Positions 1-64,000 of a stretch of 64,000 nt of DNA are shown piece by piece. The notes beneath the pieces were generated by a model. That model saw only the letters and a list, made by a program, of their open reading frames with translations, was not told the origin of the DNA and did not search any database. The position numbers and the translations under genes are program-made. Source of the DNA: an uncultured Chloroflexia bacterium (GTDB lineage Bacteria; Chloroflexota; Limnocylindria; Limnocylindrales; CSP1-4). The DNA lies in NCBI GenBank assembly GCA_963752475.1, contig CAVVYR010000004.1:32001-96000 (forward strand), written 5' to 3'. Each line of letters opens with the position of its first letter. Position 1 is the stretch's first letter.

Positions 1-856
1 GGAGGTAGTCGATGAGCGCGCCGGCCAGCTCGGGCTCTTCCGTGCCGGCGAGGATCCCGGCGAACTCGATCTGCTCGAAGCAGCTGTCCTCGAGTGCCGC
101 GGTCGGCGAGATCTCCGCTTCGGGATCGGGCCCATAGACGACCTCGGCCACCGGGCTCGAGGCGTAGGAGACGACCATGGGCAACTCGCCCTCACCGCCG
201 CCGGCGCCGGAGAAGTAGCCGTAGTAGGCCTCTTCCCAGCCCGAGGTGACGGTCACGCCGTTTTCGCGCAGCGCGGTCCAGTAATCGGCCCAGCCGTCCT
301 CGCCGAAGGCGGCCACGGTCGCGAGCAGGAACGAGAGACCCGGGGAGGACGTGGCCGGGTTCTGGACCACCAACTGGCCCTCGAGCGCCGGGTCGGTCAG
401 GTCATCGAGCGTCTCCGGCCACGGCAGGCCACCCTCCTCGAAGGCAGCACGGTCGAGGTTCAGGCAGACGAACCCGACATCGATGGGCGTGACGCGACCT
501 TCCGGATCGAGCTGTAGCTCGGCGGGCACGTGCTCGAGCGCGGCGGAGGCGTGGGGCTCGAAGATGCCGGCCGCGAGCGCGCGGGAGAGGAACGTGTTGT
601 CGACACCGAAGAGGACGTCGGCCAGCGGCGCGTCGGACGTGAGGATGGCCTGGTTGACCATCGAGCCGGCGTCGCCTGCCGGCAGCAGCCGGACGGTCAC
701 ATCGTGCTCGGCCTCGAACGCCTCGAACGTGCCGTCAGGCAGGAAGAACGAATCGTGGGTCATGAGTGTGATCGTGTCCTCGGCGGCGGCCGGGGCGGCC
801 ATGGCAGCGACGAGGCCCAGGGCCAGGCCCGTCGTGGCAAGGCGGTTGCGATCCAT
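1..856 (-). CDS. thiB: Thiamine ABC transporter substrate-binding protein (3' end runs off the window)
   Basis: Not in the ORF track; manual translation from ATG at 856 gives a signal peptide then TITLMTHDSF...GDAGSMVNQAIL...ADVLFGVDNTFLSRA...NPATSSPGLSFLLAT...WEEAYY...VVSYASSP, typical of TbpA/ThiB. It lies directly after thiN. Confidence 0.93.
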   Translation of the reverse strand, partial: MDRNRLATTGLALGLVAAMAAPAAAEDTITLMTHDSFFLPDGTFEAFEAEHDVTVRLLPAGDAGSMVNQAILTSDAPLADVLFGVDNTFLSRALAAGIFEPHASAALEHVPAELQLDPEGRVTPIDVGFVCLNLDRAAFEEGGLPWPETLDDLTDPALEGQLVVQNPATSSPGLSFLLATVAAFGEDGWADYWTALRENGVTVTSGWEEAYYGYFSGAGGGEGELPMVVSYASSPVAEVVYGPDPEAEISPTAALEDSCFEQIEFAGILAGTEEPELAGALIDYL

Positions 857-1558
857 CTAGTTCCCTCCTGCGGGCGAGGCGTCGGCGCTCGACCGACGGG
901 TATGGATGACGAGCAGCCGGCCGCGCCGCGTGATCACGCGCGCCCGGTCGCTGGTGAGCTCATTGGAAAGGCCGCGGGATGGACCCAGCGGCAGCGTCGC
1001 GTCGGCCAGCGCGAAGCGCAGGCCCTCGGTGGTCACGCCCTCGACCGCGGACCCCAGCGGGAAGAGCGAGACGTAGTCGCCCGGCTCGCCCTCGACCGTT
1101 GCCGCGCCGGGGCCGCCGGCCGTGCCCATGCGCCGGATGTGCGAGCCGCGTCCGCTGATGGCCAGCTCGACCTCATCGAAGCGCGGGTCGACCAGAAGCA
1201 GCAGGTTGGCCACACCATGCTCTGGTCGAACCAGGCCCAGGGCGCCCACGATGGTCACCCGTGTCGCGCCGCGATCGAGGGCCGTGAGCAGACACAGCTC
1301 CATGTCGCTCTCGTCCTTGTCCGGGGCCGCGACGAGGAGCTCCACGCCCAGGGCCTCGAGACGCGCACGCTCCGCCGCGCCCAGCGAATCGAAGTCCCCG
1401 ACCACGATGTCGGGCACGAGGTCGGCAGCCAGCACGTGGGCCGCGCCACCGTCGGCCGCGATGAGCAGGGGCGGCTGGGTTGCGGCGGCCAGCTCGATCA
1501 ACACGGACACGTCGACATCGCCATCGGCGACGACGAGTGCGTGGGTGTGAGCGGCCAT
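857..1558 (-). CDS. thiN: Thiamine pyrophosphokinase
   Basis: IAADGGA, VVGDFDS, DKDESDMEL and RGLSNE motifs; downstream of a TPP riboswitch. Confidence 0.95.
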   Translation of the reverse strand: MAAHTHALVVADGDVDVSVLIELAAATQPPLLIAADGGAAHVLAADLVPDIVVGDFDSLGAAERARLEALGVELLVAAPDKDESDMELCLLTALDRGATRVTIVGALGLVRPEHGVANLLLLVDPRFDEVELAISGRGSHIRRMGTAGGPGAATVEGEPGDYVSLFPLGSAVEGVTTEGLRFALADATLPLGPSRGLSNELTSDRARVITRRGRLLVIHTRRSSADASPAGGN

Positions 1559-1568
1559 GGACGAAACG

Positions 1569-1594
1569 ACCTCCGTCTTGGTTGGGACGGAGGT
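1569..1594 (-). promoter_or_regulatory. RBS-sequestering hairpin (riboswitch expression platform)
   Basis: Perfect 9-bp stem ACCTCCGTC / GACGGAGGT that contains the GGAGG upstream of the thiN ATG. Confidence 0.75.
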
Positions 1595-1599
1595 GCGGC

Positions 1600-1692
1600 A
1601 TCGACTCCCTTCGCCGGTACGAACCGGATCAGGTTCCGAGGGTCTGCGGAGTTCCGCACTCTCAGCGCCCGCTGGCGCTCCCCTGTCCCATA
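1600..1692 (-). ncRNA. TPP riboswitch aptamer
   Basis: Minus strand reads GGGGAGCGCC...GCTGAGAG...ACCC..GAACCTGATCCGGTTCGTACCGGCGAAGGGA, the canonical THI-box, upstream of thiamine genes. Confidence 0.96.
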
Positions 1693-1734
1693 TGTGGTTG
1701 GCACGGGAAATCGTACACCCCTAGACTCGAAGCC

Positions 1735-2256
1735 ATGCCCAGCGACGCTCACCCGGCCAACGAACGTGTCCGCGCCTACGCCGAGCAGCGTGGCGTGACC
1801 ATCGAGATCACCGCCTTCGACGAGTCCACCCACACCGCCCAGGAGGCGGCCGACGCCATCGGCGTGGCGCTCGGTCAGATCGTCAAGAGCCTCGTCTTCA
1901 TGGCCCCGCTCGACCCGGTCGATGACGACGGCGAGCAGCAGCTGGTGGTCGCGCTGGTACGCGGGACCGACCGTGTCGACCTCGGGAGACTGGCCTCGGT
2001 CTCCGGCCATCCGCGACTCCGACGCGCCTCGGCCAAGGAGGCCAAGCGTGCCACGGGCTACACCATCGGGGGCGTACCGCCCTTCGCCCACGAACAGCAG
2101 GCGGTGGTGGTGATGGACCCCGCGCTCGACGGCTACGAGGAGATCTGGGCCGCCGCGGGCACGCCCACGACGGTCTTCCCTATCGCTCCCGGAACGCTGG
2201 CCGTGCTCTCGGATGCGCTCGTGGCGCCCTGCGCCGAGGACCTGGTCGAGGCGTGA
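1735..2256 (+). CDS. YbaK/EbsC family aminoacyl-tRNA deacylase-like protein
   Basis: THTAQEAADAIG..QIVKSLVF and ATGYTIGGVPPF...WAAAGTP motifs; start reassigned to ATG 1735. Confidence 0.9.
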   Translation: MPSDAHPANERVRAYAEQRGVTIEITAFDESTHTAQEAADAIGVALGQIVKSLVFMAPLDPVDDDGEQQLVVALVRGTDRVDLGRLASVSGHPRLRRASAKEAKRATGYTIGGVPPFAHEQQAVVVMDPALDGYEEIWAAAGTPTTVFPIAPGTLAVLSDALVAPCAEDLVEA

Positions 2257-2828
2257 CGGAGAAGGAGATCGGCCGCTCGACGGTGACCTACCCGGGCGGG
2301 CTGGCCGCGCGCTACCGCTGGGGTGGGAGTGGTTCCGCAGAGGCGGTGTTCGCGCTCAGCGAGAGCGGCGGCGGCCTCACCGATCACGCCGAGCTCGCCG
2401 GCGGCGACACGACCCGCATGTGCCACGCCGAGCTGCGCGTGGAGGGTCCGCTCGGTACCTGGACGGCACGCTTCGCCTCTCCCGTCTTCGACGTGCCGGA
2501 GGGTCGCGTCTGGGACACCGAGGCTCAGCTCGTGGTCAAGTACGGGTTCCGCGTCTACGGACTGGCCAGCCGGACCGGCGAGCTGCGCTGGTCGCACCTC
2601 TCGGGCACACCCATCGTGGCCGTGCTGGGATCGTCGCGCCTCGATCACGTCATCGTCCAGAGCGAGGTCGAGACGCTCGCACTCGACGCCGCCGGCGAGG
2701 TCCGCTGGCGCGTGGCGCACGGTGAGGTCATCGCCGGCGCCGAGCTCACCGGTGGGGTGCTCACGCTGCAGACGTACGGCGGCGACGTGGTCGCCTTCGA
2801 CCCCACCAGCGGACAGGCCCTGACTTGA
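2253..2828 (+). CDS. Hypothetical protein with PQQ-like beta-propeller repeats
   Basis: GLASRTGELRWS, ALDAAGEVRWR and AFDPTSG repeats; GTGA overlap with the previous gene. Confidence 0.6.
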   Translation: MTEKEIGRSTVTYPGGLAARYRWGGSGSAEAVFALSESGGGLTDHAELAGGDTTRMCHAELRVEGPLGTWTARFASPVFDVPEGRVWDTEAQLVVKYGFRVYGLASRTGELRWSHLSGTPIVAVLGSSRLDHVIVQSEVETLALDAAGEVRWRVAHGEVIAGAELTGGVLTLQTYGGDVVAFDPTSGQALT

Positions 2829-2911
2829 CCGTTCCGCGCACGCCCGAGCGTGATGTGGATGAACGGTGGACAGGACGGTGCGTGCATACACCACATAACC
2901 CTTCCGTACCG

Positions 2912-2941
2912 TTGACCACCGCCCGGGCCGAGTCATACCGT
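2912..2941 (+). promoter_or_regulatory. Putative sigma70-type promoter
   Basis: TTGACC-N18-TACCGT directly upstream of a structured leader. Confidence 0.45.
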
Positions 2942-3054
2942 CGGCCTCGACCCGGAGGGGCCCGGGAACCGACTAATGGCCAAGATGACATCACGGCCCA
3001 TGTCGCGTGGAAGGTTCCTTCGGGTCGTTGCCTGCCCGCCGCGGTGAACGACCG

Positions 3055-3780
3055 ATGATCGGTTTCGCCATCACCGCCCTCGGCTTCGGGGCCGGACTCG
3101 TGGGCTACCTCCTGCTCCGCCGCAGCGGCACCGGCTGGCGTGTCGGTCGCCTGCTCGCGGCCGCTCCCGAACGAACGCTCGCCCAGGCCGCGGCCCTGGC
3201 TGCCGACGGCGAACCCGGCTACGTCCGCCTGCACGGACGCATCGACAGCGACGAGGAGTTCCCCGGCGACGACGGCAAGCCCCTCGTCTATCGCCGACGC
3301 CGACTGCAGGGCCGTCGCGGCCGGGGCGACTGGGCGACCTTCGACGACCAGCGCCTGGCCGTGCCCTTCCGCCTGAGCGAGAAGGGCGAGCAGGTCGGCA
3401 TCGACACCGAGGCCCTCGGCGACGGGCTGGTGGTCGTGCCCCGCGAGTCGGAGGGCGTGGCCGGCGACCTGACCTCCGATGCGGTCAGCGGCAAGCTGCC
3501 GGAGATGCCGCCCGAGACACCCGTGCGCCTACGCATCGAACAGGTCTCGGCCGTCGACCACGCCACCGCTGCCGGTGTACCCCGGATCGGCGAGGGCGGA
3601 GCCGTCGTGCTCGGAGCGGGCCTGGGCCGACCGCTGGTGCTGACCACACTCGACCTCGACGAGGCCATGCGGGTGCTCGCCGGCGGACGACGCACCGAGC
3701 TGCTGGTGGCGACGGGCCTGCTGGTGGCGACGCCGGTGATCATCGTCATCGGCCTCATCGCGTTGGCGGCGGGCCTGTGA
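3055..3780 (+). CDS. Membrane protein with N- and C-terminal TM helices (possibly GIDE-like)
   Basis: Hydrophobic termini and a beta-rich central domain with genome-like codon usage; start taken at ATG 3055. Confidence 0.6.
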   Translation: MIGFAITALGFGAGLVGYLLLRRSGTGWRVGRLLAAAPERTLAQAAALAADGEPGYVRLHGRIDSDEEFPGDDGKPLVYRRRRLQGRRGRGDWATFDDQRLAVPFRLSEKGEQVGIDTEALGDGLVVVPRESEGVAGDLTSDAVSGKLPEMPPETPVRLRIEQVSAVDHATAAGVPRIGEGGAVVLGAGLGRPLVLTTLDLDEAMRVLAGGRRTELLVATGLLVATPVIIVIGLIALAAGL

Positions 3781-4034
3781 GCCGGTCGCTGTGGGCGGTA
3801 GCGCTCGCGCTCGCGGCGCTCCTTTGCCTCGCAGCATCGAGCCTCGGCGCCGATCCGACGGCCACACCATCGGCCCCAGCGACAGAGATCCTCACCGGCG
3901 GCGATCTGCGCTCCGAGGGCGAGGGCCCAGGGCTCGTGGGCAACCCCCTGCTCATCCTGTTCGCGGTCGTGGGCCTGGGCCTGGCCACGGCCGCGGTGAC
4001 CGTGCTCCTGACGCGGCTGATCCAGCGCGACTGA
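3777..4034 (+). CDS. Small membrane protein
   Basis: Signal-like N-terminus and C-terminal TM helix; GTGA overlap with the upstream gene. Confidence 0.6.
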   Translation: MSRSLWAVALALAALLCLAASSLGADPTATPSAPATEILTGGDLRSEGEGPGLVGNPLLILFAVVGLGLATAAVTVLLTRLIQRD

Positions 4035-4151
4035 CCCCGCGCGAACGACCGCGCGAGCGAGCCGGGCTGGTGCGTCGAGGCACCGGGCCACCCCCCGTTT
4101 GGTACGGAACTCCCATATGAGGAGTTGTGAGGTTCGAGCAGCATCACGGGG

Positions 4152-5930
4152 ATGACGCCATCTGCCGCCGCCTCGCTGCCCATCACCAAGGCGGCCCGCG
4201 TGCTCGGGGTGCACCCCAACACGCTGCGCGCCTGGGCCGACCAGGGACGCATCCGCTGCCTGCGGGTGAACGCCCGAGGCGATCGGCGCTTCCTGGTCGA
4301 CGACCTCGAGGCCTTCGTGCGCGAGGCCAGGACCGACGAGACCGACCGCGGCTCTCGGGCCGACTGGGAAGCTCAGATCGACTCCATCGCCCGACTGGGC
4401 ACGCGGCTCAACCACCTCAGCTCGGCGGCCGACATCGGTACCGCTATCTGCCACGGGCTACGGGAGCTCATCGACTACCACAACGTGCGCGTGTATCGCG
4501 TCGATGGTGACGACGTCGTGCCGGTGGCCTGGCGCGGTGAGGACGGCACCTACGGTGACGAGGCCGGCGAGCAACTGCGCACACGAGTCGGCGAGGGCAT
4601 CACCGGTTGGGTCGCCAAGCATGGTGTGGCCCAGTACCTGCCCGATGCCATGGCCGATCCGCGCGGCTCGCACGTCCCGGGCACCGAGGAGCACCTCGAC
4701 GAATCGCTGCTGGTCGCACCGATGCTCTACGAGGACCGGGTGATCGGCGTGATCGTGCTGGCCAAGCTCGGGCTCGACCGCTTCTCCGCTGACGACCTGC
4801 GCTATCTCGGGGTCTACGCCTCGATCGCGGCGCAGGCCATGGTCAATGCCGACATCTCACATCGGTTGCAGGTCCAGGCTCGCACGCTCGATCGCCAGCT
4901 GCGCAGCCAGGCCGAGCTGCTGCGCGTGACCGAACGCATCCTGACCACCCTCGACCCGGCCGCCGTCATCGCCGAGATCGCCGACAGCCTCGCGGGCCTC
5001 ATCCCCATCGACACGCTCGGCGTGTACGTCCACGTTCCCCAACAACACACGCTCGACCCCCTGCTCGCGCGCGGCATCGGCTCCGACGTCTTCATGTCAC
5101 GCCGGCTGCCGGACTCCGGCGAGGTCGTCTCGGAGGTGCTCCGCACCGGCGATGCCCGCAGCGTCACCCGTGAAGCCCGGGCCGCGCGCGGCGAGGCGGC
5201 GGCCCTCATCCTGGCGCCGCTGCGCGGACCGGATCGCGTCATCGGGGTGCTCTACCTCAAGCGTCTCGGCAGCGAGGCCCGCTTCGACGAGCGCGAGTTC
5301 CAGATCGTGCGGTTGTTCGCGGCCCATGTCTCGATCGCGCTGCAGAACGCGCTGGCACATCGGGCGGTCGAATTGCGCGCGCAGACCGACGCCCTGACCG
5401 GACTGCGCAATCACGGCACCTTCCGTGATGACCTGCGCTTGGCCGTCGAGCGGGGCCAGCCCTTCTCGCTGCTGATGCTCGACCTCGACGACTTCAAGAC
5501 CTACAACGACCGTCGCGGCCACGAGGCCGGCAACCAGCTGCTCAAGGCCATCGCGTCCGCCATCCGCGCCGCCTGCCGCGAGGACGATCTCGTCTATCGC
5601 TACGGCGGTGACGAGTTCAGCCTCATCCTGCCCAGGACCAGGCTCGCGGGTGCGCTCGAGGTGGCCGAGCGCGTGCGCGACGGCATCCGGTCGGTGCGCG
5701 GTGGTGGGCGACGGAAGAGCGGCATGCGCTGCTCCGTCGGGGTGGCCACGTTCCCGACCGACGCGACCGACCGTGCCGAACTGTTGCTGGCAGCGGACCA
5801 CGCGCTCTATGCCGCGAAACGAGCCGGACGCGATCGCGTCAGCACCGCTGCCGACGGGCTCGAGCTGACCGACGGCTTCGTGCCCCCACCCACGCCCGTC
5901 GACGAGATGGGACCGGCCCCGGCCTCCTAG
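4152..5930 (+). CDS. Diguanylate cyclase with N-terminal MerR/Xis-type HTH and two GAF domains
   Basis: N-terminal AARVLGVHPNTLRAWADQGRI..RGDRRF; two GAF domains; DALTGLRN, DLDDFKTYND, REDD I-site and RYGGDEF. Confidence 0.92.
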   Translation: MTPSAAASLPITKAARVLGVHPNTLRAWADQGRIRCLRVNARGDRRFLVDDLEAFVREARTDETDRGSRADWEAQIDSIARLGTRLNHLSSAADIGTAICHGLRELIDYHNVRVYRVDGDDVVPVAWRGEDGTYGDEAGEQLRTRVGEGITGWVAKHGVAQYLPDAMADPRGSHVPGTEEHLDESLLVAPMLYEDRVIGVIVLAKLGLDRFSADDLRYLGVYASIAAQAMVNADISHRLQVQARTLDRQLRSQAELLRVTERILTTLDPAAVIAEIADSLAGLIPIDTLGVYVHVPQQHTLDPLLARGIGSDVFMSRRLPDSGEVVSEVLRTGDARSVTREARAARGEAAALILAPLRGPDRVIGVLYLKRLGSEARFDEREFQIVRLFAAHVSIALQNALAHRAVELRAQTDALTGLRNHGTFRDDLRLAVERGQPFSLLMLDLDDFKTYNDRRGHEAGNQLLKAIASAIRAACREDDLVYRYGGDEFSLILPRTRLAGALEVAERVRDGIRSVRGGGRRKSGMRCSVGVATFPTDATDRAELLLAADHALYAAKRAGRDRVSTAADGLELTDGFVPPPTPVDEMGPAPAS

Positions 5931-6919
5931 CGTGCGCGCGGGCGCCTCGGCGGCGGAGGTGGGACGCGCCGTGGCGGCACTGGTCGCGCGGGTCGTGCTG
6001 GTGGCGCAGGTCGTGCTGGTGGCGGAGGTGGCGGTGCCGGGCGTGCGACCTCGAGCGGCGTGTCGACGCTGATGTCGTACGTCTTGGCCGCTGAGCCCTG
6101 ATGCACCGACAACGCCACGCGGCCGTATGAGTCGGCTGTCAGCAGGGGCGCGCCCTCGGGAACCTCGCCGAACGTGCGCGCCCAAGTCAGGGACACCTCC
6201 GCCCGGCTGGCACCCTCCCCCTTCCGGAGCAGAAGCCGTTCTCCGAAACGCAGGTTGGGCAGCGCGGCGGCCAGGTCGTCGGCCAGCGCCGAGAGCTTGA
6301 CGTTGCCGAACGTGTCGACGTAGATGGCCTGGGTCCGCATCACCCCGGGGCGGATGTCGGGGCGCGGCCACGCCAGGTCCAGCAGGCGACGCGGGTCCAC
6401 CGACGGACCGAGCTCATCGATGGGCACGCCGGCCGCGAGATGGGCACCTGCGGGGGCGAAGATGTCACGGCCATGGAACGAGGTGCTGACCTCCGGCAGG
6501 GCGTAGCGTGGTTCCTCCAGCAGATGGGCCGCGGTGATGCCACCGAGGCGTGCCGCCGAGGGCATGAGCAGTCCGTTGTCGGGGCCGACCAGGTAGTCGC
6601 CACGCGCGGTCTGCAGGGCCACACCCTTGCGCGCGGTACCCACGCCGGGGTCGACCACGGCCACGTGAGCGCCGATGGGCAGGTACGGGGCCGCACTCCA
6701 GAGCAGGAGCGCCCCGTCGCGGACGGAGAACTTGTCGACGTCGTGGCTGATATCGATGACGTTGGCCTCGGGGCAGATACCGGCCACGACCGCGCGCATG
6801 ATGCCCGCCGAGGGGTCGCGTGAGCCGAAGTCGCTGAGCAGGCTCACGAACGGCGTGCGCACAGCGCCGGTGGTGGCGGCGTTGGCGGAGGTCGTGACGG
6901 TGTCCGTGTAGATCCGCAT
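5927..6919 (-). CDS. SAM hydroxide adenosyltransferase (DUF62 / SAM-dependent halogenase superfamily) with Pro/Arg-rich tail
   Basis: SDFG, VVDPGVG.AR, GPDNG, FHGRD and VDTFGNV motifs; start taken at ATG 6919. Confidence 0.88.
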   Translation of the reverse strand: MRIYTDTVTTSANAATTGAVRTPFVSLLSDFGSRDPSAGIMRAVVAGICPEANVIDISHDVDKFSVRDGALLLWSAAPYLPIGAHVAVVDPGVGTARKGVALQTARGDYLVGPDNGLLMPSAARLGGITAAHLLEEPRYALPEVSTSFHGRDIFAPAGAHLAAGVPIDELGPSVDPRRLLDLAWPRPDIRPGVMRTQAIYVDTFGNVKLSALADDLAAALPNLRFGERLLLRKGEGASRAEVSLTWARTFGEVPEGAPLLTADSYGRVALSVHQGSAAKTYDISVDTPLEVARPAPPPPPPARPAPPARPARPVPPRRVPPPPPRRPRAR

Positions 6920-7001
6920 CGGCCGAATGGTACGCGCGAGATGCGCGCCTCGGTGTGGCCGACCCGTACCGGGGCCCTGACGGCGGTATGCTCGGCTCCC
7001 G

Positions 7002-8297
7002 ATGACGAAACGAGCGGATGACCGTCGCCAGATGCGCCTGCTTGCGGCGGCCCTGACGGCCTTGTGGGCGGTGACCGCCATCGCCATCGCCACCGCCTAT
7101 CGGCCGGGTGGACCCATCGACGTGCTCGTGGCCCTGGCCTGCTTCGTGCCCGTGGCTATCGCCGACCTTGGCGTCATCCGTCCAGCCAAGCGCCTGACGC
7201 GGAACCATCGCACGGCGCTCGTGTGGGTCTGGATCGGGGCGGTGCTGTTCGCGGTTCCCGTCATCTACGGCGTGGCCTCGACCGTCACCGGCGATGGGTC
7301 ACAGGGGTTGCTGCCATCAGCCGAGGCCGCCTACGCGGGCATCATCGCGCTCTACCTGATGTCGTACTTCAGCGCAGTCGGTCTCATCCACCACCGTATG
7401 GGCGTCCGACCGCTCGAGCGTCGAGCCATGCTGATGACCGCCCTCGTCGCCGCCGGGCTCACGCTCATCGCGGGCGGGGCCTTCCTCTTCGTGGCGATCG
7501 CCAACGAGCAGGAGCTGCGCGCGGATCCGGCCGAGGCCTCGCGCTTCGGGCCCACCGATCCCGGGCTCGAGCCGCCCGACTGCGACGAGCCACTGGCCCT
7601 CGGTCTGGATGCCACCGTCACCATCGAAGCCAAGTCCGCCGTGGACACGTTCGATCGCGGCTTCGCGGTCCTCGACGGCCAGCGGCACGACCAGGACGAG
7701 TCGTGGGGCGGCTCGTGGGATGGGCCTGACGGCTCCGGCGTGCAGGCCTACCGACGCCTCGGCGAGGAGGCCTGGCTCAACGACGAGAGCGACGATCCGC
7801 AGGCGCCCGGCACCTTCTGGGACCAGTCGGAACCGAACCCCTTCGGGCTGCTCGGCGACGAAGGCCTGACCATGGACGGGCCGCCCTTCGCGGTGGCCCA
7901 TGTGCCTCGCGGCACGATCGTGGCCGAAGACCTGGGCCTCGAGGTCGTCGAGGGTGCGAGGGCTCGCCATTGTCGGACCTTCATCGATGGCCCCACCGCG
8001 CTCGACACCTTCCTGCCGCTGCGCTGGCTGCTGGCCGACGACTCCGAGGTGCCCGACGATGCCCTCGAGCGGTGGCGTGGCGAGCTCGACTGGTGGGTCT
8101 TCGCCGATGGTGAACTGGGAGCGGCATCGGTGCAGGTATCGGGCGCGCGTATCGACACCGGCTGGGAGGACGACGGCGTGCGAGCGTTCCTCGAGGCTCG
8201 CCTCATCGCCGTCGATCGCGACCAGGCCGTGGACGTGAACGCGCGCACGGATCCCGGCTCGCCGGCCGCGGTGGCGTTAGAGTCAGTTGGGCCATGA
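7002..8297 (+). CDS. Hypothetical membrane protein (about 5 N-terminal TM helices, acidic C-terminal domain)
   Basis: Long ORF with genome-like codon usage; hydropathy pattern. Confidence 0.7.
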   Translation: MTKRADDRRQMRLLAAALTALWAVTAIAIATAYRPGGPIDVLVALACFVPVAIADLGVIRPAKRLTRNHRTALVWVWIGAVLFAVPVIYGVASTVTGDGSQGLLPSAEAAYAGIIALYLMSYFSAVGLIHHRMGVRPLERRAMLMTALVAAGLTLIAGGAFLFVAIANEQELRADPAEASRFGPTDPGLEPPDCDEPLALGLDATVTIEAKSAVDTFDRGFAVLDGQRHDQDESWGGSWDGPDGSGVQAYRRLGEEAWLNDESDDPQAPGTFWDQSEPNPFGLLGDEGLTMDGPPFAVAHVPRGTIVAEDLGLEVVEGARARHCRTFIDGPTALDTFLPLRWLLADDSEVPDDALERWRGELDWWVFADGELGAASVQVSGARIDTGWEDDGVRAFLEARLIAVDRDQAVDVNARTDPGSPAAVALESVGP

Positions 8298-9289
8298 ACA
8301 CGTTCGAGGAGCGCGGCGGGACCAAGTGGGACCGTGCCGCGCGCTATCTCAAGATCGCCACCGTCCTTCACGCCCACGGTGAGGCCGGCATCAGCGCGCA
8401 GGCATTGGCCGACCAGGTCGGCGTGTCGAAGCGGACCATCTATCGCGACCTCGACGGCATGGACTTCGACGGCGGCCTGCCCATCTGGAACGAGAAGGGC
8501 AAGTACGGCCTCGACGCGGACGCCTTCCTTCCACCACTGAAGCTGACCGTCCACGAGGCCATGGCCTTCTTCCTCGCGGCACGACTCCTGACCAAGGCCA
8601 CCGACGAGCTCGACACCGAGATCATCGGCGCCTTCGTGAAGCTGGCCCAGGTGCTGCCGCCGGTGCTCACGGAGCAGCTGCACGAGACTGCCGATGCCTT
8701 CGCCGACACCCCGCCCGACGAGGACTTCACCCGGGCCTTGCGTGGCCTGACCGCGGCCCTGGCCGAGCGGCGCGTGGTCGAGTTCGACTACGAGTCGGGT
8801 GTGTACGACGCCAGCCGGCCGATGCGGCGCGTGCGCCTGCACCCCTACGGCATCGAGCCGTCGGCGGCGACACGGGCGCTATACGTCATCGGCTGGGATG
8901 AGGAGCGCACTGCCCGACGGACCTACAAGCTCGAGCGCATCCGCTCCATCTCGATGACGCCGGAGGCGTACGAAGCACCCGACGCCTCGGTCGCGCGCGA
9001 GATGCTGGCCGCCTGGGATGTCATCGGCGACGACGAGGCCGTGGAGGTCGTCATCCGCTTCACGCCGGACGTCTCTCAGCGCGTGCACGAGACCCGCTGG
9101 CACCACAGCCAGGTCGAGGAGCTGGAGGACGATGGCTCGCTCCTGTGGCGAGCACGCGTGGCCGGGGTGCTGGAGATCCGTTCCTGGATCCTGAGCTGGG
9201 GTCCGGACGCAGAGGTGCTGGAGCCGCCCAAGCTGCGCGAGTGGGTGGCGGAGCGTCACGCCCAGGCCGCTGCCCGCTACGTCGGGTAG
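8294..9289 (+). CDS. WYL-domain transcriptional regulator (HTH-WYL-WCX)
   Basis: LADQVGVSKRTIYRDL HTH; LHPYGI...LYVIGWD...RTYKLERI; WILSWGPDAEVLEPPKLRE. Confidence 0.92.
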   Translation: MNTFEERGGTKWDRAARYLKIATVLHAHGEAGISAQALADQVGVSKRTIYRDLDGMDFDGGLPIWNEKGKYGLDADAFLPPLKLTVHEAMAFFLAARLLTKATDELDTEIIGAFVKLAQVLPPVLTEQLHETADAFADTPPDEDFTRALRGLTAALAERRVVEFDYESGVYDASRPMRRVRLHPYGIEPSAATRALYVIGWDEERTARRTYKLERIRSISMTPEAYEAPDASVAREMLAAWDVIGDDEAVEVVIRFTPDVSQRVHETRWHHSQVEELEDDGSLLWRARVAGVLEIRSWILSWGPDAEVLEPPKLREWVAERHAQAAARYVG

Positions 9290-9309
9290 CCGACCGAAGC
9301 ACGCCCAGT

Positions 9310-9410
9310 GCGGCATCCACCGCCTTGTCCGCCCGATGGGCCAGGGGCCGCCTTCGCCGCTCAACGGGCCGGGGGCCGCATCCACCGCCTTGCCGCTCAA
9401 CGGGCCGATC
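9310..9410. repeat. Short GC-rich direct repeats in a convergent intergenic gap
   Basis: GCATCCACCGCCTT x2 and GCCGCTCAACGGGCCG x2. Confidence 0.65.
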
Positions 9411-9462
9411 CGACCTCCAAGGCTGCCTCAGGATGCCCCGGCGGCCGGCCCAACGTGACACG

Positions 9463-9496
9463 AAGAAGGCCCCCGATCTACATGACCGGGGGCCTT
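9463..9496 (-). terminator. Intrinsic terminator after pntB
   Basis: Minus strand AAGGCCCCCGGTC-ATGTA-GATCGGGGGCCTT followed by CTTC. Confidence 0.75.
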
Positions 9497-9543
9497 GCTG
9501 GACTCGCGTCGTTGGCGCCACCGGGGCGCCGGGCGGTCGAAGC

Positions 9544-11019
9544 CTAGAGCTCCTTGACCGCCGCGATGAGGTTCTCCAGACCGGCCTTGGCGTCCGAGAA
9601 GAGCATCCCGGTCTTGGGGTCGGTGTAGAGGCTGTTGTCGATGCCGGCGTAGCCGCGGCCCATCGAACGCTTGATGACGACGATGGACTTGGCGTGATCG
9701 ACGTCGAGGATGGGCATGCCGTAGATGGGCGATGCCGGATCCGTGCGCGCGATGGGGTTGGTGACGTCGTTCGCACCGATCACCAGGGCCACATCACAGC
9801 GGTTGAACTCGGGGTTGATGTCCTCCATCTCCTTGAGCTGCGGGTAGGGCACGTTGGCCTCGGCCAGCAGCACGTTCATGTGGCCCGGCATACGACCGGC
9901 CACCGGATGGATGGCGTAGCTGACGTTCACGCCACGCTCCTCGAGGATGTCCCCGAGCTCGCGTACGGCGTGCTGCGCCTGGGCCACCGCGAGGCCGTAG
10001 CCCGGCACCACGATGACGTTCTCGGCATAGGCCAGCTGGATGGCCGCGTCGTCGACGCCGACCTCACGCACGGTGCCGCCACTGGCTGCCGGATCGGCCT
10101 GCGTGCCCTCACCGCCACCGAAGCCGCCGACCAGGATGTTCAGCAGCGATCGGTTCATGGCGTCCGCCATGAGCTTGGTGAGGATGCCGCCGGCCGCACC
10201 CACGAGGGCACCGGCGATGATGAGCAACGGGCTCTCCAGCACGAAGCCGGACATGGCCGCGGCGGTGCCGGTGAAGCTGTTCAGGAGGCTGATGACGACC
10301 GGCATATCGGCGCCGCCGATGGGCAGCACCATGGTCACGCCGAAGGTCAGCGAGGCCGCCAGCAGGACCAGCAGGACGCCGATCTTGACCTCGTTGCCGA
10401 GCTCGAGGACGGGCGACTCGCCCGCGCCGAGCACGAGCACGATGGTGGTCACGAGCGCCACCACACCAAGGGCGATGGTGGTGTACACGCCACCCGGCAC
10501 CTTGATGGGCTGACCCGAGATCAGACCCTGCAGCTTGCCCGAGGCGAGGATCGAACCGGTGAAGGTGATCGAGCCGATGAGCACGCCGAGGATGACGAAG
10601 ATGGTGGTGGAGATGGACTCCTTGTCGGTACCCACGATGAGCAGGTAGTCGAAGATGGCCACGATGGCCGCCGCGCCACCACCGACCGCGTTGAACAGCG
10701 AGACCAGCTGGGGCATCGCCGTCATGGCCACGCGCAGCGCGAGGAACATGCCCACGGCCGCGCCGATGGCGAAGCCGGCGATGATGATGATCAGCGCCTC
10801 GGTGGTGAGACCGCCGACCGCGCAAGCCTCGTGGGGGCAGTCGCGCAGGAGCAGGTAGACGAACGTGGCGATGACGGCCACGGTCATGCCGCCGGCCGAG
10901 ATGAGGTTGCCGTTCCGCCCGGTGGCGGGGCTGTTCATGAAGTGCAGGCCGATGACGAACGACCCCGCGGCCAGGGCACCGATGATGATGAAGAGGGCGC
11001 TAAGCGTTGACTGATCCAC
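9544..11019 (-). CDS. pntB: NAD(P)+ transhydrogenase subunit beta
   Basis: IGGADMPVVISLLNS, VPGYGLAVAQAQH, HPVAGRMPGHMNVLLAEA and KRSMGRGYAGIDN motifs. Confidence 0.97.
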   Translation of the reverse strand: MDQSTLSALFIIIGALAAGSFVIGLHFMNSPATGRNGNLISAGGMTVAVIATFVYLLLRDCPHEACAVGGLTTEALIIIIAGFAIGAAVGMFLALRVAMTAMPQLVSLFNAVGGGAAAIVAIFDYLLIVGTDKESISTTIFVILGVLIGSITFTGSILASGKLQGLISGQPIKVPGGVYTTIALGVVALVTTIVLVLGAGESPVLELGNEVKIGVLLVLLAASLTFGVTMVLPIGGADMPVVISLLNSFTGTAAAMSGFVLESPLLIIAGALVGAAGGILTKLMADAMNRSLLNILVGGFGGGEGTQADPAASGGTVREVGVDDAAIQLAYAENVIVVPGYGLAVAQAQHAVRELGDILEERGVNVSYAIHPVAGRMPGHMNVLLAEANVPYPQLKEMEDINPEFNRCDVALVIGANDVTNPIARTDPASPIYGMPILDVDHAKSIVVIKRSMGRGYAGIDNSLYTDPKTGMLFSDAKAGLENLIAAVKEL

Positions 11020-11021
11020 CG

Positions 11022-11342
11022 CTAGGCCTCCTTACCGTCGGCCTTGGGAGCGGTGGGCTTCTTCTTGAACATCTGCAGCATGCGGTCGGTGACCACGTAG
11101 CCGCCCACGACGTTCATGGCGCCGAAGGCGACGGCCACGAAGGCGAGGGCGTAGCCCAGGATGTCGTCGGCCTCGGCGGCGATGATCATGCCGCCGATGA
11201 CGACGATGCCGTGGATCGAGTTGGCACCCGACATGAGCGGGGTATGGAGGGTCGCGGGGACCTTGCTGATGACCTCGAAGCCGACGAGGACCGCGAGGAT
11301 GAAGATGACGAGTGAGCCAAGAAGGCTGATCTCACCGCTCAT
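11022..11342 (-). CDS. pntAB: NAD(P)+ transhydrogenase subunit alpha, membrane part
   Basis: VPATLHTPLMSGAN and VTDRMLQMFKK motifs. Confidence 0.96.
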   Translation of the reverse strand: MSGEISLLGSLVIFILAVLVGFEVISKVPATLHTPLMSGANSIHGIVVIGGMIIAAEADDILGYALAFVAVAFGAMNVVGGYVVTDRMLQMFKKKPTAPKADGKEA

Positions 11343-12487
11343 GCGGCACCCCCTTCGGCCAGCATCTGAGCCGTCGTCGGGTGCACCACCACGCCGTTGT
11401 GTGTGATCACGGTGCCAGTGGTGATCTCGTCATCGAAGTCGAACGTCATCTCCCCTTCCTTGATGAAGTGCGTCAGAAGCGCGCTGATGTTGCGGGCATA
11501 GAAGCCGCTGGCGCCGCCGGGCATGGTGGCCGGCAGGTTGGTGGGCGCGATGATGGTGACGCCGTTGTCCGTGGTGATCGTGTCGTCGGGCTGCGAGAGC
11601 TCGACGTTGCCGCCGAGTGCGCTCGCAGCCATGTCCACGATGACCGAGCCGGACTTCATGTTGTGCACCGCATCCGCGGTCACCAGCAGCGGCGGCCGGC
11701 GTCCCGGCACCTGGGCCGTGGTGATGACCACGTCCATGGAGCTGATGTGCGTATTGAGCTCTGCCTGCTGGGCAGCCTTCTCCTCATCGGTCAGCTCGCG
11801 GGCGTATCCGCCCTCACCGGTGGCGTCGGCGACCGACTCCAGCTTGAGGAACTGCGCACCCAGCGATTGCGCCTGTTCCTTGGTCTCGGAGCGCACGTCG
11901 TAGGCCTTGACCAGCGCGCCGAGGCGCTTGGCCGTGGCGATCGCCTGCAGGCCGGCGACGCCGATACCGAGGATGAGCACGTTGGCCGGCTTGGCTGTCC
12001 CCGCGGCCGTGGTCAGCAGCGGGAAGTAGCGGCCGTAGGCGTCCGCGGCCATGACCACGGCCTTGTAGCCGCCGACGTTGGCCTGCGAGGACAGCGCGTC
12101 CATCGACTGTGCACGCGAGAGCGTTCGCGGCAGCGTATCGAGGCTGACGGCGGTGACGCCGGCGTTGGCCAGCGACTGCGCGTTCTGCGGATCGATGAGC
12201 GGCTGCAGCAGGCCGATGACGACCTGGCCGGAGCGCAGCTTGCCGATCTCTTCAGGGGTCGGCTTCTGCACACGCAGCACGACGTCAGCATCGGCGTACA
12301 GCTGGTCCTCGCTCACGACCTTGGCCCCGGCCGCGGTGAAGTCCGCATCCGGGATCGAAGCGCCGTCTCCGGCGCCGGTTTGAATCAGGACCTCGTGCCC
12401 GGCACCGGTCAATTTGCCGATGGCCTCAGGCACAAGGGCGACCCGCCGTTCGTTGGGCGCGGTCTCCTTGACGGTGGCAATCCTCAT
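11339..12487 (-). CDS. pntAA: NAD(P)+ transhydrogenase subunit alpha, NAD(H)-binding part
   Basis: ERRVALVP, RAQSMDALSSQAN, GIGVAGLQAIATAKRLGA and GGYARE motifs; start taken at ATG 12487. Confidence 0.96.
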   Translation of the reverse strand: MRIATVKETAPNERRVALVPEAIGKLTGAGHEVLIQTGAGDGASIPDADFTAAGAKVVSEDQLYADADVVLRVQKPTPEEIGKLRSGQVVIGLLQPLIDPQNAQSLANAGVTAVSLDTLPRTLSRAQSMDALSSQANVGGYKAVVMAADAYGRYFPLLTTAAGTAKPANVLILGIGVAGLQAIATAKRLGALVKAYDVRSETKEQAQSLGAQFLKLESVADATGEGGYARELTDEEKAAQQAELNTHISSMDVVITTAQVPGRRPPLLVTADAVHNMKSGSVIVDMAASALGGNVELSQPDDTITTDNGVTIIAPTNLPATMPGGASGFYARNISALLTHFIKEGEMTFDFDDEITTGTVITHNGVVVHPTTAQMLAEGGAA

Positions 12488-12827
12488 GCAGGAACCCCGA
12501 GTGTCGAGAAGGTGATTGATGGCGCGCGCAAACACATCGGTCCGGCGCCAATAGGCCAAGTGTAATCCGATTCGCCCTCCACTCGCCTGCCAGTGGTCAC
12601 CTCTCGAAGGTGCCGACCTGCTCTGGTCGGCCTACGCGTGAGAAGCGACGGCCGATCGGGCGAGCAGCGACGGCCACCCGGGCGAGGAGCGCGCTCAGCA
12701 GTTCGCGCGTGTGCAAGCTTGACGTCGGAGCAAGACCGACCGCGGCCGGAACGCCCGCCACCATCACCCGGCACGACCTCAGCCCGGTCGAGCTCTCCGT
12801 CATCAGGCCCGAAGCGATCGACGCTGA

Positions 12828-14030
12828 CTACGTCGCCCGCTGATGCTCCTGGACCGACTGGAGGAAGAGCGATACCGGCCGATAGATGGCGTGGGCGAAC
12901 TTGGTGAAAGGCACCAGCAGCACCAGCTCCATGGCGATGGCCACGTGCACCAGGAAGCCGAGGTAGCCCCAGACGGGCGGCTGGGGCAGGTAGAGCGCCA
13001 GCTCGATGACGAAGCCGGTCAGCCCCGCCAGCCAGAGCAGCCAGAGGAAGGTCCAGTCGGAGGTGAAGGAGCGGCGAACCGTGCGCCCGTCCTTGCGCCA
13101 GCGGCGGATCATCAGGCCCGTGGCGCCGTACATCATGGCCAGCCCGGCCACGGTGCCCAGCAGTCGCACCGGATACCAGATGGGCACCTGCTCACCGGTG
13201 TGCTTCACGCCGATGATGTCCAGGCCGAAGTCGAGCGTGGTCGCGGCCAGCAGGCCCAGGAAGCCAAGCATCGTGGCCGCGTGCATGAACCAGGTCCGAC
13301 GCCACAACGGAACGGCGGCCTCCGACTCCTCGCAGTCGTCGCGGTAGCGCTTCTGACCCAGCGACTCGACGGCCAGCGATGACCACAGCGCCGAGCCCAC
13401 CGTGCGCAGCCCATCACGGCTGCGCAGCTCGCCCCAGGCGATGCCGCTGGCCGGAGCGGTGCGGCCGATCATCGTGAGCACGCCGACGACTCCAGCGACG
13501 AAGACGAGGATCATGGCCACGAGGCCGAAGTCATGGATGAACGGAGCCGGGATCCAATCGAAGAAGGCCATGCCGGCGTCCTCGGACGGCAGCGGCCCGG
13601 CGCGGTTGACGAACATGAAGAGCCCGAAGAGCACGGCCAACGCGACCGCGGCGATCGTGCCCAGCAGTGGCTGCAGATAGAGGAAGCGAGCGATGCGCGT
13701 GCGGTCGTAGGAGGCCGTGGCGAAGCGGCGCGAGGCAGCCATGAACTCGGACGGCTCGGCCTGACGCGGACAGGTCTCGGAGCACTCGCCGCAGGCGTAG
13801 CAGGTCCACAGCTCCTTCGAGGCCAGCAGCTCGTCCTTCATGCCCACCTGGGCGTAGCGGATGATCCGCCGAGGGAAGGTCGAGTCGGCCGTCGACAGCG
13901 GACAGATGGCGGTGCAGTTGCCGCAGTTGAAGCAGGCATCGACGTCGAAGGCGCCGTAGCGCTTGATCTCCGGCAGCAGCTCCGGGTCGACCCGTACGAC
14001 CGCGGTCTCACTCTGGGCCGTGGCGGTCAT
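12828..14030 (-). CDS. HdrC-like 2x[4Fe-4S] domain fused to a NarI/cytochrome b-like membrane domain (QmoC-like)
   Basis: CFNCGNCTAICP and CYACGECSETCP; about 6 TM helices with WFMH and LVHV...PFTKFAH histidines. Confidence 0.85.
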   Translation of the reverse strand: MTATAQSETAVVRVDPELLPEIKRYGAFDVDACFNCGNCTAICPLSTADSTFPRRIIRYAQVGMKDELLASKELWTCYACGECSETCPRQAEPSEFMAASRRFATASYDRTRIARFLYLQPLLGTIAAVALAVLFGLFMFVNRAGPLPSEDAGMAFFDWIPAPFIHDFGLVAMILVFVAGVVGVLTMIGRTAPASGIAWGELRSRDGLRTVGSALWSSLAVESLGQKRYRDDCEESEAAVPLWRRTWFMHAATMLGFLGLLAATTLDFGLDIIGVKHTGEQVPIWYPVRLLGTVAGLAMMYGATGLMIRRWRKDGRTVRRSFTSDWTFLWLLWLAGLTGFVIELALYLPQPPVWGYLGFLVHVAIAMELVLLVPFTKFAHAIYRPVSLFLQSVQEHQRAT

Positions 14031-14320
14031 CGCTTCACTTCCTTCTCCGGCAGCGCGTAGCGCGGGTAGTCGCCATCGACTCCGTCCTCGACCGCCTGGC
14101 CGTACTTGCGCATGGCCGTCAGCGTCCAGAGCACGTCCCGCGCTTCGAAGCCGGTGGCCGTGGCCAGTTGGGGCACGGTCATGGGACCGTCCTTGAGGGT
14201 CTTCCTGACGGCCGCCTTGCGCTTGTTCGTGACCTTGACGTAGGCCAGCAGGTCTTCGGACGCGGGGCCTTGTCGCTCCTTGAAGACGTCCAGGGCGGTC
14301 GGCACCTTGGTCTCGCTCAT
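14027..14320 (-). CDS. Small winged-helix protein inside the Hdr-like operon
   Basis: GPMTVPQLATATG....VLWTLTAMRKYG pattern; 4-bp overlaps on both sides. Confidence 0.75.
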   Translation of the reverse strand: MSETKVPTALDVFKERQGPASEDLLAYVKVTNKRKAAVRKTLKDGPMTVPQLATATGFEARDVLWTLTAMRKYGQAVEDGVDGDYPRYALPEKEVKR

Positions 14321-16464
14321 GCAGGCACCTCCACCTTCACCGCCTCGCCAGGCGCGGCTGGTGCGCTGGTGATGGCGTCGATCATGGCCCGGTACTGGTC
14401 CATCTCCCAGCCCTGCACGTCGATGGCCTCGCTGTCACAGACGGCCACGCAGGCACCACAGCCGACGCAGGCGACCGGGTTGACGTAGGCCTTCTGCTCG
14501 GTGACGCCTTCCTCGGTCTCGATCTCGGTAAGGCTGATGGCGCCGTCGTACTGGCAGGCGTCGGTGCAAGCCCCGGCGCCGACGCAGCGAGCCAGGTCGA
14601 CGCGCGCCACGAACGGCTCCATCTCCACGTGGTCCTTGGCCAGCACGGTGGCGGCCTTGACCGCCGCGGCCGAAGCCGAGGACGTGGACTCGGTGATGTC
14701 CTTGGGGCCCTGTGCCGCACCAGCCAGGTAGATGCCCGGGATGGACGTCTCCACCGGTCGCAGCTTGGGGTGCACCTCCAGCAGGAAGTCATCGTTGCCC
14801 ACCGGCGCCTTGGTCATGTCGATGATGTCGGCCACGTCGCGCGGCTGCATGCCCACACCGAGCACGACCAGATCGGCGGGCACGTCCAGCTGGGCCCCGA
14901 AGGTCAGCGTGTCGGTCACACGGACCGCGAGCGGGTAGTCGCCCGACTCGGCCACCGACACCACCGGCCGTGCATGGTCGTCGAAGCGCAGGAAGCGCAC
15001 GCCCAGCTTGGAGGCGTCGACGTAGTAGTCCTCCTGTGCCTTCTCGTACGTGCGGATGTCGCGGTAGAGGTCGTAGACGGCGGTGTCCGGCAGGCGCCGT
15101 CGCACCTCGTTGGTGGCCTGCAGCGTGGCCGTGCAGCACACACGCGAGCAGTATTCGTTGAGCGAACCCGACGGCCCGGGCTCGTCGACGCCTGCGATCT
15201 GCCGTGAGCCGACGCAGTGGATGAAGGCCACCGACCGCGGTGCCTTTCCGTCGACCAGCACCTGACCGCCGGTCGGACCCTCCTGGTCGAGCATCCGCTC
15301 GAGCTGCGGCAGCGTGATGACCCGCTCCGAGGTGCCGGATCCGTACTCGCCCTCACGCGGTGTGTAGTGGTCGTAGCCGGTGGCCACGATGACGGCGCCG
15401 GCCTCCACGACCTCGTCCTCGGGCACCTCGTCGATGGTGATGCCCTCGCCGGCCGCCAGCACGCATTCGCCACAGCGCGTGCAGTTGGCCCAGTCGATGG
15501 CATGCAGCGCCGGGATGGCCTCGGGATGCGGCTTGTAGAAGGCCTTGCGCGTCGAGAGCCCATCGTCGAACTCGTCGTCCACGACCGTGGGGCAGGCATC
15601 CACGGCCACGGCCGGGTCGCTCAGTCGTTCATCGACACCCCGCGGCTGCGTGCGCAGGGTGGCGCTGAAGTCCCCGAGGAAGCCGGTCAGGGCGTGGAGC
15701 TCGGTGTAGGTGCGGACCTCGATGCGGTCGTCGGCGGTGACCTCGTCGATGAGGCGGCGCACGAGCGGCACGGCCGGCTCGTCGGTGGGATAGACCGTGC
15801 CCAGCTGCATCGTGCGTCCGCCGAGGAACGGCGTCTTCTCGATGAGCGTGACCTCCTGGCCCATGGCCGCGCAATCGAGCGCGGCCCGCAGGCCGGCCAC
15901 GCCGCCGCCGACCACGAGGACGCGGTGAACCGCGTCCACCCGAACCGGTTGCAGCGGTTGCAGCAGGCGGGACTTGCCCACCGCCGCGCGCACGACCGAG
16001 ACAGCCTTGTCGGTCGCGGCTTCGCTGTCGTGTGGATGAGCCCAGCTGACCTGTTCGCGGATGTTGGCCGGCAGGAACAGGTAGGGGTTCATGCCGGCGC
16101 GGATGACGGCCTTGCGGAAGGTGGTCTCGTGGAGCGATGGCGTGCAGGCGGCCACGATGACACGGTCGAGCCCCAGCTCCTCGATGTCCTTGGTGATCTG
16201 CCCCTGGCCCTCATCGGAGCACATGAAGGGGATGTGCCGCGACACCGACACGCCATCCTCGTGGCTGAGCGACTGGGCCACGGCATCGACGTCGACGACA
16301 TCGCTGATGTTGCCGCCGCAGTGGCAAACGTAGACGCCCAGCTTCTCGCCGGGACCGGCCGTCAGGTCGTCCGCGCTCAGCTCGATGGGGCCGAGGCCCT
16401 CGTCGCCGGCCGGCTCGGGGCAATCCTCACCCTGATCGGTCGCGGGCCATTCCTCACTGACCAT
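14317..16464 (-). CDS. HdrA-family flavo-iron-sulfur protein (long)
   Basis: GVYVCHCGGNI, VVGGGVAG, HCVGSR...CSRVCC, HPKLRPVET, GPKDI and a C-terminal ferredoxin. Confidence 0.93.
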   Translation of the reverse strand: MVSEEWPATDQGEDCPEPAGDEGLGPIELSADDLTAGPGEKLGVYVCHCGGNISDVVDVDAVAQSLSHEDGVSVSRHIPFMCSDEGQGQITKDIEELGLDRVIVAACTPSLHETTFRKAVIRAGMNPYLFLPANIREQVSWAHPHDSEAATDKAVSVVRAAVGKSRLLQPLQPVRVDAVHRVLVVGGGVAGLRAALDCAAMGQEVTLIEKTPFLGGRTMQLGTVYPTDEPAVPLVRRLIDEVTADDRIEVRTYTELHALTGFLGDFSATLRTQPRGVDERLSDPAVAVDACPTVVDDEFDDGLSTRKAFYKPHPEAIPALHAIDWANCTRCGECVLAAGEGITIDEVPEDEVVEAGAVIVATGYDHYTPREGEYGSGTSERVITLPQLERMLDQEGPTGGQVLVDGKAPRSVAFIHCVGSRQIAGVDEPGPSGSLNEYCSRVCCTATLQATNEVRRRLPDTAVYDLYRDIRTYEKAQEDYYVDASKLGVRFLRFDDHARPVVSVAESGDYPLAVRVTDTLTFGAQLDVPADLVVLGVGMQPRDVADIIDMTKAPVGNDDFLLEVHPKLRPVETSIPGIYLAGAAQGPKDITESTSSASAAAVKAATVLAKDHVEMEPFVARVDLARCVGAGACTDACQYDGAISLTEIETEEGVTEQKAYVNPVACVGCGACVAVCDSEAIDVQGWEMDQYRAMIDAITSAPAAPGEAVKVEVPA

Positions 16465-17857
16465 GGTGGGCCTCCTCGATGGCGCCCGCGGCAGCCAGTT
16501 GTTCGGGGCTCATCTCGCTGACCGAGACGAGCGGCTGCGCCTGCTGTGGTCTGGCCCCGACCGTCGAGGCCAGGTAGCCCTCGACCTTGGCCGCGGCGGC
16601 GCTCGCCTCGACCACGGTGTCGACGATGTCCTTGGGCGCGATGGCCGTACCGGTGGCGAAGAGCCCGGGTGTGCTCGTGCGCGTGGTGTCGAGCTTGGGT
16701 TCGGCCGGACGGATGAAGCCATCCCGGTCGAGGTCCACACCCACGAACGAGCGCGGGTCGGTGCCGGGCTGCATGCCCACCGAGAGCACGACGAGGTCAT
16801 GCAGCGGCTCATCGACCGAACCGTCCCCCTCCATGCGCTCGATGCGGAGCTTGAGATCGCCGTCTTCCTGCTCATCGATGCGCGCGACCTTGGCCTTGAC
16901 GAACTCGATGCCCATGGCCTTGGCCGTCTGGTAGAACTGCTCGTAGCCCTTGCCGAAGGCGCGGATGTCCATGTAGTAGATCGTGATGTCGGCCAGCGGC
17001 AGCGAACCCGAGAGCAGCATCGCCTGCTTGACCGCGTACATGCAGCACACGCGCGAGCAGTAGGGCACGCCGAGCGTCTCGTCGCGCGACCCTGCGCACT
17101 GGACGTAGGCCACGCGGTCGGGGATCTTGCCGTCCGACGGCCGCAGGACGCGCCCGTAGGGCCCGTTGGGCGAGAGCAGGCGCTCCATGTCCAACCCGGA
17201 GAGCACGTTGGCGGCCTCGCCGTGGTACTCGGCCTTGGCCTCGGTGGGCGTGGTCTGATAGCCGGTCGCCAGCACGGCCGCGTCGAAATGCAGCGTCTCG
17301 ACCCGGTCCTGCTGCGTGAAGTCGATGGCCGTAGGCGTGGTGGGGCAGGCCTTCTCGCACTTGCCGCAGAAGATGCACTCGTCAGCGTCGATGAGCGCGT
17401 ACTGCGGGATGGCCGTGCCGAACGGGATGTAGGCCGCGCGGCGAGCGCCCAGCTCACCCTCGAACTCGTGCGGCACCTCAACGGGGCAGGCGTACTCGCA
17501 CAGGCGGCAGCCGATGCAGTCGTCCTCGCTCACGTAGGTGGCCTTGCGCCGAACCCTGGCGCTGAAGCCGCCCTCGGGGTCGGGCTTCAGCTCCTCGATC
17601 TCCGAGTAGGCCCAGATGTCCACGTTGTCGTGGTGAGCCGCGCTGGACATGCGCGGGGTGGTGATGCAGGAGGCGCAGTCCATGGTCGGGAAGACCTTGG
17701 AGAGAGCGATCATCTTGCCCCCGATGCTGGGCTCCTTCTCGACCACCAGCACCTTGCGGCCACGGTCGGCCAGGTCCAGGGCGGTCTGCAGGCCGGCGAT
17801 GCCGCCACCCACCACGAGCACATCGTGATCGGCTGCGACGGTGGTGGTCCTGCTCAT
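16454..17857 (-). CDS. HdrA-family flavo-iron-sulfur protein (short)
   Basis: VVGGGIAG, FPTMDCASC, CIGCRLCEYACP / CIFCGKCEKACP, QCAGSR...CSRVCCMY and DIRAFGKGYE motifs. Confidence 0.93.
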   Translation of the reverse strand: MSRTTTVAADHDVLVVGGGIAGLQTALDLADRGRKVLVVEKEPSIGGKMIALSKVFPTMDCASCITTPRMSSAAHHDNVDIWAYSEIEELKPDPEGGFSARVRRKATYVSEDDCIGCRLCEYACPVEVPHEFEGELGARRAAYIPFGTAIPQYALIDADECIFCGKCEKACPTTPTAIDFTQQDRVETLHFDAAVLATGYQTTPTEAKAEYHGEAANVLSGLDMERLLSPNGPYGRVLRPSDGKIPDRVAYVQCAGSRDETLGVPYCSRVCCMYAVKQAMLLSGSLPLADITIYYMDIRAFGKGYEQFYQTAKAMGIEFVKAKVARIDEQEDGDLKLRIERMEGDGSVDEPLHDLVVLSVGMQPGTDPRSFVGVDLDRDGFIRPAEPKLDTTRTSTPGLFATGTAIAPKDIVDTVVEASAAAAKVEGYLASTVGARPQQAQPLVSVSEMSPEQLAAAGAIEEAHHGQ

Positions 17858-18339
17858 GCCGCGGCCTCTGTTGCCGGCTCGTCGACCGGCTCGGGCGCCG
17901 GGGCCACGGGCCCGATAGGCCCGAGGTCCTCGAGCACCTTTTCCATGTCGGCGACTTCCTTGATGAAGGCCTTGGTGCAGACCGAGCAGATGGCCGTCAG
18001 CTTCAGCCGGCGGATGTCGATGTCGCGCTCCTTCATCAGCTTGTAGGTGCGATCGATCTGCTTGGCCGTCTGTTCGAACGAGCCCTTGTACGGGCTATCG
18101 GTGCCGCAGGACGCGATGAGGACGGCGTCCACGCCCTGCTCGAAGCAGTAGAGATAGAACGACTCAGGGAACATCACCGGGTCGGGCGTGGGGATGACGA
18201 AGGTGTTGGGCGGGTACTCCATGTGCGCCTGGCCCGTGGCGTCGATGCCCGGGTAGGAGCAGAGCAGTGTGGCGATGACGAGCATCCGGGTCGGACGGAT
18301 CTCCGCCCTCTTCGGCTCGGTCGCCGCAGGTGCCGTCAT
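17854..18339 (-). CDS. MvhD/FlpD-like iron-sulfur subunit with atypical Cys pattern
   Basis: CSYPGIDATG...YP.N..VI...GVDAVLIASC...GIDIRRL-like scaffold, located before hdrA. Confidence 0.82.
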   Translation of the reverse strand: MTAPAATEPKRAEIRPTRMLVIATLLCSYPGIDATGQAHMEYPPNTFVIPTPDPVMFPESFYLYCFEQGVDAVLIASCGTDSPYKGSFEQTAKQIDRTYKLMKERDIDIRRLKLTAICSVCTKAFIKEVADMEKVLEDLGPIGPVAPAPEPVDEPATEAAA

Positions 18340-18380
18340 GCCTCGGCCTCCCCTTGCCTATCGCTGGTGTCGTCGGGCGC

Positions 18381-18647
18381 CTACTTGGCGCGCTTGACGA
18401 AGACCCGCTCGTAGCCGTCGGCCGCGGACACACCTACGAAGCCATGTCCGACCTTGTTGCACCAGGCCGTCATGTCCGACTTGGTTTGCGGATCGGTGGT
18501 CAGGATCTCCAGCACGCCACCTACGGCCACGCCGCCGATGGACTTCTTGGCTTCGAGCAGCGGGCCCGGGCAAGCGCTGCCGCGGGCGTCGGCAACGGCG
18601 CCGACCTCGAGGGCATCTACGGCGGTCTGGTCGAGCAGGTCAGTCAT
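18381..18647 (-). CDS. TusA-family sulfur carrier protein
   Basis: DARGSACPGPLL (CPxP motif), LEILTTDP..KSDMTAWC; start ATG 18647. Confidence 0.92.
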   Translation of the reverse strand: MTDLLDQTAVDALEVGAVADARGSACPGPLLEAKKSIGGVAVGGVLEILTTDPQTKSDMTAWCNKVGHGFVGVSAADGYERVFVKRAK

Positions 18648-18678
18648 TGGGGGTTCCTTCCTTCTGGCGCTGGGGTGG

Positions 18679-19047
18679 CTAGTAGTTGAGCGTGGCCGAG
18701 GCCGAGGCGATCTCGGACACGAGGCGCGCGGCACCGATGACCTCGACGCCGTCGAGCAGGTCGTCCTCGGTGATGCCGCGGTGCTCCAGGCAGGGTGAGC
18801 AAGGCATGAGCAGACCACCGATGGCGGCGACGGTGTCTACCAGTTCCTGCAGTTCCGGGTAGGCGTGGGCGTGCACGTCCTCGGCGCCGCCCTTGGTCAC
18901 GAGACGGACCCCCTCGGCCTGGAAGGCCATGACGACCTCGATCTCGGAGACGAGCGCCCCGGCAGCCATGACGAACGGCAGCGTGGCCAGTTCAGGCTCC
19001 TCGGGTCCGTGGGTCACGATGATGACCAGCTTCTCTGGTTGGTCCAT
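18679..19047 (-). CDS. DsrE-family sulfur transfer protein
   Basis: VTHGPEEPELATLPFVMA, FQAEGV.L, CSPCLEHRGI and GAARLV motifs. Confidence 0.88.
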   Translation of the reverse strand: MDQPEKLVIIVTHGPEEPELATLPFVMAAGALVSEIEVVMAFQAEGVRLVTKGGAEDVHAHAYPELQELVDTVAAIGGLLMPCSPCLEHRGITEDDLLDGVEVIGAARLVSEIASASATLNY

Positions 19048-19111
19048 GTGGCGCGTGAGCCTCCTGCTTGCCTCCGGTCTGGGTCGTCGCGGTCGGACTC
19101 GGGTCCGCCCC

Positions 19112-19154
19112 GATATGTCTACATGTTTCGGTCATCTATATGCGTGGGCCATAT
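19112..19154. promoter_or_regulatory. Candidate operator in the dsrE / hemerythrin divergent gap
   Basis: AT-rich patch with adjacent ACATG-N7-CATCT (19121-19137) and ATATG-N7-CATAT (19138-19154). Confidence 0.45.
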
Positions 19155-19264
19155 TGTACCTGTCGCGGGGGCCATGTGGACCTGTATGCGCACATGCCAT
19201 CGAGGGCATGCTTCCCGCAGGCGGAGCCCGCTACCGTCTGGACCAACGCAGGAGGACGATCGAC

Positions 19265-19759
19265 GTGACTTCGGTATCGACCGCCGGACACGAGCACCAC
19301 GAGCGGCTCACGACCATGCTTGATGGACTACCGGCCCTCGCCGGCATGCTCGATGAACGGCCCCGCCCGGCGCGCTTCGAGGAACGCTTTCGTACCGTCC
19401 ACAACAGCGTCACCGGCACGCTCCTGCCCCACATCGACCGCGTCGAAACGACGCTCTACCCCGAGCTCGACCGACTCATGCAGAACCGGCACTCGATGAC
19501 CCAGATGCGTAACGAGCACGAGGACATCCGCGGGCTCGTGGAGCGGCTGGGGACGTTCGGCGAAGCCATCGAGGCTGATGCCCTTGGGCCCGCCGGCACG
19601 ATCGGACTGCGGCGGGTGCTATACCGGCTCTACGCCCTGCTCAAGGTCCACCTGGCCGAGGAGGAGGAGTACCTGCGCGTGCTCGAACACAACCTCTCCG
19701 ACGGCGAGCAGGCCGAACTGGTGAAGGGCATGGAGCACGCGGTCGCCGAGCCGCTGTAG
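19265..19759 (+). CDS. Hemerythrin-like (HHE) domain protein
   Basis: HEHH, PHIDRVE..LYP, MRNEHEDI and HLAEEEEY motifs; GTG start after AGGAGG. Confidence 0.85.
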   Translation: MTSVSTAGHEHHERLTTMLDGLPALAGMLDERPRPARFEERFRTVHNSVTGTLLPHIDRVETTLYPELDRLMQNRHSMTQMRNEHEDIRGLVERLGTFGEAIEADALGPAGTIGLRRVLYRLYALLKVHLAEEEEYLRVLEHNLSDGEQAELVKGMEHAVAEPL

Positions 19760-19851
19760 CCTCGCCCGGACACGACGTGCGGGATCGCGTCACGCGGGCG
19801 CCGGCGATCGGGTAAGCGCCCAAGCGCGGAACTGTGTCAGGCGGGCGCCGA

Positions 19852-20025
19852 CGATCTGGGTGGCAGCGCGATCCGGTGGGCGGCGCGATCCGGTGGGCGG
19901 CGGCGATCTGGGTGGCGCCGCGATCCAGGTGGCAGCGCGATCCGGTGGGCGGCGGCGATCTGGGTGGCAGCGCGATCAGGGTGGCGCCGACGATCTGGGT
20001 GGCAGCGCGATCAGGTGGGCGCCGA
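19852..20025. repeat. Tandem array of ten 17-18 bp units, each starting CGATC
   Basis: Units such as CGATCTGGGTGGCAGCG and CGATCCGGTGGGCGGCG abut with no spacers. Confidence 0.9.
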
Positions 20026-20294
20026 TGATGGACACTCGTCGCTGTGGTCGACGCTAAGTGCTCGCTCCGCCCTTCCCTATGGACATCCGTCGTCCGGGTC
20101 GACGCTAGTCGTGGATCCATGCCGGTCTACGGCTTCGAGTGGTGCCGACGGGCTTGGCCTATGCCCAGCCACACTCAGGATCCGAGCGGGCAGCCTCCGA
20201 TCCTTCTCTGACGCTGACTACAAGCACGACTAGGGTCGTTGGGAGCGACATGTGGCTACAACAGCACGCCTCGACCGGCGCGGGAGCCACGAGC

Positions 20295-20717
20295 CTATGG
20301 CGTGCGACGTCCACCGGCGATGGCGTCGAGATAGTCGGCGTTGAACTCACCGATGAGGCGAGCACGCTCGCGCATGACCACGGCCCAGTCGTCGAGCGCC
20401 TCCTGCCCGGCATCGGTCAGTTCGTAGGCACGTCGGCGCGGTCCGGCCGACTCCTCTGCCCAAACCGAGCTCACCAGCCGGTCGCGTTCGAGGTCGCGCA
20501 GCGTGCGATAGACGAGGCCCACATCGAGCGGCCCGTTGCTGACACGCATCTCCTCGAGACGCCCGAGGATGGCGTAGCCATAGGAATCGCCGCGGGCGAG
20601 CATGGCCAGGACGAAAGGCTCGATCCAGCGGCGCCGGGCGGCCAGCGGATTCCAGCCATGATGCGTCGGCGAACCGTCAGGATCTCGCGCGGCGATGCGC
20701 TCAATGGCTTCAGACAT
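20295..20717 (-). CDS. PadR-family transcriptional regulator
   Basis: GDSYGYAI, VYRTLRDLERDRLV and GPRRRAYELTDAGQEAL motifs. Confidence 0.93.
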   Translation of the reverse strand: MSEAIERIAARDPDGSPTHHGWNPLAARRRWIEPFVLAMLARGDSYGYAILGRLEEMRVSNGPLDVGLVYRTLRDLERDRLVSSVWAEESAGPRRRAYELTDAGQEALDDWAVVMRERARLIGEFNADYLDAIAGGRRTP

Positions 20718-20740
20718 ATGTCTCAGGATACGCTTGCGGA

Positions 20741-20990
20741 GCGCCGGGCGGGTGGATGGCGCCGGGCGGGCGGATGGCGCCGGGCGGGCGGATGGCGCCG
20801 GGCGGGCCGATGGCGCCGGGCGGGCGGATGGCGCCGGGCGGGCGGATGGCGCCGGGCGGGCGGATGGCGCCGGGCGGGCCGAGGAGCGCCGGTGGGCGGA
20901 TGGCGCCGCGCGGGCAGATGGCGCCGGGCGGGCCGCGCGGGCGGATGGCGCCGGGCGGGCCGAGGAGCGCCGGGCGGGCGGATGGCGCCG
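20741..20990. repeat. Tandem array of about 13 copies of the 18-bp unit GCGCCGGGCGGGCGGATG
   Basis: Read directly; early units are near-perfect and later units degenerate. Confidence 0.92.
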
Positions 20991-21101
20991 TATGCCGGAT
21001 CGTCAGGCAGTACGCTGCCGCAGTTCCGACACCCGACGTCATGAGTCGTGGCCTTGGCGCGCTTGGGCCAAGCGTGCTCCCGGACGCTGCGGCACATGGC
21101 A

Positions 21102-22415
21102 CTAGTAGATGCTGGGGAAGCGACTCCTGAAGCGCGGCAGCACGCCGTTGCCCATCTTGGCCCGGAAGGCCTCGAGCAGCCGAGCGTTGTTCGAGATCTC
21201 GAACCGGTTGTCGCGGGTGTAGGCCCGTACCGCCGCGAGGAACTTGGCCGAGCCGTAGTCCTCGCGCAGTTTGTCGAGGAAACGCGCGCCCTGCACGTAG
21301 ACGACCTCGAAGTAGCAGAAGTCCGAGTAGGCCTGCGAGGGCCGATCGAGCCGGTCGGTCGGGCAGCGGCTGGAGCGGATCGAGAGGTGCTTCTTGCGCG
21401 AGAAGTAGTCGGCCAGGGCCTCGTCGGCGAAGGCGTCGGTCGACTGGTCGTTGCCCACCGTTGCATACCACCACTGGTGGGCGGTCTCGTGGGAGACGAG
21501 GTAGGGCAGATCACTTGCCGGTCGCGAGGACGGGATCCAGATGAGCCCGGGCGATTCCATGGCCAGGCCCCCACCGGTCTCGGCGATGCGGTAGGTGTCG
21601 TGTGGATACGGGACGCTGGTGATCCTGCGATAGCGGGCCAGCTCGGCCTTGGCCAGCTTCAGGAGCTGCTTGCCGTCGTGCTTGCGCGAGTGGACGAAGA
21701 TCTTGGTCTTGCCGTTGAGCGACCTGCCCACGGTCGTCTTCCAGGCCGGGCTGGCGGTGAGGTTGAAGTCGCGCACGTGCGTGGCCACATAGCGGAACGT
21801 GCGGGCGTCGACCCGTTCCGCGCGACGGCCGCTGGTGGCCCATGCGAGCTTGCGGTCGGCCGTGACCGTGACCTCCACGCGCGGGCTCACGGGCGTCACG
21901 AATTGCTCTCCGTGGCCACTGTTGCCGAAAGGGGTTCGCCGGCTGACCCAGGGGATGAAGCGGTAGAGCTGCGCGACCCCGTTGAGCTTGGCGAAGAGAT
22001 AGCCCCGGCCGCCGGCCGACGTCCTGAGACGGGCCCTGAAGCCGACGAAGACGGTGGCCGAAGCACCCGCGACAAGATCCTTGTCCAGCGGCACCTTCAG
22101 CGTCTGGCCCACCTTCCTGACGGCGACCGCGGCCCCGTCCGAGCGCGCACGCAGGTTCTTCATGCTGCCCAGCTTGGCTGCGACGGTGTTGAGCTCCAGC
22201 CGGTCGATGCTGCGGCCGCTGGTGTTGCGTACGGCGATCCAGGTCCTGACGTCCACCCAGCGCGTGTCCCAGTCGAGGTCGACCTCGACGGTATAGCGGG
22301 CCTCGAGGTCGTAGCTGGTCGCCGCCGACACGGCCGCCGCCGGCACCAAGAGCGCCAACAGCACGAGCGCGACCGCGAGCACGGTGAGGCGGGCGAATCG
22401 GGGGTGTGCGGGCAT
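21102..22415 (-). CDS. Secreted M1-family (gluzincin) metallopeptidase
   Basis: Signal peptide; LAMESPG, HETAHQWW and DEALADY zinc motifs; YVQGA. Confidence 0.88.
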   Translation of the reverse strand: MPAHPRFARLTVLAVALVLLALLVPAAAVSAATSYDLEARYTVEVDLDWDTRWVDVRTWIAVRNTSGRSIDRLELNTVAAKLGSMKNLRARSDGAAVAVRKVGQTLKVPLDKDLVAGASATVFVGFRARLRTSAGGRGYLFAKLNGVAQLYRFIPWVSRRTPFGNSGHGEQFVTPVSPRVEVTVTADRKLAWATSGRRAERVDARTFRYVATHVRDFNLTASPAWKTTVGRSLNGKTKIFVHSRKHDGKQLLKLAKAELARYRRITSVPYPHDTYRIAETGGGLAMESPGLIWIPSSRPASDLPYLVSHETAHQWWYATVGNDQSTDAFADEALADYFSRKKHLSIRSSRCPTDRLDRPSQAYSDFCYFEVVYVQGARFLDKLREDYGSAKFLAAVRAYTRDNRFEISNNARLLEAFRAKMGNGVLPRFRSRFPSIY

Positions 22416-22566
22416 GACCGCCTCACGGTACCGCCCCGGTGGCGAATGCGAAAGGCACCACGGCCCTCCTCTGCGCCCTGGTGCGGTGCGGTGTCCTCGT
22501 TCCTACCAGGGTGGTGCCTACGGTCAACACCCGGTGCGTGGACGCTCCGTAGTCGTCGCGTTCCAC

Positions 22567-22621
22567 TACGTACTCGTACGGATGCTCCTCTCCGTAGTCG
22601 GTTCCGTACTCGCACGGATGC
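22567..22621. promoter_or_regulatory. Two candidate NarL/LuxR-type inverted-repeat sites
   Basis: TACGTA-CTCG-TACGGA (22567-22582) and TCCGTA-CTCG-CACGGA (22603-22618), upstream of the two-component pair. Confidence 0.45.
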
Positions 22622-22779
22622 CCCGGACCGGCCACGACGCCATCATGTTCAGCACAACGTCGAATACATCACCGCTCTTTTGACCCTTCACGGCGGGGTC
22701 GGAGTTGAGCGTCTAGAGAGTCGGACTGCGCTGGGGCGCGTCCGGCTCTCGACCTTTTCCGGAGACTATCATCGGCTAC

Positions 22780-24468
22780 ATGCAGTCTCCTCGCGCGAGC
22801 ACCCAGGGGCGGCGGACGATCCGCCTCGACGTCCTGTTGCTCGCGGCCGCGGGGTTCCTGCTCGTCACCACGCTGCTGCCCCAGATCGATGCCGATCTGA
22901 ACATCGTGATGAAGGACCGCACGCTCGATGTGGCCCTCTCGGCGCTGACCTTCGTGGCCGTCACCGGCCTGGCCATCCTGACCTTCCTGCGCTATCGCGA
23001 GACCGGCCGGCTGGCGGCGTTCGTGCAGTCCTCCGCCTTCACGCTCTGGGCCACCTTCACCTTCGCGACCCTGCTCTTCATGATCTTCCGGCTGGACGGT
23101 CGCATCGGCCTCACCCTGGGCGACCCCGAGCAACTGCCGCTGTGGGTCTCGGGCGTGGTACGCATGAGCGTGTCGGGGTTGCTGATGGTCAGCGGCGTGG
23201 CGGCACTGATGGGCATCTACGGCGGCGCCCGTCGACGGGTCCGCATCATCTTCCTGCCGGTGCTGGTCATCGCGGCCCTCACCATCGTCATCTACCCCTT
23301 CCGCGAACTGCTACCACCGCTCATCGAGCCCCAGGGCATGGAGGCGCTGCTGGCCGAGCCGGGCGAGTTCGCGCTGCTGCCGGGCTTCACCGGCCTGGCC
23401 CTCGTCATCGTCACCGTCACCGTCACCGGCCTCGTCGCAGGCGTGCTGCTATACCGCGTGACGTGGGGACGCGGTGGTCCCACCAGTGACGCCTTCACCG
23501 CCCTCGGGCTGGTCATGCTCGCGGTGGCCGAAGTCCAGTACGCCATCTGGCCCAGCGTCTACAGCAACCTCGTGACCATCTCCGACATCATGCGGTTGGT
23601 GGCCTACACGGTCCTGCTCGCGGGCACCTTTGCCGATCAGCGCAGCGACCTGCGTGCGCTCCGCTCGGCCTATGCCGCGCTCGATCGCATGCGCGTCAAC
23701 GAGGCCGAACGCGCGACGCTGGAAGAGCGGGCCCGCCTGGCGCGCGAGATCCACGATGGCCTGGCCCAGCACCTCTGGTTCGCCAAGCTCAAGTTCGAGC
23801 GACTGGGTTCCACGCTCTCCGATGATGAGCGGCCATTGGCCGAGGAGGTCACGCAGGCACTGGACGCGGCCATCATCGAGGCTCGCGAGGCGCTGGTCAC
23901 GATGCGCTCCAGCCTCGAAGAGGACGTGCCCTTCTCCGACATGCTCGTGCGCACGGTCGACGACTTCGAGAGCAGCTCCGGGCTGCGCGCGGATTTCACA
24001 GCCTCGACCGGCATCCCCTCCTCCTTCGCGCCCCGCGTGCAAGTCGAGTTGCTGCGCATCGTCAGCGAGGCCCTCAACAACGTGCGCAAGCACGCCGATG
24101 CCACGATCGTGCGCATCACCGCCGAGATCAACGATGGCGAGCTGCTGATCACCATCACCGACAACGGTCGCGGCTTCGATCAGAACGAGGCCTTCGACAA
24201 GGGCATGGGCCTGCAGGGCATGCATGAGCGCGCTCGGCTGATCGGCGGCTCGTTGCTGGTCATGTCCGAGTTCTCGGGTGGCACGACCATCGAGGTGCGG
24301 GCGCCCGTCGTCACCGCCGGCGTGGGCAGCATGAGCGAGACCTCTGAGCGCACAGCCATGGCACCGACTGATGAGGACGATCCCTTCATGCCAGAGCCGC
24401 CCGACGCATTCGCGAGCCCGTCCTCGGGCGAGACCGCCGACGCCAAGCCCACGGGTATGCAAACCTAG
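22780..24468 (+). CDS. Multi-TM sensor histidine kinase (HisKA_3)
   Basis: ERARLAREIHDGLAQ, EALNNVRKHA, DNGRGF and GMGLQGMHERA motifs. Confidence 0.94.
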   Translation: MQSPRASTQGRRTIRLDVLLLAAAGFLLVTTLLPQIDADLNIVMKDRTLDVALSALTFVAVTGLAILTFLRYRETGRLAAFVQSSAFTLWATFTFATLLFMIFRLDGRIGLTLGDPEQLPLWVSGVVRMSVSGLLMVSGVAALMGIYGGARRRVRIIFLPVLVIAALTIVIYPFRELLPPLIEPQGMEALLAEPGEFALLPGFTGLALVIVTVTVTGLVAGVLLYRVTWGRGGPTSDAFTALGLVMLAVAEVQYAIWPSVYSNLVTISDIMRLVAYTVLLAGTFADQRSDLRALRSAYAALDRMRVNEAERATLEERARLAREIHDGLAQHLWFAKLKFERLGSTLSDDERPLAEEVTQALDAAIIEAREALVTMRSSLEEDVPFSDMLVRTVDDFESSSGLRADFTASTGIPSSFAPRVQVELLRIVSEALNNVRKHADATIVRITAEINDGELLITITDNGRGFDQNEAFDKGMGLQGMHERARLIGGSLLVMSEFSGGTTIEVRAPVVTAGVGSMSETSERTAMAPTDEDDPFMPEPPDAFASPSSGETADAKPTGMQT

Positions 24469-24475
24469 CAAGGTC

Positions 24476-25177
24476 ATGACCATCGAGAAGCCGCGCGTCG
24501 CGGCAGCCCAGTCGACCACCGGCGACGGCGCCGGCAGGACCCTGCGTGTGATGCTCGTGGACGACCACGCACTCGTCCGTTCCGCGGTGCGTCAGGCTAT
24601 CAGCGCACCGGATGTAGAGCTCGTTGGTGAGGCCGGCAGCGCTGAGGACGCCTTCGCGCTGGCGCTCGCGGTGCGACCGGACGTGATGCTGCTGGACATC
24701 GACCTGCCGGGCATGAACGGTATCCAGATGCTCGAGGAGTTGAGCCCGCGCCTGCCGGAGACGAAGATCGTGATGCTCACGGTCTCGGACTCCGAGCGCG
24801 ACATGATCGACGCCCTTGCTCGCGGTGCCGCGGGCTACCTCACCAAGGACCTCGCACCGGAGGCGTTGCTGCGCGCACTTCGAGGCACGCAACAGGGCGA
24901 GCTGGCCATGTCGCGCCGCCACGCCTCGTCCGTCATGCGCCACTTCATCGGTGCCGCGCGCAAGGGACGTTCCGGCAACGCTGGTGGGCTGGAGGGGTTG
25001 AGTCCGCGAGAGAACGACGTGCTGCGCATGCTCGCCGACGGGCTGACCGATCGCGAGATCGCCGAGGCCCTCGTCATCAGCCCGCGGACGGTCGAGACGC
25101 ACGTGAGCAACATCCTGCACAAGCTCGGCGTGCGCAAGCGGGCCGAGGCAGCGCAGCGCTACCGCGAGTCCCGCTAG
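24476..25177 (+). CDS. NarL/LuxR-family response regulator
   Basis: LVDDHALVR, LLDIDLPG, GYLTK and LSPRENDVL...SPRTVETHVSNILHKLG. Confidence 0.95.
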   Translation: MTIEKPRVAAAQSTTGDGAGRTLRVMLVDDHALVRSAVRQAISAPDVELVGEAGSAEDAFALALAVRPDVMLLDIDLPGMNGIQMLEELSPRLPETKIVMLTVSDSERDMIDALARGAAGYLTKDLAPEALLRALRGTQQGELAMSRRHASSVMRHFIGAARKGRSGNAGGLEGLSPRENDVLRMLADGLTDREIAEALVISPRTVETHVSNILHKLGVRKRAEAAQRYRESR

Positions 25178-25181
25178 CGTC

Positions 25182-26105
25182 ATGAAGGTCGGCATCGTCC
25201 TGCCCCAGGGCTGGATGCGGGAGTACAGCGATCACACCTCCCGCGAGGCCTGGGCCAACAGCGTGGCCATCGCCCAGGCCAGCGAGCGCATGGGCTTCGA
25301 ATCGGTCTGGCTCTACGACCACTTCCACACCTGGCCGGCACCCGAGGATGTCATCGTCTTCGAGCCCTTCGTGGCCCTGTCCGCGCTGGCAGCGCTGACC
25401 GAGCGCGTGCGCATCGGGCACATCGTCATCTGCACCGGCTTCCGCAACCCTGCGCTCACGGCCAAGATGATCTCCACCCTCGACGTGGTCAGCGATGGGC
25501 GCGCGGAGCTGGGTATCGGCGCCGGCTGGAAGCGCGAGGAGTGGGAGGCCTACGGCTACGACTATCCCTCCACACGCGAACGGCTGGCGGTGCTCGGTGA
25601 GCACCTCGAGATCATCACGCGCATGCTCGACAGCACCACCGATGAGCGCGCCACGTACCAGGGGCAGCGGGCGCGGGTGGCCGGCGCGGTCAATCAGCCC
25701 AGGCCGCTGCAACACCCGCGGGTGCCGGTGATGGTCGGCGGCAATGGCCCCGAGGTGACCTGGCGACTGGCGGCACGCTACGCCGATGAACTCAACCTTG
25801 ACGGCCTCGACCCCGAGGCGGTGGCACGAGCCTTGCCGGTCATCCGCGCCCGCTGCGATGAGATCGGCCGCGACCCGGCGACGCTCAAGGTGTCTGTACA
25901 CACGTGGTACGAGGATGCGGGCGTCAGCGAACCGGGCCAGGCTCGGGTGGATCTGTTCGGGGCCTATCGCGAGCTGGGCCTCTCACGGGTGCAGTCCTAC
26001 GTCGATGGGCTGGCCGATGGCACCGACGCTCTCGAGGAATTCGCGGAGGACCTGCGCGCCGCGGGCATCCAGCTGAGGGACGGCGAGCCAGATCCACGGC
26101 GCTGA
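25182..26105 (+). CDS. LLM-class, probably F420-dependent, oxidoreductase
   Basis: GFESVWLYDHF, FRNPALTAKM.STLDVVS.GR.ELGIGAGW and VGGNG motifs. Confidence 0.9.
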   Translation: MKVGIVLPQGWMREYSDHTSREAWANSVAIAQASERMGFESVWLYDHFHTWPAPEDVIVFEPFVALSALAALTERVRIGHIVICTGFRNPALTAKMISTLDVVSDGRAELGIGAGWKREEWEAYGYDYPSTRERLAVLGEHLEIITRMLDSTTDERATYQGQRARVAGAVNQPRPLQHPRVPVMVGGNGPEVTWRLAARYADELNLDGLDPEAVARALPVIRARCDEIGRDPATLKVSVHTWYEDAGVSEPGQARVDLFGAYRELGLSRVQSYVDGLADGTDALEEFAEDLRAAGIQLRDGEPDPRR

Positions 26106-26436
26106 CTCGGTGGGTAGCGGCGTGGTGCGCGGTGGCGCGATGGCGGGGCGCGCGGTGGTGCTTCCCGTCCGCGTGCGCCTCACGTACACCCGACCGCCAT
26201 CACGTGGAGGGTGAACTCGACAGGAACGTCGGTGAAGTGCCGGCTCTCATGCTGGTGGAGGCTGAGATCGTCAGATCGAGCCTCCTCGAGGCTGAGACCT
26301 GCGAGAACCGCGCCCGAACGGTCGAGTTGACCCATGGTGGGGATGGCGCCGCGCGGTGTGAGATGCGCGAGCGCCAGACCGACGGCGTAGTTCGCCGGTC
26401 GCGTCATGGCGTGGCTCGTCTGGACGCTACCCGCTG

Positions 26437-28302
26437 CTACTCGCCGGTGTCGCGGGCGGCGTGGTCCAGTAGCAGTGCCGCCAGGGCCGCGCCAGGCCAG
26501 GCGAACCAGTGGCGTACGGCTTGGCCCGAGCCCTCCGGGTCGTAGGCCTCGGGCAGCATGCCGTCGGTGAAGGCCGAGCGGACCAGCCGCTCCAGCGCCG
26601 CCTCGCTGCGCTCGTCCTCTTCCATCAGCCCGAACCCGGCCCAGCCCATGATGTCGCCGAGCGTCCACGTGCCCGGTGTGTGGCGCGAGCCGAGCCCACC
26701 CATCGGCCCCTCGACGAAGCCTGGATTCTCACGATCGAAGGCGAAGCGCATCGTGGTCTGCCAATGCTTGTCATCGGGCGGGACGAAGCCCCACAGCGGC
26801 GCGAGGGCGGCGGGCAGGTCGTTGGCGTCCATGTACCGCTCGATGCCACCACGACCATTGACCGAGTAGGCCCACATCTCGCCCAGCGGGCCCTCGATGC
26901 GGAAGTGCGCGAGGAAGGCCTCGCGGATGCGGTCGGCGACCGCGGTCACCTCGGCCGGATCGAGCCCCACCTTGGATGCGAGGCGGGCGAGCTCGGTCGC
27001 GGTGTGCCACAGCAGTACCTGGTCGGACAGCAGGTACGGGTTGGTGGGCACGTCGTCGGCCGGGTTCTCGTCGGTGGCCACCAGGCCCAGGTCCTCGTCG
27101 AGGTTCTGGAGGTTGACCTCCCAGGCATCGCCCACGAGGTCGGACCAGTTCTCCTCCGGCGGCAGCTGCGGAAGCCGCCCAGTGGCTCGGGCGTAGTCGG
27201 CCAGCTCCAGCAGTGGATACATCTGCTGGTCCGACTGCACCGGCCGGTCCTTGGGTCGCCCGTCGGCATGGTGGCTGCGGACCCAGCGGCCGTCGGGCCG
27301 TTCGCAGCGCAGGAAGAGCCAGCGCAGGTGGTCGGCCACGATCTGCTCATCCTCGTTGTGGCCGCCACGCGACCACGTCGAGAGCAGCAGCCGCGCCTGC
27401 CAGTAGGCGTCGCGCGTCCACGAAAGCGGCAGGATGCGATGGTCGGCGAGGATGGCACGCTCGGTGCCGCTGACCTTGAGCGCGGTGCAACCGCGGGTGT
27501 AGATGGCGGCCCGCCGGTTCATCCGCCCCAGCGCCTTCACCAGTCGGGCCGGGACGCGTAGGGGTCGCAGCTCCTCGCGCCCGTCACCCTCGTCCTCGGG
27601 CGGGCGCATCCGCGAGCGATCGGCCCACTCGGGCGGATCCGGCGGCGGGGTGTCGAAGGTGCAGGCGATGTCGATGTGGACCTCTTCGGCCTCGCCCGGC
27701 CAGTCGACCCAGGCCACAGCGGACGGCATCGTCCGCCGCAGGATCTTCCAGCCGATGCGCTGGTCGGCACGCCGTTCGGCCGAGCCACGAGGACCGTCGT
27801 CGCCCTTGCGCAGCCAGGCCTGGACGATGACCGGGCCGCCCTCCCCTTGGACACGGAGCGTGCCCTCGTGTGCTTTCACACGCGACTTGAGCCCGACCTC
27901 GGTGGGCGGGTCGACCTCGGTGATCTCGGCCAGCGCGGGCCAGCCGAGCCGGCCGTTCACGCGGATGCGCACACCCGCGGGCCGGTCCCGGTGGGTGGCG
28001 GAGATGGTGATGCGCTGGACCACGCCACGAGTGCCCCGCGGCGCGTCCTGGCGTGTCGAGACGGTGGCGCGGCCGGCCTCGATGTGCAGGAAGGCGTGCT
28101 CCTCCCGCCGCATCCATGAGCGGTAGCGGCGGGTTGCGACAGCGTCGCCGCGCCACTCGGGCGCGAACAAGGGCAGGCCGTTGAGCTCGACGAAGCCGGC
28201 TTCGGGGTGGACCGTGGACAGGCTCAGCCACTCGCCACCCCGTCCGAATGAGGCGGCGATGAGGCCGTTGCCGATGTCTCGCGGCTTGCGCGGTGCTGTC
28301 AC
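26437..28302 (-). CDS. Six-hairpin glycosidase, GH125-like
   Basis: WTRDAYWQ, TDENPADD, MDANDLP..LAP.WGF and WFAWPGA motifs; follows sugar ABC genes. Confidence 0.75.
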   Translation of the reverse strand: MTAPRKPRDIGNGLIAASFGRGGEWLSLSTVHPEAGFVELNGLPLFAPEWRGDAVATRRYRSWMRREEHAFLHIEAGRATVSTRQDAPRGTRGVVQRITISATHRDRPAGVRIRVNGRLGWPALAEITEVDPPTEVGLKSRVKAHEGTLRVQGEGGPVIVQAWLRKGDDGPRGSAERRADQRIGWKILRRTMPSAVAWVDWPGEAEEVHIDIACTFDTPPPDPPEWADRSRMRPPEDEGDGREELRPLRVPARLVKALGRMNRRAAIYTRGCTALKVSGTERAILADHRILPLSWTRDAYWQARLLLSTWSRGGHNEDEQIVADHLRWLFLRCERPDGRWVRSHHADGRPKDRPVQSDQQMYPLLELADYARATGRLPQLPPEENWSDLVGDAWEVNLQNLDEDLGLVATDENPADDVPTNPYLLSDQVLLWHTATELARLASKVGLDPAEVTAVADRIREAFLAHFRIEGPLGEMWAYSVNGRGGIERYMDANDLPAALAPLWGFVPPDDKHWQTTMRFAFDRENPGFVEGPMGGLGSRHTPGTWTLGDIMGWAGFGLMEEDERSEAALERLVRSAFTDGMLPEAYDPEGSGQAVRHWFAWPGAALAALLLDHAARDTGE

Positions 28303-28380
28303 ATGCCGATGGTACGTGCTGGTTCCGCATCGGGCCACGGGATGTGGTCACGTCCCCGACGCGGCTACCTGAGATCTCGC

Positions 28381-29283
28381 TCAGCCCTTGACCCCGCCGG
28401 TGGTGAGTCCCTCGGTGAGGAACCGCTCTGCGAGGAAGAAGAGCAGGATGATCGGCAGCGACATGACCACCGACCCTGCCATCAGCACCGTCTTGGGAAC
28501 CTCAGTCGAATCCAGCTGCTGGAGACCGAGCGGCAACGTCCAGAGGGCGGGTTGATCGACCAGGAAGAGCAGGGCGAAGAGGAACTCGTTCCAGGCGATC
28601 ATGAAGACGTACAGCGAGACCGCGGCGATGGCCGGCGCCGCCAAGGGCAAGGTGATGCGTCTGATCACCCCGGTCCGCGATAGGCCGTCGATCATGCCGG
28701 CTTCCTCGAGGGCGACCGGGATCGAGAGGAACTGGCTTCGGAGCATGTACAGAGCGACGGGGATGGTCTGCGCGAGGTACACGATGATCAGGCCGGCGAG
28801 CGTGCTGCGCAGCGCGATGTCTCCCACTGTCAGGCGGCTGAAGAGCACGAACAACGGGATGGCGATGATGATCGCCGGGAAGAGGTAGACGACGAGGACG
28901 GTCCCGGTGACCACGGTCTTGCCTCGGAACTTGAGGCGGACCATGGCGTAGGCGGCGAAGACCGAGGCCGTGACGGTGAAGAAGGTCGCCCCCAGCGTCA
29001 CGATGAGCGAGTTGATGATGAAGCGCCCGAAGCCCTGATCGACGAACACCTGTCGGTAGGTGTCGAGTCCGATGACATCGTCGAGGTCAGGAAGGAAGTT
29101 GGCCGGCTCGCGGAGGAGCTCCGAGATGGGCTTGAAGGACAGGCCGACCATGTAGATGAGCGGGAAGACGGTGATCGCGACGAAGAAGACGATGCTCGCC
29201 CACTTGAGGACGGTGAGGACCTTGGTCTCGGTCTCGTCCCTGGTCCAGCGACGACGGGGCCGGGTGCCCTGCGCACTCGCCAT
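28381..29283 (-). CDS. Carbohydrate ABC transporter permease
   Basis: LEEAGMIDG EAA loop and AWNEFLFA; start ATG 29283. Confidence 0.93.
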   Translation of the reverse strand: MASAQGTRPRRRWTRDETETKVLTVLKWASIVFFVAITVFPLIYMVGLSFKPISELLREPANFLPDLDDVIGLDTYRQVFVDQGFGRFIINSLIVTLGATFFTVTASVFAAYAMVRLKFRGKTVVTGTVLVVYLFPAIIIAIPLFVLFSRLTVGDIALRSTLAGLIIVYLAQTIPVALYMLRSQFLSIPVALEEAGMIDGLSRTGVIRRITLPLAAPAIAAVSLYVFMIAWNEFLFALLFLVDQPALWTLPLGLQQLDSTEVPKTVLMAGSVVMSLPIILLFFLAERFLTEGLTTGGVKG

Positions 29284-30242
29284 CACTCGGCCTCCTCGTC
29301 TCGATGGAAGAACCGGAAGTAGAACGCCAGGAGGATCAGGAGGATCACCGCGAGGACGATGGCCAACGCCGCCGCAGCGCCGATGTCCGCGCGGCCGCGT
29401 AACCATTCGACGATCTTGATGGTGATCACCTGTGTTCCCGCCGCGCCCCCGTTCAACAGGTAGATGTCATCGAACTTGTTGAAGGTGAAGATGAACCGCA
29501 GCACGAAGAGGATGGAGATAACGCCCCAGAGTTGCGGCAGGGTGATGTATCGGAAGCGCTGGGTGGGAGTCGCTCCGTCGACTCGGGCAGCCTCGTCGTA
29601 CACCTCGGGGATGGACTGGAGCCGGGCAAGGATGAACAGGAAGGCGAAGGGGAAGTACCGCCACCATTCGAAGATGATCACCGTCGTCAAGGCAAGCGGG
29701 ACGGTGAAGTCGAACCCAAGGATGCTGAGCTCGGCCGAACGGGAGTTCAGGAAGTCCGTCCGGGTTCCGCCCGCTGCGACGATCCATTCGTTCACGACAC
29801 CGAAGGTCGGATGGAGCATGAGCCTCCAGACCAGTGCCGCGGCCACGACGGGAACAACGTAGGGGAACAGCATCAGCCCGCGCACCGCCGAGCGGCCGAG
29901 GAAGGCTTTCTTCACGACGAGGGCTGCCCACAAGGCGATGAGCAGCGACCCGGCGGTCCCGAGGAAGGCGTAGAGCAGCGTCGTCCAAACCGTCGGCCAG
30001 AAGTCGCGGACCCCGATGACCTTGCGGAAGTTGTCCAGCGACGCGGTCGAGAAGTCGAGGAAGTCGACCGTGGACAGCTCGATCAGGCGGATGCTGCGGA
30101 AGCTGAGCGAGACGTTCCAGATCAAGGGGAAGATCACGAGGAGCAGGACGATCACGATGGCCGGCAACACCAGGGCGTAGCCCAGCCGAGCCTCTTGGCT
30201 GGCGAGTGTCGCTTGCTTCCTGCGCCGGAATCGCAGCGCCAT
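29283..30242 (-). CDS. Carbohydrate ABC transporter permease
   Basis: LQSIPEVYDEAARVDGA...FRYITLP. Confidence 0.93.
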   Translation of the reverse strand: MALRFRRRKQATLASQEARLGYALVLPAIVIVLLLVIFPLIWNVSLSFRSIRLIELSTVDFLDFSTASLDNFRKVIGVRDFWPTVWTTLLYAFLGTAGSLLIALWAALVVKKAFLGRSAVRGLMLFPYVVPVVAAALVWRLMLHPTFGVVNEWIVAAGGTRTDFLNSRSAELSILGFDFTVPLALTTVIIFEWWRYFPFAFLFILARLQSIPEVYDEAARVDGATPTQRFRYITLPQLWGVISILFVLRFIFTFNKFDDIYLLNGGAAGTQVITIKIVEWLRGRADIGAAAALAIVLAVILLILLAFYFRFFHRDEEAE

Positions 30243-30275
30243 CCTGTCTCCCCGTTCTAGCGATCGAGTATCGCG

Positions 30276-30310
30276 AAGGGCCCTGCCCAGAAACTCGGCC
30301 AGGACCCTTC
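30276..30310 (-). terminator. Intercistronic stem-loop after the solute-binding protein gene
   Basis: Imperfect inverted repeat AAGGGCCCTG ... CAGGACCCTT. Confidence 0.5.
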
Positions 30311-30327
30311 AGCGAACTCGTTTCGGC

Positions 30328-31713
30328 TTAGCCTCCGATCAGGCTGAGCTCCTCTTCGATGACCGCCGCAGCTTCCGCCACAGCCTCCTCTGGCGTCATC
30401 GCGCCATCGAGGACCTCACCGAGCGCTGCCGGAACCGGCAGCGAGGTGTAGACGGCCGTCACCAGCTCGCCCTGGCCCTGCGGGAAGCCCCAGCGCGCGT
30501 ACGAGTTAGCACCGTCCGCGATCTGGTCGATGATGTCCTCGGAGTAGAACTCCGACAGCGGAGCCTTGCGGTCGACACCCGTCTCGAGCGTCTTCCACTG
30601 GTCGACGAATGCGTTCGGGTCTTCAGGCGTACCACTGCGCATCGGGAACTTGCCCTCGACCGAGGTCGACAGCCACTGGATGTAGGCCGGGTCGGAGAAC
30701 CAGTACTCGAGGAACGCCTGGGCAGCCTCAGTGTCGGAGCCCGCCCCGATGCCCATGTAGCTCACCTGGCCGTACTGGCTGGGCTCGCCACTGGGTCCGG
30801 AGATGGCGGTGACGATGCCGGAGTTCTCGGCCAGGAAGGCCGGGTTGTCGACGCACTCGTCACACGCGGGGAATGCCGCGTCACGCAGGCCGGCCATCTC
30901 GTCGAGGATGAACGGGGACCACGGCACCATGGCCGCCTGCCCCGCGAAGTAGGCCGCACGGGTCGAGACCACGTCCTGGGCGCCGCCAGGGCTGTAGTTC
31001 TTCAACAGGTCCGTGTAGAAGGTCAGTGCCTCGACACACTCGGGGCTGTCGAACGCGACGCCCATGTCGTCGGTGAGCTCGCAGCCGTTGGCGAGGGCGA
31101 AGTGCTCGAACACCTGCTGGGTGAAGACATCGCCCGGGATGTTCGCGCCGGTGATGCCGTACATGTCGTTGTCAGGGTCGGTCAGCGCAGCCGCGGCCGC
31201 CTCGATGGCCTCATAGGTGGTCGGAGCCTCCAGACCGGCGGCATCGAAGAGATCCTTGCGGTAGACGATGAGCTGACCCCAGCCATCACTGGGGACCGCT
31301 GCGACGTTGCCGTCGATGGTCGCGAGACCCAGTGCGGCGTCGGCGAACGTCGACGGATCGAGGGATTCGACGACGGCGTTGGCGGCCTCCGTGTCCAGGA
31401 GTCCCTGGCTGGCCCAACCGACCGTGTAGTCGATGGGGTGGAAGACGACCTCGGGCAGGATCCCTGTCGCCGCGGCGGACAGCATGATCTCGGTGAGGTT
31501 GTTCTCATCCACCGGCACCAGCGTCACGCTGATCCCGGACTGCTCCTCGAACCCTTCGACGATGCCCTGGGTGATCGCCAGCCGTTCGGGCTGGGTCTCA
31601 GTGCTCCAGAACGTGATGTTTCCGCCGTCCTGGGCGGTGACTGCGCCACCGACGAGCGATGCCGTGAGGGCCACGGTCATCCCGACGCCGACTGCGCGCT
31701 TGCCCATCCTCAT
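30328..31713 (-). CDS. Carbohydrate ABC transporter substrate-binding protein
   Basis: Signal peptide; YRKDLFDAAGLEAPTT; adjacent to two permeases. Confidence 0.92.
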   Translation of the reverse strand: MRMGKRAVGVGMTVALTASLVGGAVTAQDGGNITFWSTETQPERLAITQGIVEGFEEQSGISVTLVPVDENNLTEIMLSAAATGILPEVVFHPIDYTVGWASQGLLDTEAANAVVESLDPSTFADAALGLATIDGNVAAVPSDGWGQLIVYRKDLFDAAGLEAPTTYEAIEAAAAALTDPDNDMYGITGANIPGDVFTQQVFEHFALANGCELTDDMGVAFDSPECVEALTFYTDLLKNYSPGGAQDVVSTRAAYFAGQAAMVPWSPFILDEMAGLRDAAFPACDECVDNPAFLAENSGIVTAISGPSGEPSQYGQVSYMGIGAGSDTEAAQAFLEYWFSDPAYIQWLSTSVEGKFPMRSGTPEDPNAFVDQWKTLETGVDRKAPLSEFYSEDIIDQIADGANSYARWGFPQGQGELVTAVYTSLPVPAALGEVLDGAMTPEEAVAEAAAVIEEELSLIGG

Positions 31714-32012
31714 CAGGGTTTGCTCCTTTCGCTGCTATGCGAGGAGCACGCGAACCTCGGACTCATCTCGCGCGTCTCCCAACCCGCGCGGCCTGAGCCT
31801 GTCGCCCACGCCTCCTCCAAAGCCAATCCCGGCGAGTGCCGGGGTCACTGGGCGCGGCCATGGTACGCCCACCTGCCGCCTACATCAAAGCGAATCCGCA
31901 GACCCTCGGTCGCTGTTGGACTGGAGAGAGTGGATGGTTGTCTCGGGCGCCGTCCCTTTCGCCTCGTCGCGTGGGCCACCGAGCGGCAGCAGCCTTGGGC
32001 CGTCGTTCGGTG

Positions 32013-32831
32013 TCAGTTCTGGCGCGAGGACGCCAGGAACCCGGTGATGCGGGCAGCCAGCTCTTCGGGCGCCTCCAAGCCGGGAAGGTGCGCGACGCCC
32101 GGGATGATCGCCGCGCTCGCGCTAGGGACGTTGGCCGCGAGGTACTCGGTCGCCTCGAGGTGGTACGAGAAGTCGAGCTCGCCGCAGACGGCCAGCACCG
32201 GCATCGTCAGGCGCTCGAGCTGCTCCGAGGCCGGTGGCTGCAAACGGACCGAGCGCCCGCGCTCGCGGCCCGGCTCGTTGATGGCGTGATCCATCTCGCG
32301 CACAAGCTCACGGATGTCTTCGGGCACGCGGTTCGGGGGTTGGCCCGGGCCGTCGACCCAGGCACGCACGTCCGCGTCTGCGATGGCAGCGGGGTCGCCG
32401 GCCTTCGCGGTCGCCTCGAGCTCGTCCTCGATGGCCTCCTCTTCTGGCTTCAGGCCCGGCCAGTGGTCGGGCACGATCGAACCGATGGTCACCAGCGCGG
32501 AGACCCGGCCGGGGAACTCGATGGCCGTGTCGAGGGCGATCTGGCCGCCGATGGAGTTTCCCACCAGCACGGCCTGCCCGAAACCGAGCGCATCGAGCAC
32601 CGCGATCGTGTCGGCACGATGGCTGAACTCCGCGTCTTCGGTGGTGCTGCCGCCGATCCCGCGTCGGTCGAATGCCACCACCCGGTAGCCCTCTCGTAGC
32701 AGGAGCGGCGTCAGCGGCTCCCAAGCCCAGGAGTCGACGATGCCGGCGTGGAGCAGAACGATCGGCGGGCCCTCCCCGAAGTCATGGACCTCCAACCGAC
32801 CCCCTGGGACATCGACGTGGCGCTGGGTCAT
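32013..32831 (-). CDS. Alpha/beta hydrolase
   Basis: VLLHAG, FDRRGIGGS, GNSIGG, GELD and AHLP motifs. Confidence 0.92.
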   Translation of the reverse strand: MTQRHVDVPGGRLEVHDFGEGPPIVLLHAGIVDSWAWEPLTPLLLREGYRVVAFDRRGIGGSTTEDAEFSHRADTIAVLDALGFGQAVLVGNSIGGQIALDTAIEFPGRVSALVTIGSIVPDHWPGLKPEEEAIEDELEATAKAGDPAAIADADVRAWVDGPGQPPNRVPEDIRELVREMDHAINEPGRERGRSVRLQPPASEQLERLTMPVLAVCGELDFSYHLEATEYLAANVPSASAAIIPGVAHLPGLEAPEELAARITGFLASSRQN

Positions 32832-32840
32832 GAAGTGCTC

Positions 32841-34169
32841 CTATGCCACCGAGTAGAGCTGGTGGTCGCCGGGCACACCCTTGAGCTGGTGCACACCCTG
32901 GTCGTGGAACGAGAGGCCGCTGCCGGCGGTGATCATGGGCACGATGGCACTGACCCAGACCTCACCCGGTTTAGCCATCGCGGCCACACGCGCTCCGGTA
33001 TGGACGGCGATGCCCGCCACGCCGCCGTCGAGCAGCTCTACTTCCCCGGTATGGACACCCGCACGGATCGCGAGGCCCAGCGGCGCGACGGTCTGCTGGA
33101 TGGAACGAGCGCAAGCAATGGCCCGAGCCGGTCCGTCGAAGGTGGCCAGGATGCCGTCGCCGGCCATGTCGACCTCCTGTCCCTGGTGGCGTTCGACCGA
33201 CTCGCGCACGATGCGGTGATGCTGCTCCAGCAGCTCACGCCAGCGGCGGTCGCCCAACTCAGTGGCGTGCGTCGTGGAGTCGACGATGTCCGTGAAGAGG
33301 ACGGTGGCCAGCACGCGGTCGACGGTGGTCGGTGGGGCGTCACGCTCGCCGGTGACGAACTCGCGCAGCTCAGCGATGGAGCGGTCGGCTTCTTCCGCCC
33401 ACAGGAAGTGGTCTGAGCCCGGACTCTCGACGAAACGGGAGTCTGGGATCGTGCGCGCGAGGAACCGAGCGTTCTCTACCGAGCAGACCCTGTCGCCGAC
33501 CGTGTGATAGATGAGCGTGGGGACTGCGATGTGAGGGACCACGTGACGCACGTCGATGTCGTGGGCCATACGCGCGAACGCCTTCCAGCCGCCGGGCGTG
33601 GCCGAGTTGCGTTGGAGTCGCCCGAACCATTCGGCGATCTCCGGGTCATCACCGATGCTGGGGATGAAGACACTCAGCGAGCGGGGCTTGCCCCAGCGCT
33701 CATCGACGCTGGCAATGTACTCCTCGAACTCGGCGTCGGTGCCTTCACCCCAGGGCCACTCCTCGTCGCGACGCTCGCGGACCTCCGCGCCGGCCAGGAC
33801 GAGGCCCTGCGTGCGCTCTGGATAGGCGGCTGCGAAGAGCATCGACAGCGGCCCGCCTTCCGACTGTCCGATGAGCACCGCGCGCTCGCTTCCGATGGCG
33901 TCCATCACCGCGCGGATGTCATCCATGCGTGTCTCGAGCGTGGTCGCACCGGGGACGCGATCGGACATGCCCATGCCGCGCTTGTCGAAGCGGATGAGCC
34001 GGGCAAACTCGCCGATCCGCTCACACCAGGCGCGGAACAGCGGTTGGTCCCACCAGACCTCGAGGTGAGAGATAGCCCCCTGCACGTGGACGATGTCGAC
34101 TGGGCCCTCCCCGTTCATGGAGTAGGCCACCGAGACATCACCGCTCTGAGCGAAGCGCACGTCGGGCAT
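32841..34169 (-). CDS. Alpha/beta hydrolase fused to a class III nucleotide cyclase (LipJ-like)
   Basis: FDKRGMGMSDR and GQSEGG; then LFTDIVDST, AGDGILATF, RAGVHTGE and LKGVPG. Confidence 0.92.
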   Translation of the reverse strand: MPDVRFAQSGDVSVAYSMNGEGPVDIVHVQGAISHLEVWWDQPLFRAWCERIGEFARLIRFDKRGMGMSDRVPGATTLETRMDDIRAVMDAIGSERAVLIGQSEGGPLSMLFAAAYPERTQGLVLAGAEVRERRDEEWPWGEGTDAEFEEYIASVDERWGKPRSLSVFIPSIGDDPEIAEWFGRLQRNSATPGGWKAFARMAHDIDVRHVVPHIAVPTLIYHTVGDRVCSVENARFLARTIPDSRFVESPGSDHFLWAEEADRSIAELREFVTGERDAPPTTVDRVLATVLFTDIVDSTTHATELGDRRWRELLEQHHRIVRESVERHQGQEVDMAGDGILATFDGPARAIACARSIQQTVAPLGLAIRAGVHTGEVELLDGGVAGIAVHTGARVAAMAKPGEVWVSAIVPMITAGSGLSFHDQGVHQLKGVPGDHQLYSVA

Positions 34170-34307
34170 GGCCCGAGGATAGGGAACCGCGGGTCGAATA
34201 GCGCGCCCGTCTCGAAAATGGGCACCTGCTGGCTAGACGATGGTCAGCTCAAGATGCCGACCCCATGACACCGTTTGGGCGTCAGCAGGCGGCTGACGGA
34301 GTCCGGG

Positions 34308-34922
34308 TCAGCCTGGCGCAGCGATGGCCGCCGGGACGTCGATGTCGATGGAGTCGATGGGCAGTGATACGGTCGAACCGATCGGCGGGAGGGCGCCGGG
34401 GAAGATGAGTCCCTGGCTGCGCCAGACGTTGCCCATGCCGCCGGCGGTCACCACGTAGCTGTAGCCCTCGTATTCGCCCGTGCCCTCCAGCCAGTACGTC
34501 TGCACGAATGCGCCGTTGGCCAGACTGCCGCTGAAGGTGCCCTCCCAGCTCCCGCCCTCGTTGACGAGCTGCATCTCGCCATAGCGCACCTGGGTGGCGC
34601 CGACGGTCCCGTCGGCTTCCGGGTAGGCGTCGTAGTTGACGGTGATGACGGCCTGGCCGGACACCCGCTCGTCACTCGAAGCCTCGACCGTGGTCAGCTC
34701 ATTGCCGCGCAGTCGGAAGACGGACCCATCGAGCGCCACGACACCGGGGCTGCGCTGCCCGACGAGCGTCGAGGTGCCCTGGACGGACACCGCCGCGAGC
34801 GGTTCAGCCGCTTGCTCACCAGCGCTGGGTTCCGCCGCCTCCTGGGCAGCGGTCGCGGTTCCCCCGAAGGCCAGGAGCGCGCCGAAGCACAGCGCCGCCC
34901 GGGCCGAACGATCCTTCACCAT
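34308..34922 (-). CDS. Secreted hypothetical protein
   Basis: Signal peptide; LVNEGGSWEG / LEGTGEYEG motifs shared with 36596-37708. Confidence 0.7.
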   Translation of the reverse strand: MVKDRSARAALCFGALLAFGGTATAAQEAAEPSAGEQAAEPLAAVSVQGTSTLVGQRSPGVVALDGSVFRLRGNELTTVEASSDERVSGQAVITVNYDAYPEADGTVGATQVRYGEMQLVNEGGSWEGTFSGSLANGAFVQTYWLEGTGEYEGYSYVVTAGGMGNVWRSQGLIFPGALPPIGSTVSLPIDSIDIDVPAAIAAPG

Positions 34923-35029
34923 CGTCAGTCTCCTGCAGGACACCGGGGCCGGCCATCACGCCACGGGGTCAGGAGCAGGGTACCCCCCTGTCGGTAGAAG
35001 GCGTCGGCTCGAACCCGTGGCCGGCGGGG

Positions 35030-35530
35030 CTAGAGCTGGGCGATGAGTCCCTCGATCGCCGCGCGCATGCGCTCGACAGCGACCGCATCCGGCGCGGCCG
35101 TCAGGTCCACCGCTTCGACGACGAGCCCAATGAAGCGGCCCTGAAGCGGCTCCGGGCGCACGAGCTGGGCCATGGCGATGACCTCGTCGATGGGCTGGAT
35201 CGTGGACGAGCTGGCCTCGAGCGGCTCCTCTCGGCCCACGAGCTCGATGAAGGGCACCTCCTCGATGCCATCGGCCTCGCCGAGGATGGTGTCGGCGATG
35301 ACGACGAACGTGCCCGCGGAGAGATCGCGCAGGTACTCGGGGCGCATGGGGCCGGTGAGCTTGAGGTCGATGCGCTCGAGCACAGCAGCGGGCAGACTCT
35401 TGCAGGCGGCGATGGCGACGGAGTCGTGCTCGCTATGGGCGGGATCACCGCAGGCGAAGACGACGACTTCGGCGCGCTGTTCTGTGAGCGACTCGGGCGC
35501 ACGTCCCGGGAGCTGATCGAGGCGGTCCAC
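35030..35530 (-). CDS. Hydrogenase maturation protease-like protein (degenerate)
   Basis: VVVFACGD..H..HDSV, VVIADT and SSST match the HybD/HycI scaffold; neighbours a HypA-like gene. Confidence 0.6.
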   Translation of the reverse strand: MDRLDQLPGRAPESLTEQRAEVVVFACGDPAHSEHDSVAIAACKSLPAAVLERIDLKLTGPMRPEYLRDLSAGTFVVIADTILGEADGIEEVPFIELVGREEPLEASSSTIQPIDEVIAMAQLVRPEPLQGRFIGLVVEAVDLTAAPDAVAVERMRAAIEGLIAQL

Positions 35531-36012
35531 TACCAGGGCGGCCGCTGCTCGGAGCCGTACAGGTCCAGCAGCTGCTGGCGGGTGGCTTCCAGGCGCCGCG
35601 CCAGTGCTTCGGCCAGGCGGGGATAGACGCCCGCCGAGAGCACGCAGTCGGCCTTGAGCTCCGCGCGCAGCGCATCGGCCTCGACCGCGATGACCTTGAC
35701 CGGCTCCAGGCTCACGACCGTGGCCGTGGCCCGATACGGCGGGATGAGGGCGGACCAGCCGAAGACGTCACCCGGCTCGGCGCTCATCAGCGTCACCGAG
35801 CCGCGGCCGGCGACATGCTCGGTCAGCGCGATGCGGCCGTCGACGAGGATGCTCAGCTCCTTGGTCTCGTCGCCCTCGCGCAGCAGGCGGGTTCGAGCCG
35901 GCGCCTCGTACTCGCGCGCCATCGAACTGAGTCGCCGGAGCGATTCGTCGGGCAGGTCGGAGCCGAACCAGGTCGCGCGGATGTGCTCGGCGAGGAGGGT
36001 GGGATCACTCAT
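35530..36012 (-). CDS. Stand-alone cyclic nucleotide-binding domain protein
   Basis: LLREGD, PGDVFGWSALIPPYRATAT and RRLEATRQQLLDLYG. Confidence 0.88.
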   Translation of the reverse strand: MSDPTLLAEHIRATWFGSDLPDESLRRLSSMAREYEAPARTRLLREGDETKELSILVDGRIALTEHVAGRGSVTLMSAEPGDVFGWSALIPPYRATATVVSLEPVKVIAVEADALRAELKADCVLSAGVYPRLAEALARRLEATRQQLLDLYGSEQRPPW

Positions 36013-36120
36013 CGAGCCATCACCCTAGCGGAAGACCCGCAGCGCTACAGGGCCAAGGGCCACGACCGAATGGGCCGCTCGGCATCGCGCAGGCTGGCGC
36101 GACGAGCGCATCATGGAGCC

Positions 36121-36453
36121 ATGCACGACGCAGGTGAGGTCGGCGAGGCCATCGCGAAGGCGATCGGCGGCTGGCCCAAGGGCGGCAAGGGCGGCCAGCT
36201 GGAGCTGGAGATCCGCGACGCCACTCGCCTGGAATCTGAGTCGGTGGCACTCGACGCGGCGTACTACCTCGTCGATCACGGCTTCGCCAGCACGACCTTC
36301 ACCATCACCACCAATGACGTCCACTGCCCGCAGTGCGGCGAGCTGGGTATGCACTCATCGCCGGACGAGCCGCGCTGCGAACACTGCGGCGCTCCCCTGC
36401 CCCAGGTGGCGGGGCCGGCGGTCGTCTGTCGCGTGGTCGTTCCCTGCGCCTGA
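36121..36453 (+). CDS. HypA-like nickel metallochaperone (divergent)
   Basis: Starts MHD; CPQC and CEHCG zinc finger; about 110 aa. Confidence 0.65.
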   Translation: MHDAGEVGEAIAKAIGGWPKGGKGGQLELEIRDATRLESESVALDAAYYLVDHGFASTTFTITTNDVHCPQCGELGMHSSPDEPRCEHCGAPLPQVAGPAVVCRVVVPCA

Positions 36454-36462
36454 AGTAGCACC

Positions 36463-36540
36463 TGCCGGCGTCTGCGGCTGGCGCTGCCGCGCGTCTGCGG
36501 CTGGCGCTGCCGGGGTCGGGCTGGCGCTGCCGGGTGGCGT
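36463..36540. repeat. Three copies of GGCTGGCGCTGCCG in a convergent gap
   Basis: Copies near 36476, 36499 and 36519. Confidence 0.75.
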
Positions 36541-36595
36541 CAGCGGGGCGACAATCGGCGACATCGGCCTCACCTGGCGCCGAGGGCACCCCCCG

Positions 36596-37708
36596 CTACT
36601 CGATGACCGGCCCCACGGGATCGGGCATCGGCGCCACCAGCTCGGTGGGGAAGATCAGACCCCACGATGCCTGGTCGAGATAGTCCCCGGACTGGCTGAG
36701 GTAGAGGGTCAGGCCTTCGTAGCCGCCCTCTCCTGTGAGCGGCAGGAGACCCGTGAACTGCATGACCTGATCGGTGTGAGCGAAGATCATCGGCCCCGAA
36801 CCCGACCACGAGCCACCGTCGTTGGTCAGGCGGAGCGCAACCGACCATGTCTGCACCACGCCGTCGTCGAGCTCGATCTGCGTGCGGTTATCCGACGACC
36901 GCAGGAGCCCCGATGCGCGCGGGTCGGTCGCCTCGATGCGGTCCACCATCATCGTCCCGCGGGACTCGCTCACCGAGCCCTCGGCGCTATGGTGATCGGT
37001 GCCCCAGTCCGGCTCCTCCACCTGCTCGGTCGTGTAGACGAAGGCCGCGGGAGCCATCGGATCGGACGGAGTCTCGGCGGACGCGGTGGCCTCCGGGTCT
37101 GGCGCCTTTCGCACCAGGAAGCCCTCCTCGTCCGACGGCTCGGCCGGGTCCGGGAAGCCCGCCGGCTCACCCTCGAAGATCCAGCCGTCGTACCCGACTT
37201 CCCACGGTGCGTGGGCATCCGCGCCGGTCGTGCCACGAAGGAGCAGGGACAGACCGTCATAGGCCCCCTCTCCGACCAGCTCGTAGTAGCTATCACGCGC
37301 GTCCTCGGCCAAGAGGGATCGACCGGTACCGCGCCAGGAGCCCTCGTCGCCGAGCAGGAGGTGGCTCGTTTGCATCGTCATCACGCCGGCTTCGGGGTCT
37401 TCGTAGATGGCCAGGTCCAGTCGGATCCAGTGCTCACTCGGGAGACGCGGATCGTTCCACTCCACCCACTGCCCCAGGACGTGACCTGCTTCTCGTGAAA
37501 CCCCAGGCTCATCAGTGACGGTCACCGTGTCCTGGACTCCAGTGTCCTCGTTGCCGTCTGGGCCGCTGTAGGAGGCGATCTCCACCACCGTCCCGGTCAC
37601 GTGCGTGGGCAGGGGCAGTTCCTCGTCTTGAGCGTGCACGGCCATCGAACTCGCGACGAGGATCGCCGCGATGACCAGGGCTCGCACGGTCGTCGCCAGA
37701 GTGCGCAT
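36596..37708 (-). CDS. Secreted protein with an internally duplicated domain
   Basis: Signal peptide; two copies of DPR..., G.W.G.G and L.GEG.Y.GL.L.L; start ATG 37708. Confidence 0.75.
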   Translation of the reverse strand: MRTLATTVRALVIAAILVASSMAVHAQDEELPLPTHVTGTVVEIASYSGPDGNEDTGVQDTVTVTDEPGVSREAGHVLGQWVEWNDPRLPSEHWIRLDLAIYEDPEAGVMTMQTSHLLLGDEGSWRGTGRSLLAEDARDSYYELVGEGAYDGLSLLLRGTTGADAHAPWEVGYDGWIFEGEPAGFPDPAEPSDEEGFLVRKAPDPEATASAETPSDPMAPAAFVYTTEQVEEPDWGTDHHSAEGSVSESRGTMMVDRIEATDPRASGLLRSSDNRTQIELDDGVVQTWSVALRLTNDGGSWSGSGPMIFAHTDQVMQFTGLLPLTGEGGYEGLTLYLSQSGDYLDQASWGLIFPTELVAPMPDPVGPVIE

Positions 37709-37899
37709 GACATCCCCCTTCATGCGCGGGCCGGTTTCGCCAGTGGCTCGGCGCGGCCCAGGCGGCCAAGGGTGGAGCCGCGCTTCAGTGCCTCCCGCTA
37801 CCTACTGATTCTCCCGCACGCGTCCAACGCCTGACACCTTCCGGCACCGTTGATGTCGTAGAACAGTGATCTCTTCCGGCGCCGCAGAACCCCGGGGCA

Positions 37900-38051
37900 C
37901 TAGGCTGACGCTCGGGACCCCGCTTCGCGCCCGCTTGGAGCGTCATTCGAGCCCACGGGCACTGACTGACGCCGCACGTGGACGATCGAGTGCCCCATGG
38001 ATGAGATGACGCTTGGCGAGGCCGTTTCAGAGCAGCCGAGCGTCAGCCTAG
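37900..38051. mobile_element. 152-bp MITE-like element or rod-shaped ncRNA
   Basis: Perfect 16-bp terminal inverted repeat CTAGGCTGACGCTCGG / CCGAGCGTCAGCCTAG with nested internal stems. Confidence 0.6.
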
Positions 38052-38085
38052 GCTCCACAGGATGGTCGAGCCGACAGCTGCAGTT

Positions 38086-39396
38086 CTACGCCGGTGTCGA
38101 CTCCCGGGGCAGATTGGCCGAGCGATAGATGAGCAGTCCCACCACGAGCGAGATGGCCAGGCCCACGACGAAGAACCAGAACGGCAGGCCGACACCGATC
38201 TCGAAGAGGTTGCCGGCCACCAGCGAGGCCACGACAAGAGCCAGGGTCGCGGTCGCCCCGAAGAGACCCTGCGCGGTCGAGGAACGCCCCGCCGGTGTGC
38301 CCTTCGCGAGCATGGCGTAGAGCGCCGGTGCCATCGCCGCGGTGGCGGCCGCCTCGAACGGCACCGCCAGCGTGGGCACGTAGTAGTGCGTGGCCGTGGC
38401 ATAGACGGCACCGGAGACGAGGATGACGGCACCGCTCGCGATGATCACCCCGACCGGCCCACGGCGGTCGACCACGCGTCCGGCCAGGGGCCCCATGAGC
38501 ATCTCGGGGATGCCGAAGACGACGAAGGTGAGGCTGACCCAGGCCACTGACGCACCGAGCGCGATGAGGTACAGCGACCACACCACCTCGTATGTGCCGA
38601 ACGTGAGGTGCAGACCGAAGACCAGCACGAGCGCCGCGATGACCGTGCGGTTGAAGACGGCCCGCAGTGGCGCCTGCTTCGCGGGCGCGACCTCCTCGGT
38701 CGGCACCACCAGCGTCTGCGATGCGCTGTAGGGGTCCCCGGCCGGGATGGGCTTGGCCTCGGGATGGTGCTCGAACTCGGGCGATTCGACCGCGTGCGGA
38801 TTGGGGTCGAGGTAGCGGATGAGCACCACCACGCCCACGAGAGCAAGGGCGCTCGTGAAGAAGAAGGGGAAGGTGTAGCCACCGAAGATCGTGGCGCCGA
38901 GGCCACCGATCGCCGGGCCGATGACGAAGCCCGCGATCTGGAAGGAGCCGTAGAAGCCGAAGGCCTCGCCTCGCTCATCGGGTTCGGTGGCGTCGACGAC
39001 CATGCCGCGCGCGGCCGGGTCATAGGCGGCCGTGGAGACGCCGGCCAGGAAGCGCAGGACCACGAAGGCGGCGAAGGTCGTGAAGAACGCCGGCAGCACG
39101 CTCACCACCGCCAGCACCAGCAGGCCGCCGATCATCTGCGGCTTGCGCGAGTGCCGGTCGGCCCACCAGCCGAAGATGGGCTCGAAGAGGAGCTTGGCCA
39201 CGGCCCAGGCGGCGACGATGACGCCGAGCCCGGAGGGGTCGATGCCGTGCTCCTCGATGTACAGCGGCAGCACCGGCAGCAGCGCGCCGAAGCCGATGGT
39301 CACGATCATCTGCACCGCGAAGATGGGCAGCAGCGGATGCCAGCGCGTGAACCATGCGGAGATACGGTGCCGCCAGTCGGCGCGAGAAGTGGGCAT
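38086..39396 (-). CDS. MFS transporter (paralog A)
   Basis: FGWWADRHSRK motif A; about 12 TM helices. Confidence 0.92.
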   Translation of the reverse strand: MPTSRADWRHRISAWFTRWHPLLPIFAVQMIVTIGFGALLPVLPLYIEEHGIDPSGLGVIVAAWAVAKLLFEPIFGWWADRHSRKPQMIGGLLVLAVVSVLPAFFTTFAAFVVLRFLAGVSTAAYDPAARGMVVDATEPDERGEAFGFYGSFQIAGFVIGPAIGGLGATIFGGYTFPFFFTSALALVGVVVLIRYLDPNPHAVESPEFEHHPEAKPIPAGDPYSASQTLVVPTEEVAPAKQAPLRAVFNRTVIAALVLVFGLHLTFGTYEVVWSLYLIALGASVAWVSLTFVVFGIPEMLMGPLAGRVVDRRGPVGVIIASGAVILVSGAVYATATHYYVPTLAVPFEAAATAAMAPALYAMLAKGTPAGRSSTAQGLFGATATLALVVASLVAGNLFEIGVGLPFWFFVVGLAISLVVGLLIYRSANLPRESTPA

Positions 39397-39406
39397 CGGG
39401 CCGAGC

Positions 39407-40717
39407 CTACTCCGTGGCGGCGCGTCCGGCTGCGGGCAGGGAGCGGTAGAGGAGCAAGCCGATGATCATCGAGACGCCGATGCCGACCACGAAGAAGACG
39501 AAGGGCAGGCTCATGTGGATCTCGAAGAGTGCACCGGCCACGACCGAGGCCACGATGAGCCCCAGCGTGCTCGTGGCGCCGAAGAGGCCCTGGGCCGTAG
39601 AGGCGCGACCCCGTGGCGTGCCTCGACCGAGGATCGTGTAGAGCGCAGGCATCATGGCCGCGGTCGCGGCCGCTTCGATCGGCGCCACGAACGACGAGGC
39701 CAGGTACGAGCGCGAGAGTGCATAGAACGTGCCCGTACACATGATCACGACCCCGGTGATGATGATCGGGCGCAGGGGGCCGTGGCGGTCGATGTAGCGG
39801 CCGGCGAACGGGGCCACCAGCATCTCCGGCAGCGAGAAGAGCACGAAGCTCACGCCGACCCAGGCCACCGAAGCGCCGAGGGCCACGAGGTACAGCGCCC
39901 ACACCACCTCGTACGTGCCGAACGTGAGGTGGAGGCCGAAGGTGAAGATGAGCGCGGTGATGACCGTGCGGTTGAAGACCGCGCTGATCGGAGCCTGCTC
40001 CTGGGGCTCGGGCGGGTCGGGCGGAACGATGGCCTGCTCGGAGGCACTGAAGGGCTCGCCGCTGATCCGGGAGATCGAGTCATGGTCGTGGTCGGCCGCG
40101 TCGGGCTCGACGAGCCTGGGGTTCGGTGAGAGGCGGAGGGCCAGGACGACAGCGCCGGCGATCGAGAGCAGCCCGGTGGCGATGAAGGGGAAGGCGAAGC
40201 CGCCGAAGATCGCGGCGCCGATGCCACCGATGGCCGGGCCCACCGCGAAGCCGCCGATCTGGAATGCGGCATAGATACCGAAGGCCTCGCCCCGCTCGTT
40301 CTCATCGGTGGCGTCGGTGACCATGCCCTTGGCAGCAGGATCGTAGGCGGCGGTCGCAGCACCGGCGATGAAGCGCAGGATGAACAGCGCCCAGAAGCCA
40401 TGGAACCACAGCGGCAACACGCTCGCGATGGCCAGCACCAAGAGGCCGGCGATCATGAGGGGCTTGCGCGAGTGGCGGTCGGCCCACCAGCCGAAGACCG
40501 GCTCGAACAGGAGCTTGGCGATGGACCAGGCCGCGATGATGAGCCCGATCTGCGCGGGGTCGATGCCCTGGTCCTCGACGAACAGCGTGAGCACCGGCAT
40601 CAGCGCGCCGAAGCCGATGAGCACGATGAACTCGGCCCCGAAGACCGGCAGCAGCGGCCGCCAGCGTCGGAGCCATGCGTCCATCCGGGCACGGCGATTC
40701 ATGGGAGGTTGGGCCAT
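39407..40717 (-). CDS. MFS transporter (paralog B; start uncertain)
   Basis: FGWWADRHSRK; shares GLHLTFGTYEVVW with paralog A. Confidence 0.9.
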   Translation of the reverse strand: MAQPPMNRRARMDAWLRRWRPLLPVFGAEFIVLIGFGALMPVLTLFVEDQGIDPAQIGLIIAAWSIAKLLFEPVFGWWADRHSRKPLMIAGLLVLAIASVLPLWFHGFWALFILRFIAGAATAAYDPAAKGMVTDATDENERGEAFGIYAAFQIGGFAVGPAIGGIGAAIFGGFAFPFIATGLLSIAGAVVLALRLSPNPRLVEPDAADHDHDSISRISGEPFSASEQAIVPPDPPEPQEQAPISAVFNRTVITALIFTFGLHLTFGTYEVVWALYLVALGASVAWVGVSFVLFSLPEMLVAPFAGRYIDRHGPLRPIIITGVVIMCTGTFYALSRSYLASSFVAPIEAAATAAMMPALYTILGRGTPRGRASTAQGLFGATSTLGLIVASVVAGALFEIHMSLPFVFFVVGIGVSMIIGLLLYRSLPAAGRAATE

Positions 40718-40788
40718 TCCGTCCGAGGGTATCGCGTCCGACACGCGTGCCACGCGAGCTGGCACAACGGCCGCGTACCATCGAGTCG

Positions 40789-43700
40789 ATGCAGATCATC
40801 GCCGGGAAGCCGGTCTACAGCGCGACCGATCTCGTCGGATTCCTCGCCTGCAACCACCTGACGGATCTCGAGCGCTGCAAGCTGCAGGGCCTCGTGGAGA
40901 AGCCGCACCGCGATGACCCTGAGCTGGACATCATCGTCAAGCGCGGCCTGGAGCACGAGCAGACGTACATCGGCCGCCTCAAGGAGTCCAGGGACGAGAT
41001 GTCCACGACTACTCGGCCGACCGACCGGAGGGCATGCACCCCGGCGAGTTCTACCGTGCCCAGGCCGCCATCACGCGACAGGCCATCGAGCGTGGCGATG
41101 ACGTCATCTTCCAGGCCTGCTTCTTCGACGGGACGTGGCTCGGTTTCGCGGACTTCCTGCTGCGGGTGGACGACCCCGAGGCGCCGCTGGGCTGGTCCTA
41201 CGAGGTCGCCGATACCAAGCTGGCGCACTCGGTCAAGGCCGGCGCCCTGCTCCAGATCTGCGTCTACAACGAGATGCTGAGCGAGATCCAGGGCGTCTAC
41301 CCGGAGCGCATGTACGTCGCGCTCGGAGGCAAGGACAGGGAGACGCAGGAGTTCCGTACCGCGGACTTCCGGGCCTACTTCCGGGCTGTGCGTCGCCGCT
41401 TCCTGCAGTACGCCGCCGGGCCTGAGCCGACCTATCCGCCCGCGCTCCCGTCGTACCCGGAGCCCGCGGAGCACTGCCGTGTCTGCTCGTGGGACCCCAT
41501 CTGCCGCGACCGGCGCCGGACGGATGATCACCTCTCGCTCGTGGCCAACATCACGGCCAAGACGCGGGCCTCGCTCGTGGAACGGGAGGTGGAGACACGA
41601 CGTGGTCTCGCCGAGCTGGAGCTGCCCATGGCGCCGCCGCTTCAGGGCACCCGGCCGGAGGTGCTGGAGCGCGTGCATCGGCAGGCGGAGCTGCAGGTCC
41701 AGGGAGAGGACGAGGACCGCAAGATCTACGAGCTGCTGCCCCCGCACGAAGCGGATGACGGGACGCTGGACACGACCAAGGGCCTGCTGGCGCTCCCGGA
41801 GCCCAACCCCGGTGACCTCTACCTGGACCTCGAGGGCGACCCGTTCATCGGCGATGACGGCATGGACTACCTCTTCGGCCTGCTGCAGCCGTCCGAGGTG
41901 GACGCGGACGGCGAGCCGCTGTTCCATGCCTTCTGGAGCAAGGACGCCTCGGGCGAGGTGACCGACGCCGGCGAGAAGGCCGCCTTCGAGGCCTGCATCG
42001 ACAAGATCATGGAGCTCCTCGAGGAGGACCCCAACCTCCACGTGTACCACTACGCGCCCTACGAACCGAGTCACTTCGGCCGGCTGATGGGCCGCTACAA
42101 CACGCGCCAGGACGAGGTCGACCGACTGCTTCGTGGCGACATCCTCGTGGACCTCTACGGGGTCGTGCGGCAGGGGCTACTGGCCTCGGTCGAGAGCTAC
42201 TCGATCAAGAAGCTGGAGCCGTTCTACGACTTCACCCGCGGCATCGAGCTGCGCGCGGCGAACGACTCCATCGTCGAGTTCGAGCGCTGGATGGAGCTCG
42301 GCAGCCACGGCGATGGCGTGGGCCAGGAGATCCTCGACCAGATCGAGGCCTACAACCGCGACGACGTCGTATCGACGCTGCTGCTTCACCGCTGGCTGGA
42401 GACGCTGCGCGATGAGCTGGCCCGCAAGCGCGGCGAGGTGCTGCCCAGGCCGGAGGTCAAGGACGGCGAGCCCGATGAGGACCTGGCCGAATACCTGCGG
42501 CGCATCCAGGACGTCGCCGAGCCGCTGGTCGCGGACATCCCCGATGACGAGACCGAGCGACCGTGGACCGACGACGAACGCGCGAGGCTGTTGCTCGCCA
42601 ACGTACTCGGCTGGCATCGCCGAGAGCAGAAGCCCGAGTGGTGGGCCTACTTCCACATGCTGGAGATGCCGCCGGACGAGCTCATCGACGCCCGAGAGCC
42701 GCTCGGGGCACTCGAGCTGGTCGGGGTCGAGGATGAGGTGAACCGGACGTACCGCTACCGCTTCCCGCCGCAGGACTTCGACGTGGGTAGCCAGCCGATC
42801 GACCCAGCCAACGGCAAGGCCATGCCGGTCGAGGACGCTCCGACGGACCGCAACGAGATCGTGCTGCGCTTCCCGCGCGGTCGGGAGATCGAGCACCCGA
42901 CGGCGCTCGTGCCCAAGAACATCATCCCCACGCCCGGCCAGGAGGAGCGGCTGCTCGACCTCGGCCGCTACGTCGTGGACCACGGGCTGGAGGGTGACGG
43001 CGACTACCGCGCCGGGCGTGACATGCTGCGCCTTCGGTCGCCACGGGTGATCGGCCACCTCGATGGTGAGCCACTGCGCCACGACGGCGAGTCGGCCGGC
43101 GATGCGGCCCGGCGACTGGTGCAGGTCCTCGACAGCACATGCCTGGCCATCCAGGGCCCACCCGGCAGCGGCAAGACCTGGATCGGCGGGCGCATGATCC
43201 TCGACCTCGTGGCCCAGGGCAAGACCGTCGGCGTCACCGCCGGCAGCCACAAGGTCATCGGCAACCTGCTCGACAACGTGTGGGAGGCGCAGAAGGATCA
43301 CCCAGCGTTCCAGGATCAGAAGGTGCGCATCCGCCAGAAGCCCGGCAACAAGAGCGAGCCCACCTGCGACTACGCGGAGCCCATCTCCCGGGCGGAGGAC
43401 GTGGCGGCTGCCTTCATCGATGGCGCGATCGACGTCGTCGGCGGCACCAGCTGGCTGTGGTCCAGCGCCAAGATCCCGCCGCAGACCGTCGATGTCCTCT
43501 TCATCGACGAGGCCGGCCAGTTCTCGCTGGCCAACGCGCTGGCGGTCTCGGCCGCAGCCTCGTCGGTCGTGCTGCTGGGCGATCCGCAGCAGCTGGACCA
43601 GCCCATCAAGGGCTCGCATCCGCCGGGCGCCGAAGGCAGTGCGCTCGGACATCTGCTCGGCTCGGAGTCGGTCATGCCGGCCGAGCGTGGTCTCTTCATG

Positions 43701-44342
43701 GACAAGACCTGGCGGCTGCATCCGCAGATCTGCGACTACACCTCGGAGGTCTTCTACCGCAGCGAGCTCCAGCCGGAGGATGGCAACGAGCGGCAGGCGC
43801 TCACGGGCTCGGGCCTCGCGGACGGCGAGGGCATCCGCTTCATCGCGGTCGAGCACGCCGAGGCGCGCAACGACAACAGCTCCATCGAGGAAGCTCGAGT
43901 CATCGCTGACGTCGTCTGTGACCTGCTGAACGGTCGGGCCACCTGGATCGACCGTGAGCTCACCACGAAGTCGATCGACCCGCGGGACATCCTCGTCATC
44001 ACGCCCTACAACGCGCAGCGGACGTTGATCAACGCGGAGCTGGCCAGGCGCGGCGAGGCTTGCGCGCGCGTGCCCGTCGGGACCGTGGACAAGTTCCAGG
44101 GTCAGCAGGCGCCGGTGTCGATCTACTCGATGGCCACGTCGCGGCCGGAGGATGCGCCGCGCGGCATGGAGTTCCTCTACTCGCTCAACCGGCTGAACGT
44201 AGCGACCTCGCGAGCGCGCTGCCTGACGCTGGTGGTGGCCTCACCGGCGCTGGTGGCAGCGAACGCGCGCACGCCGCAGCAGATGGTGCTGGCCAACGCG
44301 CTCTGTCGGCTGGAAGAAGTCGCCCGGGAGCGATCGTCATGA
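40789..44342 (+). CDS. TM0106-family RecB-like nuclease + RNase H-like domain + SF1 (Dna2/Upf1-like) helicase; one apparent frameshift near 40988
   Basis: SATDLVGFLAC, ADFLL...DTKL, CRVCSWDPIC, LDLEGDP, YNRDD, QGPPGSGKT, IDEAGQ, GDPQQL, TVDKFQG and RLNVATSRA. The 40675 and 41034 frames join at K-E-S/Q-G-R-D-V. Confidence 0.88.
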
Positions 44343-46196
44343 CGACCGCGGTGGTCACGGGTATCGAGGCCCTGACGCGCGCCGATGACGGCACGCTCGT
44401 CATCCCGGAGGACCGCGAGGCCTGGCGCGAGTGGGTCAGCGCCACCAAGGCGCGCAACTGGCTCAACGACGACCCGCTGCTCGACTGGCTCGACCGTTTC
44501 GGCACGGACAAGGGCTTCGAGCGCGACCAGGAGGCGGAGGGGTTCGACCCTCGCACGGACTTCCGCCCGTTCATCTTCGGCCAGGGTGACGCCTTCGAGC
44601 AGGGCGTGATGCGGCTGCTGGCGGAGAGGCACCCGGTCGCCACCATCGCGGAGACGTGGGAGGACAGCCGCTCGCTCGATGCCGCCGCGGCCACGCTTGC
44701 CGCGATGCGCGACGCCACGCCGATCATCGCCCAGGGCGTGCTGCGGGACCCGGAGCACCGGACCTACGGCGTGGCCGACCTGCTCGTGCGTTCGGACGTG
44801 CTGCGCGAGCTGTTCCCCGATGACATCAGCGAGGAGGACGCGGCCGCAGGGGCGACGTCGCTCTGGCTGCCCGCGATGCACTACCGCGTCATCGACATCA
44901 AGATGCGCACGCTCGACTTGCGGGCCGACGGCTCGGTCGGGCGCTCCGCGGACACGCTCGCCTACCAAGCGCAGGTGTGGGTCTACAACACGGCGCTCGG
45001 GCGCATCCAGGGCTTCGAGCCGCCCGCCGGCTACCTGCTGGGGCGCAACTGGAAGCGACGTGGCGAGCGTGGATCGGGCTGCCTGGACCGGCTCGGCCGC
45101 ATCGACATGGACAACACCTTCGACCGGTATGACGGTCAGAGCCTCTCGTCGCTTGCACAGCAGGCACACCAGTGGATCCGCCAAGTGCGGGCGCAGGGGG
45201 CCGAGTGGGAGGTGCTGCCGGTGCCCACGCGGCCGGAGCTCTACCCGCACATGGGCAACGACTACGACGACCCGTGGCACACCGCCAAGGCCAGGATCGG
45301 TGACGAGCTCGCGGAGCTGACGATGCTGCCGGGCGTGAACCCGCGGCGTCGCCGGGCCATGCACGAGCGCGGGATCACGCGCTGGACGGATTCGGCCGTG
45401 TCGGCGCAGTCGCTGGAGCTGAGCGGCATGGCCGCTCGGATGTGTGAGGCGGTGCTGGCGGCGAACCGGGCCGATGAGCCGGTCGTGCTGCCGGAGCGGC
45501 TGGATCTCGAGGACGACGCCTGGCGCGAGGTCGCGCCGCTGGAGCTGTACGTGGACTTCGAGACGGTCTCGTCGCTGGCCGATGACTTCTCCGCGCTGCC
45601 GGCCGAGGGTGGGCTACCCCTGATCTTCCAGATCGGCTGCGGGCGCATGGAACATGGGGAGTGGCAGTTCGACCAGTGGACCGTGGACCGGCTGGACGAG
45701 CCGTCGGAGGTGGCCATCATCGACGCCTGGGTGGCGCGGGTGCGGGAGCTGTGTGAAGTGCGTGGGATCAAGCTCGACGAGGCACGGCTCTTCCACTGGA
45801 GTCCGGCGGAGACGTCGACGCTGACCACGGCCTACAACGCGGCTCGGAAGCGGCACCCGGAGAACGAGTGGCCGTTGCTGCCGTGGTTCGACCTGCTGGA
45901 CCGGGTGGTGAAGGCGGCGCCACTGGGCGTGACCGGCGCGTTCGGCTACGGGCTCAAGGACATCGCCAAGGCGATGCACGCGATGGGCTTGATCGAGACC
46001 GCGTGGGGTGACGGGTTGACCGATGGCCTCGGCGCGATGGTCGCGGCGTGGCGCGTGGACGAAGCGGTCGCGGAGCTAGGTGGCAAGCTGCTCGACGACC
46101 CGCTGATGCAAGAGGTCGCCGACTACAACCAAGTCGACTGCCAAGTCATGGCCGAGATCCTGGAGTTGGCTGCGCGATCGCGAGGCTACGCGGTGA
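44339..46196 (+). CDS. Second RecB-like nuclease + RNase H-like protein, no helicase; apparent extra T near 46166
   Basis: WVSAT, ADLLVRSD, VIDIK, Q..VY, YVDFET and YNQVDC. Removing one T gives EILEWLRDREATR* ending at 46196; as written the ORF runs to 46372. Confidence 0.8.
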
Positions 46197-46662
46197 GGAC
46201 GTCGCGCTGCTCTTCCCCAGGCGGGGCGGCCACCGGGAACTCCCGGGTCAGCCAACTGCGCACGTCATCTGCATCGCTGTATCCGTTCGCCTTGAGGATG
46301 TCGACGATGTCACGGGCGGCGATCACCACAATGGGATGCCCGTCCGACTTGAACTCCTCGTACGCCTGTTGATTGAGGTACGAAGTGGTCACGAGCACGC
46401 CGAACATCCGATTCCGGATGCGCGAAATCAGTCGAGCGAGATCGCGCACGTTGACCGAGTTCTCGAATGCATATCGCTTCGCTTCGAGCGCGAACTCGAG
46501 CCGCACCGGGTCGCTCTCCGGTCCTACGCGCACAGTCCCAAACGCATCTCTTCCACCGTCGCGACTCGGCCGCGTCATCGTGTATTCGATCCTGCCTGCC
46601 TGCATCTCCCACAGCCTCGCAGCGCATGCCTCGAAGTCGGTTGGGTTCTCGAAGAGGTCATG
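46186..46662 (-). pseudogene. C-terminal catalytic fragment of an AspBHI/MspJI-like (Mrr-cat) restriction endonuclease
   Basis: DFEACAARLW...TRPSRDGGRDAFG...FALEAKRY...RLISRIR..FGVLVTTS...DGHPIVVI; the N-terminal part is absent and an in-frame stop lies just upstream. Confidence 0.8.
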
Positions 46663-46698
46663 ACCGAAATTCTCGGCTGGCTACGAGTGAACCGCTAG
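46654..46698 (+). pseudogene. Displaced duplicate 3' end of the upstream nuclease gene
   Basis: Encodes EVMTEILGWLRVNR*, matching QVMAEILE(W)LRDR at 46142-46182. Confidence 0.7.
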
Positions 46699-46706
46699 GA
46701 GTTCGG

Positions 46707-49700
46707 ATGACGTCAACCCGAGGTCTCTACGAACGACTGATCTCCGAAGAGCTTGAGGAGGAGCTTGCTCACCTTTCTGACAGGCTGACGATCCAGCGAG
46801 AAGCGATCGATCCGGCCGAGGCCGCTGATCGTCTCGCCCTCTACATCGGACGACTAGTGGCCCGGACCATCGACGGCATTGGGGAAGCCGACCGTCTGGA
46901 CCGAGGGCTTGAGCTCGCGAAGGCGGTGATCGCCACCATGGCGCGTGAGCTTGATGATCGAGCGATTGAGCTGTACACACCCGTCCACGCCGAGACACTG
47001 CTGCGGGCGATCGCTCGTCTTCGACCAGATGGTTCTCCGGAGTCGATCCGAACCCCGGACATCCCGCTCCTCGACACCACCCTGCTCACCAACTCTCCAG
47101 GGGAGACATCCCTTCGGCATCAGATCCTGACCGAGATTGACAGCGCCGACCGGATTGACCTGGTGATGGCGTTCATCCGTCGCAGCGGTACGAGGCCATT
47201 CGTCGATGCGCTGAGGAACCACTGCACGGAGGGTCGGGGCCTCCGAGTTCTCACGACCACGTACACCGGCTCAACGGAGCAGAGGGCCCTCGAGGACCTT
47301 CAGCGCCTCGGCGCGGACATTCGCGTGTCGTATGACAGGAGCTCCACGCGCCTCCACGCGAAGGCATGGGTCTTCACTCGTGAGACCGGATACTCAACGG
47401 CCTACGTGGGATCGTCGAACCTGACCCATTCCGCACAGGTCACCGGACTCGAGTGGAACGTCCGGGCTTCCGAGGCCCGCAACCCGGATGTACTCCAGAA
47501 GATCGCGGCGGTGTTCTCGTCGTACTGGGAGAGCAGCGACTTCGAGCCGTTCGATCCAGACGACTTCCAGGCGCGTACCCAAACGGCTCATGAAGAAACG
47601 GGTACGTGGCTTTCGCCTGTCGAAATCCGACTGGAGCCATTCCAAGAGCGCCTGCTGGAAGAGATAGAGGTCGCTCGTGGACGCGGTCAACACCGCAACC
47701 TCCTCGTGGCGGCGACGGGCACCGGCAAGACCGTCATGGCAGCCGTTGACTACGCTCGACTACGAGAACGCTTGTCGCGCGATCGCATCCTTTTCCTGGC
47801 TCATCGCAAGGAGATCCTTCAGCAAAGCCTCGGCACCTACCGCCACGCGCTTAGGGAGCCGAGTTTCGGGGAGCTCTGGGTGGGCGGGCGCAGGCCAGTT
47901 CACTGGAAGCACGTCTTTGCGTCCGTGCAGAGCTTGAGACAGGCGGACTTGACACTGTTTCCGTCTGACCACTTCGACGTCGTGGTGGTGGATGAGTTCC
48001 ACCACGCAGCTGCGAAGTCTTATCAAGTCGTCCTCGATCACGTTCAGCCGAAGGAACTGCTCGGTCTCACGGCGACGCCCGAGCGCGCCGACGGCCTCCC
48101 GATCTTCGACTGGTTCGAGGGACGAAATCTCGGCCGAGCTTCGCCTGTGGGACGCGATCGATCAACACCGGCTCGTGCCGTTCGTCTACTACGGCATTCA
48201 CGACACCCTCGATCTTCGGGAGATCCCTTGGCGGCGCGGCCGCGGCTACGACATCGAAGGCCTGACGAACGTGTACACGGCCGATGACGCCTGGGCCCGA
48301 TTGGTGCTGCGACAACTGGAGCAGCATGTCGACAGGATCGAGGACATCCGCTGCCTGGGTTTCTGCGTGAGCATCGAGCATGCGAGGTTCATGGCGCGAG
48401 TCTTCAACGAAGCCGGCGTGGCTGCCACAGCCGTCTGGGGTGAGTCGACCGTAGAAGAGCGTGATGGCGCCCTGGAGGCCCTCCGACGCGGCGAGATCAA
48501 CGTCTTGTTCTCTGTGGACCTCTTCAACGAGGGTGTCGACCTGCCTAGAGTCGACACCCTCCTCCTGCTGCGACCGACAGACAGCGCCACGCTGTTCCTG
48601 CAACAGTTGGGACGCGGGCTGCGTCGGTCGAGAGACAAGGCCAGCTGTCTCGTTCTGGATTTCGTCGGCCAACACCGACGAGAGTTCCGCTTCGACAGGC
48701 GACTACGCGCCCTCCTCGGTGGCTCGCGCAAGCATGTCGAACACCAGGTAGAGGAGGGTTTCCCCTTCCTCCCGGCCGGCTGTCACATGGAACTCGATCG
48801 TGAATCGAGCGAGATAGTCCTGGATAACATTCGACGAGCTGTTCCCTCACACTGGGATGCCAAGGCGGAGGAACTGCGTCGCCTGCGCGAGGAGGGTCGT
48901 GGCGACCTCACCGCATTCCTGGAGGACAGCGGCCTAGAACTCGAGGACGTCTATGCGGGCACGAAGAGTTGGTCGGATCTCCTGAAGGACTCAGGCGGCT
49001 CGCTTCTTGAAAGTGGCCCTGCGGAGTCTGCGCTACGCCGATCGTGTGGACGCATGCTTCACGTCGACGATCGCGAGCGGCTGGGAGCCTACCGCCAGCT
49101 ACTGCAGCAGGACAGGCCGCCTACGTTTGGGGAGAGGAGCGATCGACCTGCTCGGCTCGCCCGAATGCTGGTGTCGTCGTTGTTGAACAAGGCGATCAGC
49201 AAGGGAGCAACGCTCGACGAAGGCCTGGCACTGATCTGGGATCATCCGCAAGTCCGTGCGGAGCTGTCAGAGTTGTTTGCATTCCTCGCCGACCGGATCG
49301 ATCACCAACACTTCCGGCTCTCAAGCCATCCGAACGTTCCTTTGCAGGTTCACGCACGCTACACGCGCCTCGAGATCCTCGCCGCCTTCCAACACCGAAA
49401 CAGAGCGAAGGCGCCACCATGGCAAACCGGAGTCCAGTGGGTTGAGGAGGAGAGAGCAGACCTGCTTGCCTTCACTCTGGACAAGACGAACGGACGGTTC
49501 TCGCCGACGACTCGCTATCGCGACTACGCGATCAGTCCAGATCTCATCCACTGGGAGAGTCAGTCGGTGACACGTGCAGATTCGGAAACAGGCCTGCGCT
49601 ATCAGCACCACCGAGAACAGGGATCTGCCGTGATGTTGTTCGCGAGGCTGCAACAGAACGAAAGGGCGTTCTGGTTCTTGGGGCCCGGCACCTATGTCGG

Positions 49701-49794
49701 CCACGAAGGGGAGCGACCGATGGCAGTGACCTGGCGGCTTGAGCGGTCCCTGCCGGGAGATCTCTTCAACTCGTTCGCGGCCGCCGTCGCCTGA
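46707..49794 (+). CDS. PLD nuclease - SF2 helicase - DUF3427 protein (SauUSI-like type IV restriction enzyme); apparent extra A near 48125
   Basis: RLHAK...GSSNLT, AATGTGKT, VDEFHH, LTATPER, DLFNEGVD, QQLGRGLR and YRDYAISPDLIHWESQS; the two frames join at FEGR/ISAELRL; less GC-biased codons. Confidence 0.87.
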
Positions 49795-49796
49795 GC

Positions 49797-50948
49797 TTAG
49801 GCCGACTCCCTCGCCTGCCGCGCCCGGTCGACGGGTACGGACAGCAGCGCGATGCCGACGCACACCGCCGGCACCAGCAGCCACGCTGAGCCGATGTCGC
49901 TGAAGTCAGCGATGACACCGAGAAGCAACGGCGCCACCAGGATGGCCAGACCTGCCGCGAGCACTAGACGTGCCGAGGCCGCCGCTGGTGCCTCGGGCGC
50001 AGTAGCGAGCGTGATGGCCGCACACGGCGGATAGAGGATCCCGACGCCGAAGCCGGCCACCGCCATCGCTGCCGCGCTCAACGCCCACGCCCCCGAGAGC
50101 CACACGACCAGCACCGCCACGAACGTCAGCGCCAGCCCGCCGCGGATGATCCACATCGCCTCCAGCCGACCCGCCGCCGGCATCGACATCACTGCCCGCC
50201 CCGCGATCATGCCCGCGATGAAGGCCGAGATCGTGAGCGTGGCATCGGCCAGTGACTCGCCCGTCTGCGCCGCCACCAGCGACCCGCCCCACACGACCAC
50301 GAAGAACTCGAGCCCGATGACCGACACCGTCAGCAGCCACGGCAGCCAGTAGGCCCTCGGCAACCGCTCCAGCTCCCGGCTCTCCACCACCGAGGGTTCG
50401 GCCGAGCGCGACCACCAGACCAGCACCGCCAGCAGCACCAGCACCGGCACGACCACGAACTGCCAGTCGAACCCGACCGCTGCCCCCACCGCGATGGCCA
50501 CCGGCGCCATCAACTGCGAGGCCTTGGCCACGAACGCCCCCCGCGTCAACCGCAAGCGAGCCACCGAGCCCCCGCCGGCCCCGAGTGTATGGGTCACGTG
50601 CCCGAACATCGTCCCCGCCCCCAGGCCCACGCCGAGCGATGCCGCCAACGTCACCGCCACCCCCGGCGCCCACGCCAGCAACAACAGCGAGACCGCAAGC
50701 AGCCCCATCGCCAGCAGGTGCATCCGACGCACCCCGCCCAACCCATCGAACCGCTCCCCGGCCACGCCGGCCACGATCATCCCGACGGCCATCGCCGATG
50801 AGTGCAGCCCGGCTTGCGTCTCGGACAGCGACAGTGCCGCCGCGATGAAGGCAGCCGAAGCCCCCACCACGTAGAAGCTGTAGCTGATCGCGGCCTGGTC
50901 GACGTAGGCACGCCGGACGGCAGGGTGGGGCGCATGAGTGGAGCTCAC
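49797..50948 (-). CDS. MFS transporter
   Basis: About 12 hydrophobic helices; PLLLGVIADFS motif. Confidence 0.85.
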   Translation of the reverse strand: MSSTHAPHPAVRRAYVDQAAISYSFYVVGASAAFIAAALSLSETQAGLHSSAMAVGMIVAGVAGERFDGLGGVRRMHLLAMGLLAVSLLLLAWAPGVAVTLAASLGVGLGAGTMFGHVTHTLGAGGGSVARLRLTRGAFVAKASQLMAPVAIAVGAAVGFDWQFVVVPVLVLLAVLVWWSRSAEPSVVESRELERLPRAYWLPWLLTVSVIGLEFFVVVWGGSLVAAQTGESLADATLTISAFIAGMIAGRAVMSMPAAGRLEAMWIIRGGLALTFVAVLVVWLSGAWALSAAAMAVAGFGVGILYPPCAAITLATAPEAPAAASARLVLAAGLAILVAPLLLGVIADFSDIGSAWLLVPAVCVGIALLSVPVDRARQARESA

Positions 50949-51048
50949 ACCCTGACCCTACGCGCCATCCACAGCCACCCGCAGGGCCACAAAGCACCGA
51001 TAAGCGCGAGAGGAGTCCCGGCCAAGGACCCCTCGTCACAGTGGCGCC

Positions 51049-51705
51049 ATGACCACCTACGACGAGCCCCTGGTCGAGACCGCACCGGTCGAAGAGGTCC
51101 TCGCGGCCATCGAATCGGCCGACCTCGACGCACCCTGGGAGGAGCTGGCCCCGAACCTGCGCGTCGCCCTCCCCCGCCGCCGTGACCTGCCAGTGCCCAA
51201 CGAGGACCTGCCCAGGCGTGTGTACCCGCCTGGCATCGAGGCCGTGCTCGGCCTCGATATCGGTCCGGCCATGCTCTTTGTCCCGCACCAGCAGCTGGCC
51301 AAGTGGGAAGTCAGCGTGGACGAAGCCTTCGATCGCGCGCTCGACAACGTCCGCGAACAGGTCGCCGCGCGCAAGCAGTTCGCGCTCATCCACGAGCGCA
51401 TCGCCGATGTGCCCACGCTGGCCTTCCAGTCACGCGACGGTTGGGCATCGCAGCTTCTGCTCCTGCCAGACGAGCTCGTCCGTGTCGTCGGTGATCGCAA
51501 CGGCCTCGTCCTCGCGCCCATGCGCGACCTCGTCATCTGCCTCCCGCTCGACGTGGAGCGCGAGTTCGCCAACTGGCTGCTCGAGGAGTTCGCCGAGGTC
51601 GACATGAACGCGCTCGACATCCCGCCCCTGGCCCTCGTCGACGGCCATCTCGGCCAAGCCGTCGGCGTGCCTGCATCCCTCCGGAGAACCGCCGTCGCCC
51701 ACTAG
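51049..51705 (+). CDS. Hypothetical protein (DUF1444-like)
   Basis: D..PAMLFV..QQLAKWEVS.DEAFDRALDNV and LAPMRDLV patterns. Confidence 0.6.
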   Translation: MTTYDEPLVETAPVEEVLAAIESADLDAPWEELAPNLRVALPRRRDLPVPNEDLPRRVYPPGIEAVLGLDIGPAMLFVPHQQLAKWEVSVDEAFDRALDNVREQVAARKQFALIHERIADVPTLAFQSRDGWASQLLLLPDELVRVVGDRNGLVLAPMRDLVICLPLDVEREFANWLLEEFAEVDMNALDIPPLALVDGHLGQAVGVPASLRRTAVAH

Positions 51706-51711
51706 GCCCGC

Positions 51712-51729
51712 TATAGCATCGATGCTATA
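51712..51729. promoter_or_regulatory. Perfect 18-bp palindrome, probable antitoxin operator
   Basis: TATAGCATCGATGCTATA immediately upstream of the toxin gene. Confidence 0.75.
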
Positions 51730-51744
51730 TTCCAGAACGTCGGC

Positions 51745-52101
51745 GTGACCCGACACCAACGCTTCGACGTCCGCGTGGCACCGGAGGTCGAGAAACGGAT
51801 GCTGGACCTGGCGGAGCGTTCAGGAGCCGCCAGGGTCGAGTCTCGGCACATCAGGGCGGCCCTCTTGCTCCTGGGGTCCATGGGTACGCGAGCGCACGGC
51901 GCAAAGAAGCTGAAGTCGCTCGAGCTGTGGGAGATACGCGCTGGACGGCATCGTCTGTTCTTCACACTGGTGCCCGGCACCAGGCGGCTGGCTGTCGGAG
52001 CACTCATCGCGAAGGACGCACGGAGGATCAGGATGACCAGGCTGAAGCTCATCGAGCGAAAGGTCCACCTGTGGCGCGCCAAGGTACGGGCGGACCGATG
52101 A
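51745..52101 (+). CDS. RelE/HigB-like toxin
   Basis: Basic protein with AKKLKSLELWEIRAGRHRLFF; upstream of an XRE gene in toxin-first order. Confidence 0.75.
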   Translation: MTRHQRFDVRVAPEVEKRMLDLAERSGAARVESRHIRAALLLLGSMGTRAHGAKKLKSLELWEIRAGRHRLFFTLVPGTRRLAVGALIAKDARRIRMTRLKLIERKVHLWRAKVRADR

Positions 52102-52490
52102 AGCTGGCCGACCTTGACGCACGACTGCTGGCGATCCCCGGATTCAAGGAGGGCTTCGACGAGTCCTATCCCTACTTCGACCTCGCGCTCCAGATCGGGG
52201 GGCTGCGTGCGGACATGGACATGACGCAGACCGAGTTCGGGCGCCTTGTCGGCGTGCCACAGTCGACGATCGCGCGGCTCGAATCGGGCAGGCAGGCACC
52301 GAGCGTCGCGACGCTCAAGCGCATCGCTGTGGCCACCGATACCGAACTGATCGTCGAGTTCCGTCGGCCCAAGCGGAAGCGGCGAGCGAAGTCAGCGAAG
52401 GCTGCGTCATCATCCGCGGGCAACGCACACCCGAGCGAGCCGCTGGCCGCATCCGGCACCGACGATCGACGAGGAGGGGGCGACCGATGA
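52098..52490 (+). CDS. XRE HTH antitoxin (HigA-like)
   Basis: MTQTEFGRLVGVPQSTIARLESG..PSVATLKRIA; ATGA overlap with the toxin gene. Confidence 0.85.
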   Translation: MKLADLDARLLAIPGFKEGFDESYPYFDLALQIGGLRADMDMTQTEFGRLVGVPQSTIARLESGRQAPSVATLKRIAVATDTELIVEFRRPKRKRRAKSAKAASSSAGNAHPSEPLAASGTDDRRGGGDR

Positions 52491-53149
52491 CCCACGACGA
52501 AGCCGTCCGAACCGCCGTCTACCGAGGCTACGTAGACGATGGCCGACCACCGAGCATCGAGGAGATGGCCGTCGAGCTCGCGCTCAGCGCCGATGCCGTC
52601 CGCGATGCACTCCACGCCCTGAGCGTGGCCCGGCACGTCGTCCTGCGCGACGACGAGATCGTCATGGCCCACCCCTTCGCCTCGATCCCGCTCGGGTTCA
52701 GCGTCATGGGCACCGACACGCTCTGGTGGGGTGGCTGCGCCTGGGACTCGTTCGCCATCCCGCAGCTCTGCCCGGACGACCCGGAGGTCCTCGTGGCCAC
52801 GCAATGCCCCGGCTGCGGCAAGCCGCTCTCGTGGGTCGTCAATCGCGAGGCGCCGCCGGTCGGCGATGAGGTCGCCCACTTCCTCGTGCCCATGCATGAG
52901 TGCTGGGACGACGTCGTCCACACCTGCAACAACCAACGGCTGTTCTGCTCGGTCGAGTGCGTCCAGCGCTGGACCGAGTCGAGCGGTGTCGAGCCCGGCT
53001 ACGTCATGGACCTGGCCACGCTCTGGCGCTTGGCCGCCCATTGGTACGACGGCCGCCTCGAGCACGGCTACGAGCGCCGCGAGCCCGTCCGGGCGCTCGA
53101 CTACTTCCGCTCGGTCGGTCTCTCGGGCCCGTTCTGGGGGCTCGAATGA
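52487..53149 (+). CDS. Organomercurial lyase (MerB)-family protein
   Basis: MAHPF, CAWDSFAI, CPGCG and CNNQRLFCS motifs. Confidence 0.8.
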   Translation: MTHDEAVRTAVYRGYVDDGRPPSIEEMAVELALSADAVRDALHALSVARHVVLRDDEIVMAHPFASIPLGFSVMGTDTLWWGGCAWDSFAIPQLCPDDPEVLVATQCPGCGKPLSWVVNREAPPVGDEVAHFLVPMHECWDDVVHTCNNQRLFCSVECVQRWTESSGVEPGYVMDLATLWRLAAHWYDGRLEHGYERREPVRALDYFRSVGLSGPFWGLE

Positions 53150-53913
53150 GCGTCGACCTGGAGGCCATCCTCGGCGAGGCCTTCTTCGAGCTCCATCGCG
53201 ACATGCCGCGTCAGGGTCCCGGTGACGATGCCTCGACGCTGCGGGCACTCGGGATGTGCACGAAGCTGCCCGACCAGCCGGAGATCCTGGACATCGGCTG
53301 CGGGCCAGGCATGCAGACGCTGGCCCTGGCCAGTGCCACCGACGGCGTCATCACCGCGGTCGACGTGCACGAGCCATTCCTCGGCCAGCTACGGGAGAGC
53401 GCGGCTGCGGCAGGAGTCGGCGAGCGCATCGCGACGGTCTCGGCCGACATGGGCGCCCTGCCCTTCGAGCCGTCGTCGTTCGACCTGGTCTGGTGCGAAG
53501 GCGCGATGTTCATCATCGGCATCGAGACCGGGCTCGAGGCGTGGCGTCCGCTGGTGCGTCCGGGTGGCTACCTCGCCTTCTCCGACCTCATGTGGCTGGT
53601 GCCCGATCCGCCCGAGGAGGCCCGCGCATTCCTCACACCGCTCGACCCCAGCCTTACCACGGTAGCCGGCAACCTCGAGCGGGTTCGAGCGGCGGGCTAC
53701 GACGTGGTCGGCCACTTCACCTTGCCCGACGAGGCGTGGTGGACCGACTACTACGATCCGCTGACCGAACGCATCCCTGCCGCGCGCGAGAAGTACGCGA
53801 ACGACGAGGCCGCGCTGGCCACCATCGGGCAGCAGGCTGATGAGCAGGTGATACGGCAGAAATACCCCGACGCCTACGGCTACGAGTTCATCGTGGCTCG
53901 CCCGAAGTCATGA
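53146..53913 (+). CDS. Class I SAM-dependent methyltransferase (paralog 1)
   Basis: PRQGPGDD, LDIGCGPG, FDLVWCEGA and YGYEFIVAR. Confidence 0.92.
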   Translation: MSVDLEAILGEAFFELHRDMPRQGPGDDASTLRALGMCTKLPDQPEILDIGCGPGMQTLALASATDGVITAVDVHEPFLGQLRESAAAAGVGERIATVSADMGALPFEPSSFDLVWCEGAMFIIGIETGLEAWRPLVRPGGYLAFSDLMWLVPDPPEEARAFLTPLDPSLTTVAGNLERVRAAGYDVVGHFTLPDEAWWTDYYDPLTERIPAAREKYANDEAALATIGQQADEQVIRQKYPDAYGYEFIVARPKS

Positions 53914-54669
53914 GCGACGTCGACGGCTTCCATCCGGTCTTCTTCGAACTTCACAGCGGGCTGCCGCGTGAGGGCCCCGGCGATGACGAGTCGACCCTTC
54001 GCGCCCTGAGTCGCTGCACCGAGCTGCCCGAGCGTCCGGACATCCTCGACGTGGGCTGTGGTCCGGGTATGCAGACGCTGGCGCTGTTAGGCGCGACGAA
54101 CGGGACGATGACCGCGGTCGATTATCTACCAGCAGTTCCTCGACCAGCTGGCGGAGAGCGCGCATGCGACCGGTATCGGCGAGCGCCTGCGCATCGTGCG
54201 CGGCGACATGAACGACCTGCCCTTCGAGCCTGACTCGTTCGACCTCATCTGGTCCGAGGGCGCGGCCTACATCATGGGCATCAGCGAGGCCTTCACGAAG
54301 TGGCGCGAGTTCCTGCGGCCGCGCGGCTACATCGTCGTGACCGAGGTCAGCTGGCTCGTCGAGGACGTCCCCGACGAGGTCTACCACCTGTTCCACGACC
54401 AGTATCCGGGCGTCACCGACATCGCCGGCAACCTGTCCCGGATCGAGGCCTGCGGCTACGAGATCGTGGACCACTTCACCCTGCCGGCCGAGTCGTGGTG
54501 GACGCACTACCAGACCCCGCTGGAAGCGAAGTTCCCGGCCCTGCGCGAGAAGTACGCCGACGACCCGGCGGCGCTAGCCGTCGTCGAAGAAGCTGCCGCC
54601 GAGCACCGCATCTGCCGCGAGTACCCAGGCACCTACGGCTACGAGTTCTACATCGCCCGAGCGGAGTGA
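53910..54669 (+). CDS. Class I SAM-dependent methyltransferase (paralog 2); apparent extra T near 54122
   Basis: ORFs 53910-54233 and 54196-54669 join at AVD/IYQQFL to give a full paralog. Confidence 0.85.
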
Positions 54670-54673
54670 GCAC

Positions 54674-54695
54674 TAATGCGGCATTGCAGTAATGC
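54674..54695. promoter_or_regulatory. Alternating palindrome, probable AbrB-type antitoxin operator
   Basis: AATGC-G-GCATT overlapping GCATTGC-A-GTAATGC. Confidence 0.6.
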
Positions 54696-54718
54696 TGTGA
54701 AGCGGCTAGCCTGAGCTG

Positions 54719-55015
54719 ATGAAGAGCTACCACGTCTCGGTGCAATCACGCGGAACCATCGCCCTGCCCGCCGAGTTGCGACGCCGACACCATCTCGACG
54801 AACCCGGCGCTCAAGTCCAGATCGTCGAGCGGGAGGATGGTTCGATCGAGTTGCGGCCGATGCTGCCCGTGCCGGCCGACCAGCGCTGGTTCTGGACCGA
54901 GCGCTGGCAGGCCATGGAGCGGGAGGCCGACGAGGACATCGCGGCCGGGCGGGTATCGCGGGCCATGGACGTCGACGAATTCCTTGAGAGCATCCGGCAG
55001 ATCCGCGACGATTGA
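54719..55015 (+). CDS. AbrB/MazE/SpoVT-family antitoxin
   Basis: RGTIALPAELRR...IELRP..DQRWFWTERWQAMEREADEDIAAGRV. Confidence 0.88.
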   Translation: MKSYHVSVQSRGTIALPAELRRRHHLDEPGAQVQIVEREDGSIELRPMLPVPADQRWFWTERWQAMEREADEDIAAGRVSRAMDVDEFLESIRQIRDD

Positions 55016-55323
55016 AGCACCAGCAACTGCAGACGTTCATTCGGGACCTCCGTCGGCTCAGCCAGGCCGAGCGAGACACGTTCGTCCAGGTCGTGGGTGA
55101 GGTGTTCCACCCTGCGTGTGAACGGTTCGCCGAGGATCCCTCGACTCCCTGGCCACGAGGCCTGCGTGTCAAGCGCGTCCAGGGCTATCCCGGTGTCTGG
55201 GAGATGACCTGGAGCTTCGCTGGTCCTGACGGCCGCGCGACCTTCGAGTGGATCGAGGTCGACGGCGATCTGGCCATTCGGTGGCGGCGTATCGGTGGAC
55301 ACGAGATCTTCGGTCGCCCTTAG
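55012..55323 (+). CDS. Putative RelE-like toxin
   Basis: F.RDLRRLS and LRVKRVQGYPGVWEMTW....GRATF; overlaps the antitoxin stop codon. Confidence 0.72.
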   Translation: MKHQQLQTFIRDLRRLSQAERDTFVQVVGEVFHPACERFAEDPSTPWPRGLRVKRVQGYPGVWEMTWSFAGPDGRATFEWIEVDGDLAIRWRRIGGHEIFGRP

Positions 55324-55363
55324 GGCTCGGTAGCCGCGACCCGTCCCGTGGCACCATCTGCGT

Positions 55364-56194
55364 ATGAGCCGGCGTTTCCTGGTGGCGCGCAACCCCGATC
55401 CGGCAAGCACGCTGCCGTACCTTCTGCTCGTACCGGTCGGCGATGGCCTGGCGCTCAAGGCGCGAGACACCTGGCCACGAACCAGCCGCGTGTACTGTCA
55501 CCGCCTCGACGAGTGGCCGGAGGATGCCGAGATCATCGAGGATGTCCCCGTGCTGGAGTGCCGTCGGCGCGGGGTCGCAGTCGACCTGGTCCTCGACCGC
55601 AAGCGTGAGTACCGCTCACAGTTCGTCTTCACACGCATGGCCGGCGGTCGCGAGGGCATCTTCTGGCAGACGCGCAAGGTGGCGTCCACCGCTCGTCCGG
55701 GCGCCCGCATCCCCGGCCGGCGTATCAGTGACCTGCCGGGCTCGCTCACCATCATGGTCGATACCCGCGAGCGCTACCCCTACCGTTTCAGCAAGCAGCA
55801 GGCTGAGACGGAGCGCCGAGCCCTGGCCGCAGGCGACTACGCCGTGTGTGACACCGACGGCACCATCGTGGCCGCGGTCGAGCGCAAGACCATCAACGAC
55901 CTCGCGGGCAGCCTCAACAACGGCTCCCTGGTGTTCGAGCTCGCCAAGCTCTCGAGCCTCCCGCGCTCGGCCGTGGTGGTGGAGGACCGTTACGCCTCGC
56001 TGCTCAAGCAGGAGTTCGCCCCGACGGGATACCTGCCGGACCTGCTGGCCCGCGTGCAGGTGCGCTACCCAGAGACGCCGGTCGTCTTCACCGAGACCCG
56101 GCCGCTGGCCGAGGAGTGGACGTTCCGCTGGCTGGGCGCGGTGCTCGCCGAACGCCTGGCCGAGGGCGATGCCTGGGGCGAGGATCCCGGCTGA
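55364..56194 (+). CDS. ERCC4/XPF-domain nuclease
   Basis: VDTRE, GDY and VERKT..DL catalytic motifs. Confidence 0.9.
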   Translation: MSRRFLVARNPDPASTLPYLLLVPVGDGLALKARDTWPRTSRVYCHRLDEWPEDAEIIEDVPVLECRRRGVAVDLVLDRKREYRSQFVFTRMAGGREGIFWQTRKVASTARPGARIPGRRISDLPGSLTIMVDTRERYPYRFSKQQAETERRALAAGDYAVCDTDGTIVAAVERKTINDLAGSLNNGSLVFELAKLSSLPRSAVVVEDRYASLLKQEFAPTGYLPDLLARVQVRYPETPVVFTETRPLAEEWTFRWLGAVLAERLAEGDAWGEDPG

Positions 56195-56197
56195 CGT

Positions 56198-56602
56198 TCA
56201 GTCGCTGGCACGCACTTCCACGAAGCCCGCGGCACTGAAGTCGCCGTCGAAGGCGAGTGCCTCGGTCAGTCGCTGCCGGCGCATGAGCGCGAAGCTGGTG
56301 GCGTCCACGAACGAGTAGACCCGTTCGTCGTGGCGTCGCAGCCAGGCGAACGCCTCCTCCTCGAGAGCCTCGTCTACGCGGACGACCCCGACACGACGGC
56401 TGTGCTCGACGCGGTCGACGAAGTCCACCGCCGCCTGATGACCGGCGCGCCGACGCATGAACGTCCACGTCTCACCGACCACGTGGTTGGAGGTGAGCAT
56501 GCCGCCGCCGTCAGCAGCCTCCCAGATCGCTCTGGCCTCTCTGTGGTGGGTATCGCGCCGGAACCCGAGTGCCACCCAGTACGAGGTGTCGACGAACCTC
56601 AC
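56198..56602 (-). CDS. vapC: VapC PIN-domain toxin
   Basis: FVDTS, GETWT, YSFVDATSF and FDGDF motifs. Confidence 0.92.
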   Translation of the reverse strand: MRFVDTSYWVALGFRRDTHHREARAIWEAADGGGMLTSNHVVGETWTFMRRRAGHQAAVDFVDRVEHSRRVGVVRVDEALEEEAFAWLRRHDERVYSFVDATSFALMRRQRLTEALAFDGDFSAAGFVEVRASD

Positions 56603-56820
56603 TCGCCGTACACCACGTCGTCGACATCGCCCGACTCAGCGTCCACAGCTCCGACCCACTCATCGAGCGGGTCGTCCGCGGTGTTCTCCGCGTAGTGCTC
56701 CGCGTAGTGCTCTCGAACTGCCGAGCGGATCAGAGCAGCCTTGGATGTGCCCTCGTGCAGCGCTCGGGTGGCGAGGAAGTCGTCCATCTGGTCATCGATA
56801 TAGATCTGCAGCCGTCGCAT
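56599..56820 (-). CDS. CopG/RHH antitoxin
   Basis: MRRLQIYID...SKAALIRSAV...DDVVYG; overlaps the vapC start. Confidence 0.88.
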   Translation of the reverse strand: MRRLQIYIDDQMDDFLATRALHEGTSKAALIRSAVREHYAEHYAENTADDPLDEWVGAVDAESGDVDDVVYGE

Positions 56821-56827
56821 GAGCGCA

Positions 56828-56856
56828 GTATACATCGCTACTATCGCTGTATACAT
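56828..56856. promoter_or_regulatory. Probable RHH operator
   Basis: Two GTATACAT copies 21 bp apart just upstream of the antitoxin start. Confidence 0.65.
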
Positions 56857-56920
56857 TACTACGTGCTCGCTGCCGGATCGACTGGCGCGCCGCCGTACGC
56901 GCCGGTACTCTCTGCGCTCG

Positions 56921-57709
56921 ATGACCGACAACGATCGCCTGATGCAGATCATGCTCGATGTCCACTCGGGCCTCCCACGCCAGGGACCCGGAGACGACGA
57001 GTCGACCTTGCGTGCGCTAGGCCTCTGCACCGAGCTGCCGATGCGGCCGGCCGTGCTCGACGTGGGCTGCGGTCCCGGCATGCAGACGGTCGCCCTCGCG
57101 CGGGGTACCGACGGGACCGTCACTGCGGTCGACCTCTTCGAGCAGTTCCTCGACGAGCTGCGTGATCGCGCTACCGAAGCCGGCGTGCGCGAGCGCGTGC
57201 AGGTCATGCGCGCAGACATGACCGACCTGCCCTTCGGCAAGGACTCCTTCGATCTCGTCTGGTCGGAAGGTGCGGCTTACATCATGGGCGTGCCCGAGGC
57301 CTTCGAGCACTGGAAGGAGTTCCTGCGGCCACAGGGCTACATCGCCATCACAGAGATCAGCTGGCTGGTGCCCGAGTCCGATGTGCCGCGGCCTGCGTTC
57401 GACTTCTTCCATGACGAGTACCCCGCCATGACAGACGTCCCCGGCAACCTCGCGCGCATCGAAGCCTGTGGCTACGAGATCGTCGACCACTTCACGTTGC
57501 CCGAACGATCGTGGTGGACCGATTACTACACACCGCTGTCCGAGAGACTCGAGGCCTCCCGTCAGAAGTACCGAGGCGACTCGACCGCACAGTCGTTCCT
57601 CGATGAGCTGGCCGAGGAGCTGCGCGTCCGGCGCGAGTTCGGCGAGAGCTTCGGCTACGAGTTCATCGTCGCGCGCCTCATCGACCCCGACGCCCCGCGT
57701 ACGATCTGA
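56921..57709 (+). CDS. Class I SAM-dependent methyltransferase (paralog 3)
   Basis: PRQGPGDDESTLRAL, LDVGCGPG and FDLVWSEGA; start ATG 56921. Confidence 0.92.
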   Translation: MTDNDRLMQIMLDVHSGLPRQGPGDDESTLRALGLCTELPMRPAVLDVGCGPGMQTVALARGTDGTVTAVDLFEQFLDELRDRATEAGVRERVQVMRADMTDLPFGKDSFDLVWSEGAAYIMGVPEAFEHWKEFLRPQGYIAITEISWLVPESDVPRPAFDFFHDEYPAMTDVPGNLARIEACGYEIVDHFTLPERSWWTDYYTPLSERLEASRQKYRGDSTAQSFLDELAEELRVRREFGESFGYEFIVARLIDPDAPRTI

Positions 57710-57808
57710 GTCTCTGCCGCTGACCCCACTTGGGTTCGAGAGCGTGTCCGTCACACGGCGGAATCACCCTCCAGTCGATGACCGTGGGGGAGCGACGCCG
57801 AGACCCGG

Positions 57809-57825
57809 TGCTATCATTGATATCA
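57809..57825. promoter_or_regulatory. FitA-type operator
   Basis: TGCTATCA-T-TGATATCA; TGCTATCA is the known Neisseria FitA half-site. Confidence 0.7.
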
Positions 57826-57844
57826 TTCGGAACGGAGGCACCTC

Positions 57845-58075
57845 ATGAAGCAGCTGATCGTGCGCAACGTCGAAGACAAGGTGGTGCGCGCCCTCAAGAT
57901 GCGCGCCGCCGAGCGTGGTCGCTCGATGGAGGCCGAGCATCGGGAGATCCTGCGCGTCACGCTTCTCTCCTCCGAACCAGGGCCGTCGTTCAAGGACTGG
58001 ATGGGCTCGATGCCCGATGTCGGTGACGACGAGGACTTCGTCGTACCGCGCGAACTTCCACGCGACATCGAATGA
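57845..58075 (+). CDS. FitA-like RHH antitoxin
   Basis: LIVRNVED....LKMRAAERGRSMEAEHREIL. Confidence 0.92.
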   Translation: MKQLIVRNVEDKVVRALKMRAAERGRSMEAEHREILRVTLLSSEPGPSFKDWMGSMPDVGDDEDFVVPRELPRDIE

Positions 58076-58493
58076 CGGGCTGGCTCGTCGACACCAACGT
58101 CTTGGCGGAAGTCCGGAAGGGCGACCGGTGCCACGCTGGGGTGCGCGCGTGGTATCGAGGGCGCGCGTCGATGGCGATCTGTTCACCAGCGTTCTGGTCG
58201 TCGGTGAGATCCGCCGAGGCGTCGAGTCGGTACGGCGACGCGATCCAGGTCAGGCAGCCGCGCTCGACCAGTGGCTGCTACGCCTTACCGGCGCACTTGC
58301 GGACCGCGTCCTTCCCGTCGATACGGCGATCGCCGAGTGCTGGGGTCGGCTGAACGTGCCGAATCCCATCCCGGTCGTCGATGGACTCGTTGCAGCTACG
58401 GCCCTGGAGCATGACCTCACGCTGGTGACGCGCAACGTCAAGGACGTGGCGTCGACCGGGGTTGCCACCCTCGATCCCTTCAGCTCGACATAG
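58072..58493 (+). CDS. FitB/VapC PIN toxin; apparent frameshift near 58150-58170
   Basis: LVDTNVLAE in one frame; FTSVLVVGEIRRG...DGLVAATALEHDLTLVTRNVKD in another. Confidence 0.83.
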
Positions 58494-58549
58494 TGAAGCC
58501 CGGGTCGGCAGAGTGGCGACCCGGGCCTTGAGCGTCGAAGACCAGCGGC

Positions 58550-59890
58550 CTACTCGGCAGGCGGGTCCTCGCAGATCTCGTTGCTGTCGTCGTACTCGAG
58601 CGGCGGGGCGTTGGTGGCCTCGGAGATCAGGACGTTGTGCTCGTTGTCGCAGATCCTGTTGTTTGCCAGCGAGGGCGTGGAGTCCTCGCCGGACACCATG
58701 ATCCCGATGCTGCCGCCCTCGACCGAGTTGTCGTCGAGCGCCGGCGAGCCCCGGAGCTGCATCCCGACGCGGCTGCCGGACACCACGTTGTCCGTGAAGA
58801 CCACGGTTTCACCATGGCTCACGACGCCCGTATCGTTGCCATGCAGGCGGTTGCCCTCCACCACGGGGTTGGCGTCGACGAAGATCATGATCCCGTTCCT
58901 GGCGCCCGAGATGTCGTTGTCTCGGATCACCGGGTCGTGGCCGGGAGAGCTGTTCCAGCCGACGGTGATGCCGTCGCCGCCCGCACCGTCGACGACGTTG
59001 CCCTCGATGAGCATGGTGGACTCGCCGAACAGGCCCATCGCGCGATTGTGGCTGCCGCTGAACATGTTGTTGCGGACGACGGCCTCGTTGCCGGGATCGT
59101 TCAGATAGAGGTGCGGACCGTCGATGAACTCGTTGCCTTCGATGACCACGTCCGCATCGAAGGTGACCATGACCTCGCCACCACCGAGGAAGTCGCTGTC
59201 GAGCACGCTGGCAGTGCCGCCGGCGATCATGAGCGAGCTGCCGCTGCCGAACTCGCCGCTCTGGTAGGCAACGCCCGTCTCGTCGAAGACGAGCCCGTAG
59301 AGGACGGGCGCCCCGTTGAGGATGTTCACACCGGTCGTGTCGTTGTCGCCGCGGAGCGTCAGGTTCGAGATCTCGGAGTCGGTCGAGTTCAGCGTGAAGA
59401 GGGTGGCATCCTCCAGCTCGACGATGACCTCGTCGACCGGGCCGTCGCCACGGATCGATGACGTTCTTGTCTTCGATCGTGATCTCTTCGGCATACGTGC
59501 CGGGACTTCACCGAGGATCTCGTCGCCGTCCTCAGCGGCATCGACCGCGGCCCCGATGGTGGTGTAGTGGCCATCGCCGTTCGCGTCGACGATGAGAGGG
59601 CCGTCGGCTGCCAGTAGCTGGGCGCCGGCGATCCCGGCACCGATGATCATCATCGCTGCCAGCAGGGTCGCGGCCATGATGGCCGCCACGCGAGCGGTCG
59701 GAGATCCGACCGCAGTTCGGTTGTTGCTTCGCATCGTGGGCTCCTTGATGAGCGCCAGCCAACGAGCGCGCGGACGCGTCTCGCCGGTCTGCGCCTTGAT
59801 CGTCGTTCGGAGCCGGTCGGGCGCGCGCCGAGGCGCCATCTCATGCAGGCCATCGGCGAAGAGCCGCTCGAAGCGAACGTCTTCGTTCAT
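58550..59890 (-). CDS. Putative anti-sigma factor with TM helix and extracellular right-handed beta-helix (NosD-like); scrambled segment at 59455-59515
   Basis: Coupled to an ECF gene; N-terminal APRRAPDRL...TRPR..W, TM helix, YTTIGAAVDAAEDGD and repeated I.GN motifs. Confidence 0.75.
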   Translation of the reverse strand: MNEDVRFERLFADGLHEMAPRRAPDRLRTTIKAQTGETRPRARWLALIKEPTMRSNNRTAVGSPTARVAAIMAATLLAAMMIIGAGIAGAQLLAADGPLIVDANGDGHYTTIGAAVDAAEDGDEILGEVPARMPKRSRSKTRTSSIRGDGPVDEVIVELEDATLFTLNSTDSEISNLTLRGDNDTTGVNILNGAPVLYGLVFDETGVAYQSGEFGSGSSLMIAGGTASVLDSDFLGGGEVMVTFDADVVIEGNEFIDGPHLYLNDPGNEAVVRNNMFSGSHNRAMGLFGESTMLIEGNVVDGAGGDGITVGWNSSPGHDPVIRDNDISGARNGIMIFVDANPVVEGNRLHGNDTGVVSHGETVVFTDNVVSGSRVGMQLRGSPALDDNSVEGGSIGIMVSGEDSTPSLANNRICDNEHNVLISEATNAPPLEYDDSNEICEDPPAE

Positions 59891-60462
59891 GCCAAGCCGT
59901 CCTTCAAGACGCCGACCGGGGGATTGTCGGCAGCGGGCACGTCCTGGGTCATCGACTGTCGCAGCGATGCCAGCGCCCGATGCAAGCGGGACTTCACGGT
60001 CCCGACGGGGATATCGAGGATGTCGGCCACCTCATCGAGAGGCAGGTCGAGGTAGAAGCGCAGGACGACCACGGCACGGTGATCGATCGGCAGGTCGTTC
60101 AGCTGCTGCTCGATCAGGTCGCGGTTCGCCAACGCAGAAGCGGAGTCGGGAGCGGTCGTGCGCTCGGGGTCGGGAACGACCTTCAGCTCGACCTCCTTGC
60201 GTCGTCGCTCCTTCTTCGCCGCCTTGTAGCAGGCCCACACCGTGATGCGGTGGAGCCAGGCGTCCCACGCGTCGGGGTCACGGAGTGCGCGCACGTCCTT
60301 CCAGGCGGACACGAGCGCCTCCTGCACCGCGTCCTGGGCGCGGTCCGAGTCGCGGAGGATGAGCGTGGCCACGCCATACAGGCGATCGACGGACGCGTCC
60401 ACCAGGCTGGAGAAAGCGTCGTGATCCCCCTCGATCGCTCGCCGGACGAGCTCTCGTGTCAT
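59887..60462 (-). CDS. ECF RNA polymerase sigma factor
   Basis: AQDAVQEAL, AWLHRI and IPVGTVKSRLHRA motifs. Confidence 0.94.
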   Translation of the reverse strand: MTRELVRRAIEGDHDAFSSLVDASVDRLYGVATLILRDSDRAQDAVQEALVSAWKDVRALRDPDAWDAWLHRITVWACYKAAKKERRRKEVELKVVPDPERTTAPDSASALANRDLIEQQLNDLPIDHRAVVVLRFYLDLPLDEVADILDIPVGTVKSRLHRALASLRQSMTQDVPAADNPPVGVLKDGLA

Positions 60463-60557
60463 CGCGGGCCACCACTTCGGCACGACGCGTCTCGTCGCGC
60501 TCTCACCCTATTGCGTCCCCCCGGGTGCCGAAAGGTTCCACGCCAAAGGAAGAGACG

Positions 60558-61829
60558 TCAATCGAAGACGAGCGGCACGTCCTCGCAAAGCTTGTTGTCC
60601 GAGAGGTCCAGCGGGGTCGCGCCGCGCACCACCGCCATGATCGCGTTGTCGCCGCAGAGCTCGTTGCCGCTCAGGGTGGGCTCCACGCCCTCGTGGACCT
60701 CCAGGGCCACGCCCTGGGTGTCGATCACGTTGTCCGTGATCTCGGCCGTGGTGCGATCCGCGATCAGGATGCCGGTGGCGGCGCCATCGACGGTGTTGTC
60801 GCGGATGGTGCCCTTCAGGCACACGGCCTGGATGGCGATGCCTGGATCGGGCTGGGTGATGACGTTGCCCTCGATGGTGAGCTCGGAGCAGGAGTTGGAC
60901 TCGATCGAGTACAGGCCCGAGTTGTCGATCGTGTTCCTGCGGACAACGGTGTCGTCGCCGGCGTTGCTGAGGAAGATGGCCGCGCCCTCGATGAGCGTGT
61001 TGTCGGAGATGGTGGCGTCAGACGCACCGGCGATCTCGATCTCGCCGCCACCGATGAAGGTGTTGCCGGAGATGGTGGGGTTGGAGAAGAGCTCCACGAA
61101 GATCGACTGCGCCGCCTCCTCGAAGCCGTCCCATCCGGCGCCGGTGTAGATCCACCATTGGTCGCCCACGCCGTCGAAGACCATGTCGGTGATAGTGGGC
61201 TCGGCGGCGGTGATCCGGACGGTGTTGCCGGGCCCGCGGATGGTGAAGTTGCGGATCGTCGACTGACCGCCGTCGATGAGCAGGATGGGCTCGTCGTCGG
61301 TCGCGGGCCGCAGGATGACGTCGCCCACATTGCCGCCTCCGACGAGCTCGATGGTCTTGTCGATGATGCGCAGGTTCTCGACGTACTCGCCGGGGAAGAT
61401 GAAGACGGTCTCGCCGTCCTTGGCCTGCTCGATGGCCGCGGCGATCGTCTGCTTCACGCTCTCATCGTCGGGGTTGACCACGATGGCCTCGCTGGGCACG
61501 AGGATCTCACCGTTCGGCTCGGCCCGATCCAGGAACCCGCCGGACAGCGTTAGCCCCAGCACCAGCAGCACCGCGACGACGGCCGTGCCACCGACGGCAA
61601 GGGTCGGGGTCAGCGATGGCCAGTGATGGAGGCGAAAGAGATCGCGCCACCAATCGCGGACGAAGACGCGGGAGCGGCGTCGGGTGAGCGCGGTGCGGGC
61701 GATGACGTTGGGCGCGAGCACGGCCGGCTCGCGGGTCGGGGCCCCCTCCTCGAACCACTCGCTGAGGAGCCGCTCGGTGTCGGGCTCGTGCACCTGGTCA
61801 TGCCAGGGAGCGTCGCGACGGTCGGTCAT
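60558..61829 (-). CDS. Putative anti-sigma factor with TM helix and beta-helix domain
   Basis: Coupled to an ECF gene; W.EEGAPTREP...TRRR, TM helix, TIAAAIEQAKDGE...PGEYVEN and I.GN repeats. Confidence 0.78.
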   Translation of the reverse strand: MTDRRDAPWHDQVHEPDTERLLSEWFEEGAPTREPAVLAPNVIARTALTRRRSRVFVRDWWRDLFRLHHWPSLTPTLAVGGTAVVAVLLVLGLTLSGGFLDRAEPNGEILVPSEAIVVNPDDESVKQTIAAAIEQAKDGETVFIFPGEYVENLRIIDKTIELVGGGNVGDVILRPATDDEPILLIDGGQSTIRNFTIRGPGNTVRITAAEPTITDMVFDGVGDQWWIYTGAGWDGFEEAAQSIFVELFSNPTISGNTFIGGGEIEIAGASDATISDNTLIEGAAIFLSNAGDDTVVRRNTIDNSGLYSIESNSCSELTIEGNVITQPDPGIAIQAVCLKGTIRDNTVDGAATGILIADRTTAEITDNVIDTQGVALEVHEGVEPTLSGNELCGDNAIMAVVRGATPLDLSDNKLCEDVPLVFD

Positions 61830-62374
61830 GGCGTCGTCCTCCCCGGCGTGGTCGTTTGGGCGTCGGCGGTGAGCGCGGCGCGCATGGCGGCGACGGCCCG
61901 ATTGACGCGGGATTTGGCCGTGCCCACGGGGATGCCCAGCGTCTCGGCGATCTCGGGAAACGAGTACCCCACGTAGTGATGCAGCACGAGCACGGTCCGC
62001 TGGTCCACCGGCAGTCGAGCGAATCCGCGTTCGAGCTCGTCACGGTCGGCGTTCTGGGTGCCGGGGTCGGCCGTCTCGCTCACCGCACGGACCTGGCCCT
62101 CGACCTCCATGCGGCGGCGCTCGCGCCTGGCCTCTCGATAGCACTCGCGCACGAGCACCCGATGGAGCCACGCATCGAACCGATCGGGGTCGCGCAGGCC
62201 GGAGAGGTCACGCCAAGCGGCCACCAGCGCCTCCTGGGTGGCGTCCTCGGCTCGGGTCTTGTCGCGCAGGATCAAGGTCGCCACCGCGTAGAGCTTGCGG
62301 CTGGATAGCCGCACGAGCTCGCTGAATGCCTCATGGTCCCCCTCGATCGCTTGTTCGACGAGCTCTCGCTGCAT
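61826..62374 (-). CDS. ECF RNA polymerase sigma factor
   Basis: AEDATQEAL, FDAWLHR and IPVGTAKSR motifs. Confidence 0.94.
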   Translation of the reverse strand: MQRELVEQAIEGDHEAFSELVRLSSRKLYAVATLILRDKTRAEDATQEALVAAWRDLSGLRDPDRFDAWLHRVLVRECYREARRERRRMEVEGQVRAVSETADPGTQNADRDELERGFARLPVDQRTVLVLHHYVGYSFPEIAETLGIPVGTAKSRVNRAVAAMRAALTADAQTTTPGRTTP

Positions 62375-62455
62375 CGACCTCTCCGCTCTTGGCCCGACCG
62401 TGGGTCGGCCGCGCTCATCTGGTCAGGGGGCGCTCGACGACGAATGGTTCCATCT

Positions 62456-63698
62456 TCAGCCGTCGACCTCGCACATCTCGTTGCCGCCGATCGATGGGCT
62501 CGAGTCACCGACGATCCTGATCGCCTGCCGCCCTCCGCAGAGCCGGTTCCCGCTCACGGACGGCGAGGAATCCTCGATGACGAGAGCGAAGTGCGACGCA
62601 TCCGCGACCAGGTTGTCGAGGATGCGCGGCGGCTCGTCGTGGCGCACGATGCCCGGCGTCACTCGGTCGTAGTCGATGGCGAGCGCGTGGATGCCCAGCC
62701 GTCCACCACTGATGTCGTTGCCGGTGATGGTCATACCGTGGCCGGCCGCGACGATGCCGACCTCGGTCACGTCGTGGATGGTGTTGCGCGCGATCGTGCT
62801 GGCAGTCTCGAGCGCGCGAAGGCCCAGCTCGCTGCCGGACAACGTGTTGCCCTCCACCAGGCTCTTGCCCGCGAACTCGACAGAGATCCCGATCGGGCCG
62901 CCGTCCACCTCGTTGCCAGTGATGGTCGCGATCGTCTCGGGATCCGAGATGACGATGCCCGGCTCGTCCTCGATGGGCAAGATGCGGTTCCCGGCGACCT
63001 CGTAGCTGGCGCCCCTCTCGATCACGATGTTCCGATAGACGACGTTGCCCTCGAGCCGGCCCGTGGCGCCTTCGCTACCGAAGAAGAGATCGCGGATCTC
63101 GTTGCCGGTCGCGACCGTGTGGCTGGAGGTGCCCCACGAGCCCAGCCGTTCGATGTCCGAGTCCTCGATGGTCACGAATGCGTCGCCGCGCACTCCGACG
63201 AAGCCGTTCGTGTCGACGTCGCGGACCGTCGAGGTCCCGCCGTCGAGCAGAAGGGAGGTATAGAGGACGTCGTCCTCATCCATGATCGAGAGACTCTCGA
63301 TCGTCACGTCGGCGTCGGCGACGTGGATCGTGACGAGGCTCGACTCCACGGGCCGGTCTTGGGGGCCAGCGCGTCGTGTTCGGGGCCAGGCTGGAGCCAT
63401 GTCCACGATCTGCCGGTCGGACTCGTCCTGCAGGATCACGATCTGCTCGCGAGGCCCGTCACCGACGAGGGTGAGAGCTTTGTCGATGTAGATGTTCTCG
63501 ACGTAGCTGCCGGGCGCGATGAGGATGGTGTCACCGCCCGACGCCGCTTCGACCGCCGCCGAGATGGTGTCGTGGTCGCCGCTGCCATCTGACGCGACGG
63601 TGATGATGGCGCCTTCCTGGGCGACCGCCCCCGGGGCCGTGATCGCGAGCAAGCCGACGATCACGCCGGCCACGTTCAGCTTGTCGGGTGCTTGGCAT
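62456..63698 (-). CDS. Secreted right-handed beta-helix protein (probable true start 63698, with one extra base near 63686)
   Basis: Signal peptide, DTISAAVEAASGGD...PGSYVEN, GN repeats and terminal GNRLC...NEMCE. The RBS-preceded ATG at 63698 is one base out of frame with the 63673 ORF. Confidence 0.8.
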
Positions 63699-63773
63699 GG
63701 GCCCTCCCCTACGCGGATCTGCCGAAGCCCCCCGGAACGCGCGCACCATACGCGACTTCGGGGCGCACGACAA

Positions 63774-63805
63774 TGCCCCCGCCCCGGTTTCCCGGGACAG
63801 GGGCA
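63774..63805 (-). terminator. GC-rich stem-loop
   Basis: TGCCCC..CCGG-TTTC-CCGG..GGGGCA, just after the last gene's stop. Confidence 0.6.
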
Positions 63806-63825
63806 GGCGAGTCCAAGGGGTTGGG

Positions 63826-64000
63826 CTACTCGGCTGCGGCCTCATCGTCACCACCCGGTACGGTGATGTCGAAGAAGGCTGTCGCCTGGATCGGAGTACC
63901 GACGGGCACGAACTCCTCGTTCAGGACGCCGGTCTCGGGATCGATGTCCCACGGCGCGATGGCCGTCTCCAGCAAGTCGTCGCTGATGACGATGGTGTGC
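63826..64000 (-). CDS. 3' end of an unknown acidic protein (truncated by the window edge)
   Basis: Open frame HTIVISDDLLETAIAPWDIDPETG...GGDDEAAAE* with genome-like codon usage. Confidence 0.6.
   Translation of the reverse strand, partial: HTIVISDDLLETAIAPWDIDPETGVLNEEFVPVGTPIQATAFFDITVPGGDDEAAAE

Follow-up and report, generated by a model that had tools for sequence, protein, structure and literature searches.

The analyzed window is a 64,000-nucleotide stretch of DNA from a Chloroflexota bacterium of soil and sediment. On its minus strand, seven co-oriented genes occupy positions 12828–19047 in the order dsrE–tusA–mvhD-like–hdrA–hdrA–wHTH–qmoC-like, as assigned from the sequence and from Pfam and NCBIfam matches. 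The operon is tightly packed. Gaps of 31 and 41 nt, calculated from the coordinates, separate DsrE from TusA and TusA from MvhD, respectively, and the following neighbors overlap by 4 nt (MvhD/HdrA), 11 nt (HdrA/HdrA), 4 nt (HdrA/wHTH), and 4 nt (wHTH/QmoC). This confirmed the first-pass annotation, which had described seven co-oriented genes with the last five overlapping, coordinates included. The same gene order was found in all 69 related loci with enough upstream sequence (at least 6.2 kb upstream of QmoC); therefore, the arrangement is not due to chance.

A promoter-like site (TCCACA-16-TACAAT, matching at 9 of 12 positions) was located at 19153–19180 on the minus strand, approximately 105 nt upstream of dsrE. 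It was the sole match in 12400–19500 against a shuffle mean of 0.5, which is weak evidence. Divergently from dsrE, a hemerythrin-domain protein is encoded at 19223–19759 on the plus strand (PF01814, 47.2 bits; start codon uncertain). Its homolog adjoins the cassette in 56 of the 60 Chloroflexota-type loci and in none of the 20 Actinomycetota loci. Contigs from RNA libraries, which can contain DNA, cover dsrE, tusA, both hdrA genes, the small gene, and qmoC (four runs from three studies), at a shallow depth of 2–7 and with 0–5 differences from the operon per 137–298 nt. An additional 493-nt contig spanning dsrE and its upstream region showed 13 differences. The 3′ end of qmoC and the 268-nt spacer to pntAA had zero depth in all four runs. 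Expression of the operon is possible.

The first two genes encode sulfur carriers. The DsrE-family protein (122 aa, 18679–19047, minus strand; PF02635, 56.5 bits) carries a Cys-x-Pro-Cys motif that 47 of 48 relatives of the window type share. TusA (88 aa, 18381–18647, minus strand; PF01206, 64.8 bits) has the active-site motif CPGP, retained in 70 of 71 sequences, and its ATG sits within a longer GTG open reading frame (18381–18818). TusA headed the operon in 69/69 loci over two phyla. A DsrE-family gene was present in 63 of these loci and absent from six, and in 46 the window-type DsrE precedes TusA. Actinomycetota have another DsrE subtype, in which only one Cys is conserved; therefore, the CxPC motif is not essential to the family. 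These counts bear out the conserved tusA/dsrE linkage on which the first-pass annotation had made its reading depend.

The third gene encodes an MvhD/FlpD-like Fe–S adaptor (161 aa, 17854–18339, minus strand; PF02662, 62.4 bits) with rearranged cysteines and a CSVC motif. It matched MvhD chains in the PDB with E values of 1e-8 to 1e-9, and its AF2 model had a pLDDT of 80.3. Two HdrA-like flavoproteins follow. Flavoprotein A (‘QmoA-like’, 467 aa, 16454–17857, minus strand) contains an inserted 2×[4Fe–4S] ferredoxin domain, and two CxxCxxCxxxCP motifs are seen in its sequence. It matched NCBIfam HdrA2 with 462 bits (positions 133–561) and methanogen HdrA (PDB 8rvv_A) with 380 bits, as compared with a low 125 bits to the solved sHdrA (6tjr). 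Flavoprotein B (‘QmoB-like’, 715 aa, 14317–16464, minus strand) has an N-terminal Fe–S and a C-terminal ferredoxin domain without a fused MvhD, and matched HdrA2 with 621 bits (positions 1–643 of 777). Its invariant cysteines are 47, 49, 82, 107, 417, 439, 443, 444, 627, 633, 637, 666, 669, 672, and 676.

The small gene at 14027–14320 (minus strand) encodes a 97-aa protein having no match in Pfam or NCBIfam. Its AF2 model (pLDDT 90.9) adopts a generic winged-helix fold (Z 9–11.3). In 49 of 58 loci, a small ORF bearing the motif separates HdrA-B from QmoC, and it overlaps or abuts each of these neighbors. The spacing to the HdrA-B stop was −4 or −1 nt in 46 of these 49 loci, and that to the QmoC start was −4 to +2 nt in every one. 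Nearly all loci thus show translational coupling of the small protein to both neighbors; therefore, it is probably an accessory subunit of the complex. The fold resembles the ArsR/SmtB, MarR, IclR, and Z-alpha winged helices, and some Atlas neighbors of the protein are labeled ArsR family, which is consistent with a DNA-binding autoregulator of the operon instead of a subunit. We consider this possible but rather unlikely, and it would leave the rest of the reading unaffected. The protein has no Pfam HTH match and no conserved sensing cysteine, and the conserved helix in the recognition-helix position is filled by hydrophobic residues (consensus EVLxWVMGMRRYG). The mid-operon location of the gene, with a 4-nt overlap on either side in most loci, also argues against a regulator, as do its fusions to neighboring genes, which may be assembly artefacts. 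The last gene encodes the QmoC-like membrane subunit (400 aa, 12828–14030, minus strand), which combines an HdrC-like 2×[4Fe–4S] part with a NarI/HdrE-like membrane domain. It matched NCBIfam qmoC (NF038018) with 179.6 bits against a cut-off of 300, as well as Fer4 dicluster families and Nitrate_red_gam (29.9 bits). Eight Cys and four His residues (166, 250, 362, and 380) were invariant over 32 sequences.

The cassette is conserved over the Chloroflexota (Limnocylindria) and the Actinomycetota, and the MvhD-like protein and both HdrAs, like TusA, were present in each of the 69 loci. Two homologous forms were distinguished. The window type, with the ferredoxin insert, accounts for 18 loci; in the other 51, an NAD(P)H module takes the place of this insert. 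For two loci of the latter form (L091 and L030), Pfam identified the insert in the first HdrA as Fer4_20 together with an NAD(P)-binding Pyr_redox_2 domain of the GltD/NfnB type. In a quick tree of 37 rows, the A subunits of both forms grouped in one clade and the B subunits in a second (SH-aLRT 100 each), which points to a shared origin of the two forms. The cysteine pattern of the MvhD-like protein covaries with the form (18/18 versus 44/44), and 61 of 62 sequences retain CSVC. In the close relative L033, the window’s own flanking genes enclose a cassette of the NAD(P)H form; HSPs between L033 and the window are 72–97% identical in the flanks and 49–63% in the cassette. The two forms are interchangeable at one site.

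The module set is identical to that of QmoABC, and the top NCBIfam match of the membrane subunit is qmoC, as would be expected of an ordinary QmoABC that takes part in sulfate reduction or sulfite oxidation with an APS reductase whose genes lie elsewhere. We regard this explanation as highly improbable and close to refuted. The qmoC score falls below the cut-off, and AprA was not found in the source genome, which is 88.8% complete (best match 19 bits; cut-off 641.75). The search for AprA, which could have overturned the earlier reading, also gave 0/201 in genomes sampled from the class and 0/5 above the cut-off in further cluster-carrying genomes; its 14 control genomes yielded no positive control. 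DsrA, a Sat-type sulfurylase, and an NIR_SIR sulfite reductase were likewise not found in the 88.8%-complete genome. Approximately 60 ORFs of the window, scanned against Pfam, included no CCG/HdrB, AprAB, DsrAB, hydrogenase, or lipoate-binding protein. The claim that HdrB and hydrogenase are missing thus holds for the window but not for the genome, in which a separate hdrCBA–mvhDGA–hycI locus with both lies on contig C8.

Compared with the canonical (‘type I’) QmoABC of sulfate reducers and green sulfur bacteria, the operon shares the two HdrA-like flavoproteins, the MvhD-type module, and the QmoC architecture. In the canonical complex, MvhD is fused to QmoB, whereas here a gene of its own encodes it and its cysteines are altered. 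The operon further differs in a QmoC below the equivalog cut-off, the extra winged-helix gene, a genome without detected AprAB, Sat, and Dsr, and TusA/DsrE where the redox partner would be. ‘Type II’ QmoABC, according to the available part of Neukirchen et al. 2023 (PMC10504309), occurs in Ammonifex degensii and ‘Ca. Vulcanisaeta moutnovskia’, with or without Apr/Dsr, and has flavoproteins nearer to HdrA than to canonical QmoAB. The operon resembles it, as both flavoproteins match HdrA2 and methanogen HdrA best. In a comparison by description only, that part of PMC10504309 is silent, for ‘type II’, on the TusA/DsrE linkage, on the small winged-helix gene, and on the two insert forms, and the supplementary table of assemblies (Dsr/Apr/Qmo/Hdr-type proteins) had no Limnocylindria, Cellulomonas, or Actinotalea match. 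In the available parts of the literature, nothing was found on this operon family beyond a general comment that ‘type II’ Qmo can occur without Apr/Dsr. The operon had been called a candidate for an undescribed system; it has not gone wholly unnoticed, although the TusA/DsrE linkage is unmentioned in the available part of that work.

The sHdr system shares a genetic tie to TusA and DsrE-family carriers and an HdrA-like flavoprotein, as described in the available part of PMC11094781. It is soluble and has HdrB1B2 CCG subunits, HdrC1C2, and lipoate-binding proteins, whereas the operon has no CCG domain, two full-length HdrAs, a membrane QmoC, and weak similarity to sHdrA. The bifurcating HdrABC–MvhAGD complex has HdrA and MvhD modules as well, and methanogen HdrAs are the best solved relatives; the operon differs in its membrane anchor and the lack of HdrB and hydrogenase, and the HdrABC–MvhAGD genes are those on C8. 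A published flavoprotein with TusA-type and DsrE-type modules, for which the available text proposes a persulfide relay ending in sulfide release, differs in consisting of one soluble chain (pyridine-nucleotide-disulfide oxidoreductase type), as opposed to a multi-subunit, quinone-linked HdrA-type system.

We put at slightly better than even the chance that the operon encodes a real complex that works independently of APS reductase and has carrier-bound sulfur as its redox partner. No known disulfide or persulfide site was recognized in any subunit with Pfam and NCBIfam, and no redox-active cysteine pair was identified beside the flavin in the subunits. This would suit a general ferredoxin/NAD(P)H:menaquinone oxidoreductase for redox balancing, with TusA/DsrE serving cofactor or cluster maturation, protection, or regulation of the complex and not acting as substrates. 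The six loci without DsrE and the interchangeable ferredoxin and NAD(P)H modules fit such a role. Some hemerythrin-like proteins repair iron centers, and the hemerythrin-type neighbors hint at protection or sensing. We nevertheless judge this role unlikely: TusA stands at the head of the operon in all 69 loci, which span two phyla, the active-site cysteines of the carriers are conserved, and we know of no other redox complex that needs a dedicated TusA.

The carrier-linked complex could also run oxidatively. TusA/DsrE-bound sulfane sulfur would then be oxidized and the electrons bifurcated to menaquinone and ferredoxin/NAD(P)+, in a functional analog of sHdr sulfur oxidation without HdrB or lipoate. 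The genome carries a DsrE–TusA–DsrE2–TusA–SQR locus and one sulfite-oxidase-family molybdoenzyme; therefore, sulfide oxidation and sulfite disposal are plausible. The sHdr pathway, in the available part of PMC11094781, is likewise accompanied by TusA and DsrE. The operon, however, lacks a CCG domain and a second HdrC, and the sHdrA similarity is low. Within the window’s family, genomes with the cluster encode sulfide:quinone reductase about as often as genomes without it (16 of 25 versus 23 of 35), and many carriers are heterotrophic Actinomycetota, e.g., Propionibacteriales and Cellulomonadaceae. Oxidative operation is given a low probability.

The earlier interpretation is partly supported: its genomic part survives, and its chemistry, a quinone–persulfide coupling that is possibly bifurcating, is what we infer. 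According to the preferred reading, QmoABC-type modules would form a membrane-anchored electron-transfer complex of two HdrA flavoproteins, a separate MvhD-type adaptor, and a QmoC-type subunit with two iron–sulfur clusters and a dihaem membrane domain, joined by the small winged-helix subunit. It would not serve APS reductase; its conserved partners are TusA and usually a DsrE-family protein. QmoC would connect the complex to the menaquinone pool, and the low-potential carrier would be ferredoxin for the window type but NAD(P)H for the second form. The sulfur side would be sulfane sulfur or a disulfide on TusA/DsrE, and the MvhD-like protein would contact it, as an analogy with the MvhD domain in QmoB suggests. 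The potential of the sulfane/sulfide couple lies between those of menaquinone and ferredoxin or NAD(P)H. Direction and substrate are assigned by analogy and from redox potentials, and the reductive direction taken alone is favored tentatively, at less than even likelihood. Carrier-bound persulfide or disulfide would then be reduced to sulfide in a flavin-based confurcation, with quinol and the low-potential donor together driving the reaction. In these bacteria, the complex probably moves electrons among quinones, a low-potential carrier, and sulfur bound to TusA/DsrE.

The seven co-oriented genes claimed in the first-pass annotation were recovered as seven minus-strand open reading frames, running from 19047 to 12828, six of them with family matches in Pfam and NCBIfam. 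The head of the operon encodes a DsrE-family protein (18679–19047; PF02635, 56.5 bits against a Pfam gathering cut-off of 22.7), a TusA protein with a CPGP motif (18381–18647; PF01206, 64.8 bits against a cut-off of 28.6), and an MvhD/FlpD-like protein of 161 residues, a member of its Pfam family (17854–18339; PF02662, 62.4 bits). These are followed by two flavoproteins, HdrA-A (467 residues, 16454–17857; HdrA2 model positions 133–561, 462 bits) and HdrA-B (715 residues, 14317–16464; HdrA2 positions 1–643, 621 bits). Both match HdrA2/HdrA models and carry Rossmann and Fer4 domains according to Pfam and NCBIfam. A 97-residue protein without a family match (14027–14320) and a 400-residue QmoC-like protein (12828–14030), containing two ferredoxin-type cluster motifs and a NarI-like membrane domain, complete the set. 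The last five genes overlap, as had been described, by 4, 11, 4, and 4 nt, and the spacers at the head are 31 nt (DsrE–TusA) and 41 nt (TusA–MvhD-like). The third-position GC of the seven reading frames was 0.88–0.92, which is typical of real genes in this GC-rich DNA (0.62–0.72 across the window). About 105 nt upstream of dsrE there is a promoter-like site, a weak signal (one observed, 0.5 expected), and a search for a terminator-like site yielded none. The window is part of contig C4 of a 4.25 Mb assembly (38 contigs, 88.8% completeness, 5.8% contamination).

Contigs from RNA libraries (four libraries from three studies; sediment and salt marsh) fell on dsrE, tusA, both hdrA genes, the small gene, and qmoC, with 0–5 differences per 137–298 nt and a depth of 2–7. 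One more contig of 493 nt, covering dsrE and its upstream region, had 13 differences. The 3' end of qmoC and the spacer to pntAA had no depth in any of the four runs; this stretch without RNA-contig cover (12312–13039) is not evidence of a transcript end. The contigs, which may hold DNA carry-over and from which strand and transcript structure are not readable, give a weak hint of operon expression.

The closest known system is canonical QmoABC, which likewise has two HdrA-like FAD/Fe–S subunits. Three tested features separate the present cluster from it: MvhD is not fused, the QmoC-like protein misses the equivalog cut-off, and no AprA of the partner AprAB was detected. Canonical QmoABC has an MvhD domain fused to the C-terminus of QmoB, whereas here MvhD/FlpD is the separate 161-residue gene upstream and the 715-residue protein matches HdrA2 positions 1–643 only. 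The top NCBIfam match of the QmoC-like protein was qmoC (NF038018), but its 179.6 bits lie under the cut-off of 300; the architecture is still QmoC-like. The canonical complex works with APS reductase in genomes that have aprBA and sat; neither AprA nor Sat was found in the 88.8%-complete assembly. HdrA2 and methanogen HdrA were the best matches of both flavoproteins, and the 120 best of 7,763 relatives of HdrA-A were labelled in general terms only (for example, "heterodisulfide reductase subunit A"). We found no Qmo structure in the PDB. By published description, the cluster probably falls in type II Qmo, which is represented by the A. degensii and V. moutnovskia proteins and which Neukirchen et al. 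(2023; PMC10504309) describe as HdrA-like and as occurring with or without Apr/Dsr.

The sulfur-oxidising heterodisulfide-reductase-like system (sHdr) shares with this operon the linked TusA/DsrE-family carriers. It differs in its catalytic, CCG-domain HdrB and its lipoate system; no CCG-domain subunit is encoded in the operon, and no lipoate-binding protein was detected among the window reading frames scanned. The claim that the window also lacks HdrB, AprAB, DsrAB, and a hydrogenase was borne out among the roughly 60 reading frames scanned.

We extended the search for partners to the rest of the genome and to the class. In the organism's own genome, the best match to the AprA model (TIGR02061) reached only 19 bits, and none of the 201 genomes sampled from its class yielded AprA; both results come from a model with no positive control among 14 control genomes. 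It was above the cut-off in none of five further cluster-carrying genomes, four of them from Actinomycetota. DsrA, a NIR_SIR sulfite/nitrite reductase, and a Sat-type ATP sulfurylase (PF01747) were not detected in the 88.8%-complete assembly; an incomplete genome cannot prove that a gene is missing. Judging from the searches for NIR_SIR, Sat-type sulfurylase, DsrA, and AprA, the bacterium may need sulfur in an already reduced form. CCG-domain (HdrB-type) genes occurred in the assembly only on contig C8 and its strain copies C23 and C24, and none was among the seven operon proteins. Contig C8 carries a complete hdrC–hdrB–hdrA–mvhD–mvhG–mvhA–hycI locus (group 3c-type hydrogenase and heterodisulfide reductase; C8:223340–230560, locus L017 7340–14559). 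C23 and C24 are 98.5–99% identical to this region, a sign that the assembly contains more than one strain. A second sulfur-carrier locus, unlinked to the Qmo-like operon, lies at C6:618642–621469 (locus L018 7642–10469), where DsrE2-like, TusA, DsrE2-like, and TusA genes precede an SQR-like (sulfide:quinone reductase-like) flavoprotein. The genome has one sulfite-oxidase-family molybdoenzyme, on contig C7.

Using the QmoC-like protein as a query against one genome per species, we found 100 relatives and kept the best 80. According to the record titles, 60 of these were from Chloroflexota, mostly Limnocylindrales/Limnocylindria, and 20 from Actinomycetota, including Propionibacteriales, Nocardioidaceae, Cellulomonas, and the isolate Actinotalea lenta. 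Linkage was counted in the 69 loci having at least 6.2 kb upstream of QmoC. TusA, the MvhD-like protein, and both HdrA genes were present in 69/69. Conservation of the tusA/dsrE linkage, on which the first-pass reading depended, thus held in full for TusA and largely for DsrE, a DsrE-family gene occurring in 63/69 loci; the remaining six had TusA without a detectable DsrE. The window-type DsrE was seen in 46 loci and a DrsE_2-type gene in 22, five of which also have the window type. Actinomycetota have the DrsE_2 type only, placed between mvhD and hdrA. In a Chloroflexota locus (L092, 4900–10900), a second set of matches follows a few kb downstream of the cassette: TusA (divergent, 26%), DsrE (33%), a short stretch resembling HdrA, and a further, weak match to the QmoC query (25%). 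This set may be a paralogous module.

The catalytic and cofactor motifs of these proteins are well kept. The active-site CPGP of TusA was present in 70/71 sequences, and the window-type DsrE had a Cys-x-Pro-Cys pair, often CGPC, in 47/48. The Actinomycetota DsrE2-type proteins have a single conserved cysteine; a redox-active dithiol on DsrE is therefore attractive, but not general. The QmoC-like protein has eight invariant cluster cysteines and, in its membrane part, four invariant histidines (166, 250, 362, and 380), the pattern expected for two haems b, as in NarI/HdrE. A hemerythrin-domain gene adjoins the cassette in 56/60 Chloroflexota-type loci and in 0/20 Actinomycetota loci. In the window's form of the cassette this gene is divergent and upstream; in the other form it follows qmoC directly in most loci.

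In the sample of 201 class genomes, 33 encoded the QmoC-like protein, 25 of 60 in the window's own family (f1) and 7 of 66 in a second family (f4). SQR was present in 22/33 genomes with the cluster versus 64/168 without it, a tally (86/201) that takes in two unpublished genomes lacking the cluster (G096 and G159). The apparent association disappears inside f1 (16/25 versus 23/35), and we rejected it; the f4 genomes (5/7 versus 21/59) are too few to judge.

The cassette exists in two homologous forms, which differ in the module inserted at the same position of the first HdrA. In the window's form, found in 18/69 loci, HdrA-A contains a 2×[4Fe–4S] ferredoxin insert with two CxxCxxCxxxCP motifs, and HdrA-B has about 715 residues. 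In the other 51 loci, the insert consists of Fer4_20 and an NAD(P)-binding Pyr_redox_2 domain of the GltD/NfnB kind (Pfam matches in two such loci, L091 and L030); the first HdrA has roughly 900–1000 residues and the second about 580. A quick maximum-likelihood tree of 37 sequences, comprising the cassette proteins and the genome's own Mvh-linked HdrA, with two long branches flagged, placed all A subunits in one group and all B subunits in another, each with an SH-aLRT of 100. The two forms separated inside both groups. This topology implies that the A/B pair is older than the split into forms. In L033, a close relative, the flanks on both sides match those of the window at 72–97% in tblastx segments, and the cassette between them is of the NAD(P)H form, only 49–63% identical. 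In L036, L057, and L069, the NAD(P)H form is also present but is turned the other way with respect to pntAB; L023 and L027 match the window in both form and arrangement. The two forms thus swap between the same neighbours, which points to one shared function served with different low-potential partners.

The MvhD-like protein varies together with the form. The window's copy keeps only two of the five canonical cysteine positions and has a new Cys64 and a CSVC motif (Cys118 and Cys121); the genome's own canonical MvhD has CNWC, MCSGR, and GCxxxxxC. In the window's form, cysteines follow strand 1 and strand 3 (LLCSYPG in 17/18 sequences, ASCG in 18/18). The other form shows PC[ST]SG (43/44) and G[DE]EC (44/44). 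CSVC after strand 4 is common to both (61/62). Five cysteines are present in each form; four lie at the C-terminal sheet edge, the site of the canonical ligands. From the strand topology, we infer that the ligands may have migrated around a retained cluster.

The 97-residue protein had no Pfam match, HTH_5 and HTH_20 included. Its AlphaFold2 model (pLDDT 90.9) is a four-helix winged helix. Foldseek gave E-values of about 1e-3 to ArsR/SmtB, Z-alpha, and TFE, with no clear closest family, and VIA gave Z values of 9–11.3 to IclR, ROK, MarR, ArsR, and Z-alpha domains. Across 36 aligned homologues, P46, T48, P50, A53, M70, R71, G74, E78, and Y88 were invariant and no cysteine was conserved. A profile search of 1.84 billion representatives returned 494 clusters at E ≤ 0.001 and 278 at E ≤ 1e-10, the best 150 being almost all 65–136 residues long. 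Its Atlas neighbours, labelled mostly Thermodesulfobacteriota, Chloroflexota, and Bacteroidota, are a lead only.

A reading frame bearing its motif was located between HdrA-B and QmoC in 49 of the 58 loci with both neighbours defined; the other nine had a gap of 253–290 nt. The distance from the HdrA-B stop to its start was −4 or −1 nt in 46/49 loci, and that from its stop to the QmoC start was −4 to +2 nt in 49/49. The coupling is kept across both forms and both phyla. A regulatory role would fit a winged helix, but seems less likely to us: the translational coupling and a hydrophobic conserved helix at the recognition-helix position favour a stoichiometric subunit, which is the probable role. 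Fusions of the HdrA C-terminus to the winged helix (protein clusters P0174 and P0122) and of the winged helix to the QmoC N-terminus (P0156, P0194, and P0202), each a single-member cluster, were set aside as evidence, because the joined genes already overlap and P0202 is visibly frameshifted, so that they may be assembly artefacts. A 165-residue protein seen on two contigs (P0222) joins a TusA-like domain without the active-site cysteine to the operon's winged-helix domain, a hint that the small protein may work with TusA.

Of the surrounding genes, pntAA–pntAB–pntB (proton-translocating NAD(P) transhydrogenase; 9544–12559, minus strand) start 268 nt downstream of qmoC. We treated pntAB as lineage synteny rather than as a component, since pnt genes adjoin the cassette of close relatives whichever way it is oriented, and in 1/20 Actinomycetota loci (L088). 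A PadR-family regulator gene (20295–20717, minus strand), upstream of the hemerythrin gene, belongs to the conserved flank and not to the cassette, because L033 keeps it beside the other cassette form. Farther away, a defence-island-like stretch (41034–49794, plus strand), partly of lower GC (0.62–0.63 at 46–50 kb), holds a 1102-residue RNase-H-like/AAA_11/AAA_12 helicase and a 770-residue protein without a Pfam match. Its PLD-nuclease/ResIII helicase (46467–48287) overlaps a Helicase_C/DUF3427 reading frame (47992–49794) in another frame, and the two may be a split or frameshifted gene. An alkylmercury lyase (MerB) and toxin–antitoxin-type small genes (MazE-like, PIN-domain, and FitA-like ribbon–helix–helix) were found at 52487–53149 (+), 54719–55015 (+), 56198–56602 (−), and 57845–58075 (+). 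At 58550–63673 (minus strand), an ECF-type sigma factor paired with a NosD-like right-handed beta-helix protein occurs twice in tandem, with a third beta-helix protein upstream.

With these results in hand, we attempted to outline how the complex may work. The conserved module set contains motifs for two flavins, many [4Fe–4S] clusters, an MvhD-type cluster, and two haems, in a predicted membrane-anchored assembly. By analogy with Qmo, Hdr–Mvh, and Flx–Hdr, QmoC would exchange electrons with menaquinone, and the two HdrA flavins are candidate sites of bifurcation or confurcation. The HdrA-A insert would be the low-potential port, for ferredoxin here and for NAD(P)H in the sister form. By the same analogy, the MvhD-like protein would be the port to the partner, which here could only be the carriers. 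We favour a reductive direction, in which quinol and the low-potential donor would jointly drive the reduction of carrier-bound sulfane sulfur, or of the carrier disulfide left as sulfide departs. The potential of the carrier-sulfur couple lies between those of the quinone and the low-potential donor, which favours this direction, and many hosts are heterotrophs able to use an electron sink. A further argument is the TusA–DsrE relay to a flavoprotein reductase proposed for sulfur reduction in Pelobacter (PMC3543383). Speaking against reduction, the complex has no site known to react with disulfides or persulfides, some loci have no detectable DsrE, and SQR and the cluster are not associated in the window's family. 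Operation of the same complex in the oxidative direction and a carrier-independent redox-balancing role are both live alternatives to the reductive reading.

It is possible, at tentative confidence, that a widespread class of membrane-bound enzymes, so far without a biochemical description, performs flavin-based confurcation or bifurcation with protein-bound sulfur as the mid-potential substrate, and that this operon represents its ferredoxin type. That substrate would be a TusA/DsrE persulfide or a carrier disulfide formed on sulfide release. We found no description of this gene set in the full-text literature searched; Supplementary Figs 11–13 of PMC10504309 may show such clusters. New here are the finding that the two forms interchange in situ, a rewiring of cysteines in the MvhD-like protein that covaries with the form around a common CSVC, the translational coupling of the winged-helix gene in nearly all loci, the association with hemerythrin in Chloroflexota, and the absence of an SQR association within f1.

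Qmo/Hdr complexes hold a central place in sulfate respiration, sulfur oxidation, and methanogenesis; to our knowledge, every known form has a defined redox partner. Here, the machinery occurs in at least two phyla with sulfur carriers in the partner's place and with exchangeable ferredoxin/NAD(P)H input modules. If our reading is true, the complex would in effect act as a 'protein persulfide/heterodisulfide reductase' connected to the quinone pool. Through it, soil and sediment heterotrophs that do not reduce sulfate would have a hidden way to conserve energy by coupling respiration to the cycling of zero-valent sulfur. The question is directly testable: the cultured Actinotalea lenta has a related locus (L091), which is of the NAD(P)H form. 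If the carriers are the substrate, the complex would link the quinone pool and zero-valent sulfur by a new enzymatic path, and would do so in bacteria that are abundant in soil, freshwater, and sediment but are not regarded as sulfur cyclers.
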